A stretch of DNA of 34,871 bases. It comes from a virus. Taxonomy: Duplodnaviria > Heunggongvirae > Uroviricota > Caudoviricetes. The notes below the pieces were generated by a model that saw only the letters and a program-made list of their open reading frames with translations, made no database searches and was not told the origin of the DNA. How positions within the stretch are numbered: position 1 is the first letter of the stretch; every line of letters begins with the position of its first letter. Position numbers and translations under genes: made by a program. The DNA lies in the IMG/VR virus record IMGVR_UViG_2541047758_000018; one strand, given 5' to 3'. This document shows positions 1-34,871 of this stretch, one piece after another.

Positions 1-1260
1 ATGCCAAAACTCACAGATATGCAGATCCGCACATGGATAAAGGCGGGAGACAGATTTGATGGCAAGGCAGACGGCAACGGCCTTTATATTTGCTACCCCA
101 AAAACTACACAGTCCCGTTCTGGCGATTCCGCTATAAGCTCGCAGGAAAGCAGCGGGCTATGGTTATAGGCTCTTACTCCGAACTGTCACTATCAAAAGC
201 CAGAGAAACAGCAAAAGAGCTGTCAGCCAGAGTTGCTCTTGGCTATGACGTAGCAGCAGAGAAACAGGAACGAAAAGCTGAAGCACTGGCAAAAATGGAG
301 GCTGAGAAAAACGCCATGCGTGTTTCAGATCTGGCCTCCGAATACTTCGAGCGCCAGATACTTCCGAGATGGAAACATCCCGATATCCTTCGCCGGAGAA
401 TTGATAAGGATATTAACCCCTGCATTGGGCATATGAAGGTAGAGGACGTTAAGCCACGTCACATTGACGACATGTTGAAAGGTATCGTTGACCGAGGAGC
501 ACCAACGATAGCAACAGATGTATTACGCTGGACACGCCGTATCTTTGACTATGGGATAAAACGCCACGCTCTGGAGATAAACCCTTGTTCAGCGTTTGAA
601 GTATCTGATGCTGGTGGTAAAGAGGTTTCCCGCGACCGTTGGCTAACTCGCGATGAGCTTATCAGGCTATTCGAGGCTATGCGCACCGCAAAAGGATTCA
701 GCCGCCAGAACGAACTGACATTTAAGCTATTGCTGGCACTATGCGTTCGTAAGATGGAGTTATGCGCCGCACGATGGGAAGAGTTTGATTTAGATGGTGC
801 GGTATGGCATTTGCCGGAAGAACGCAGCAAAAACGGAGACCCTATTGATATACCTCTACCTTCCCCAGCCGTTGAATGGTTGAGAGAGCTACACACCTTT
901 TCATGTAATAGCGCATGGGTGCTTCCAGCCAGGAAAATGCAAAACAGAATGATCCCACATATTCAGGAAAGCACTTTACCCGTAGCACTGGCTAAGGTTC
1001 GCGCCGAAATGCCGGATGTGCCTAATTTCACGATTCACGACTTCCGACGCACCGCACGTACTCATTTAGCAGCGTTGGGTGTTGATCCTGTCGTAGCGGA
1101 ACGATGCCTCAATCATCGCATTAAGGGCGTAGAGGGGATTTATAACCGCCATCAGTATTTTGATGAGCGTAAAGCAGCACTGGCACTGTGGGCTGATCTG
1201 CTGGTGGCACTGGAAAGCGGAAAAGACTACAACGTAACGCCTCTCAGAAGGGCGAACTAA
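1..1260 (+). CDS. int: P4-type tyrosine integrase (site-specific recombinase), apparently full length (419 aa)
   Basis: N-terminus MPKLTDMQIRTW resembles the P4-integrase N-terminus (MSLTDAKIR... from memory); C-terminal catalytic region HDFRRTARTHLAALGV...NH...GIYNRHQY carries the R/H-x-x-R...Y tyrosine-recombinase signature. It is the first gene of the island, so the att site would lie upstream of the window. Confidence 0.9.
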   Translation: MPKLTDMQIRTWIKAGDRFDGKADGNGLYICYPKNYTVPFWRFRYKLAGKQRAMVIGSYSELSLSKARETAKELSARVALGYDVAAEKQERKAEALAKMEAEKNAMRVSDLASEYFERQILPRWKHPDILRRRIDKDINPCIGHMKVEDVKPRHIDDMLKGIVDRGAPTIATDVLRWTRRIFDYGIKRHALEINPCSAFEVSDAGGKEVSRDRWLTRDELIRLFEAMRTAKGFSRQNELTFKLLLALCVRKMELCAARWEEFDLDGAVWHLPEERSKNGDPIDIPLPSPAVEWLRELHTFSCNSAWVLPARKMQNRMIPHIQESTLPVALAKVRAEMPDVPNFTIHDFRRTARTHLAALGVDPVVAERCLNHRIKGVEGIYNRHQYFDERKAALALWADLLVALESGKDYNVTPLRRAN

Positions 1261-1355
1261 CTGAATAGATTGAGCCTAGCTCGACGGGGCGAAAAGCGGG
1301 AAGCCTTACCGCCTGGCTCAATCACAAAATAAGGCGCAGCGTAAAAGGTGACGCA

Positions 1356-2321
1356 ATGAACGACTCTCATGAAACAACTGCGGTGCATAGAAATTTATGG
1401 CAGGAATCAGGTATCCCACCTTTGGACTACTGCACGATAGAGCGAGCATCAAAATTATTAAATTGTGAAATTGATGATATATGGCATTGGAAAGATAGAC
1501 TACATATAGACTTTTATGTCTATGCTGACTTTCTTGATTTCATTGAAGCTGATGCCACCATCCACTTCAAAAAAGATGCTGATTTTATAACTGATTTATT
1601 ACTTATGTACCCAGAAGAAGTAAGGTTTACATTTCCTTTTCTTATTACCAGCGCAAGCAACGAAGTTTATATCCCAGCATCTGAAAGCGGTGCTTATGAG
1701 CTATTTTATGCACATAAACCACTGACAGTTGAAGACAGAGACAATAAAAATGTTTTTGAACAAATTGGCAAAAACTCTTTTATTGTAAGAAAATCAATTG
1801 CATGTGGATTGTTGCGTGTACGCGGTAGTACAACACGACATTATCATTCACAAGAATGTGGAGAGCCATATGTGCGACTTGAAGCAACATTTGATTGTGA
1901 TCTATATAAATTCAAAATGCAAAGTTCCCAGATTCACCTGAGTAGCCTGTCAGATAAAAACATTTATATAACAAAGGCTGATTTAGAATACCTTCACGAC
2001 GCAAAGGTTAATGGAAGCTTTGACGCAGCTAAGAGCAAAAAACGATACGAAATGGCGGTAGAACAGGAACTAATACCTGAAATAAAAAATAGCAACCATA
2101 ATGCCGAGAGACATGCTGAAAACAGGGAAAAACTTTTCAAATCAGCAATATATCTTTTGTCAAAGTATCCTGATGAATGCCGTGGCAAAAAGAAAGAAAT
2201 AAGCCCTGAGAAGTGGCGGGATTGCATAGTGGCTCATAAAGACGAAATTCCACCGTTAGCAATCACAAATGAAGATGTGATTTTGAGACACTTACGTGCT
2301 GCCGCCAACGGTAAGGGGTAG
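1356..2321 (+). CDS. Hypothetical protein (321 aa), AT-rich cargo gene between integrase and AlpA-family regulator; no domain recognised
   Basis: Long uninterrupted ORF with a possible GGTG Shine-Dalgarno about 9 nt upstream; visibly lower GC than flanking genes; followed by a hairpin plus T-run terminator. I cannot place the protein in a family by eye. Confidence 0.6.
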   Translation: MNDSHETTAVHRNLWQESGIPPLDYCTIERASKLLNCEIDDIWHWKDRLHIDFYVYADFLDFIEADATIHFKKDADFITDLLLMYPEEVRFTFPFLITSASNEVYIPASESGAYELFYAHKPLTVEDRDNKNVFEQIGKNSFIVRKSIACGLLRVRGSTTRHYHSQECGEPYVRLEATFDCDLYKFKMQSSQIHLSSLSDKNIYITKADLEYLHDAKVNGSFDAAKSKKRYEMAVEQELIPEIKNSNHNAERHAENREKLFKSAIYLLSKYPDECRGKKKEISPEKWRDCIVAHKDEIPPLAITNEDVILRHLRAAANGKG

Positions 2322-2336
2322 AGTAGCTAACTATTC

Positions 2337-2367
2337 AGGCACAGTATCATTACTGTGCCTTTTTATT
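2337..2367 (+). terminator. Putative Rho-independent terminator after the cargo gene
   Basis: aggcacagta-tcat-tactgtgcct forms a 10-bp stem, followed by ttttatt. Confidence 0.5.
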
Positions 2368-2386
2368 GTTCATATATGTACAGATA

Positions 2387-2434
2387 CTTCCTCCCGTAAC
2401 GAAGCAACAACTATCGCTAAGAGGTTACGGGAAG
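2387..2434 (+). promoter_or_regulatory. Inverted repeat overlapping the ribosome-binding region of the AlpA-family gene (possible operator or translational control hairpin)
   Basis: cttcctcccgtaac ... gttacgggaag: arms cccgtaac/gttacggg are perfectly complementary, separated by about 23 nt and ending 2 nt before the ATG at 2436. Confidence 0.35.
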
Positions 2435-2435
2435 C

Positions 2436-2639
2436 ATGAACACCGACACTATTCCTACAAAAGGCTATATCAGACGCTTTCGCCTGGCTGAATTGCTGGG
2501 CGTTAGTGTATCCACCATCGACCGTAAAGTAAGAAACGGTTCACTACCACGTCCGGTAAAGCTGGGAGAAAAAATAACTGCGTTTGATGCGGTTGAGATT
2601 CACAACTGGCTGGCAGAACGCCGCGGGAAGGTGGCCTGA
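2436..2639 (+). CDS. AlpA-family (phage excisionase/transcriptional regulator-like) HTH protein, 67 aa
   Basis: Small protein with the pattern RFRLAELLGVSVSTIDR...LPRPVKLG....F...E...WL typical of AlpA/Xis-like winged-helix regulators; positioned directly downstream of the integrase module as in CP4-57 and PICI-type elements. Confidence 0.75.
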   Translation: MNTDTIPTKGYIRRFRLAELLGVSVSTIDRKVRNGSLPRPVKLGEKITAFDAVEIHNWLAERRGKVA

Positions 2640-3070
2640 TGGAAAAGAAAAACCGCCCATTACAGGCGGCTAATTCAGATATTCGCGTATCTGATGTTAC
2701 GCCCCTTACAAAATCCCTTCAAGAACCAAAGCGCACACCGAAAAAGCATCGTGCCCGAGTCTATATGCTGCGTACTGGTATAGAGGGATGGACAGAAAAT
2801 GACATTCTTCGCTACTGCCGTCTGTCTTCTGGTCGTAACTATGCAACAGAGTTAGAACGCCAGCTTGGAATCACTCTGGAGCGTATCGACGAAAAGAATC
2901 CTGATGGTATCGGAACACACCTTCGCTACCGTTTCTCCTGCCGTGGTGATGTTCTGAAAGTGATCACTCATGTTAACCATCTTGCGAACATAAATGATCA
3001 CAACGGACTTTCTCAGCAGGAAATTGCCGACATTCTGAAACTCTACCCGGACGCGTTTAACGCCGCCTAA
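2639..3070 (+). CDS. Hypothetical protein (143 aa), start overlaps stop of the upstream gene
   Basis: ORF in operon arrangement (ATGA-type overlap with the AlpA-family gene); no recognisable motif. Confidence 0.5.
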   Translation: MEKKNRPLQAANSDIRVSDVTPLTKSLQEPKRTPKKHRARVYMLRTGIEGWTENDILRYCRLSSGRNYATELERQLGITLERIDEKNPDGIGTHLRYRFSCRGDVLKVITHVNHLANINDHNGLSQQEIADILKLYPDAFNAA

Positions 3071-3082
3071 CGGAGACTGAAA

Positions 3083-3916
3083 ATGAACATCGAAAAAAGC
3101 AGATTAATTTCTGAGGCCGCCCCTCATCTGAACGCCTCTCTGGGCACAATTAACGGTAATGAATTTGCCGCAATTGTCCCGGTTATTCCTGGTCATATCG
3201 GTGGGCGTGAAACCAATATTGTTAGCGCAAAAGCGTTACACAAAGCGTTGGGCGTGGGAAAAGACTTCTCTACATGGATCGCTGATCGCATCTCTGAATA
3301 TGACTTCACCATTGGGCACGATTACTCAGTCCATAAAACAATTTCCCCAAATTTGGGGAAAAGCCCGAATGGCGCGGCTTACAGCAAGATTAAGCACTCT
3401 GGCAGACCCGGCAAAGACTATCTGTTAAGTGTCGGAATGGCGAAAGAACTGGCAATGATCGAACGCAATGATCAGGGTCGCGCTATCCGTCGTTATTTCA
3501 TCCAGTGCGAGGAAGAATTACAGCGTAGCGTTCCTGAAATCGCCGCCCGCTATCGTCGCCAGCTAAAAGCCCGTATCAGTGCCGCAAACAACTTTAAGCC
3601 AATGTGCGATGCGCTGAACATGGCCCGTGCCGAGCAGGGGAAAACGACGCAGCAACACCACTACACAAACGAGAGCAATATGATTTCTCGTATCGTTCTT
3701 GGTGGGCTAACTGCTAAGCAGTGGGCGCGGATAAATGGCTATTCTGGCGAACCTCGCGACCATATGAACGCAGAACAGCTTGAGCACCTCTCATATCTCG
3801 AAAGCACCAATATCACGTTAATTGATATGGGCATGGAATATGAGCAGCGCAAAGGAGAACTCACCCGCCTGTCGCAACGCTGGCTCGCTAAGCGTCTGGA
3901 GGCGGTCAATGTCTAA
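3083..3916 (+). CDS. Phage antirepressor-like protein (AntA/AntB-type N-terminal domain)
   Basis: N-terminal segment VSAKALHKALGVGKDFSTWIADRISEYDFTIGHDY matches the antirepressor/KilA-type pattern (..F.NWI..RI..Y.F.EG.D..); 277 aa is typical. Confidence 0.55.
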   Translation: MNIEKSRLISEAAPHLNASLGTINGNEFAAIVPVIPGHIGGRETNIVSAKALHKALGVGKDFSTWIADRISEYDFTIGHDYSVHKTISPNLGKSPNGAAYSKIKHSGRPGKDYLLSVGMAKELAMIERNDQGRAIRRYFIQCEEELQRSVPEIAARYRRQLKARISAANNFKPMCDALNMARAEQGKTTQQHHYTNESNMISRIVLGGLTAKQWARINGYSGEPRDHMNAEQLEHLSYLESTNITLIDMGMEYEQRKGELTRLSQRWLAKRLEAVNV

Positions 3917-4091
3917 GCCAACAGGAACACCACAACCACAAAAACGCTACAAAGATGCCCACGGAGCACTCGTTACTGTCGAAAGCGTGTCTCACAACCG
4001 AGTGACGTTTTATCGCGACGGGTATCAATCGCCATGCGTACAACCGCTGGCACGTTTCATGAAGGAGTTCGCGGAGGTTAACAAATGCTAA
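3909..4091 (+). CDS. Small hypothetical protein (60 aa); start chosen at internal ATG 3909 rather than ORF-track start 3822
   Basis: ATG at 3909 overlaps the stop of the antirepressor-like gene (ATGTCTAA), typical of translational coupling; the longer ORF-track version would overlap the upstream gene by about 95 nt. Confidence 0.4.
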   Translation: MSKPTGTPQPQKRYKDAHGALVTVESVSHNRVTFYRDGYQSPCVQPLARFMKEFAEVNKC

Positions 4092-4522
4092 CCGCCCAGA
4101 AGAAGATATTTTCACTGGCTGGTATATCGCCAAAATCCAGCAATATGACAGCAAAGTCTGGCATTAATACAGCAGATACAAGCAAAGTTTATCATTTTCT
4201 GGTGGTAGGAGCGGATGCCTTAACTATGTCAGAAATTACGGTCGATGGTGTTAGCATTGAGAAGGTCAGCGGCTGCGCCAGAGAATTTCTGGTCGTAGAT
4301 GACCTGTTCTGCTCGCGTAGTGACTCCACAAAAATCTTCGTCCACGCGCGTGACGTTAACGAAATGAGCGCGATGTACTGTGCTTCTGGTTCTTCCAATA
4401 GTGAGTTTTCGGAGTCCATAAAAAAGAGCTTGCCGTTATGCGGCAACACGGTTTATGGTTATAAGGCACCTCATAAAACGGGTGCCGGGTTTCGCAGCCC
4501 GGAAATGTACGAGGCGACACAT

Positions 4523-4544
4523 GACGCGCCGAGCGTCTTTTTTT
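4523..4544 (+). terminator. Putative Rho-independent terminator
   Basis: gacgc-gccga-gcgtc hairpin followed by ttttttt. Confidence 0.45.
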
Positions 4545-4550
4545 GTGCCG

Positions 4551-4590
4551 TTAGCCAGACTCACACTTTTTTCAGTGATGTGGTTATAAT
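4551..4590 (+). promoter_or_regulatory. Putative sigma70 promoter for the early (primase) operon
   Basis: Perfect -10 hexamer tataat at 4585-4590 with a weak -35 candidate about 17-18 bp upstream; followed by a roughly 150-nt hairpin-rich leader and an aaggagg Shine-Dalgarno before the ATG at 4747. Confidence 0.35.
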
Positions 4591-4746
4591 CCGCGTCGCT
4601 TGCAAAATTATGGTGGGCTGGACAGGGCAGCCGAAAGGCTGGCCGGTTTCCTTGTACGCCGGTACTGCGAACTCTGTTCAGTCCACCACCAGCGAGTTTC
4701 GCAGCTCCGGTGGTGGGAAGAATTCCCAGTACAAGGAGGCTGCCAC

Positions 4747-4941
4747 ATGCTGGCTACTACCCCTACCCAAAAACCGCAATTTATCTGGATTATCGCCGCA
4801 GTTCGCCGCGATTGCCCGACAATTACCGCCAAAATTCATCATATTGCTGCCGAGTCTGAACGCGATGCTCGCCGTTCTCTGGTGCGCGATCACGTCTGCT
4901 TTTTTGCTGGTCGTATCCGCATGGAGGTGGCACATGATTAA
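4747..4941 (+). CDS. Small protein (64 aa), possibly Icd/Kil-like (host cell-division inhibitor-like), first gene of early operon
   Basis: Strong Shine-Dalgarno aaggagg 7 nt upstream of ATG 4747; protein MLATTPTQKPQFIWIIAAVRRD...ARRSLVRDHVCFFAGRI resembles Icd-like small proteins as I remember them. Preferred over the 355-aa ORF 4085-5152 that spans it in another frame. Confidence 0.4.
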   Translation: MLATTPTQKPQFIWIIAAVRRDCPTITAKIHHIAAESERDARRSLVRDHVCFFAGRIRMEVAHD

Positions 4942-5144
4942 AACCTACGATGTGCATATGGACCCCCTCGAACGCACAAGCCAGATCATCACACTGACAG
5001 AAGTGATTAATGACATTCTGGTGAGCAACTCTCCCTCACGAGACGAAAAACTGAAGGCGTTACTCGCGATATTGGATCTCGCCGTTCGTGACGTTCATTT
5101 CCTGCTGGAAGGTGGCGAAATGCCGGTAAAAACGGGGGCAACCA

Positions 5145-5339
5145 ATGAATAACTCAATCAATACCCCTCGCCTTACGTCCGCACTTCAATTAATCGAGCA
5201 AGCAGCGGCTGTCCTGCTTGCTGTCAGTCTTTCGGCTGAAGAAATGGATGCTGCTGATGTCGTGGATGCGATTAAAGCGTGCTCATCTTTGGTTAACGAT
5301 GCCCGTGCAGAGCTGGTAATTCTTGGGGGTGAAAAATGA
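5145..5339 (+). CDS. Small hypothetical early protein (64 aa)
   Basis: Part of a chain of small ORFs with overlapping stop/start codons leading to the primase gene. Confidence 0.5.
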   Translation: MNNSINTPRLTSALQLIEQAAAVLLAVSLSAEEMDAADVVDAIKACSSLVNDARAELVILGGEK

Positions 5340-5599
5340 ATATCAACTTAATTTATCGTCATCCGTGTGAGCTGGAAATTGAATCATTGCTGGGGCGCGA
5401 AGAGCCATATCCAGACACATTCACTCCCGCAGATTGCGCGACTGAACGGCTTACCAGAGCGCGCACAGGTCTGGTTCATGTGATGAATGAGATTATTCCC
5501 TCGGTGGGAGGGGAACAGGCGACAGTAATCAATAGCTGGCTACAAAAAGTTACCTTTCTGATAGATATCAGTTTAATCGATGTGGAGAGTGCGAAATGA
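5336..5599 (+). CDS. Small hypothetical early protein (87 aa)
   Basis: Start overlaps the upstream stop (ATGA); same operon chain. Confidence 0.5.
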   Translation: MNINLIYRHPCELEIESLLGREEPYPDTFTPADCATERLTRARTGLVHVMNEIIPSVGGEQATVINSWLQKVTFLIDISLIDVESAK

Positions 5600-5817
5600 C
5601 CAACATCCAGCTCATTGAAGCGCAATGTCGCATCGAACAGGTTCAGACTGTTTTAGGGTTCTGGCTTGAAGGGGCCAGCCCAAGCAACAGAGACAAGTTA
5701 ATGATTGGCGCGGTTATGTCACTGCTCAATGGCGTACCAGAAGCTATTCAGGAAGCAGACGAATTGTTGGGCAAATATGAGTTACAGAATCATTCAGGCG
5801 AGGCGAAACATGAATAA
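5596..5817 (+). CDS. Small hypothetical early protein (73 aa)
   Basis: Start overlaps the upstream stop; same operon chain. Confidence 0.5.
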   Translation: MTNIQLIEAQCRIEQVQTVLGFWLEGASPSNRDKLMIGAVMSLLNGVPEAIQEADELLGKYELQNHSGEAKHE

Positions 5818-6412
5818 TTTCTTAACTTTCCATGCAGAAGCAACGCCTGACGGCGTAAACATCATGCACCGCAGCAACGATGGCATGACAGAACGCGTTG
5901 AGACCGTCTCATATATTGATGCCGTAAATCGTCTGGATGCCGGGGATTATGACGATAAACCAGATGAAGGTATGTCAATACATCTCGCTATAGCCGATGG
6001 CGGCAACCAGGGATATTTCGATTACACATCACAGCATAACGTCATTATGTGGAGATGGTTGATCGCAACAGTATTCATGCTGGAAATGAGAGAGGAAAAC
6101 GGCACTGTCAGCATCATTGATGATACTGGCAATCCTTCCGAAGTGGCTGTTTATTCCAACGGCATCGTCGCCATGCCGCTGTATCCAGTAGCAGAGCGCC
6201 TCGCTATGGCAAACAACATTGAGGGCGCGATGATAGAACGTTTTGGCATCGAGTCTGGCACAGAACGCGCCATCATTTTCTACAGAGCCATGATGGATGT
6301 GGAACAAGGAACACTAACTCCATTTGGTCGTGAAACGCTTGCTGAACTTCACAACAGCTTTATAGCTGAACTGAATGAAAACGGCATGCCATCGGAACCA
6401 GTGACGCACTGA
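5810..6412 (+). CDS. Hypothetical protein (200 aa); start chosen at 5810 rather than ORF-track start 5705
   Basis: ATG at 5810 overlaps the stop of the upstream gene (ATGAATAA); the upstream extension would overlap the previous CDS by more than 100 nt. Confidence 0.5.
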   Translation: MNNFLTFHAEATPDGVNIMHRSNDGMTERVETVSYIDAVNRLDAGDYDDKPDEGMSIHLAIADGGNQGYFDYTSQHNVIMWRWLIATVFMLEMREENGTVSIIDDTGNPSEVAVYSNGIVAMPLYPVAERLAMANNIEGAMIERFGIESGTERAIIFYRAMMDVEQGTLTPFGRETLAELHNSFIAELNENGMPSEPVTH

Positions 6413-6422
6413 GGATGGAGCC

Positions 6423-6764
6423 ATGATTACTAAAAATTTCCGACTGAATGCGCTGGCAAATAAGTATGCGTCGGCACTGTATAACCACATTACCTCCACC
6501 AGCGGCGGGGACTATTTCATGGTTGATGCGGACGGCGAGGCCGTCCGTGTGGAAATCGTCAATGGAGTAAAAGGCGTTCGCAGCCTGATCGATAGCTACA
6601 CACTGGCAGCCATGAAAGTGTTCTACCCGCAGTGGGAAACCGTGGGGATCGAGCTTCTTGAACGTTGCGTCACTAAGGACGGATTGACTGACGTCGGGCG
6701 TGAGATATGGCAAAGCATGGTTAATGACATGGGCGCAACTGTAGCGGGAGGTTCTCATGCGTGA
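6423..6764 (+). CDS. Hypothetical protein (113 aa)
   Basis: ORF with ggatggag Shine-Dalgarno-like sequence upstream; operon position. Confidence 0.5.
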   Translation: MITKNFRLNALANKYASALYNHITSTSGGDYFMVDADGEAVRVEIVNGVKGVRSLIDSYTLAAMKVFYPQWETVGIELLERCVTKDGLTDVGREIWQSMVNDMGATVAGGSHA

Positions 6765-7128
6765 AAATGCAGAAATGGCGCTTAGCTCCGCAATCGGAGA
6801 GCAGGTGGCAAAGATTGCTGGTGCTGTGTGGATTCATAACCTTCATTCTACTGGTGAAGAGAAAATGGCAATTCAGACGCCAGAGGGACGCACCATTACT
6901 ACATCTCTGAAGCCGTCAGATGTTTGTGATCTGATTTGCGCATTCATGTACCCAGCAATGAGGACTGTCCACGGCGATAAGTGGAAACTTGCGACAACCG
7001 CTGAATTTGATATGTGGCTAAACAATGATGGCATGCTGACTGATTACGGAATAACCAAGTGGCAGATGCTGGTTAGCCATATCGCAAACGCTATAGACCA
7101 CGTGGGGTACGGTGATGCGAAACATTGA
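6757..7128 (+). CDS. Hypothetical protein (123 aa)
   Basis: Overlaps the upstream gene by 8 nt and the primase gene by 17 nt, typical phage-like coupling. Confidence 0.5.
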   Translation: MRENAEMALSSAIGEQVAKIAGAVWIHNLHSTGEEKMAIQTPEGRTITTSLKPSDVCDLICAFMYPAMRTVHGDKWKLATTAEFDMWLNNDGMLTDYGITKWQMLVSHIANAIDHVGYGDAKH

Positions 7129-9871
7129 TCTTATCCGTCAGGTTATCAGTGCGTCTGAAAACAACTGGCCTCATGTGCTGGGCTGCCTGAACATAAATGT
7201 CCCTGACTCTCCGCGCCGTCATGCTCCCTGCCCTGCATGTGGGGGCAAAGATCGATTCCGATTCGACGACAACGGGCGCGGTAGCTTCATCTGTAATCAG
7301 TGCGGCGCTGGTGATGGGCTGGATTTAATTAAACGCGTAAATAACTGCGACACAACAGAGGCGGCGTTGCTTGCCGCTGATGTTCTGGGTATTGATTACC
7401 GGACAACGGAAACACCAGAAGCCACCAGCCAGAAACGGGAACAACTGGAAACCGAGCGCCAGCGACGCGAACAGGAGCGCCTGAAAAGGGCAGAGAAGGA
7501 CGAACAACAAAGACGGGATACGTTTTCCCGTCAGTTTGATGACATGCGCAGAAAGGCTGTAAACGGCAAATCTGATTATCTGGTTGCGAAAGGGGTAGGT
7601 GATTTTACATTCCCCGTGTTGCCCGATGGATCTCTGTTGCTGGCGCTGGTGGATAAATCCGGCGCAGTCACAGCAGCACAGACTATTACCTCACATGGTG
7701 AAAAAAGACTCCTGACAGGTTCAGCAAAGCGAGGGGCATATCACGCCATAAACGCACCAGAAACAACACAGAGCATCTTAATCGCAGAAGGGCTGGCAAC
7801 GGCATTATCTGCCCATTTAATTCGTCCAGAGGCGCTGACAGTGGCGGCGATTGATGCCGGGAACCTGTTATATGTCGCCCAGGTACTGCGGGATAAATTT
7901 CCTTCAGCACAAATCATCATTGCTGCGGATAACGACCACAGCGAAGGAAGACAAAACACGGGGAGAATAGCAGCAGAAAAAGCAGCTTTATCTGTTTCTG
8001 GATGGGTGGCATTACCCCCGACAGATCACAAAGCAGACTGGAATGATTACCACCAAAAACACGGCATTAAATGCGCCACAGAAGCGTTCAATAAGTCAAT
8101 GTACCAACCACAGGGTAATGGCGTGAAACAGGAGCCACAGACCATTGAGGGAAGCGATTTTAAGGTTATGGATACCGACCCACTGAAACCAAGAATAGAA
8201 AGCCGCGAGGATGGTATTTATTGGGTATCTCCGAGAGCTGACAGCCAGAGTGGAGAAATCATCAATAACGAAAGCTGGTTATGTTCTCCGTTAAGCGTTA
8301 TCGGTACTGGCAGAGACGATAAAGACCAGTATCTCATTCTTCGCTGGCTGTCGTTTGGTTCTGAAACGCCGACAACCGCTGCCATTCCACTGGCTGATAT
8401 TGGTGAACGTGAAGGATGGCGCACACTTAAAGCTGGTGGGGTAAATGTCACGACCAAAAGCAGCCTCAGAGCAATACTGGCAGACTGGCTACAACGCAGT
8501 GGCTCTCGTGAATTGTGGCGTGTTGCTCATGCCACTGGCTGGCAATGCGGAGCGTACATCATGCCTGATGGGGAAATCATCGGAACACCTGAAAATCCTG
8601 TGCTGTTCAGCGGGAGAAGCTCAGCCGCAGCCGGATATACCGTCTCAGGGAGCGCGAAAAGCTGGCGTGATAACGTGGCGCGTCTGGCCTTTGGTAACTA
8701 TTCAATGATGACCGGGATCGGCGCAGCACTGGCAGCGCCATTGATTGGGCTGGTGGGCGCTGACGGGTTCGGCATTCATTTCTATGAGCAGTCGAGCGCA
8801 GGTAAGACCACCACGGCAAACGTGGCGAGCAGCTTATACGGCAACCCTGATTTACTGCGGCTGACGTGGTACGGAACCGCGCTGGGGCTGGCAAATGAAG
8901 CTGCCGCCCACAATGACGGACTAATGCCGCTTGATGAAGTTGGTCAGGGCGCTGATCCTGTCAGTGTTTCACAGTCTGCCTATGCGTTATTTAACGGTGT
9001 AGGGAAACTGCAAGGCGCTAAAGATGGTGGAAACCGGGATCTAAAACGCTGGCGTACAGTGGCAATCAGCACCGGAGAAATGGATTTAGAAACATTTATC
9101 GCTACTTCCGGGCGAAAAACCAAAGCCGGGCAACTGGTGCGACTGCTGAATATTCCGTTGAGTAAAGCAGTACGCTTTCACGATTACCAGAACGGAAAAC
9201 AGCACGCAGACGCACTGAAAGACGCTTACCAGCATCACCACGGCGCGTCCGGGCGTGAGTGGATTAAATGGCTGGCAGACCACCAGCAACAGGCTATTAA
9301 AACTGTTCGTGATTGCGAAAGCAGATGGAGAAGCCTGATCCCATCCGATTATGGTGAGCAGGTTCACCGTGTAGCCGCGCGATTTGCCATTCTGGAGGCC
9401 GCATTGTTGTTAGGCGAGGTTGTAACAGGCTGGGATGCTCAGACATGCCGTGATGCGATACAGCACAGCTATAACGCATGGTTGCGCGAGTTCGGCACAG
9501 GTAACAAAGAGCATCAGCAGATTATTGAACAAACGGAGGCATTTCTTAATGCCTATGGGCTTAGCCGTTTTGCACCATTTCCATACAGCCCGGCAGATTT
9601 GCCCATCAAAGATTTAGCCGGATACCGTCAGCGTGGAGAACATGACGAAAGTCCAATGATTTTCTACACATTCCCGGCCACATTTGAAAAGGAGATCGCA
9701 TGTGGTTTCAACGCAAAACAGTTTGCTGAAGTGTTGAAAAAAGCCGGGATGCTAACCCCACCAAACAGCGGTCGTGGATACCAAAGAAAATCACCACGTA
9801 TTCAGGGACGACAAATAAACGTTTATGTACTCAATTACCAGCCAGGAGATTACAACTCATCTGAAGAATGA
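7112..9871 (+). CDS. P4 alpha-like primase-helicase (Zn-ribbon + TOPRIM primase + C-terminal NTPase domain), 919 aa
   Basis: Zinc-ribbon motif PCPACGGKDRFRFDDNGRGSFICNQCGAGDGLDLI; TOPRIM-like acidic motifs ILIAEGLATAL and IIIAADNDHSEG; C-terminal region with Walker-A-like YEQSSAGKTT. Confidence 0.9.
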   Translation: MMRNIDLIRQVISASENNWPHVLGCLNINVPDSPRRHAPCPACGGKDRFRFDDNGRGSFICNQCGAGDGLDLIKRVNNCDTTEAALLAADVLGIDYRTTETPEATSQKREQLETERQRREQERLKRAEKDEQQRRDTFSRQFDDMRRKAVNGKSDYLVAKGVGDFTFPVLPDGSLLLALVDKSGAVTAAQTITSHGEKRLLTGSAKRGAYHAINAPETTQSILIAEGLATALSAHLIRPEALTVAAIDAGNLLYVAQVLRDKFPSAQIIIAADNDHSEGRQNTGRIAAEKAALSVSGWVALPPTDHKADWNDYHQKHGIKCATEAFNKSMYQPQGNGVKQEPQTIEGSDFKVMDTDPLKPRIESREDGIYWVSPRADSQSGEIINNESWLCSPLSVIGTGRDDKDQYLILRWLSFGSETPTTAAIPLADIGEREGWRTLKAGGVNVTTKSSLRAILADWLQRSGSRELWRVAHATGWQCGAYIMPDGEIIGTPENPVLFSGRSSAAAGYTVSGSAKSWRDNVARLAFGNYSMMTGIGAALAAPLIGLVGADGFGIHFYEQSSAGKTTTANVASSLYGNPDLLRLTWYGTALGLANEAAAHNDGLMPLDEVGQGADPVSVSQSAYALFNGVGKLQGAKDGGNRDLKRWRTVAISTGEMDLETFIATSGRKTKAGQLVRLLNIPLSKAVRFHDYQNGKQHADALKDAYQHHHGASGREWIKWLADHQQQAIKTVRDCESRWRSLIPSDYGEQVHRVAARFAILEAALLLGEVVTGWDAQTCRDAIQHSYNAWLREFGTGNKEHQQIIEQTEAFLNAYGLSRFAPFPYSPADLPIKDLAGYRQRGEHDESPMIFYTFPATFEKEIACGFNAKQFAEVLKKAGMLTPPNSGRGYQRKSPRIQGRQINVYVLNYQPGDYNSSEE

Positions 9872-9895
9872 GCTTCTTCATGTGCGTAGAAAAGG

Positions 9896-10010
9896 TGTTG
9901 GTTCAGTTGGTTCAGTTGGTTCAATTTGTAAAGAGTATTGTTTTATAAGGATTTTATTCTTTTTATTGAACCAACACTGAACCAACAACACGGTATTTTG
10001 AACCAACACA
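9896..10010. repeat. Putative replication origin: three tandem GGTTCAGT-type iterons, AT-rich spacer, three inverted GAACCAAC iterons
   Basis: gtgttggttcagttggttcagttggttcaa (9896-9925), then about 40 bp of AT-rich sequence, then ttgaaccaacactgaaccaacaacacggtattttgaaccaacaca (9966-10010); sits immediately 3' of the primase gene, as ori/crr does in P4 and as ori does in PICIs. Confidence 0.6.
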
Positions 10011-10328
10011 ATGTGACTGAATTGATGCGCACAACACCTGGCTGGCATCAGAGAGTGTTTTACGAGACTTTCGTAAAATCCTGTGTACAAGGGCGTGACG
10101 TTTTTGAAAGTGAGCACTACGAAATTTTCGTAGTTCAAAAAACAGCCTCTGAGAAGTTGTTATGCCTGTTCAGCAAACCATCCGCATAGCTGATCGCGAA
10201 TCAAATTACCAATGGAGCCAGAAGCAAGGGCAGAACTGAAAAGCACCTGCCGTGAAGAGTAATGCGATACCATAAATATAGTTTTTAGAGTCCATAAAAA
10301 ACCTGTCAAAACCTGACACACAGAACGA

Positions 10329-10360
10329 TGCCACCAGCTACTGAGCGGTGGCATTTTTTT
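10329..10360 (+). terminator. Putative Rho-independent terminator
   Basis: gccacc-agctactgagc-ggtggc hairpin followed by attttttttg. Confidence 0.55.
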
Positions 10361-10456
10361 TGTGCTATTTGTTTCATATTTTGCAATTACGATGATGAAT
10401 ATTGCGATTTGTGAAACTATAATAACTGTTGTTTTATACAGTTCTAAGGGGGCGTT

Positions 10457-10618
10457 ATGGCTATTTCAGTAAAGCCGGTATTGATAAGTGAGAAGCAAAT
10501 GGAAGCGATAAAGAAAATTCAGGAAGAGCAGCGTAAAAAATCAGGAATTGGAGTAGCGCCAACTCTGCATGAAATTGCACGAGGGTTAATAGATAAGGCG
10601 CTGGCAGGCTGTATGTGA
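10457..10618 (+). CDS. Small protein (53 aa), possible ribbon-helix-helix-type regulator at the head of the ejection-protein operon
   Basis: Not in the ORF track (below 60 aa). ATG at 10457 is preceded by aagggggcg Shine-Dalgarno; translation MAISVKPVLISEKQMEAIKKIQEEQRKKSGIGVAPTLHEIARGLIDKALAGCM; about 80 bp of AT-rich promoter-like sequence lies between the terminator and the start. Confidence 0.4.
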   Translation: MAISVKPVLISEKQMEAIKKIQEEQRKKSGIGVAPTLHEIARGLIDKALAGCM

Positions 10619-10634
10619 AAATGGATGGCATCGC

Positions 10635-11096
10635 ATGGAACTAAAATTTATTGATAACCCTGTGCGATTACAGGCCTTTCTTAACGAGCCAGGCAATACC
10701 GAAAATATTGTTGAGCCGGGGCACACGTACTACATCAAGCCTGATGCGGTATATCTCGGCATCTACGAAGGATTAGTGCTGGCTGGCGTTCATGAAGTGC
10801 GTAACTTCTGGCATAGCGTTGTTGAATGCCATGCGGTGTACGACCCCGGATTCCGTGGTGAATATGCACTGCAAGGGCATCGATTATTCTGCAAATGGCT
10901 TCTCGAAAACTCACCATTCCTTAACAGCATCACTATGGTTCCTGACACCACGAAATACGGACGGGCAATTATCCGTTTGCTTGGCGCTACCCGTGTTGGT
11001 CACCTTGATGATGCTTATATCAGATGTGGTAAACCCGTCGGCGTAACGCTTTATCAGTTAACTCGGCAACAATATAAGGAATTCAGCGAATGTTAA
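10635..11096 (+). CDS. Hypothetical phage-like protein (153 aa), first large gene of ejection-protein-like operon
   Basis: ORF 16 nt downstream of the small regulator-like ORF; no motif recognised; position is analogous to P22 gp14 or T7 gp13 ahead of the ejection proteins. Confidence 0.5.
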   Translation: MELKFIDNPVRLQAFLNEPGNTENIVEPGHTYYIKPDAVYLGIYEGLVLAGVHEVRNFWHSVVECHAVYDPGFRGEYALQGHRLFCKWLLENSPFLNSITMVPDTTKYGRAIIRLLGATRVGHLDDAYIRCGKPVGVTLYQLTRQQYKEFSEC

Positions 11097-11767
11097 TTAC
11101 CCATATAGCTCATAAACATCTCAATCGTGCCGTATACGAAAAAGGCGGTGATGGTGGTGCCTCTAAAGCTCAGGCGAAGGCCCAGCAGCAGGCAATTGAT
11201 TTGCAGCGCGAGCAGTGGAATACGGTGATGAATAATCTCAAGCCGTATGCAGAAGTCGGATTGCCTGCTTTACAACAACTGCAAGGACTGATGACTCTGG
11301 AAGGGCAGAATAAAGCCGCGAATGATTTCTTTGGTTCTGGTTTATATAAAACACAGGCAGATCAGGCCCGTTATCAGAACCTTGTCTCAGCAGAAGCTAC
11401 CGGGGGGCTTGGCTCAACAGCTACCAGTAACCAGTTATCTTCCATTGCGCCCATGCTTTATAACAATTGGCTCAGTGGGCAAATGCAAAATTATGGAAAC
11501 CTGCTAAATGTCGGGATGAATGCGGCATCAGGGCAGGCAACGGCAGGGCAAAACTACGCCAATAATACCGGACAACTCTTGCAGGGGCTTGGCGCTATTC
11601 GTGCAGGTCAGGCGCAGCAGCCATCCAGTCTTGCGCGTGGTATTGGTGGGGCAGCATCAGGCGCTTTAGCGGGTGCGCAACTTGGTTCCGTTGTTCCTGG
11701 AATAGGAACTGCGGCCGGCGCTATTGGTGGTGGGCTTATTGGTCTTGTTGGGGGGCTTGGATTCTAA
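11090..11767 (+). CDS. Glycine-rich protein (225 aa) with hydrophobic Gly/Ala C-terminal tail; podovirus ejection/internal-virion-protein-like
   Basis: C-terminus GIGGAASGALAGAQLGSVVPGIGTAAGAIGGGLIGLVGGLGF is membrane-insertion-like; Q/N-rich body; operon-coupled to neighbours. Confidence 0.5.
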   Translation: MLITHIAHKHLNRAVYEKGGDGGASKAQAKAQQQAIDLQREQWNTVMNNLKPYAEVGLPALQQLQGLMTLEGQNKAANDFFGSGLYKTQADQARYQNLVSAEATGGLGSTATSNQLSSIAPMLYNNWLSGQMQNYGNLLNVGMNAASGQATAGQNYANNTGQLLQGLGAIRAGQAQQPSSLARGIGGAASGALAGAQLGSVVPGIGTAAGAIGGGLIGLVGGLGF

Positions 11768-13086
11768 TGGCGACATGGCAACTTGGCGGGCTGCCTAGCA
11801 TGGCACCGCAAAATGATAATGCTCCTCGTTCTTCCGTTCCTCAGCCTGTGCAGTATCAGCAGCAGCCAAACGTAGGTTTAATGGCGCTACAGGGGCTAAG
11901 AGGCGTTGCTGAGATTAATCAGCAGGCGCAAATTTCCCAGCAGTTAAAAGAATATCAGGCACGGTTGGGTAGTGCGGTAGCTAATAATGATCGTGTTGGC
12001 GTGCAGAAGTTAATGGCCCAGTATCCCCAGTTTATGGCTGATTCTCAAAAACAGATGGGATTCATTGATGCTGAGCAAAATCGACAGACCGCTGACGCTG
12101 CCATGAATCTGCGTCTTGCGTCACAAACTGGAGATCCACTGACCATGCAGAAGGCCATTCAGCAGGCAAATCCAGTATTACAGCGATTTGGTCTTCCTGC
12201 TGAAGAGGTTTATCAGTCTTGGCAGAATGACCCACAGGAATTCAACAGAATCACTGACCTCATCCACCTCCATGCTGATCCAAATAGTTACTTTAGTGTT
12301 CAAGAGAAGCAGCAAGGGCAGAGCATTGCACAGCAGAACGCAGATACATCCGCATATAATGCTCAGGTTAATGCGGAACAGGGTAATCGACGTCTCGATA
12401 TGGAGCAGTTCAAAGTCCTATCCGATAACCAACTACGCACGAGAGAAATGGTTCTGAAAGCACGACTTGGACGTGCTCAAAATGACATCGAGAGAGACAA
12501 GCTCAATGCTGAACTGAGCAAGGTACAGCAGGCGAAAGTGGAGAAGATGAACGATAAAATTAATACTGTTGCAGGTAACATCGACTCCTTGAACTCTGCG
12601 CTTGAAGTGGGTCATGAACTGGCGGGAATTGTAGGGAAACATCCTTCGGCCGTTACCCGCTCGCAGAACTATAACCCCCTGACGCTGGGGTTTGGATTCC
12701 TTCCTGATGTAGCAGAAGACACACGAAGCCTACGCGCCAAAGCTGATGAATACAACCTAAAGGTTATTCTGCCTAGCCTCAAAGGGACTTTTGGCTCTAA
12801 CCCAACCGAAGGGGAAAGGGCTGCCCTTATGCAATCTCAAAATGGCATTAAGTCAGCAACCAGCAATGAGGCATTTTTGCGAGAGTTGAATAAAGCGCAG
12901 GACGTAATTATTCGAATGCAGAAACGACAGATTGCCGGGCTCGGTATTCCTGTAACCAAATCTAAGGACGAAGAAACTGATACCAAAATGCTGTTGCAGG
13001 ATCCTTCACTAGTTAAGGATTATGTGACCGCACATGGCTATCTGCCGGAAAGTTACTATCAGGCAAAACTTAAGGGATGGCAATGA
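11767..13086 (+). CDS. Gln-rich coiled-coil-like protein (439 aa); ejection/internal-virion-protein-like
   Basis: ATG overlaps the upstream stop (TAATGG); composition and size resemble the middle ejection protein of podoviruses (P22 gp20 / T7 gp15 class). Confidence 0.5.
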   Translation: MATWQLGGLPSMAPQNDNAPRSSVPQPVQYQQQPNVGLMALQGLRGVAEINQQAQISQQLKEYQARLGSAVANNDRVGVQKLMAQYPQFMADSQKQMGFIDAEQNRQTADAAMNLRLASQTGDPLTMQKAIQQANPVLQRFGLPAEEVYQSWQNDPQEFNRITDLIHLHADPNSYFSVQEKQQGQSIAQQNADTSAYNAQVNAEQGNRRLDMEQFKVLSDNQLRTREMVLKARLGRAQNDIERDKLNAELSKVQQAKVEKMNDKINTVAGNIDSLNSALEVGHELAGIVGKHPSAVTRSQNYNPLTLGFGFLPDVAEDTRSLRAKADEYNLKVILPSLKGTFGSNPTEGERAALMQSQNGIKSATSNEAFLRELNKAQDVIIRMQKRQIAGLGIPVTKSKDEETDTKMLLQDPSLVKDYVTAHGYLPESYYQAKLKGWQ

Positions 13087-15414
13087 TGGCACAACTGACA
13101 GAAAAACAGAAAGCCTATTCCCGTCATCTCGATGAAAAATATGGTTTCCCATCAGGGACGATGGAAACATTAGTTGGCAATGAATCTAGTGGTAACGGAA
13201 GTGCCGAGTCACCGAAAGGAGCTAGAGGATTTGCTCAACTGATGCCCTCAGTAATGAGTGATGCTGGTTATCGTGGAACAGATCCGCGCTCACTGCCATT
13301 TGAAAAGCAAATGGATATCGCAGCAAACCATCTCAATAAAGGAATGAAGCGATTTGGTGATATAGGTATGGCATTGGCTGGGTATAATTCTGGCTATGCT
13401 CGTATTAATGCCGTCAGAAACGGTAAATCTACACTGCCAGATGAAACGGCTAATTACGTAAGTAAATTTGCAGATGCTGGAATAATCCCTGATGACAGTG
13501 AAATCTTGCAGTTTGCACAAACCAGTCAACATCGCAATCTTCAGCAGCCTGACTACTCAGAGCTTGATAAAGAAATCTCTCAGGTGGGAGATATTTCTGC
13601 ATGGGAAGCAAAACGTCAGCAATTTAAGAACATAGAAGCAGGACTACCAACAGCCAGTTCATGGGAGCAGAAAAGAGCTCAGTTTCTCGCCGATGAAAAT
13701 GCCGGGGAACCGCAGCAGCAAGTAGCCAAGTCTAACCTTAATCCTGAGATGGAATATCTTTCGCCAGGACTGAAAGCTGCGCCAGAGCAGATGGCCAGAG
13801 GGATTGCTAATATACCGTTTGATGTAATGGACGCAGGCGTGGGGGTAGTCAATGCGGCGCAATCAGCCGGAGCATGGGCAGCTCAGAAGCTTGGTGTGGG
13901 TGATGGCACATACACGCCCATATCACCTGTCTTTCGCCCAGTAGACCAACCTACAGATCCATACGCGCAGGCTGGTGAGCAGCTAGCACCTTACCTTATT
14001 ACAGGATTAGGTGCAGGAAAGGCAGCTACCGCAGCTTCTTCAGTTGCCAACGCTCCACGTGCTGAACGTGCGGCCACAAAGGTGGCTAGTATGTTGGCAG
14101 AAAACCTGCCAGGTACATTGGTGAACGCCCAAAAGAACGGGCAGATCAGCCCAGAAGACCTAGCAAAAGAGACAGGTATTGGCCTAGCAGGATCGCTAGG
14201 AGCACGCGCTTTAATAAAGAGCGGACAGACAGCCAGTGACGTAATGCGAGATGTATTGCGGAGTAATACAAATCAATCAGGCCATGTGTTAGGGGCAGCA
14301 AATACTCTGGAAACCGCCAATGATGTATCGAAAGCAGCGCGTTCTGCCGTAGGCCGAGAGCATATCGCATCGCAGGCATCAAACGTCAGAGATGATGTCG
14401 CTAAGGCGGCGAAAATCACTGGTATTAATATCAACACCCTGACGCCTGGAATGCGCTCAGGTAGTCGTGGAATTGCCCAAGCAGAAGGTGTTCTGGCATC
14501 AACTCCTGGGAATGTTCAGGATGCTCACCTTACGGCCTTCAATGAAATATCCTCAAAGTTGAATAAGCAGTTGTCTGATTTCGGTGCTGAGTCTGGAAGC
14601 GCATCAGAAAAAAGCGCAGCAATTAAAGAGCGCATCATCGCGAGCCTCAGTGATATGAAAACAGCAGAGAATATGGCATGGGCAGAACTGCGAAGCACGA
14701 TGCCACGCGAAAGGATGAAAATGAGTAATGGGATGGCTGTCGTCCAAGCAGAAAAAGCAGCCAATGTTCCACTCAGCCCGGAGATGAAACAGTTTCAGGC
14801 TGCCAACAACCAAGGTGGCGGCATAACCTTCGACGGGATGAAGGCATGGCGTGCTAAGTTTGCTGATGCTGAACAAGCAAACACCCGGGCAGGTAAGGCC
14901 AATGCCGCCCGGATTGCCGGAGAAATGCGCAGAGCTATCACTGATGACATGCGCATCATGGCTGAAAAAGGAAACTTCCTCACAGAATGGCAGAAAGCTA
15001 ACGATCTCTCTAAAAGTTACATTATCGCCAAACAAAATGCCGAATCTGTTTTTGGTCGAGATCTCGCATCAGACGCTATGGTAAGAAAAGGTGCCGATAC
15101 GCTTAAGGCATCCGCAAACACTGGAACGGGAGCTTTTCACCGTCTTATCTCCGCGCTGCCGGAAGCAGAACGCCAACCTGCAATAGCATCTATTCTTCAG
15201 CATGCTGTGGCGCAGGGAGAGAAGGGAGGAATCGGTGAAGAGTCAGGTATCCAGTATTTTGCCAAGCTCATGACCCAGCAGAATGTAAACGCCATCAGTC
15301 GTCATGCGCCAGATCTCGGTAGAATGATGAAAGAGTTCGGTGTACTCGCTAAAGCCAGTACCAGACCGCAGCGATACGTAGAGCGCACGGGAAGAACAAC
15401 TGAGGCTCTCAAAA
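13077..15414 (+). pseudogene. Phage internal-virion/ejection-type protein with N-terminal lytic transglycosylase (SLT) domain, 3'-truncated by IS911-like insertion (native part about 779 codons)
   Basis: SLT signature ESSGNGSAESPKGARGFAQLMP ... ALAGYNSGY near the N-terminus. The ORF reads through the IS end at 15415 and terminates inside the IS at 15569, so the last 51 codons are IS-derived. Confidence 0.7.
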
Positions 15415-15444
15415 TGAAGTGGTCAACAAAAACTGGCCACCGAG

Positions 15445-16628
<1,184 letters not shown>

Positions 16629-17051
16629 CTCTGTTCAGGTGGCCAAATTCAGTAAACCACTTCAGTTCCTGGAGATGATTCGTTGCTTGTGAGCAAGAGG
16701 TGGTCCGCTTTACTGGACAAGTTTTGCATTTGTTGAGTGGTGAAATGGAAGTAAAAAGAGCCCCTTTCTGGCAATGACTGAAAAAGTCAGTAGCGTGTGA
16801 CAGTAAAAACTAACATAAAGTGATTATCGTATGATTATGACAATGACTTATAACTTTTATGAAAAGAACAACAGAAACTATGAAACCATAGCAGATTCCT
16901 GAGACCATGTTTTTTGAGGTAGAGAAAATAATTCAAGAGTAAACCAGTTTGTTTTTTGATCAGTAAAGAACCATGCCTGATGTGAAAACGGGTAATCAAC
17001 ATTCAGTCTGCATGAGTGTCTGAGAATGTTGCTAATGTCGGTATGATACTA

Positions 17052-17210
17052 TATACACATATTTTACTAAGTATTTTTACTAAGCATTTCAGTAAGTGTT
17101 ATACACGTATTTTCTACTAAGTGTTTTACCAGACATACACGTATTTTCATAAACACTTCTACAAGTGTTTTCATTAAGTATTGTTATACACATTGCTTTG
17201 TCTGACACAC
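17052..17210. repeat. Imperfect direct-repeat array (ATACAC[A/G]TATTTT and ACTAAGT[G/A]TTTT motifs, about 4 copies) inside a 1.37-kb ORF-free region
   Basis: atacacatattttactaagtatttttactaagc / atacacgtattttctactaagtgttttacc / atacacgtattttcataaacacttctacaagtgttttcattaagt / atacacattg; no ORF of 60 aa or more on either strand between 16665 and 18034. Confidence 0.5.
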
Positions 17211-17980
17211 ATCCAGTTTAGTAAATCTTTACGTTAGCTAAAATCAGTTTAAAGCTGCTACAAAGCAATCTTTCCTGTTTAAGCAATCAAGATGACATTC
17301 TGTTTTTCTGAAGTTACGTTTAACCTTTTCTGAGTTTTTGTGTTTTTGGTCGTTAACCGGAGAAAAGTATCTTTACGTAAAAACGCAAATCCGACTGAGA
17401 TAACCTGGCGTGATTTACGGAGTGCTTACGACGATTTAGTTAAATGGTTTTATGGATGATTTTGTAGCGATGAGGTTGATGAGATGATTAACTGGCCCTG
17501 GTGTTTTTTTTTCTCAGAGCAAGGCTCTTTTCAGAAAAAGCGTGATGATTGGTTCTGGTGTTTTGATTCAGATGAGGTTTACGTTATCGATGGTTAATCG
17601 CTTTTATGGTGCGTAGTGAAACGTAACATTTTCAGGATGAGAAAATCGATTCTGATGTTAGTGGTTTTTGTTCTTGGGGTGGGGTTATCTGTAAACAGGT
17701 TTTAAACGCGCTATTCGGCTCTGTGATTGAGTTGTGTGGTTAAGCTATAGGTTTTGGTGTTGTTGTTGATTCACAGCGCCAGAAATCGTTCTGATTGCGT
17801 TTTTGATGTTTTGTTTGCACGTTCTGTTGATCCGTTTCCCTTCTGACTTTTCTCGTCGTCCATGCCGTTTTTAAATTCATTTGCTGTTGTTGTGTTTTTT
17901 TACCATCTTTTCGTTTGTAGGGGATTCCATTTTTATCCGGAGTAGGTTGTGTTGCTCAATGGTGGGAGTTCGTAAAGTTT

Positions 17981-18024
17981 TACCGCGGTGATTAATGATG
18001 TGAAGTCAATCCAAATCAATGGAG
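17981..18024 (+). promoter_or_regulatory. Conserved roughly 44-bp motif, copy 1, ending 10 nt upstream of the first YagK/YfjJ-like gene (includes its Shine-Dalgarno ggag)
   Basis: taccgcggtgattaatgatgtgaagtcaatccaaatcaatggag; near-identical core to copy 2 at 18917-18956. Confidence 0.45.
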
Positions 18025-18034
18025 ATCTCTCATC

Positions 18035-18766
18035 ATGAATCAACCAATACACAATGCTTACTGGTTATCCCGTTTTGAAAGTATTCTCAACAGTGCCCTG
18101 GCGCAACACCGTGCCGTCTCGTTAATCCGGGTGGATTTACGTTTCCCTGAGTATATGCCTGCCACCATTATGGATACCGATTTAGATTCAGCGGTGATTT
18201 CTCGTTTTTTCGAATCCCTGAAAGCAAAAATTCAGGCTTACCAGCGACATAAACGACGTGCCAACAAGCGTGTGCATGCAACCACTCTGCGTTATTTCTG
18301 GTGCCGGGAGTTCGGCAAGGAAAAAGGCAGGAAACATTATCACGTGATATTACTGCTCAACAAAGATACCTGGTGCTCGCCAGGGGATTTCACCGTTCCT
18401 TCTTCGCTGGCGACGCTGATCCAACTGGCATGGTGCAGTGCTCTGCATCTTGAGCCCTGGCAGGGTAATGGACTGGTTCATTTTTCCAGGCGGACGCCTT
18501 TCCGTAAACCGACATCATCCGATGCTCGCCCTTCTTCCGATGACACGCCTTTACCTGGTGGATGTTCTGATACCCGGAAGGATTCTGACAAAAAGTCTGG
18601 TGGATCCGCTGTGCTCTGGATCAAGCGTGGTGATGTAGAAGCGATGCAGAAAGCCATGGAGAGAGCCCGTTATCTCGTGAAGTATGAGACGAAGCAGCAT
18701 GACGGTTCTGGTCAACGTAATTATGGTTGCAGTCGTGGAGCGGGGCGTCTACTGGATGGCAGGTGA
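18035..18766 (+). CDS. CP4-type prophage protein, YagK/YfjJ-like (inovirus Gp2-like family) - assignment from memory of family features
   Basis: 243-aa protein with RVDLRFP ... KHYHVILLL pattern; tandem paralog arrangement next to an AlpA-like gene as in CP4-6/CP4-57 cryptic prophages. Confidence 0.45.
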   Translation: MNQPIHNAYWLSRFESILNSALAQHRAVSLIRVDLRFPEYMPATIMDTDLDSAVISRFFESLKAKIQAYQRHKRRANKRVHATTLRYFWCREFGKEKGRKHYHVILLLNKDTWCSPGDFTVPSSLATLIQLAWCSALHLEPWQGNGLVHFSRRTPFRKPTSSDARPSSDDTPLPGGCSDTRKDSDKKSGGSAVLWIKRGDVEAMQKAMERARYLVKYETKQHDGSGQRNYGCSRGAGRLLDGR

Positions 18767-18916
18767 ACCCTGTAAAACGGCATCCGGTGCCTGAGCGTAT
18801 GCCACGGTAGGGCGTCAGCCAACGCCCTTACCTCGTATTCTGATCACTCATTCTGAAGTCATGCAACGGTATTTTTATCTGCTTCCGCTCTTGGAAACAC
18901 TCCGTCGGTAAAAACT

Positions 18917-18956
18917 TACCGCCTTGATTAATGATGTGAACCGAAGTCAACGGAGG
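18917..18956 (+). promoter_or_regulatory. Conserved motif, copy 2
   Basis: taccgccttgattaatgatgtgaaccgaagtcaacggagg; shares tgattaatgatgtgaa...gtcaa...gga with copy 1. Confidence 0.45.
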
Positions 18957-19149
18957 TCATTCACCTTAAACCCACCTCAGGAATTTTACACCTGTCAGGT
19001 CTCCTGACTGTCCTGGCATACGACATCTGCCATCCCCGGTTCCACGGTTATTACATCAACAACCTCTGTACACGACGCCTTCAGTTTCACAATACGCTCG
19101 TCTTTCGCTGGCGGGGATGCGTCGTGCGTTTCTATATGGAGCATATCTT

Positions 19150-19722
19150 ATGAATGGTATCCCTCATTTCGACTATAGCCTGGCGCCCTTCTGGCCGTCT
19201 TATCAGAACAAAATCATCGGTGTTCTCAACCGTGCGCTGCGTGAACAGTCCTGCTCCCGGGTACGGCGGATCCTGCTTCGTCTGCCATGTGAATATGACA
19301 CTACCTTCAGTAGCAGAAAGACCTGGTTTGGTATGGACTTTATCGAAACTGTCAGTGCGCTGATGAATGCAAACCCCGGACGTGATCTCTGCTGGCTCCT
19401 GACTCGTCATCCGGAAAAGCCGGAATACCACGTGGTGCTGTGCGTCAGACAGGAGTATTTCGACGGCCCCGAACTGGATCGGTTGATACTGGATGCCTGG
19501 AGCAACGTACTGGGCTTCGCGTCACCGGGTGAAGCGGCACCGTACCAGAAGCAGATAACACGGGATGTGGTGCTGGACAGTCGTTCACCGGACTGCGAAG
19601 ACATCCTCAAAGAGCTGATATGGGCATTCAGTGATTTCGCCCGCGATCGTCGTGGTGTGCGCGATCCGGAAGCCCGTTACCTCGTCGGTAATCCCTGGTA
19701 TCCCGTAGCAGGCCAGCTCTGA
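19150..19722 (+). CDS. Second YagK/YfjJ-like paralog (190 aa); start placed at ATG 19150 (ggag Shine-Dalgarno 9 nt upstream), alternative start 19117
   Basis: RILLRLPCEYD ... EYHVVLCVRQEYF parallels RVDLRFPEY ... HYHVILLLNKD of the upstream paralog. Confidence 0.45.
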   Translation: MNGIPHFDYSLAPFWPSYQNKIIGVLNRALREQSCSRVRRILLRLPCEYDTTFSSRKTWFGMDFIETVSALMNANPGRDLCWLLTRHPEKPEYHVVLCVRQEYFDGPELDRLILDAWSNVLGFASPGEAAPYQKQITRDVVLDSRSPDCEDILKELIWAFSDFARDRRGVRDPEARYLVGNPWYPVAGQL

Positions 19723-19790
19723 AAGCACAGTTCAGCAGATTCACCCGCATTTGCCCAACCTTCATAAATCTCACAAAGGACATTCTGACC

Positions 19791-20024
19791 ATGTTGACCA
19801 CAACAAGCCACGACAGCGTATTGCTGCGTGCTGACGATCCCCTGATCGACATGAACTACATCACCAGTTTCACCGGTATGACCGATAAATGGTTTTACAA
19901 GCTGATCAGTGAAGGCCATTTTCCTAAACCCATCAAACTGGGTCGCAGCAGCCGCTGGTACAAAAGCGAAGTGGAGCAGTGGATGCAGCAGCGAATCGAG
20001 GAGTCACGAGGAGCTGCTGCATGA
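19791..20024 (+). CDS. AlpA-family HTH regulator (second copy in window)
   Basis: NYITSFTGMTDKWFYKLISEGHFPKPIKLGRSSRWYKSEVEQWM matches the AlpA pattern (HTH then FP.P.K.G...RW...EV..W). The true start may be the internal ATG at 19851. Confidence 0.6.
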   Translation: MLTTTSHDSVLLRADDPLIDMNYITSFTGMTDKWFYKLISEGHFPKPIKLGRSSRWYKSEVEQWMQQRIEESRGAAA

Positions 20025-20289
20025 AACGTGTTGTAATACCGGTACGCTGGCGATGTGCAAAATGCCGGCGCTGGTATTGTGGAAATCAGCCCTGTCCCTG
20101 GTGCTGGCGACACTCTCGTTCATCTTTCTGCTGATACCCTCCTGTCAGTAGCGGGTTGTAGCTCTTCCCTGACCGATTTGTCATTCCACTCTTATTGTTT
20201 ATAACGGGTATTGAGCCGGTACTGGCGTGTTTTCCTGCATGTTTGCACCGGTTCAGTAAAATTCAACAGGATTCGAAAAGGAACATTTC

Positions 20290-20838
20290 GTGCAAATAAC
20301 CGAAGCATTACTTTCAGAGCCAGGGGAAATCCGGCGTTTTGTTCAGCAGGCGGTGGATCACTGGCCGCATCTGTTGGCATTTCACTTCACGCTCCATTCG
20401 GCTGAAGAAAACATCAACGGGCAACGGGTTCAGACATTCTGTACTTCCTTTTACCGGCAGGTACACGAACGTATTGCTGAACGTAATCACACGGCCAGTC
20501 CATCATCGCCGTTGGTATTACGCTGGTTGCGGGAACAACATGGAAAAGCAACAATACGATGCCTGTTGCTGCTCAGCCAGACGAGCATTTGCCATCCGCG
20601 AGCCAGTGTCACAGTTGATGAACAATGTTCGCAAGTGGTGGATTTACTGCAACATAGCTGGCAGGTGATAAGTGCTGGCGGACAATGCCGGGTGGAAAGG
20701 TGTTTTCGGGTTGCCCGGGGTGATACATCCGGTCAGTATGTTGCGTTAAAAACAGTCGCATTGTCTCTGGGGTTACCGGTTGTGACCGCCATTACCCATC
20801 GTCCGGTACAGCGCTGTACATTGATTACAGCTCAGTGA
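20290..20838 (+). CDS. Hypothetical protein (182 aa, GTG start in ORF track)
   Basis: ORF only; weak resemblance to the YagK/YfjJ-like neighbours (HFTLH ... RCLLLLS). Confidence 0.4.
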   Translation: MQITEALLSEPGEIRRFVQQAVDHWPHLLAFHFTLHSAEENINGQRVQTFCTSFYRQVHERIAERNHTASPSSPLVLRWLREQHGKATIRCLLLLSQTSICHPRASVTVDEQCSQVVDLLQHSWQVISAGGQCRVERCFRVARGDTSGQYVALKTVALSLGLPVVTAITHRPVQRCTLITAQ

Positions 20839-20839
20839 A

Positions 20840-21181
20840 TCAGCGCTTTCTGGCTTTTCGTCGGTCATTCAGCACCATTAGCCGGGCCTCTGCCTCTTTC
20901 TGTTCCTGTAGTGTCACTTCCCCGCACGGCAGCCCCTTCAGATCGTAACGGGCGCCATCTGCCATTAACGCACATGAATAGTGCGGAGACTGCACATAAG
21001 ACGCCACTGCCGCGTGTAATGTACCAGCGCCAAACGCCAGTTCTCTGATGGCGATATCCTGTATCAGGTCGTCAGGTATCTCAACTTTAAGCGGTTGGGG
21101 TTTTTCCCGGTTGAATAACTCAGGCCAGAGTTCCACAAGACGATTAATACGCTTACGGTTTTTACGCTGGCGTTTTGTCAT
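20840..21181 (-). CDS. ProQ/FinO-domain RNA-binding protein (113 aa)
   Basis: LVELWPELFN...PLKVEIPDDLIQDIA...LHAAVASYVQSPHYSCALMADGARYDLKGLPCGEV aligns by eye to E. coli ProQ (LAERFPHCF...PLKIGIFQDLVDRVA...[35 protein letters not shown]). Confidence 0.65.
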   Translation of the reverse strand: MTKRQRKNRKRINRLVELWPELFNREKPQPLKVEIPDDLIQDIAIRELAFGAGTLHAAVASYVQSPHYSCALMADGARYDLKGLPCGEVTLQEQKEAEARLMVLNDRRKARKR

Positions 21182-22014
21182 ATGCCGCCACGGTGTTTTT
21201 TCAGCAGAGCAGGGCTCTGTTTATCGTTCAACTGTGGTATCCGTTCCCTGGCCTTCACGTTGTGTGCAGTGTTCGTTTTATCCTGCAGCGGCGTTGCCGG
21301 TGATTTACTGAAAATGCCCTGTGGTTTACGGTTAATGGTCAGCGTTACCATCAGTATTGTTACCTCATGCTGTCAATGGAAGTAGTACTCCATCCAGAGC
21401 CTTGGCGACCCCGGGGCTGAAAACGAAACAATAACCCGCGCACAGTGCGAGGAGCCCGGGCGTGAAGCAATCAGCAGGTAATATTAATGGCAAGACCAGT
21501 AGGTTCTTTAAACAAACGAACAATATCAGCAAATACGACAACTCCCGGAGAGGTAAAAAGTTTTTCACTTGAGCACTTCTTAAAAAAATGGAGACGAACA
21601 AAAATGGGGCGACATACCTGGAAAGTATTGCTACCAGATGATGCTAAAAAGCAGAAATAGTGTTCCAGGCCTGAAAGGGATGAGAATCAGTATCTGTGTG
21701 TATTTATAACATCTTCTTGAAGAGGCTGGAGATTGTTAGTCCATTAGTATAATCGATATTCGTGTTCCTGCGAATATGCAGGCTACACCAGATATATGAT
21801 TGCTACCGAATTTCATCAGTTTGATGAAATTACGCATCATACTGCGGGCTTTTCTCATTAACATTAACGAAAGTGAATGGACTCAGACAAGTAGTGACCG
21901 GCGCAATTTCGCTAAGTATCAAATACAAAGAACGTTCTCTTACTTTCTGCGATGGCCTTTCCTTCGGAAAGGAAGTGACGATTAAGTACCGAAAAATGTG
22001 ATACACATATTATT

Positions 22015-22049
22015 TTTATGGCAAATCACCTGATAGGATTTGCCATAAA
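22015..22049. promoter_or_regulatory. Perfect 13-bp-arm palindrome about 25 nt upstream of the H-NS-like gene (candidate operator or hairpin)
   Basis: tttatggcaaatc-acctgatag-gatttgccataaa. Confidence 0.45.
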
Positions 22050-22074
22050 TGAATGAAAAGCTGAGTGTTAATAA

Positions 22075-22509
22075 ATGAGTAAGAAGAAAATTTCTTTTGA
22101 AAATGAAGAGTTCATTACTTACCGGGCATTACTTCTGAGTATTGACTTTGTTAAAAAACTGGTTATAGAAATGTCTGATGAAGATTTAAATAAGGTTAAG
22201 GAAAACTTTGACATAGCTATTCAGCAACGTAATGAGCGAAAGGAAAATATGAAAGCTATCAAATCACTCATGGATGAACATGGTATATCTCTGGAAGATT
22301 TTTATTGTGAATTTGGCAAAAAATCACAGGCAGGCAGAAAAAGTGTGTCAGGAAGGCATAAATACGAGTATGACGATAACGGTAAAAGAATGTACTGGAA
22401 TGGACAAGGACGTCGGCCTAAGGCCATAGCAGAGGCTATAAAAGCCGGAGGTTCTCTTGATGATTTTCTTATATCTCAGGAAGTATCATCTGGTCCTGAT
22501 TATGAATAA
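22075..22509 (+). CDS. H-NS family nucleoid-associated protein paralog (144 aa), island-borne
   Basis: C-terminal DNA-binding signature YEYDDNGKRMYWNGQGRRPKAIAEAIKAGGSLDDFLI matches H-NS Y.Y.DENGE.KTWTGQGRTP..I.....LDDFLI; N-terminal coiled-coil-like region; AT-rich gene. Confidence 0.8.
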   Translation: MSKKKISFENEEFITYRALLLSIDFVKKLVIEMSDEDLNKVKENFDIAIQQRNERKENMKAIKSLMDEHGISLEDFYCEFGKKSQAGRKSVSGRHKYEYDDNGKRMYWNGQGRRPKAIAEAIKAGGSLDDFLISQEVSSGPDYE

Positions 22510-22925
22510 CAGCAATATATATTTTGATCTGTATTAATATCAAGAAATATATAGTAAACACTTCTCCGGAGTTGATATATTATCGGCAGGGAATGAAAAT
22601 GCCTGACTTCATGCTAATATATGGCAATAAAGATAAATGAGTTATACTGTAGAGTTATGAAATAACGATAGTGATAAGAGCCAGTCAGCGAGACTGATTG
22701 TTTTATCTGTACTGGCAGCAGGCAGTTTACCATGGCTTACTGCTTCAGCTTCTGAATCTGTGTTGATGATATTTATCTGTTTATAAGGCAAGGCTTGTCT
22801 CTGTGAGTTGGTAATCTTTATCCCGGGATAGCTTTTCTCTGTATTTTTAGTATAGCCAGTAATCGATTACTCCTGTATGCGCAAAAATATAGCAACTCAT
22901 CCATGGTAAACATGTCAGCTTTTAC

Positions 22926-23498
22926 CTACATATAGATAAATTCATATTTCACGATATACGACCCAATTTTATTAACACGAGCTGTTACCCATACACCTGT
23001 CATCCCCTGTTTATGGTGACTGCGCGGGAACTCTTTATTTGTACAAAGTTGTATCCATCTGGAAGTGTTTTGATCTTTCAACCAGAGTCCCGCTTCACAA
23101 TGTCCATACTTTCCTCTTGATGGTCCCGGAAAAACAACATCATATTCAGATTCATAGCTAATAACCTTATCCGGAAAAAGATAAACACAGACATCGTAAC
23201 AGTTCAGACTCAGTATAAATCCAAGACAAAATCCCCCCGTGAATGCATTTAATAAATACTTTAATGTTCTGTTAAAGGTGCGGATATAAAATGCATAAAT
23301 AAAAGAAAGAGAACCGGTGGTTATACCGGTGCAAAAATATGTTGTCCATTCAGGTACCGTATTTTGTAAAACAGTATAATGAGATATGGCGGATGCCCAC
23401 AACATATACCAGCACAAACCACCTGCAATAAGATATGTTATTGCTGTGGAAAACCATTTCCTGTATTTATTTTCAGGGTGATTGTTTTTGCCCATCAA
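22926..23498 (-). CDS. Hypothetical membrane protein (190 aa, about 4 predicted TM segments plus C-terminal soluble domain)
   Basis: Hydrophobic stretches ITYLIAGGLCWYMLWASAI, GITTGSLSFIYAFYI, FTGGFCLGFILSL; AT-rich; lies 97 bp downstream of, and co-directional with, the dGTPase gene. Confidence 0.5.
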   Translation of the reverse strand: MMGKNNHPENKYRKWFSTAITYLIAGGLCWYMLWASAISHYTVLQNTVPEWTTYFCTGITTGSLSFIYAFYIRTFNRTLKYLLNAFTGGFCLGFILSLNCYDVCVYLFPDKVISYESEYDVVFPGPSRGKYGHCEAGLWLKDQNTSRWIQLCTNKEFPRSHHKQGMTGVWVTARVNKIGSYIVKYEFIYM

Positions 23499-23595
23499 CG
23501 CATTTCCAGAATATTTAAAAATAACCTGTCACCGAAACAGAATAAAGGCGCAATAACCATAACGGGAAAATATGCGCCTCTGGTAATCGACAGTG

Positions 23596-24849
23596 TTACT
23601 TCAGACAGTGAGTTTCCCATTCCTTGACTGCAAATGTATCCATCATACCTGAAATATAGTCAACCACTGCTCGTTTTTTGCTGATTTTAAATATATAGGA
23701 ATCTGGTTGGGGTAAGGTGAATTTAAGTTCAGGAGGCAGAAATTTATAATTCTCTCCTTCATTGTAAAAGTCATATAAATCCCTGATTATTTTATTTCCC
23801 CTGAACTCATAGGTGAGGATATTACGTTTTCGCATGATGACTTTAAAGAGAAGTTTTTTGAGCCCTTCGGATAACGCATTCAGTTTCCCGAATCCCAGTT
23901 CCTGAAAACCATTCAGGTTCGTTACTACAGAAATATCTGCAACGAGGCGATTGACAATATTTGAAGTTAACTCCTTGCGGAATATGATGGCAAATTCTTC
24001 TGAGGTTTTCAGTAAGTTAGCCTGAAAAGCGGTGTTTCTCGACTGAGTAACGATTTCCCTGAACTGTTCCCTCGCTCCCCGGAATTCGTCAGAAATCTGA
24101 AACTCATATTCAATATCTTCAATCGTGACCATGTTCCTGCTAAGGGCATCTTCCAGGTCATGCGCGGCATAGGCAATCTCATCCGCGAGATCCATTATCT
24201 GCGCATCAATCGTTTTCTCTCCGGGATTCAGATCGAGCTGATTTTCAGCAAGCAGGTTAATGTAAAAATAGTAATCATCATCATAAATGAACTTGCCGGC
24301 AGTAGCTGCAGCGCGGGGGATGGGATACTTAACAACCGAAAGTAAACTACGGTGAGTCAGATTTAATCCGTTGCAGTATGAAAATTTCTTCTCCAGTTTT
24401 CTCAGGATACGTAGCGCCTGTGCATTGCCTTCATAGCCGCCGATTTCTTCAGACAGTTCATTAAGCAGTTTTTCACCGGAATGACCGAAAGGAGGATTTC
24501 CGATGTCATGCGCCAGCGCTGCCAGTTCAACCACCACCGGGTTAACCAGTTTGAGGTCTGACGCGATACTTCGGGCGATCTGAGCAACCTCAAGACTGTG
24601 CGTTAATCTGTTTCTGTTGAATTTTTCAGGATCAATTTCAAAAAGTTGCATCTTTCCCTGCAGCCTGCGAAATGATGATGAATACAGAATACGCGCATAA
24701 TCCCGTTGATAATTATCCCGGCTTCTTGTTTCACCATCGGGGGACGGGTGCTCTCTGGTATCAGCAAGCGCACTGATAAGTTTTTGTTCCTGCTCTTGCG
24801 CAAATTCTTTTAATTCATTGCAGTACATATTTCTTCCTTTCTGGAGCAT
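23596..24849 (-). CDS. dGTP triphosphohydrolase-family HD-domain protein (short form, 417 aa) - probable antiphage dNTP-depleting dGTPase
   Basis: Aligns by eye to E. coli Dgt motifs: FRRLQGKMQLF (IRRLQQKTQVF), RLTHSLEVAQIARSIA, LAHDIGNPPFGHSGE, YEGNAQALRIL, MDLADEIAYAAHDLEDA, DYISGMMDTFA; shorter than housekeeping Dgt (505 aa). Confidence 0.85.
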   Translation of the reverse strand: MLQKGRNMYCNELKEFAQEQEQKLISALADTREHPSPDGETRSRDNYQRDYARILYSSSFRRLQGKMQLFEIDPEKFNRNRLTHSLEVAQIARSIASDLKLVNPVVVELAALAHDIGNPPFGHSGEKLLNELSEEIGGYEGNAQALRILRKLEKKFSYCNGLNLTHRSLLSVVKYPIPRAAATAGKFIYDDDYYFYINLLAENQLDLNPGEKTIDAQIMDLADEIAYAAHDLEDALSRNMVTIEDIEYEFQISDEFRGAREQFREIVTQSRNTAFQANLLKTSEEFAIIFRKELTSNIVNRLVADISVVTNLNGFQELGFGKLNALSEGLKKLLFKVIMRKRNILTYEFRGNKIIRDLYDFYNEGENYKFLPPELKFTLPQPDSYIFKISKKRAVVDYISGMMDTFAVKEWETHCLK

Positions 24850-24978
24850 GTTACCAAATCAGAATACCGGATGAACAAAACTGGTGGCTACATCCTGTAG
24901 GGATTATGTATTAGTAAGCTCTGGCCATTAGTGCCATTTCAGGTTATGTGATCCTACTCACGTAATATGGACACAGGC

Positions 24979-25845
24979 CTAAGTGAGGTTCTGGTTTTCA
25001 AATTGTTCCGGACTGAGGCCGCCACACCAACTGTGCCGCCGCCACCGATTGTAATCACATTCGATATAATTAAACACCGTTGCCCGCATTATTTCCCGGC
25101 TGATAAAGTGTTCTCCATGGATACATTCCACTTTCAGCGAATGAAAGAAGCTTTCCACGCAGGCATTATCGTAGCAGCAACCTTTTGCGCTCATACTTCC
25201 ACGCAGATTATGCCGCTTCAGTTGCGCCTGATAATCTGCTGAACAGTACTGGCCTCCACGGTCCGTGTGAACGATAACGTTCCGGGGCCTCTTACGCCGC
25301 CACAGCGCCATCTGCAGGGCATCGCAGGCCAGTTGCGCCGTCATGCGTGGCGACATTGACCAGCCAATAACGGCACGTGACCACAGGTCAATGACCACTG
25401 CCAGATACAGCCAGCCTTCATCTGTACGTAAGTACGTGATGTCTCCTGCCCACTTCTGGTTCGGGCCACTGGCGTAAAAATCCTGCTCCAACAGATTTTC
25501 TGACACAGGCAGGCCGTGTGCGCGGTAGCTGACCGGGCTGAACTTCCGGGAGGCCTTTGCCCTCAGTCCCTGACGGCGCAGGCTTGCCGCCACGGTTTTT
25601 ACGTTAAAGGGGTAACCCTGAGCACGCAGTTCATCCGTCAGGCGTGGGGCACCGTAACGCTGTTTTGACCGGGTAAAAGCCGCGAGGACAACGCTGTCGC
25701 AGTGTTGGCGGAACTGCTGACGCGTGCTTATCCTTGTCCGCCGCTGACACCACGTATACCAGCCGCTGCGGGCCACCCGGAGCACGCGGCACATTGCTTT
25801 GATGCTGAACTCAGCCTGATGTTTTTCAATAAAGACATACTTCAT
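24979..25845 (-). CDS. insF: IS3 transposase OrfB (InsF)
   Basis: [32 protein letters not shown] ... [34 protein letters not shown] ... HTDRGGQY is the IS3 InsF sequence as I recall it. Confidence 0.9.
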
Positions 25846-26150
25846 TTCAGGCGCTTCGCGAAGTATGTCGCGGCCTTTTGGAGGATAGCCAGCTCTTCAT
25901 CCCGTTCTGCCAGCTGGCGTTTGAGACGTGCAATCTCGGTAGACATCTCCAGTTCACGTTCAGAAGACGTCTGCTGATTTTGCTGTTTACTGCGCCAGTT
26001 GTAGAGTTGTGATTCATACAGGCTGAGTTCACGGGCTGCGGCAGTAACACCGATGCGTTCAGCAAGCTTCAGGGCTTCACTGCGAAATTCAGGCGAATGC
26101 TGTTTACGGGGTTTTTTACTGGTTGATACTGTTTTTGTCATGTGAGTCAC
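25842..26150 (-). CDS. insE: IS3 transposase OrfA (InsE)
   Basis: [52 protein letters not shown]...; start may be the internal ATG (MTKTV). Confidence 0.9.
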
Positions 26151-26297
26151 CTCTGACTGAGAGTTTACTCACTTAGCCGCGTGTCCACTATTGCTGGGTA
26201 AGATCACCCTGTGAACCATGTTGATATTGATACTATATTGACTATATGCCATACAGGTGGTAATGATTAGTTACTACCATACAGGAAAAGGTAGAAA

Positions 26298-27278
26298 ATG
26301 ACTCTTTTGGTAACGGCTGAGTGTGTTGACGATCTGATAAACGATGTTCATCAAGCTATCCTAGCGGATGGACTCAGTAACGATCCTACAAAAGGATCAA
26401 CTCTAGAGATTCTTGGTGCCTATCTTGTCCTTACCGACCCCCGCCGAAGAATAAGTAGAACAGAATCCCGAGGAAAACTAATTAGTTGCTTAGGTGAATT
26501 TCTGTGGTATCTCTCAGCTCAGAACGATCTTGAGTTTATAAAACACTTCATACCACGTTACGCTGAATCCGCTGAGTCAGATGGGAAAATACATGGTGGT
26601 TACGGGCCACGGTTGTTTAATATGCGTGGTTTATATAATCAGCTAAAAAATGTCATCAACCTTTTGCAGGAGAAAAAACCTACCAGACGTGCAGTAATAC
26701 AGCTTTTCGATGCCTCAGACTTGGTGCCCTCAAAAACTGAACAGCGAGAATACGTAGATATTCCTTGTACAATATCTATGCAGTTTATTGTCAGATGTGA
26801 AGAGCTGCATCTATTTGTTTGTATGCGTTCTAACGATGCCTTTATGGGGCTGCCTCATGATGTATTTGCGTTCACGATGCTACAGGAATTAGTTGCCCGC
26901 TTGATAGGATGCGAATTGGGTCACTATCATCACTTTGTATCCAGCCTACATCTCTATAAAAATGATTTAGAAAAAGTGAAGGCTCTTCAGAAAGAGGGGT
27001 TCATGAGCACCCTACCAGTCATGGGATCGATGCCTGAAATGCATTCCTTAGATGATATCTTACCCCTGCTTGAGGCAGAAAAAGCTCTTCGAGAGAATAA
27101 GGAATTTGATATTGACACTACTTCCTTGAATGACTACTGGAAGGATTTATTGCGTATATTAAAAATCCACTTTTTGTTACGTTCACATACACCCAACCAC
27201 AAAGGACTAGCCTTCCAAGAGTTGGCTGCAATGAAAAATCAGGAATATCGGTTTATTTTTGAAGGAAGACTACAATGA
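26298..27278 (+). CDS. Thymidylate-synthase-fold pyrimidine C5-modifying enzyme (ThyA / dCMP-hydroxymethylase-like), 326 aa
   Basis: Aligns by eye to E. coli ThyA: LISCLGEFLWYL (IIHELLWFL), RRAVIQLFD (RRIIVSAWN), nucleophile Cys in IPCTISMQF (APCHAFFQF), MRSNDAFMGLPHD (QRSCDVFLGLPFN), HLY (THLY). The specificity Asn is replaced by Asp, as in dCMP hydroxymethylase. Confidence 0.8.
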   Translation: MTLLVTAECVDDLINDVHQAILADGLSNDPTKGSTLEILGAYLVLTDPRRRISRTESRGKLISCLGEFLWYLSAQNDLEFIKHFIPRYAESAESDGKIHGGYGPRLFNMRGLYNQLKNVINLLQEKKPTRRAVIQLFDASDLVPSKTEQREYVDIPCTISMQFIVRCEELHLFVCMRSNDAFMGLPHDVFAFTMLQELVARLIGCELGHYHHFVSSLHLYKNDLEKVKALQKEGFMSTLPVMGSMPEMHSLDDILPLLEAEKALRENKEFDIDTTSLNDYWKDLLRILKIHFLLRSHTPNHKGLAFQELAAMKNQEYRFIFEGRLQ

Positions 27279-28219
27279 AAAGACATAATCAAATCAGTCA
27301 GCTGGTTAGTAATTTGCAAAATTTTAGCCGCAATGAACACAACCTAAATGGTCTAAGTTCTCCTGCCTGCTTTGATGTTTTAGCCTGTCAGATTATCGAC
27401 AGTATACGTCGTATACGCTATGTGGAAACTCTTGCATTACGGACCGATTATATGACTCCGTTACGAAAAGAGCCGAATTCTGATGTTTTTGATCCTCTCC
27501 GCGCTGCCTGCCTTTATCTTCGTGACAACAATTACGATGAAGCCTGCTGGCTGGTTTTCCTTGCCACACATTTCGGCAAGAGTAACAAAACCGGCTGGAT
27601 TTTGTGTCGAGATATATACAGTGGACTCGGTACACAAACGTGGACATGGGATACGATAACTGATGACTTTGCTGCTTTTGAACAATGGTTCGCCAGCGTC
27701 TCTGATGAGTTGACAGCTAACAGTAGCCTAAGACAATATGGTAACCATCGGAAATATGAAACGAAGAAATATCACTCTCGTCGTTCAATACCTGCGGTTT
27801 TTCGCTCTTACATCGGATTCATTGGTGCTACACACAGTCATGAGGCTAGGTTTGCAGAGGCCAAGAGCTTTTCATCTTCACCAGAATCTTTATTCGAACT
27901 ATTGTATTCAGGGCTAAATGCCGTGATCTCATTTGGACGAACCGCAAAATTTGATTACCTAACTATGCTCAAGAAAACGGGACTTCTGGATGTAGAGCCG
28001 GGTCATGCTTTTCTGAATGGAGCAACCGGGCCCCTTCAAGGAAGCCGGCTACTTTTCAGCAATAGCCGGACTGCTGGTGACACAATAGACGTATTGAATG
28101 AAAAACTAGCTGACCTTGCGGCAATTATTCCTGCACCCTACTTGAGAATGCAGGTTATTGAAGATGCGTTGTGCAACTGGCAGAAATCACCTGACCGTTA
28201 TGTCTATTTCGGCGGCTGA
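27275..28219 (+). CDS. Hypothetical protein (314 aa), translationally coupled partner of the ThyA-like enzyme; function unknown
   Basis: ATG overlaps the ThyA-like stop (ATGA at 27275-27278); no motif I can assign with confidence. Confidence 0.6.
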   Translation: MKRHNQISQLVSNLQNFSRNEHNLNGLSSPACFDVLACQIIDSIRRIRYVETLALRTDYMTPLRKEPNSDVFDPLRAACLYLRDNNYDEACWLVFLATHFGKSNKTGWILCRDIYSGLGTQTWTWDTITDDFAAFEQWFASVSDELTANSSLRQYGNHRKYETKKYHSRRSIPAVFRSYIGFIGATHSHEARFAEAKSFSSSPESLFELLYSGLNAVISFGRTAKFDYLTMLKKTGLLDVEPGHAFLNGATGPLQGSRLLFSNSRTAGDTIDVLNEKLADLAAIIPAPYLRMQVIEDALCNWQKSPDRYVYFGG

Positions 28220-28221
28220 TA

Positions 28222-29304
28222 TCAGACGATATCTTCTTTACGGAATCTCACTTTAAACCGATTAAGGTGAGAAAAAGGTATATTACCTTCATGCTGCAAA
28301 TATCCCAGTACGATCCCTTTGGATACCCCCATTTTCCTAGCTAACCGGATGATCTCTTTCCAATGCCGGACACCATAGCGACTAAGTTGCTGCCGGTATT
28401 CTTCTGGGATAAGAACATCAACGGCAAATTTATCTGCTTCCTTTTCCTCTTCCGACGAAAGACTATCTTTACCTTCTACGCGAACTCGGACAGCTTCATG
28501 CAAGATGAGATGCCCAATCTCATGAAACAGCGTAAACCAAAAATGGTCATCGGTCAGATAACGGAAACTCATGACTAGGGTTGCGCGATCTGGTGTAAAA
28601 AAGCAGGTAGCACCACTTGCCCGACATCCCTTTGGCGTTGGCAACACAACGAGAGAAACTCCAGCAGTGGCGAGAAGGTCGCGAATGTAAGGGATAAAAA
28701 TCCTCATGTCGGGTTCATTTGTAGCTTTGCGCAGTTCTGGCAACAATGCTATCAGCACCTCTTTATCCCATACAGCACAGTTTTGGTTTGAGGTAAGTTG
28801 TGCAGCCCTAGTCAGCCACACCAAATCGGCCATAGGCTCGGTTGCCAGATTAAGAGATTTACGAAAAGCGACCAAAGGAGCATCTGACTGAATTTTATAA
28901 AAAAAATCATTGACGGAATTTATTCCGAAAAACGATAGGCAGTGCTGGAATTTACTTTCCCGAGTTGTAGTTTTGGGGATCCAACCAAACTCCATCATAT
29001 CACGTACAGGCAATGATTCGAGCCAATCATTATTCACTTTCTCGAGGTATCCAATTTGCTGGCGATAAGCGACTTCGCGCTTGATCCAGAAGTCTGTCGA
29101 TACGTTGAATAACTCCTCAAGCTTACAAGCCAGAGACTCATTGAGTCGGATTTTTCCTTCAAGAAGTTGCTGACCCCGGATAAGAGACAATCCAATCCTC
29201 TTACTCAGTTCTTCACCAGAAAGCCCATGTTCATCCATTAGATCTATAATTGTATCACCGGGTGGAGATACCCAGTCAGGCTGGAAGTCCTGCGTAACTA
29301 TCAT
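28222..29304 (-). CDS. HTH (XRE-type) + ImmA/IrrE-family zinc metallopeptidase fusion protein (360 aa)
   Basis: N-terminal HTH GDTIIDLMDEHGLSGEELSKRIGLS; C-terminal HExxH motif FHEIGHLILHE with downstream EKEAD, typical of the ImmA/IrrE (COG2856) peptidase domain. Confidence 0.75.
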   Translation of the reverse strand: MIVTQDFQPDWVSPPGDTIIDLMDEHGLSGEELSKRIGLSLIRGQQLLEGKIRLNESLACKLEELFNVSTDFWIKREVAYRQQIGYLEKVNNDWLESLPVRDMMEFGWIPKTTTRESKFQHCLSFFGINSVNDFFYKIQSDAPLVAFRKSLNLATEPMADLVWLTRAAQLTSNQNCAVWDKEVLIALLPELRKATNEPDMRIFIPYIRDLLATAGVSLVVLPTPKGCRASGATCFFTPDRATLVMSFRYLTDDHFWFTLFHEIGHLILHEAVRVRVEGKDSLSSEEEKEADKFAVDVLIPEEYRQQLSRYGVRHWKEIIRLARKMGVSKGIVLGYLQHEGNIPFSHLNRFKVRFRKEDIV

Positions 29305-29627
29305 TTCACGTCACCTATGAACACTAACCGTATCCGGCTAACTCGGGACCAGTTAATTGTATTATCTTGATTTTTGGGCTGAACTGTATTCCCACAGACA
29401 AATCCCATTTTTACATCACCGAGAATGGTAATTGTAATACACTCTTCCCCATCCTCAAAGCAGACCTCCGGCGAACCTACGGGCAACAGTAATATGTTGT
29501 CTGTCACGGAAAGATCGGAAAGTCGCGAGCGTAGTCTTGATGCCACTTTGTCACCAAAGATCTCATTTGCCTCATGCATACTCTCGCAAATAGTCCTTAA
29601 CTTCTTGCTTTGAAAGGTAATGAACAA
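29301..29627 (-). CDS. Small protein (108 aa) overlapping the start of the HTH-peptidase gene; possible toxin-like partner (RelE/HigB-like?), unverified
   Basis: 4-nt overlap with the downstream HTH-peptidase gene implies co-translation; weak resemblance to killer-protein N-termini (MFITFQSKKLRTI...); family call is a guess. Confidence 0.35.
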   Translation of the reverse strand: MFITFQSKKLRTICESMHEANEIFGDKVASRLRSRLSDLSVTDNILLLPVGSPEVCFEDGEECITITILGDVKMGFVCGNTVQPKNQDNTINWSRVSRIRLVFIGDVK

Positions 29628-29728
29628 AATTATCCACTTTTATTTTTCTTGGTTGCTACGTTTATAGCAAACTCAACGCTCATTCACAAAATGAGATGTA
29701 GCGAATTAATGGACTCTGCACATATTAA

Positions 29729-30034
29729 ATGTTAATGATGGACTTAAAATCACGGATTCGTAAGGGAAACATGAAAGGTAAACATCAAGACACTAAAGCC
29801 CTGTCTGACGTGCTAGCGGAAATGCAACGGCAGGATGCCAAATGGGGGGCAGACCGTAATCAAGATCCTTTTATCTGGGGAGCGATTCTCGGAGAAGAGG
29901 TGGGAGAATTTCATCAGGCTGTCCTCCATGATCGTTTTGGTGGTAAAGCAGCCGGTACCAGTAGGGAGGAAGCAGTACAAATTGCTGCTGTTGCACTGCA
30001 AATCATCGAATATTATGATCGCGTAATAGATTGA
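29729..30034 (+). CDS. Small all-alpha protein, possibly MazG-like nucleotide pyrophosphohydrolase (101 aa; true start may be internal at 29771)
   Basis: ILGEEVGEFHQAV (E-E-x-x-E motif) and REEAVQIAAVALQIIEY resemble the MazG/NTP-PPase metal-binding helices. Confidence 0.35.
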   Translation: MLMMDLKSRIRKGNMKGKHQDTKALSDVLAEMQRQDAKWGADRNQDPFIWGAILGEEVGEFHQAVLHDRFGGKAAGTSREEAVQIAAVALQIIEYYDRVID

Positions 30035-30336
30035 TAAATTAGAATTAATCAACTAAGAGTCTTTTACACGCGAAGATGAACTCTGGCAGCCATCTACCTT
30101 CGTGGGCCTGTAGAACACATCTAATTGCAATACTCCCAGTTAATCACTAACCAGCCTCTCCAGTAAGGCTGGTCGATTAGGTTTAATTAAACAGATATAA
30201 CAAGCAATTCACTTGGTATTACGCGGTTCACACAGACTTCTTTAGTTGTGTCATATCCTATAACTTTCAGAGGCTTATTTACGGTATTATCACGAACGGT
30301 GCAAAAGTGGCTCTTCCGCAACCTAGGTGGAGATTT

Positions 30337-30957
30337 TCATGCCAGTGGACTCATTACCCTCTGCCTAAGTAGTTCAAATCCGGCTCGACCATACATCAGA
30401 CGTTTCAGCATCTTCAGGCGATTTACATGACCTTCGACAACACCGTTACTCCAGCGGCTGCTGGTTGCCTCACATATAGCCGCGGCATCAGCTTCCATCC
30501 CCGCAGCCACGCGCCGAAGTTCTGCTGAACCGTTTTCGTGGACTCGAGTGAACCAACTGCTTAGATTTGATTTATTTGGGGTTTTCAGAATACGGTAGAA
30601 CTCAAGTACTAGTTGCTGCGCTATTTTCAGCGCCGGTTCTTTTTCACACATCAGACTAATAAATCGGGAAGCATAATTTTCTTCACCCCTGATTATTATC
30701 CAGGGCATCAACCAGCGGCTTACCCGGGACACTGAAGGAAGTCTGGCGGCAGTAGTAACTGGTGGGTTCCAGCCTTTACGCCATTTGGCAACAGCATCCC
30801 TGACGATGGTTTCACTGCCTGTAACCCCCGGCCACCATTTCCCGCCATATCCAGTCGCTGGTGTGCTGAATTGGTCATGTATGAAGGAAGATATCAATGG
30901 TGGTATCTCCCTTTCAAAAGGAAGTGAAAAGCTTGATGCCTGCTGCCAGGCAATCAA
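30337..30957 (-). pseudogene. ISL3-family transposase remnant (C-terminal part intact in frame, N-terminal part decayed)
   Basis: C-terminus WSNGVVEGHVNRLKMLKRLMYGRAGFELLRQRV fits the ISL3 C-terminal pattern SNG..EG.N.[KR].K.LKR..YG...F; the upstream two thirds of the ORF are not transposase-like, and short broken ORFs (30977-31174, 31265-31474) follow on the same strand. Confidence 0.55.
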
Positions 30958-31454
30958 TATTACGTGCTTTTAACGACTATCCTAAATGGTGGTAGCTATG
31001 CAGAGCTCCCGGTCCTAGCGCTGGGAGCTTATCGCTTATCTTTACCGTAAGCGTAAACGGACCGCCGTATGTAGCCATTAAACCAGTATTGGTAACGTAG
31101 ATACCCACCTTTTCAAAAGGGAAGTGGATAAAAGATAGCGAAAATGCGAAGAGTTGATTAATGCATTGAAACAAAATTCATTAATGATGAACTTGGAGAA
31201 AAGCTCCATCGTTTTATTGGCTCAAAAAACATATCCCATAGATGATCAGCCATACCTTCATTGGTTAGCAAGGTATCCTGTGAGTAGCCATGGCTGAAGA
31301 TGCCCATTGATGGGCGAAAACCAAGGATCTGACCGTTAGAGCAGTTATGTCGTTAAACACATCACCACCATATGCCATCCGGCTCACTTCGTCGGCCAAA
31401 TTAGTGTGATATTCTTTCCAGAAATGCTGTTGTATCCACGACATAAGGCGATGA

Positions 31455-34400
31455 TTGATGGAGCAGTCTCTCAATTTTGAAATGTTGCGCAGCCAGTGGC
31501 CGGAACTGGCTGAACTCGCGTGTATGGCGGAACGCTATGTTCACTCCGATCCGGAAAGTTGTCTGGTCAAGCTGCGCAACTACACTGAATTGATGGTGCG
31601 CTGGTTGTATCGTCAGGAGCGGTTGCCGGAAGGTATTAAGGCTAATCTTTACGATTTAATGAATGCTGATGTCTTTACCAGCATGATGCCGGAAGCCATC
31701 ATCATGAAAATGGATGCGCTGCGTATCCATGGCAACCGTGCCGCGCACGGCGGACGTATCAAAGCTAAAGATACTTACTGGCTGCTCAAAGAAGCGTATT
31801 TGTTGGGAATTTGGCTGTATGTTCGCTACGCCCACGGTAATGTTGATGACTGCCCCAAATTTACACTCCCTCCATTAACACAATCTTCAGGTCGTGCAGA
31901 TGAAAAACGTCTGGAAGATGCAATCAGGGCTCAGGATGAAAGCCGTGAGCGCGAACTGGCGCTGCAACGCGCACTACAGCAAGAACAGGAAAAGGCCGAA
32001 CACCTCACTCAACGCCTGAATGAAGCCAGAGCGCGTAACCAGCATGTTGCCGATATTCTCTCTATTGATGAAGCGGAAACCCGCCGTCGCCTGATTGACT
32101 CTCGCCTGCTTGCTGCTGACTGGAATGTAGGCGAAGGCCTTAAAAATACCGATCAGGTTACGCAGGAACATCCCGTTAAAGAACAACCTACCGCGACCGG
32201 AGACGGTTATGCGGACTATGTCTTGTGGGATGAGGCACACAAACCGCTGGCGGTGGTGGAAGCAAAAAAAACCAGCGTCAATGCCGAGCAAGGACGAATT
32301 CAGGCCCGGCTGTATGCAGACTGGCTGGAAAAAGAATACGGCCAGCGTCCGATCATCTTCTACACCAACGGCTATGATATCTGGCTGTGGGATGACCATA
32401 AAACTCATGGTTATCCCCCGCGTCGGGTGTTTGGCTTCTACAGCAAGGAAAGCCTGCAATATCTTATTCAACAGCGTGAAACCCGTCTTCCGCTGAACAG
32501 TGTGCCGCACGTAAAAGATAACGAAGGTAAGGCCGTTGCCGGACGTTTGTACCAGCTTGAAACCATTGCCCGTGTCAGCGAGCGGTTTACCAACAAATAC
32601 CGGCAATCGCTAATTGTTCAGGCTACGGGTACAGGCAAAACCCGCGTGGCAATAGCGCTAAGCAAACTGATGATTGATGCCCGCTGGGTAAAACGCGTCC
32701 TGTTTCTTTGCGACCGCAAGGAACTACGTAAACAGGCGGCGAATGCCTTTAATCAATTCACCAATGAGCCGCTGTATGTGGTCGGGAAATCGAAAAAAGC
32801 AGACAGGCAGAATGCTAGGATCTACATCGCCACCTATCCTGGTATGATGAAAATCATGGACCATTTCGATGTTGGTTATTTCGATTTGATCATCGCCGAT
32901 GAATCCCATCGCTCTATCTACAACGTTTACGGCGATCTGTTTAAGTATTTTGATGCCCTCCAGATTGGCCTGACGGCCACGCCGATTGACATGGTGAGTA
33001 AAACCACTTTCGGCCTGTTTGGTTGTGAAGGACGTATTCCTACCGCCAACTACAGCCTGGAAGATGCCATCGCCGATAACAATCTGGTTCCCTATGAGGT
33101 TGTCACGCACACCACAGAATTCCTGCGCGAAGGCATCAAACGGGAGAAATTAAGCGACGCACAAATCCGCGAGCTGGAAGAACAAGGCATAGATCCCAAT
33201 ACGCTGGAGTTTGATGGCAAGGCGCTGGATGAGGCGATCTACAACAAAGACACCAACCGCTATATCCTGCGTAACCTGATGGAAAATGGCCTGAAAGATC
33301 GGGACGGCCAGTTGCCAGGTAAAACCATCATTTTCGCCCGTAACCACAAACACGCGCTGCTGTTGAATGAATTATTCGACGATATGTACCCGCAGTTTGC
33401 CGGGCGCTTCTGCCAGGTCATCGACAATTACGATCCCCGCGCCGAGCAACTGATTGATGATTTTAAAGGGCTGGATGAAAGCACCAACAAAGAGCTGACC
33501 ATCGCTATCTCCGTTGACATGCTCGATACCGGTATTGATGTCCCGGAAATTGTGAATCTGGTCTTTGCCAAACCGGTCAAATCAAAAGTGAAGTTCTGGC
33601 AGATGATTGGCCGTGGTACGCGCCTCTGTCCGGGGTTGTACGGTTACGACGATAACGGCAAACCTCTGGATAAACAGAAATTCCGCATTTTCGATCACTG
33701 GGGCAATTTTGAGTATCACGAACTGCATACCGAAGAGGCCGAAGTCACAGCGACAAAATCGCTTGCACAAAAACGCTTCGAAGCGTGGGTTATGCTGGGG
33801 GCCGCTGCGCAACGTAAATTCGACAAACAGGCGGTGGATTTAGTTGCTCACCAGCTACGCGAGCAAATCAATGCACTGGATGAAAAGTCGATTGCCGTCC
33901 AGGAAAAGTGGCATCAAAAAGCGCAGTACAGCGATGAAAAAGTGCTGCGCCAGCTTTCCCCGAAAACACAGCAGGATTTGCTATCTGTCCTGGCCCCGCT
34001 GATGCAGTGGCTGGACGTGCGCGGGCAAAGCGACGCTATGCGCTTTGATATGGATATTCTGGCGGCGCAAACTGCCCGTTATACCAACCCGGAAGAGCTG
34101 GATGTGCTCTGGCCGGTCATCGTCGAAAAAGTGGAGCGCCTGCCGCCGCATTTGGCGCAAGTCCAACAGCAAGGACCGCGGATCAATCAGCTTCGTGATT
34201 TAGGCTGGTGGAAGCAGGCCAGCCTGGAAGAGCTGGAAGATATCCGCATTCATCTGCGCGGCATCATGCACCTGATGGAAAAAGACGCGACGCCGAAATT
34301 TGGTTCGATACAGGTGGATATTACCGAAGATGCGAACCTGATTCAGACGGAAAACCGTAAAACCAACATCCGCTCGATTGACTTCAAACTCTATCGCCAG

Positions 34401-34871
34401 CAGGTGCAGGGAGCGCTGGAGCCGCTGTTCCAGCAAAATCCGGTGCTGAAGAAAATCCGCAACGGCGAGCCTGTGACGCAAAGCGAGCTGGATGAACTGG
34501 CTAAACTGGTGCTGATCCAGAACCCTAACGTTGATATCCGGGCACTGAAAGAGTTCTACCCGCAGGCGACCGCCAGCCTGGATAAACTATTGCGTACCAT
34601 CATCGGGATGGACAGCGACGCGGTGGAAGTGCGCTTTGCTCAGTTCGCCGCTGATAACAGCCTGACCAGCCAGCAATTGCGCTTCCTGTCATTGCTGAAA
34701 AACCACATTCGCGATTACGGCACCATTGAAATGCGGCAGCTCTTTGAACAGCCTTTTACGCATATCCACAACGAAGGCGTTACCGGTGTGTTCCCTGATA
34801 TAGAACAGATCGCCCGCCTACAAAAGATAGTCGAAGAGCTGGGTGTTGTGACCGACGCAGCAACGGTATAA
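31455..34871 (+). CDS. hsdR: Type I restriction-modification system restriction (R) subunit, HsdR (1138 aa)
   Basis: Aligns to EcoKI HsdR from memory: N-terminal domain MMEQSLNFEMLRSQ (MMNKSNFEFLKG), nuclease motif YADYVLWDEAHKPLAVVEAKK (FADYVLFVGLKPIAVVEAKR), helicase motif I VQATGTGKTRVAIAL, motif II IIADESHRS, later TATP and MIGRGTRL. Ends at the last base of the window, so hsdM/hsdS are expected downstream. Confidence 0.9.
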   Translation: MMEQSLNFEMLRSQWPELAELACMAERYVHSDPESCLVKLRNYTELMVRWLYRQERLPEGIKANLYDLMNADVFTSMMPEAIIMKMDALRIHGNRAAHGGRIKAKDTYWLLKEAYLLGIWLYVRYAHGNVDDCPKFTLPPLTQSSGRADEKRLEDAIRAQDESRERELALQRALQQEQEKAEHLTQRLNEARARNQHVADILSIDEAETRRRLIDSRLLAADWNVGEGLKNTDQVTQEHPVKEQPTATGDGYADYVLWDEAHKPLAVVEAKKTSVNAEQGRIQARLYADWLEKEYGQRPIIFYTNGYDIWLWDDHKTHGYPPRRVFGFYSKESLQYLIQQRETRLPLNSVPHVKDNEGKAVAGRLYQLETIARVSERFTNKYRQSLIVQATGTGKTRVAIALSKLMIDARWVKRVLFLCDRKELRKQAANAFNQFTNEPLYVVGKSKKADRQNARIYIATYPGMMKIMDHFDVGYFDLIIADESHRSIYNVYGDLFKYFDALQIGLTATPIDMVSKTTFGLFGCEGRIPTANYSLEDAIADNNLVPYEVVTHTTEFLREGIKREKLSDAQIRELEEQGIDPNTLEFDGKALDEAIYNKDTNRYILRNLMENGLKDRDGQLPGKTIIFARNHKHALLLNELFDDMYPQFAGRFCQVIDNYDPRAEQLIDDFKGLDESTNKELTIAISVDMLDTGIDVPEIVNLVFAKPVKSKVKFWQMIGRGTRLCPGLYGYDDNGKPLDKQKFRIFDHWGNFEYHELHTEEAEVTATKSLAQKRFEAWVMLGAAAQRKFDKQAVDLVAHQLREQINALDEKSIAVQEKWHQKAQYSDEKVLRQLSPKTQQDLLSVLAPLMQWLDVRGQSDAMRFDMDILAAQTARYTNPEELDVLWPVIVEKVERLPPHLAQVQQQGPRINQLRDLGWWKQASLEELEDIRIHLRGIMHLMEKDATPKFGSIQVDITEDANLIQTENRKTNIRSIDFKLYRQQVQGALEPLFQQNPVLKKIRNGEPVTQSELDELAKLVLIQNPNVDIRALKEFYPQATASLDKLLRTIIGMDSDAVEVRFAQFAADNSLTSQQLRFLSLLKNHIRDYGTIEMRQLFEQPFTHIHNEGVTGVFPDIEQIARLQKIVEELGVVTDAATV

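Follow-up and report, generated by a model that had tools for sequence, protein, structure and literature searches.

A stretch of 34,871 nt from the virus record IMGVR_UViG_2541047758_000018 (the window) carries a cassette of four genes, encoding a thymidylate synthase (TS)-like enzyme, an aGPT-Pplase/amino-acid:DNA-transferase (AADT)-like partner, an Xre-peptidase and a HigB-like ORF, and this cassette is conserved in at least nine phyla, as judged from 79 related loci. The reading that we favour, with a probability of about 0.5, is that the cassette writes or exploits C5-modified cytosine in a conflict system that is inducible, probably directed against phages and probably of the abortive-infection type. 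Conservation of the cassette, the family memberships of its products, their fold and the conserved catalytic residues are established by the analyses below. A preliminary description of the sequence had proposed a two-gene, nucleotide-targeting defence pair. A role in conflict or defence is indeed plausible and is predicted by DefensePredictor; the functional unit comprises four genes rather than two, and DNA hypermodification now ranks ahead of depletion of the nucleotide pool.

Gene organization of the cassette

The first gene (positions 26298..27278, + strand) encodes the 326 aa TS-like protein, a predicted ThyA-fold pyrimidine C5 hydroxymethylase of the MilA/T4 gp42 type. It is followed by the partner gene (27275..28219, + strand), encoding a 314 aa protein with an HhH-glycosylase-like, all-helical fold. 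Both ORFs are present as originally described, with the stop of the TS gene overlapping the start of the partner gene via ATGA. The TS gene lies upstream of the partner gene at 73 of the 79 loci, and the proposal that the pair is organized as an operon is supported. A consensus scan placed a putative promoter-like element (TTGACT-N18-AATGAT; 26238..26267, + strand) upstream of the TS gene and downstream of the IS3 end (about 26207), with flanking direct repeats CCATACAGG at 26249-26257 and 26277-26285.

The product of the Xre-peptidase gene (28222..29304, − strand) joins an Xre-type HTH to an M78/ImmA-IrrE metallopeptidase (Pfam HTH_3 and Peptidase_M78). The gene converges on the partner gene, and 2 nt separate the two stop codons. 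Its start is overlapped by the stop of a 108 aa ORF (29301..29627, − strand) that is HigB-like by position and annotation. Divergent from this ORF lies a gene for a small protein with the RefSeq name 'MazG-like family protein' (29729..30034, + strand). The neighbours listed in the preliminary description (IS3, HTH-ImmA, dGTPase, MazG-like and type I R-M genes) were all found as stated. The HTH-ImmA gene, however, had been treated as mere context, and it proved to belong to the unit, as a full-length homologue with 30–50% identity lies convergent downstream of the partner gene at 76 of the 79 loci.

The ThyA-fold enzyme

The assignment of the 326 aa protein to the ThyA fold was borne out by its match to Pfam Thymidylat_synt (PF00303, E=5.3e-25). 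It scores 30–81 bits against NCBIfam ThyA equivalog models with cutoffs of 108–576 (the best being 81 against a cutoff of 327), and its best solved relative is MilA (E=1.6e-41, full length), compared with 1.4e-18 for the best ThyA. It had no match among the PADLOC models. All of the motifs previously cited, namely the Cys nucleophile, RR, RS-D, HLY, PCT and GLPHD, were located in the protein, within TRRAV (at 129), DIPCT (154–158), MRSND (176–180), GLPHD (184–188) and HLY (218–220).

Residue-level alignment to MilA and a ThyA placed the catalytic Cys157 on ThyA Cys146, and placed Asp188 on the specificity position Asn177, in agreement with the earlier reading of this site. All 68 family members compared have Cys157, Ser178, Asp180, Asp188, His218 and Tyr220. 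Position 154, which corresponds to ThyA Leu143, carries an acidic residue, Asp or Glu, in 62 of them and Arg130 is present in 65, while the replacement of ThyA His147 by Thr is family-wide.

Published specificity rules for ThyA-fold enzymes (PMC13326640 and PMC5175136) hold that Asn177 confers uracil specificity and that Leu143, being hydrophobic, keeps water out, so that the product carries a methyl group. In the hydroxymethylase signature of the same sources, Asn177 is replaced by Asp and Leu143 by an acidic residue, Asp169 is retained, and the ribose-discriminating residues are Arg and Ser. The 326 aa protein has every residue expected of a dCMP hydroxymethylase; it shares the fold and Cys nucleophile of ThyA, and departs from it at Asn177, at the hydrophobic Leu143 and in its scores against the NCBIfam cutoffs. 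Read against these rules, the signature points to a cytosine base, a hydroxymethyl product and a 2′-deoxy substrate, and we infer that the protein converts dCMP to 5-hydroxymethyl-dCMP. The cytosine-type, dCMP-hydroxymethylase-like active site suggested in the preliminary description is thus supported both by the signature residues and by MilA as nearest solved relative.

Other enzyme types were considered. A 5-hydroxy-dCMP synthase of the RB69 gp48 type was ruled out, as that class carries Asn at the Asp169 position and Asp180 is retained here. Ribonucleotide (CMP) specificity, as in MilA, is disfavoured by Arg130 and Ser178. A housekeeping thyA was ruled out by the active-site residues, the NCBIfam cutoffs and the accessory distribution of the gene.

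The partner protein

The partner had been described as lacking any recognizable domain, which is incorrect. It matches Pfam PF18746 (aGPT-Pplase3) over its full length with E=4.8e-90 (302 bits, cutoff 25) and PF18724 (ADDT) with E=9e-59 (199 bits, cutoff 26), and newer RefSeq records already bear the aGPT-Pplase name; no match was found among the PADLOC models. By these family matches, the partner is a clade-3 aGPT-Pplase/AADT homologue.

The nearest fold is that of phage PaMx11 gp46, and the partner has the two-helical-bundle, HhH-glycosylase-like architecture of gp46/PUGT, including an HhH-like hairpin (FGRTAKF) between helices 203–216 and 222–234. The fold likewise resembles that of Qng1, which acts on a free nucleotide. 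Cys300 and Glu296, invariant in 24 sequences, align with gp46 Cys247 and Glu243, although the profile alignment is weak (E=0.046). The equivalents of these two gp46 residues are essential in clade-2 enzymes, and we regard Cys300 and Glu296 as the candidate catalytic residues of the partner. In the defining AADT setting, the enzyme acts on 5-phosphomethyl-dU of phage DNA, after a 5-hmdU DNA kinase that is encoded with it. The cassette does not share this setting: neither the window nor the conserved cassette contains a dNMP kinase, a 5-hmdU-type DNA kinase or HMUDK_hel.

The Xre-peptidase module and accessory genes

The Xre-peptidase matches the PADLOC model PD-Lambda-2_B (3.3e-30) over residues 15–341, and H261, E262, H265 and H269 of its HExxH...H motif are invariant in 71 sequences. 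PD-lambda-2 is a validated three-gene, toxin–antitoxin-like abortive-infection system, the peptidase component of which is toxic on its own (Vassallo et al. 2022, PMC9519451). At 68 of the 79 loci a small ORF lies immediately 5′ of the peptidase gene and shares a conserved N-terminal motif with the 108 aa ORF, homologues of which were detected by tblastn at 34 loci. The 108 aa ORF had no match in Pfam, PADLOC or the PDB, and a PDB profile search with its family was also empty; NCBI names its homologues 'killer suppression protein HigA'. Its position and annotation suggest a HigB-like, putative counterpart of PD-lambda-2 component A.

Two further genes accompany subsets of the cassettes. The MazG-like gene occupies the same position at all seven enterobacterial loci and at none of the others, and is a lineage-specific accessory of enterobacterial cassettes. 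Its product matches PHROG 24212, a family of unknown function, with 4e-37, and had no match in Pfam or PADLOC. At approximately 24 loci (about 30% of cassettes) the TS and partner genes are separated by gene X, whose product is a new UDG-superfamily protein. Gene X is missing from the E. coli cassette, and a profile search of its family against PDB sequences returned no match. The location of gene X inside the operon suggests that, in these cassettes, the marked base can also be excised.

Distribution and genomic context

The cassette is 3.4 kb in length and is carried by about 4% of complete E. coli genomes, in which the TS gene is accessory (233 of 5,426). It resides in cellular genomes, on islands, beside IS elements and on plasmids; five of the ten plasmids carrying it are conjugative. 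Loci free of IS elements in Kluyvera, Enterobacter and Pectobacterium share the block of sequence that holds the promoter-like element upstream of the TS gene. The clade to which the partner belongs comprises approximately 3,900 sequence clusters, exclusively in cellular genomes. No match to the cassette was found among 50,697 phage genomes, and a PHROG search returned no real family.

Surveying the neighbourhood, as the preliminary description had suggested, confirmed that the pair is conserved as a unit, but its defence-related surroundings are not. None of the 79 related loci has a dGTPase homologue, the type I R-M gene is likewise not a conserved neighbour, and both are particular to this island and not a family trait. 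Except in Enterobacteria and Vibrio, most of the genes beside the cassette have housekeeping roles, as judged from the longest flanking ORFs at about 50 diverse loci, a sample that is biased by the choice of the longest ORF and has no background control. The defence-island context therefore argues strongly neither for nor against a defence role. No folate genes recur beside the cassette, and the alternative raised in the preliminary description, that homologues replace a housekeeping thyA beside folate genes, was not seen. The survey also revealed no further conserved biosynthetic, export or resistance genes near the cassette, and no cognate modification-sensitive nuclease travelling with it.

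Links to phage defence

DefensePredictor (Science 2026), a machine-learning screen, lists the exact 326 aa protein (WP_000174035.1) in Table S10 as a predicted novel defence gene with a log-odds of 7.6, an independent prediction of the plausible defence role of the cassette. Among the table entries listed, the partner (WP_000820616.1), the Xre-peptidase (WP_000637420.1) and the MazG-like protein (WP_000676590.1) do not appear. Judging from the single thymidylate-synthase entry in Table S6, the transcription unit of this cassette is not among the 94 tested in that study, which states that aGPT-Pplase systems are unvalidated. According to the preliminary description, no antiphage system with a name of its own was known to rely on a ThyA-fold enzyme. 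That view no longer holds: DS-4, validated in 2026, is a precedent, with a TS homologous to that of the cassette. CMoRE (Nat Commun 2026) was also compared and is unrelated.

Proposed mechanism and alternatives

Judging from its active-site signatures, the TS-like enzyme would use methylene-tetrahydrofolate to convert dCMP to 5-hydroxymethyl-dCMP. The fold of the partner and the conservation of its catalytic residues are consistent with a base-flipping enzyme of the HhH-glycosylase fold, in which Cys300 would attack C6 of a 5-hydroxymethyl pyrimidine, most probably once the base is in replicating DNA. With Glu296 as acid, another nucleophile would take the place of the C5-methylene substituent, yielding a hypermodified or crosslinked cytosine. 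By homology to PD-lambda-2 components A and B, the HigB-like ORF and the Xre-metallopeptidase may act as a sensor or regulator and a toxic switch. The cassette contains no dNMP kinase that could form 5-hmdCDP and no 5-hmdU-type DNA kinase that could activate the hydroxymethyl group, so that unproven assumptions are needed both for entry of the base into DNA and for the leaving-group chemistry.

A more specific, and unlikely, form of this scheme is immunity by DNA marking. Infection would trip the Xre-peptidase switch and turn on the dCMP hydroxymethylase, so that 5hmC enters the fastest-replicating DNA, that of the phage; the AADT-like enzyme, working independently of a kinase, would then convert it to an adduct or a protein–DNA crosslink, with excision by a UDG-family enzyme in many lineages. 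An account confined to the nucleotide pool, in which the TS drains dCMP/dCTP to 5-hm-dCMP and the partner cleaves or derivatizes the free nucleotide, leaving the phage starved or poisoned, is likewise unlikely in our judgement. It would explain why no dNMP kinase or DNA kinase belongs to the cassette, and it has a precedent in MilA–MilB, where a nucleotide N-glycosidase works after a hydroxymethylase. Depletion of the pool is an established mode of defence, exemplified by dGTPase, and a dGTPase gene is nearby; the MazG-like protein of enterobacterial cassettes could supply dCMP from dCTP, but its gene is restricted to that one lineage. Moreover, the nearest structural relative of the partner, a transferase that acts on DNA, has the Cys/Glu motif in common with it, the HhH-type hairpin is kept, and about 30% of cassettes include a member of the UDG superfamily, a fold of which every characterized member acts on DNA. 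The AADT identity of the partner thus makes DNA hypermodification better supported than pure depletion of the nucleotide pool.

Homology to phage hypermodification enzymes also accommodates constitutive self-modification, in which host or mobile-element DNA would bear an epigenetic or anti-restriction mark, much like the thymidine hypermodification of phages, and the Xre-peptidase/HigB pair would merely be a regulator or an addiction module. Carriage on islands and plasmids, half of the latter conjugative, fits this idea, as does the capacity of a toxin–antitoxin-like module to stabilize an element. Yet the cassette is missing from phage genomes, where selection favours protective hypermodification, and no cognate modification-sensitive nuclease accompanies it. 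Genome-wide 5hmC would also be a target for the McrBC-type enzymes that are common in E. coli. Coupling to a module whose peptidase is toxic alone in PD-lambda-2 is better explained by inducible suicide or defence, and we rate self-modification as quite unlikely. An antimetabolite or secondary-metabolite route, producing free 5-hydroxymethylcytosine as in MilA–MilB (mildiomycin) or a thiamine antivitamin as in BcmA–BcmB (bacimethrin), is suggested by the similarity to MilA, which extends to the C-terminal extension, and by the glycosylase-like fold of the partner. It is rendered highly improbable by Arg130 and Ser178, which prefer 2′-deoxy substrates where MilA and BcmA have Lys/Ala, by the lack of conserved pathway genes nearby, and by the partner's transferase-type, C6-attacking Cys/Glu in place of a hydrolase signature. 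The RefSeq product name 'thymidylate synthase' and the Pfam match would suit an ordinary redundant thymidylate synthase, a housekeeping thyA paralogue. We find this scarcely credible given the sub-cutoff NCBIfam scores, the family-wide changes of Asn177 to Asp and His147 to Thr, the acidic residue at the Leu143 position in most members, the accessory distribution in E. coli, the linkage to AADT-like and Xre-peptidase genes and the lack of recurrent folate genes.

To our knowledge, the characterized enzymes that hypermodify DNA pyrimidines are confined to phages, whose DNA they protect, and to thymine. The cassette reveals a whole clade of hypermodification-type enzymes in cellular genomes, paired with a cytosine-type hydroxymethylase and a toxin/antitoxin-like module. 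If the mechanism is as we infer, it would provide a new modified cytosine in bacteria, a kinase-independent C5-methylene transfer chemistry of possible use in 5hmC labelling, and a defence logic by which hosts would use against phages a trick that phages themselves employ. Should DNA marking prove true, this would be the first host-encoded pathway of cytosine hypermodification, and the first hypermodification chemistry used against phages and not by them. The cassette is a cheap experimental target, being small and with the relevant point mutants already defined.

Comparison with known systems

The closest solved relative of the TS-like enzyme, the CMP 5-hydroxymethylase MilA of the mildiomycin pathway, resembles it down to the helical extension at the C terminus. 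Both proteins have the catalytic Cys and keep Asp169, and both carry Asp where ThyA has Asn177 and an acidic residue where ThyA has Leu143. The two differ in ribose discrimination: Lys133/Ala176 of MilA favour ribonucleotides, whereas the Arg/Ser of the cassette family, like those of the dCMP hydroxymethylase T4 gp42, favour deoxyribonucleotides. The genomic context of the cassette is neither an antibiotic cluster, as for MilA, nor a phage, as for T4 gp42.

DS-4, a validated E. coli system, consists of a TS, a dNMP kinase, HMUDK_hel, a TIR protein and a hypothetical protein. Its TS is homologous to that of the cassette (29% identity, E=1e-28), and both are acidic at the Leu143 position. Each system has, after the TS, a helical protein of the Iyer/Aravind hypermodification set, and both belong to the E. 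coli accessory genome. However, the TS is the only shared homologue. DS-4A has Asn at the specificity position, and is thus uracil-type, in place of the Asp of the cassette enzyme; a relationship between the partner (aGPT-Pplase3) and DS-4C (HMUDK_hel) was rejected, as the two lack pairwise similarity. The cassette has neither the dNMP kinase nor the TIR effector (no TIR gene lies within the window), no Xre-peptidase module is listed among the five DS-4 genes, and DS-4 is validated whereas the cassette is predicted only.

The cassette resembles PD-lambda-2 in having a small, putatively HigB-like ORF immediately 5′ of an Xre-HTH-peptidase fusion, although the 108 aa ORF does not match the PD-Lambda-2_A model. 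Component C of PD-lambda-2, which is P4-antitoxin-related and required for defence, is missing, and the TS/AADT operon takes the adjacent position. Unlike the arrangement in PD-lambda-2, the HigB-like/peptidase pair is convergent with that operon.

[quoted passage not shown] In contrast to the uracil-type PaMx11 gp51 (Asn), the cassette hydroxymethylase is cytosine-type (Asp188). Unlike the phage pathways, the cassette has no P-loop 5-hmdU DNA kinase or HMUDK_hel and no PLP, radical-SAM or FAD tailoring enzymes, and its clade, missing from phages, is locked to a HigB-like/Xre-peptidase pair.

A predicted dCMP hydroxymethylase paired with an AADT-like protein

The two-gene unit recognized in the preliminary description proved to be real: plus-strand ORFs encoding proteins of 326 aa (26298..27278) and 314 aa (27275..28219) overlap by four bases, ATGA. 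The first product, named 'thymidylate synthase' (TS) in RefSeq (WP_000174035.1), matched Pfam Thymidylat_synt (5.3e-25) and scored far under all NCBIfam ThyA equivalog cutoffs. Among its solved relatives the closest is MilA, which acts as CMP 5-hydroxymethylase in the making of mildiomycin (E=1.6e-41 across residues 26-304, C-terminal helical extension included); the top true ThyA match reached only 1.4e-18.

Diagnostic positions are given in E. coli ThyA numbering, save MilA Lys133/Ala176. Asn177 to Asp marks a cytosine substrate, Leu143 to Asp or Glu a hydroxymethyl product and not methyl, and Asp169 to Asn the flavin-dependent 5-hydroxy-dCMP synthases (PMC13326640); Arg/Ser in place of MilA Lys133/Ala176 marks a deoxyribo- over a ribonucleotide (PMC5175136). 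The equivalents in the TS-like protein are Asp188, Asp154, Asp180 (Asp169, retained) and Arg130/Ser178, which fit these rules, so that the earlier active-site reading was correct and can be sharpened. Across 68 family members taken from related loci, Cys157, Thr158, Arg177, Ser178, Asn179, Asp180, Asp188, His218 and Tyr220 were invariant (68/68), position 154 was Asp or Glu in 62 and Arg130 was present in 65. Judged from these signatures, the enzyme is predicted to convert dCMP to 5-hydroxymethyl-dCMP.

The second protein had been described as an unknown partner, a claim that did not survive profile searches: it belongs to Pfam aGPT-Pplase3 (PF18746; E=4.8e-90, entire model covered) and also matched ADDT, 'amino acid:DNA transferase' (PF18724; 9e-59). 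Newer records name it 'alpha-glutamyl/putrescinyl thymine pyrophosphorylase clade 3 protein' (WP_000820616.1). The characterized clade-2 members of this superfamily, M6 gp51, ViI gp247 and PaMx11 gp46/PUGT, flip 5-phosphomethyl-dU out of DNA; a Cys attacks C6, loss of the phosphate generates an exocyclic methylene, and this then takes up an amino acid (PMC8989533, PMC11472151). The partner family comprises ~3,900 clusters at 90% identity, of uniform length (~311-317 aa), with invariant motifs including GNHRKYE, FGRTAKFDYLTM, ATGP and Q293-x-x-E296-D297-x-x-C300-N-W-Q-K304. A statistically weak profile alignment with gp46 (E=0.046) placed MQVIEDALCNWQK on IQEVETILCKWKS, so that Cys300 coincides with the catalytic Cys247, and Glu296 with Glu243. 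The segment FGRTAKF, between helices 203-216 and 222-234, resembles a helix-hairpin-helix (HhH) hairpin. The clade is cellular: 50,697 phage genomes gave no tblastn match, 72,556 plasmids gave only 10, and no PHROG match was meaningful.

A four-gene cassette with an optional fifth gene

A one-genome-per-species scan yielded 327 relatives, and 79 loci were examined. In 73 of these, the partner was directly preceded by the TS-like gene in the same orientation; five of the remaining six were contig ends. The sole exception with full flanks was Chryseolinea serpens (L063:10001-12310), in which the partner, Xre-peptidase and small ORF are present with no TS-like gene within 10 kb. The original two-gene framing was too narrow, as the pair travels with two further genes. 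An HTH-ImmA gene (28222..29304, minus strand), encoding an Xre HTH and an M78 peptidase domain, had full-length homologues of 30-50% identity convergent just downstream of the partner in 76/79 loci, usually 8-60 nt from its stop. The 108 aa ORF (29301..29627, minus strand) had a counterpart with a conserved N-terminal motif immediately upstream of the peptidase gene in 68 loci. These loci span Proteobacteria, Acidobacteriota, Bacteroidota, Verrucomicrobiota, Planctomycetota, Chloroflexota, Actinomycetota, Myxococcota and Saccharibacteria. In Enterobacter hormaechei (L010:6595-10474), a transposase gene separates the TS gene from a partner cut to residues 157-314, a decayed copy of the cassette.

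Residues H261, E262, H265 and H269 of the Xre-peptidase are invariant, and the protein matched the PADLOC PD-Lambda-2_B model (3.3e-30). Because the 108 aa product gave no HMM or PDB match, its putative HigB-like nature rests on position, NCBI naming and analogy to PD-lambda-2. In ~24 loci, the TS gene and the partner are separated by a gene of the UDG superfamily (~265 aa; ~2,500 clusters; no Pfam or PHROG family), which is absent from the window.

The stop codons of the convergent partner and Xre-peptidase genes are 2 nt apart (28219-28224), with no terminator-like site detected between them; the two transcripts must overlap, and antisense interference is therefore possible. A promoter-like block past the end of IS3 is intact and common to IS-free relatives. 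On either side of the -10-like hexamer in the putative TS promoter is the direct repeat CCATACAGG (26249-26257 and 26277-26285), a possible Xre-peptidase operator; Kluyvera and Enterobacter conserve this repeat only in part.

Genomic setting

The DNA of the window is E. coli chromosomal. The 1.9 kb pair was found at ≥99% identity in 233 of 5,426 complete E. coli genomes, each time on the chromosome, and the E. coli cassette is located in a CP4/P4-like integrative island that also carries cbtA/cbeA, radC, an antirestriction gene, a dGTPase gene and a type I R-M system. The G+C content of the pair's region is 0.40-0.45, below that of the adjacent IS3 (24979-26207), which ends ~90 bp short of the TS start codon, between the cassette and the dGTPase gene. 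Elsewhere in the window, homologues of the ejection proteins of phage P22 (11090-15569: gp7, injectosome translocase, SLT-domain protein) share an element with an integrase (1-1260), AntA, Ash and a P4-like DUF927/Toprim primase (7112-9871), a combination that is unusual in a satellite-like island.

The window has an intact copy of the defence-type dGTPase gene (23596-24849; PADLOC 1.4e-109), which is frameshifted in strain 4FM (L001:17300-18531); its product scores 285 bits against the NCBIfam 'antiphage_dGTPase' cutoff of 400. A dGTPase homologue was found in 0/79 loci and is not conserved with the cassette; the type I R-M gene is likewise peculiar to the window's island. The MazG-like gene (29729..30034) occurred only with the seven enterobacterial cassettes, always divergent from the 108 aa ORF; it matched phrog_24212, of unknown function (4e-37), and no Pfam family even at E=10. 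In Vibrio cholerae the region beside the cassette is variable and carries genes for HipA, R-M and SMC-like proteins, and an alphaproteobacterial cassette adjoins IS1. A check of the longest ORFs in the flanks of ~50 other loci, made without a background control, showed housekeeping genes for the most part and defence or recombinase genes in a minority. Given these neighbours, the cassette behaves as a compact mobile insert, and defence-island context is weak evidence in this case.

Proposed function and alternatives

The best-supported model, to which we assign a probability of roughly one half, is an inducible conflict cassette. The hydroxymethylase would make 5-hydroxymethyl-dCMP; the AADT-like enzyme, via Cys300 and Glu296, would activate the 5-hydroxymethyl pyrimidine for substitution, probably within DNA; and the HigB-like/Xre-peptidase pair might sense, regulate or kill. 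Two absences from the cassette are difficulties for this model: a dNMP kinase to help incorporation and a DNA kinase to make a good leaving group. Depletion or poisoning confined to the nucleotide pool is unlikely, though the most probable of the alternatives, and the second DNA base-flipping enzyme in operons with the UDG-superfamily gene favours action on DNA over such a purely pool-level mechanism.

Constitutive self-modification, of the DNA of the host or mobile element, seems somewhat less probable again. The relationship to MilA brings to mind antimetabolite synthesis of the MilA/bacimethrin kind, which we regard as improbable, and the 'thymidylate synthase' annotation would suit a housekeeping ThyA, which is hardly credible for a protein so far under the ThyA cutoffs.

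Comparison with known systems

The cassette has been computationally flagged before, its function being predicted: Table S10 of DefensePredictor (Science 2026, PMC13092281) classes WP_000174035.1 as 'predicted novel defense gene' (mean log-odds 7.63). The 94 transcription units tested there exclude that of the TS-like protein, and the sole thymidylate synthase entry of Table S6 is DS-4; aGPT-Pplase-containing systems were highlighted as predicted, and 'none have been experimentally validated' (PMC13092281). Our literature search found no other experimental work on the cassette.

The suggestion that ThyA-fold defence lacked precedent fails on DS-4, a validated system of TS, dNMP kinase, 'DNA base hypermodification protein', TIR and hypothetical protein (PMC13092281), whose TS is homologous to that of the window (29% identity, E=1e-28). 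However, DS-4A has Asn at the specificity position, as does the PaMx11 dUMP hydroxymethylase gp51, in contrast to Asp188 here, and the third DS-4 product belongs to HMUDK_hel, with no detectable similarity to the partner. This 'putative DNA base hypermodification protein' (NZ_QOYB01000018.1 33739-34761, Table S8) consists of the HMUDK_hel domain alone (7.7e-53), without a P-loop kinase domain; in phage PaMx11, HMUDK_hel (gp50) is a separate ORF beside the P-loop kinase gp49. In PD-lambda-2, a validated abortive-infection system, component A is HigB-like and component B is an Xre-peptidase fusion, toxic by itself and rescued by A (PMC9519451). The cassette is a variation on known kinds, namely the pyrimidine-hypermodification chemistry of phages and TS-containing or PD-lambda-2-like defence systems.

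Follow-up and report, generated by a model that had tools for sequence, protein, structure and literature searches.

A HigB-fold/HigA-peptidase gene pair forms one mobile unit with a convergent, predicted pyrimidine-modifying operon and may control an anti-phage system

The PD-lambda-2 system of E. coli is comprised of three genes, A, B, and C (Vassallo et al. 2022), and functions as an abortive-infection defence in which B alone is toxic, A rescues, and C is needed only for defence (PMC9519451). Fusions of an HTH domain and an M78 (ImmA/IrrE) peptidase also occur as the "antitoxins" of defence and toxin-antitoxin modules in the RosmerTA RmrA and spr1629 family, and an M78 peptidase together with an XRE-type HTH constitutes the damage- or infection-responsive switch of CapH/CapP of CBASS, ImmR/ImmA, and DdrO/IrrE. 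[quoted passage not shown] 2021); enzymes of the AADT family have DNA as their target (PMC8989533). Phage-like modification enzymes have also been found in bacterial immunity: a system of TS, dNMP kinase, 5-hmdU DNA kinase, and Nmad from E. coli was validated in the DefensePredictor study, which in addition highlights a predicted system of an aGPT-Pplase and an HTH protein (PMC13092281, Science 2026). The locus described here lies in the window, i.e. the whole stretch of DNA that was analysed (34,871 nucleotides, from an IMG/VR virus record), and its features are as follows.

29301..29627, minus strand: small gene (108 aa, TTG start) for a HigB/RelE-fold protein, from the ORF list
28222..29304, minus strand: gene (360 aa, ATG start) whose product joins a HigA-type HTH to an M78 (ImmA/IrrE) metallopeptidase, from Pfam, PADLOC, and AlphaFold2
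29080..29262, minus strand: HigA-like HTH domain of the fusion (residues ~15-75), from Pfam HTH_3, NCBIfam antidote_HigA, and Foldseek
28510..28524, minus strand: HEIGH zinc-binding motif of the fusion (H261, E262, H265), from the sequence
29301..29304, minus strand: ATGA stop/start overlap coupling translation of the small gene and the peptidase gene, from the sequence
29661..29689, minus strand: putative sigma-70 promoter of the cassette, read from the sequence
28220..28221, no strand: 2-nt, terminator-free tail-to-tail junction of the two operons, from the ORF list and a terminator scan
27275..28219, plus strand: clade-3 aGPT-Pplase/amino-acid:DNA-transferase family gene (aGPT3; 314 aa), from Pfam
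26298..27278, plus strand: thymidylate-synthase-superfamily gene (ThyA-like; 326 aa), predicted dCMP 5-hydroxymethylase, from alignment with MilA and invariant residues
29771..30034, plus strand: MazG-like gene, divergent from the cassette, from the RefSeq product name

The four-gene block resembles PD-lambda-2 but has a new arm, predicted to modify nucleotides. As in PD-lambda-2, a HigB-like small gene lies upstream of a gene for a HigA-type HTH and M78 fusion in a mobile island, and the 360-aa protein fits the component B model over nearly its full length. By contrast, the small protein has only its fold class in common with component A, as the PD-Lambda-2_A model matches none of 55 members of the small-protein family, and component C, which is co-directional and related to a P4 antitoxin, is replaced here by the convergent two-gene pyrimidine operon.

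The small gene, the HTH-peptidase gene, aGPT3, and the ThyA-like gene constitute one mobile unit with unrelated flanks, and their arrangement is not due to chance. In 80 of 80 peptidase-anchored genome loci, spanning 36-94% identity in the peptidase protein, the small ORF is kept upstream of the peptidase gene and both converge on aGPT3 and the ThyA-like gene, with or without a further gene (gene X) between the latter two. Anchoring on aGPT3 in IMG/VR recovers the peptidase gene in 26/26 evaluable loci and the small ORF in 24/24, and all 22 close matches anchored on the ThyA-like gene lie on these same contigs. Among 5426 complete E. coli genomes, 232 contain the whole block, ~20 contain only a 195-bp remnant, and none contains half a block. 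The tail-to-tail junction measures at most 25 nt in 100 of 105 loci (median gap 3 nt), with the ORFs overlapping in 27, and the pairwise-distance matrices of the four proteins are correlated with r of 0.70-0.86, compared with a permutation maximum of 0.17, although shared host phylogeny could explain part of this. The surroundings share little, since the largest homology cluster among 357 flanking ORFs has seven members, and the intact block occurs in at least 12 bacterial phyla and also on plasmids. The original prediction had considered that the cassette might make up one unit with the ThyA-like pair, and this is borne out from all three anchors; the contrary outcome that it had allowed for, a block that falls apart in other genomes, was seen in none of the tests. 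It is thus extremely improbable that an independent HigBA-type toxin-antitoxin locus simply adjoins the ThyA-like operon. Stand-alone pairs of HigB-like and HigA-M78 genes do exist; however, each half of the block is found with the other in 100% of cases, the junction has been kept, and the genes have diverged in step, so that adjacency by chance is contradicted by the co-occurrence data and was rejected.

Both ORFs of the cassette are real genes. The 4-nt overlap between them noticed earlier is indeed present, as ATGA at 29301-29304, and overlaps of 4, 8, or 11 nt are found in 79 of 102 loci; the small gene thus precedes the gene of its HigA-type HTH partner, and the coupling of the two is conserved across loci. 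Its dN/dS among five enterobacterial genera is 0.14-0.26, and its TTG start is near-universal among related loci, which suggests a low dose of the small protein. The 108-aa gene is missing from the E. coli RefSeq annotation. The fold of the protein is visible by structure prediction only, which gives a beta-alpha-alpha-beta3-4 RelE fold. The E. coli protein has no match in scans of Pfam, NCBIfam, and PADLOC, no significant match in a profile search against PDB sequences, and does not reach the curated threshold of the Pfam model for HigB-like toxins (PF05015), to which only one of 55 family members shows even a weak match (E 0.0017). The proposal that an HMM search might reveal a toxin fold therefore holds for the predicted RelE/HigB structure and not for sequence models. 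Compared with HigB-HigA of Proteus vulgaris (the hig locus of Rts1), the C-terminal catalytic motif of HigB is not evident in the small protein, and the HigA part carries a C-terminal metallopeptidase extension of ~280 residues. As to the catalytic residues for ribosome-dependent mRNA cleavage, a DYH-type motif like that of HigB is not apparent at the C-terminus.

The partner combines a HigA-type HTH and an M78 peptidase in one protein, and the catalytic motif of the peptidase is intact. Pfam HTH_3 matches residues 21-73 and NCBIfam antidote_HigA residues 15-75, whereas Peptidase_M78 (PF06114) covers residues 237-332 and scores 42 bits, above its gathering cut-off of 22; the PADLOC model PD-Lambda-2_B (PDLC03982) extends over residues 15-341 (E 3.3e-30). 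In the AlphaFold2 model (pLDDT 87), the N-terminus resembles P. vulgaris HigA (27-28% identity, TM 0.71-0.78 by Foldseek) and the C-terminus gives structural matches to CapP (7t5t) and IrrE/PprI (3dti and 8sln), in agreement with the kinship to infection-responsive HTH/ImmA-IrrE switches that had been suggested for this cassette. H261, E262, and H265, together with the downstream E287, are invariant in 71 sequences of the peptidase family. Unlike CapH/CapP, ImmR/ImmA, and DdrO/IrrE, the HTH and the peptidase are fused and a HigB-fold partner is present, and the operon facing the cassette runs towards it, whereas those switches control divergent or co-directional operons. An M78 peptidase of the usual kind cleaves a separate cognate HTH repressor; here both domains reside in a single polypeptide, and no separate HTH repressor gene conserved in the block was found among the flanking ORFs. 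The PADLOC and NCBIfam models of RosmerTA RmrA and spr1629 match the catalytic core only; their E values, at best 1e-10, fall far short of the family cut-off, and those fusions have other partner proteins than the one found here.

The HigB-like protein encoded upstream could be the toxin, as the original prediction considered, yet in PD-lambda-2, the nearest relative studied by experiment, it is the peptidase protein that is toxic and the HigB-like protein that rescues. A possible, though doubtful, alternative is that the HigB-like/HigA-peptidase pair is itself an abortive-infection effector, an RNase or a proteolytic toxin, with the ThyA-like and aGPT3 proteins as its required third component, a sensor or trigger; these would detect or make a modified pyrimidine (such as phage 5-hm-dCMP or 5-hm-dUMP) and relay the signal to the peptidase. 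This would accord with the PD-lambda-2 precedent of a B protein that is toxic alone and rescued by A, C being needed only for defence, with the predicted toxin fold of the small protein, and with its conserved weak TTG start, which is typical of dose-limited toxins. It would also accord with the interchangeable third genes of distant HigB-like + HigA-M78 pairs: pairs at 31-37% identity retain the ThyA-like gene and aGPT3, whereas at 23-33% identity the partners are Fic, a 161-aa hypothetical protein, or a cyclase/E2/TIR operon, the last of which adjoins one HigA-M78 relative of 29% identity. This modularity also speaks for a controlling role of the cassette. On the other hand, two enzymes in a pathway, with NTP pyrophosphatases as accessories, suggest an output rather than a sensor, and the invariant residues of the small-protein family (R11, C14, D38, and W93) show no obvious correspondence to the catalytic residues of HigB.

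The enzymes of the convergent operon point to pyrimidine chemistry. The best solved relative of the ThyA-like enzyme is the CMP hydroxymethylase MilA (E 1.6e-41), and, as in MilA and T4 gp42, it has conserved a nucleophilic Cys, a catalytic Glu, a His/Tyr pair for ribose binding, and an Asp that specifies cytosine. When the residues are mapped via the MilA alignment, C157, E67, H218, Y220, S178, and D188 are invariant in 96 family sequences and R130 is kept in 94 of them. Asp188 occupies the position of TS Asn177 and MilA Asp186 in all 96 sequences and is of the cytosine type; the Asn of uracil-specific hydroxymethylases is not found. S178 and R130 are deoxy-type residues, in contrast to A176 and K133 of MilA (the specificity markers of the TS-superfamily (d)CMP hydroxymethylases are defined in PMC5175136). 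On account of these invariant cytosine-type and deoxyribose-type markers, the enzyme is predicted to be a dCMP hydroxymethylase acting on a deoxyribonucleotide substrate, and the label "thymidylate synthase" is probably wrong for the 326-aa protein. The earlier description as ThyA-like is correct as to the superfamily and imprecise as a label, as the protein is closer to MilA and T4 gp42 in its cytosine- and deoxyribose-type residues.

The 314-aa aGPT3 protein matches Pfam PF18746 (E 4.8e-90) and the ADDT family PF18724 (E 9e-59) and has no sequence relative in the PDB. The aGPT-Pplase clades were reportedly first described by Iyer and colleagues in 2013. E296, D297, and C300 are invariant in 15 aligned sequences of the family, and the motif QxxExxLCxW is common to aGPT3 and the ADDT ORF of phage M6, with E296 and C300 aligning with the M6 motif. 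Accordingly, the block resembles the phage thymidine hypermodification clusters in having an AADT-family protein with this Glu/Cys motif paired with a TS-family hydroxymethylase, and differs from them in being clade 3, bacterial, kinase-free, and equipped with a cytosine-type TS enzyme. Pfam reveals no kinase domain, and thus no 5-hmdU DNA kinase, in the genes of the block, and no aGPT3 homologue was found in 50,697 GenBank phage genomes. Gene X, which is optional between aGPT3 and the ThyA-like gene and absent from E. coli, encodes 266 aa with no match in Pfam or among PDB sequences; membership of the UDG superfamily is a guess based on motifs and is not claimed. Within Enterobacterales, the MazG-like gene is an accessory of the block specific to that lineage; it has no Pfam match and accompanies the block in Serratia, Yokenella, Raoultella, Pectobacterium, and IMG/VR loci. 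Genes of the MazG-like or NUDIX type adjoin the small ORF as accessories, which recalls the T4 pair in which a dCTPase (gp56) feeds the dCMP hydroxymethylase gp42.

Since MilA is the best solved homologue of the ThyA-like enzyme, the operon might instead be a biosynthetic pathway with a regulator, making a metabolite derived from 5-hydroxymethylcytosine in the manner of MilA/MilB or bacimethrin and unconnected with immunity, and a weak nucleoside-2-deoxyribosyltransferase-like neighbour in four loci could be taken in the same sense. This is highly improbable, given that the specificity residues S178 and R130 point to a deoxy substrate and differ in this from those of MilA and BcmA, that tailoring and export genes are lacking from the block and the flanks are unrelated, and that both the defence-island context and the machine-learning prediction speak for defence. 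Neither a MilB-type glycosidase nor a dNMP kinase is a consistent member of the block. A module comparable to restriction-modification or addiction systems is likewise improbable. In such a module, the enzymes would hypermodify host DNA, the toxin-antitoxin-like pair would stabilise the module or kill cells that lose it, and the convergent overlap would time expression, as in convergent restriction-modification operons; the action of the AADT family on DNA, the conserved convergent layout without terminators, and the mobility of the block, plasmid-borne in places, are in keeping with it. However, the block lacks a kinase, a dNMP kinase, and a nuclease, and the aGPT3 family has no member in the 50,697 GenBank phage genomes, although phages are the usual home of such pathways. 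Moreover, hmC in E. coli DNA is open to attack by McrBC-type enzymes, which would be expected to act on DNA so modified.

The junction between the two operons is as compact as was first noticed: the stop codons occupy 28217-28219 on the plus strand and 28222-28224 on the minus strand, leaving only positions 28220-28221 between them. No terminator-like hairpin was found there, which agrees with the terminator-free convergence proposed at the outset; in the scan for promoters and terminators, counts were no higher than in shuffled sequences and the junction was empty. Rfam has no match within 25900-30400. The putative promoter of the cassette, which the consensus scan missed, would consist of a -35 box TTGTGA, a 17-nt spacer, and an extended -10 box TGcTATAAA, and this block is kept in Yokenella, Raoultella, Serratia, and Pectobacterium. 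An element TTGCTA-N6-TAGCAA spotted by eye was set aside because the extended -10 promoter box fits better. The E. coli upstream regions contain no convincing inverted repeats, and a crude search of 92 loci found no operator-like sequence common to both upstream regions: when the 200-bp stretches preceding the small ORF and the ThyA-like gene were compared for their longest common words, against cross-locus controls, the means were 8.2 and 7.8 nt, which gives no signal. The suggestion in the original prediction that the cassette may regulate the ThyA-like pair thus draws no backing from this search.

Taken with the kinship to PD-lambda-2, the block is probably an uncharacterised anti-phage system, and with moderate confidence we regard the cassette as the control half of this four-gene, two-operon mobile system, most likely anti-phage, operated by the following switch. 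The HigB-like protein would bind the HigA domain and restrain the peptidase protein, as PD-lambda-2A neutralises PD-lambda-2B, while the HTH may autoregulate the cassette. Infection or DNA damage would serve as the cue that triggers the proteolytic switch and thereby unleashes the pyrimidine arm, in part because transcription of each operon would run into the other. The MazG-like or NUDIX accessory may then hydrolyse dCTP to dCMP, which would receive a hydroxymethyl group at C5 before the aGPT3 enzyme acts on it further, so that the deoxycytidine pool or the DNA would be drained or poisoned and phage replication would stop. Several observations weigh against this model: the two upstream regions have no operator-like sequence in common, the small protein matches neither the PD-Lambda-2_A model nor, save weakly in one of 55 family members, the Pfam toxin model, defence genes are only mildly enriched in the flanks in other taxa, and the block does not have the 5-hmdU DNA kinase on which clade-2 AADTs depend. 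In addition, a HigB-like protein present in limiting amounts is hard to square with a pure scheme of A neutralising a toxic B. It is also tempting to speculate that phage-like pyrimidine hypermodification has become an immune effector of the host, in which the HigB/HigA-peptidase switch would release hmC-derived adducts into the nucleotide pool or replicating DNA and the convergent layout would serve as a toggle, although this more specific version is unlikely.

If the model is true, it would link HigBA/ImmA-IrrE proteolytic switches with DNA-hypermodification chemistry, two fields studied apart, and imply that chemistry used by phages against restriction has been recruited by the host. It would provide the first function for clade-3 aGPT-Pplases, a new attack on the deoxycytidine pool or DNA beside the known nucleotide-depletion defences, and a second, very widespread example of PD-lambda-2-like systems composed of a toxin fold, an HTH-peptidase, and a variable third part.

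Genomic context and a machine-learning study bear on the assignment to defence. In the DefensePredictor study, WP_000174035.1, exactly the ThyA-like protein considered here, is listed as a "Predicted novel defense gene" (PMC13092281); the present system is thus predicted only, whereas the TS, kinase, and Nmad system was validated, and the latter consists of other proteins (WP_087900468.1 and others) without aGPT3 or a HigBA-peptidase cassette. In other taxa, defence genes are mildly enriched in the flanks among many housekeeping genes, and the 148 flanking ORFs scanned are heterogeneous, with some integrases, some defence genes, and housekeeping genes; the term "defence island" is therefore well supported for the E. 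coli locus only. There, the context in the window comprises an anti-phage dGTPase-like gene, a type I R-M system, and a P4-like/CP4-like island.

The original prediction described ORFs of 108 and 360 aa forming a pair convergent with a ThyA-like operon, and ORF calling agrees with that arrangement (aGPT3 denotes the aGPT-Pplase3/ADDT-family gene):

26298-27278, plus strand: ThyA-like ORF, 326 aa, Pfam Thymidylat_synt
27275-28219, plus strand: aGPT3 ORF, 314 aa, Pfam aGPT-Pplase3/ADDT
28222-29304, minus strand: HTH-peptidase ORF, 360 aa, Pfam HTH_3 and Peptidase_M78
29301-29627, minus strand: small ORF, 108 aa, TTG start (codon 29625-29627)
29661-29689, minus strand: plausible extended -10 promoter, conserved among Enterobacterales
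29771-30034, divergent from the small ORF: MazG-like gene (Enterobacterales)

The two ORFs of each pair overlap by 4 nt (ATGA for the small and peptidase ORFs), and 2 nt (28220-28221) separate the converging stop codons of the aGPT3 and peptidase genes, a junction at which no terminator-like hairpin was found. Across loci, the two stops lie a median of 3 nt apart (25 nt or less in 100/105), with overlapping ORFs in 27; therefore, the terminator-less tail-to-tail junction is a conserved feature. The peptidase gene starts with ATG in 94/106 loci, and in 79/102 its beginning and the small gene's stop share 4, 8 or 11 nt. Neither an operator-like word common to the upstream regions of both operons nor an Rfam family in the block region was found. 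An IS3 element (orfA/orfB; 24979-26150, minus strand) ends some 150 nt before the start codon of the ThyA-like gene and occupies the same place in the other E. coli carriers, so the native promoter region of the operon in E. coli may be truncated or replaced.

A peptidase-anchored search of one genome per species yielded 80 loci (36-94% identity) from Gamma-, Beta- and Alphaproteobacteria, Desulfobacterota, Myxococcota, Acidobacteriota, Bacteroidota, Rhodothermota, Ignavibacteriota, Planctomycetota, Verrucomicrobiota, Chloroflexota and a Heliobacteriaceae MAG. The small ORF and peptidase gene are followed by convergent aGPT3 and ThyA-like genes in all 80, and the reverse anchors agree: aGPT3-anchored IMG/VR loci carry the peptidase gene in 26/26 evaluable cases and the small ORF in 24/24, and all 22 ThyA-anchored close matches lie on the same contigs as these loci. 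The window is from E. coli, in which the same 4.2 kb was found in 232 of 5426 complete genomes, and either the whole block or a 195-bp remnant occurs there, never a half-block. Genes on either side of the block are unrelated from one locus to another (no cluster among the 357 flanking ORFs exceeds 7 members), and in Serratia grimesii a five-gene block including the MazG-like gene adjoins proBA, another chromosomal place. Pairwise divergences of the four proteins correlate (r 0.70-0.86), with r 0.86 for peptidase versus aGPT3, where 200 permutations reached at most 0.17. Linkage in the genome, IMG/VR and E. coli sets thus bears out the proposal that the cassette (small ORF and peptidase gene) and the ThyA-like pair are a single unit: the four genes are obligately linked. 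Chance adjacency of the cassette and the ThyA-like operon is excluded. IS elements disrupt the block in some carriers: about 1.9 kb separates the two parts of aGPT3 in Enterobacter hormaechei (locus L011), and ISApl1 is inserted in the block of E. coli SCEC020001 (H19), which suggests occasional inactivation.

PGAP annotates four genes at the E. coli locus, including the divergent “MazG-like family protein,” and leaves the 108-aa gene (29301-29627) unannotated in E. coli RefSeq genomes. Citrobacter, Serratia and further genera have close homologues of the same length, some of them labelled “killer suppression protein HigA” in the source; dN/dS across five enterobacterial genera is 0.14-0.26, and with a family HMM the gene was detected immediately before the peptidase gene in 80/80 related genome loci. 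A proposed HMM search of the 108-aa protein for toxin folds had a divided outcome: a Pfam scan gave no match, whereas an AlphaFold2 model built on 50 family members (pLDDT 92.4) had only RelE/ParE-superfamily toxins among its 43 best Foldseek matches in the PDB. Sequence methods barely detect this relationship, since Pfam HigB-like_toxin is matched by one of 55 family members (E 0.0017) and PADLOC PD-Lambda-2_A by none of the 55. The small ORF is a real gene whose product, as modelled, has a HigB fold. Its start codon, counted at the conserved N-terminal position over loci L009-L088 from many phyla, is TTG in 60 of 78 loci, GTG in 10 and ATG in 7, and is TTG in 34 of the 45 in which an in-frame stop rules out an upstream start. 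Retention of TTG, a weak start codon, across phyla is unusual and suggests that a low dosage of the HigB-fold product has been selected for.

The modelled 360-aa protein (pLDDT 87) has an N-terminal domain whose best structural match is HigA of P. vulgaris (27-28% identity, TM 0.71-0.78); the HigB cognate to this HigA is also the one closest to the small protein. The C-terminal half of the 360-aa protein resembles CapP (7t5t) and IrrE/PprI, and H261, E262, H265 and E287 are invariant among 71 family sequences. The large protein is thus a fusion of HigA with a CapP/IrrE-like peptidase. PD-lambda-2 consists of a HigB-like A, an Xre-peptidase fusion B, which is toxic alone and from which A rescues, and a third gene, C, without which there is no defence (PMC9519451). 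The 360-aa protein resembles B, aligning to PADLOC PD-Lambda-2_B over residues 15-341 (E 3.3e-30); matches to capP, RmrA and Lit are weaker and confined to the catalytic core. Components A and C were not recognised in the block, and for this reason the block is not a member of PD-lambda-2 but a variant of that kind of system.

The best solved relative of the ThyA-like protein is the CMP 5-hydroxymethylase MilA (E 1.6e-41, residues 26-304), and thymidylate synthases score far below it. Specificity residues have been defined for MilA, T4 gp42, the SPO1 dUMP hydroxymethylase and E. coli TS (PMC5175136). The nucleophile C157 and residues E67, H218, Y220, D188 and S178 are invariant in 96 ThyA-like sequences, and R130 is present in 94. 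At the position of D188, cytosine enzymes have Asp and uracil enzymes have Asn; at those of S178 and R130, deoxy-specific enzymes have Ser and Arg, and the CMP-preferring MilA and BcmA have Ala and Lys. From this pattern, the protein is predicted to be a dCMP C5-hydroxymethylase (or methylase) rather than a thymidylate synthase. Its RefSeq name is “thymidylate synthase,” despite the cytosine-type residues. The aGPT3 protein scores strongly against Pfam ADDT (E 9e-59). Its residues E296, D297 and C300 are invariant and fall, in the alignment, on the QxxExxLCxW motif found in the phage M6 ADDT ORF; clade-2 enzymes require the Cys and the Glu beside it (PMC8989533). With 550 clusters at 50% identity among 1.84 billion representatives, clade 3 is of modest size, and clade-3 aGPT-Pplase homologues are absent from 50,697 GenBank phage genomes.

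Between aGPT3 and the ThyA-like gene, 49/80 genome loci carry X, a 266-aa gene of unassigned family (loci L018-L087, e.g., L023:3386-4183, minus strand) that is absent from the window. It has 49 invariant residues and the motifs GLNPS, ACHLDL.PYAT, LNG and GFNHN.QSS, and Pfam and PDB sequence searches gave no match. The gene divergent from the small ORF is lineage-dependent and repeatedly a nucleotide enzyme: besides the MazG-like gene of Enterobacterales, a second MazG-like cluster occurs in 5 loci, a NUDIX gene in 7 and a weak nucleoside-2-deoxyribosyltransferase-like protein in 4 (Pfam E 0.04), with examples at L023:472-855, L113:10359-10751 and L068:6861-7301. The T4 dCTPase feeds dCMP hydroxymethylase, and a MazG-like or NUDIX accessory beside the ThyA-like block resembles this arrangement.

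Beyond the observed anatomy, folds, catalytic motifs and linkage, we infer a scheme in which the HigB-like protein would restrain the HigA-peptidase, the latter would be an infection-responsive switch, and the pyrimidine arm would be the output, draining or poisoning deoxycytidine nucleotides or DNA; the convergent overlap would couple the two operons transcriptionally. The main rival reverses these roles, making the toxin-antitoxin-like pair the effector and the ThyA-like and aGPT3 enzymes the sensor or third component. Less likely are an R-M-like model, in which the block would mark self, and a model in which it would form a metabolite pathway. The exact ThyA-like protein of the window appears in DefensePredictor (Science 2026) as a “Predicted novel defense gene.” That study also draws attention to a predicted aGPT-Pplase + HTH system, one gene of which has a homologue among known defence genes, and states that no domain of this kind has been validated; the architecture of that system may differ from that of the block (PMC13092281). 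The same study validated another E. coli system, TS + 5-hmdU DNA kinase + Nmad (PMC13092281). No kinase is present in the block.

Plasmid homologues in Leptospira, Rhizobium and Brucella (37%, 33.5% and 31% identity) still have a convergent “hypothetical + thymidylate synthase” pair. At 33-23% identity, the small RelE/ParE-type upstream gene is retained and the neighbours differ: an IS element in Gloeocapsopsis, a 161-aa hypothetical protein in Paraburkholderia, no partner in Tenacibaculum and, on Deinococcus radiophilus pRadio3 (L119), a co-directional Fic gene in a RelE-like + HigA-M78 + Fic operon adjoining type I R-M and DUF262. A distant HTH-M78 relative on Methylorubrum extorquens pCMU01 (L118) lacks the small gene and is divergent from a cyclase/E2/TIR operon. 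The last two neighbourhoods are further candidate three-part systems on the same module. Because distant pairs keep other company, the HigB-like + HigA-M78 pair is a portable module whose partners can be exchanged, and the subfamily of the window is the one committed to ThyA-like/aGPT3.

In E. coli, the block lies within a mosaic integrative island carrying a P4-type integrase, Ash, primase and P22-type ejection-protein genes, together with an anti-phage dGTPase-like gene, IS3, an ISL3 remnant and a type I R-M system. On its left side (1-15569), the window resembles a P4-type satellite or integrative element:

1-1260: integrase
3083-3916: AntA
4085-5152: Ash
7112-9871: Toprim/DUF927 primase
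11090-15569: P22 gp7-like, injectosome translocase-like and SLT-domain ejection-protein genes

The anti-phage dGTPase-like ORF, at 23596-24849 on the minus strand (417 aa; PADLOC dGTPase, E 1.4e-109), is intact in the window, whereas two RefSeq relatives have its counterpart annotated as a pseudogene with a frameshift.
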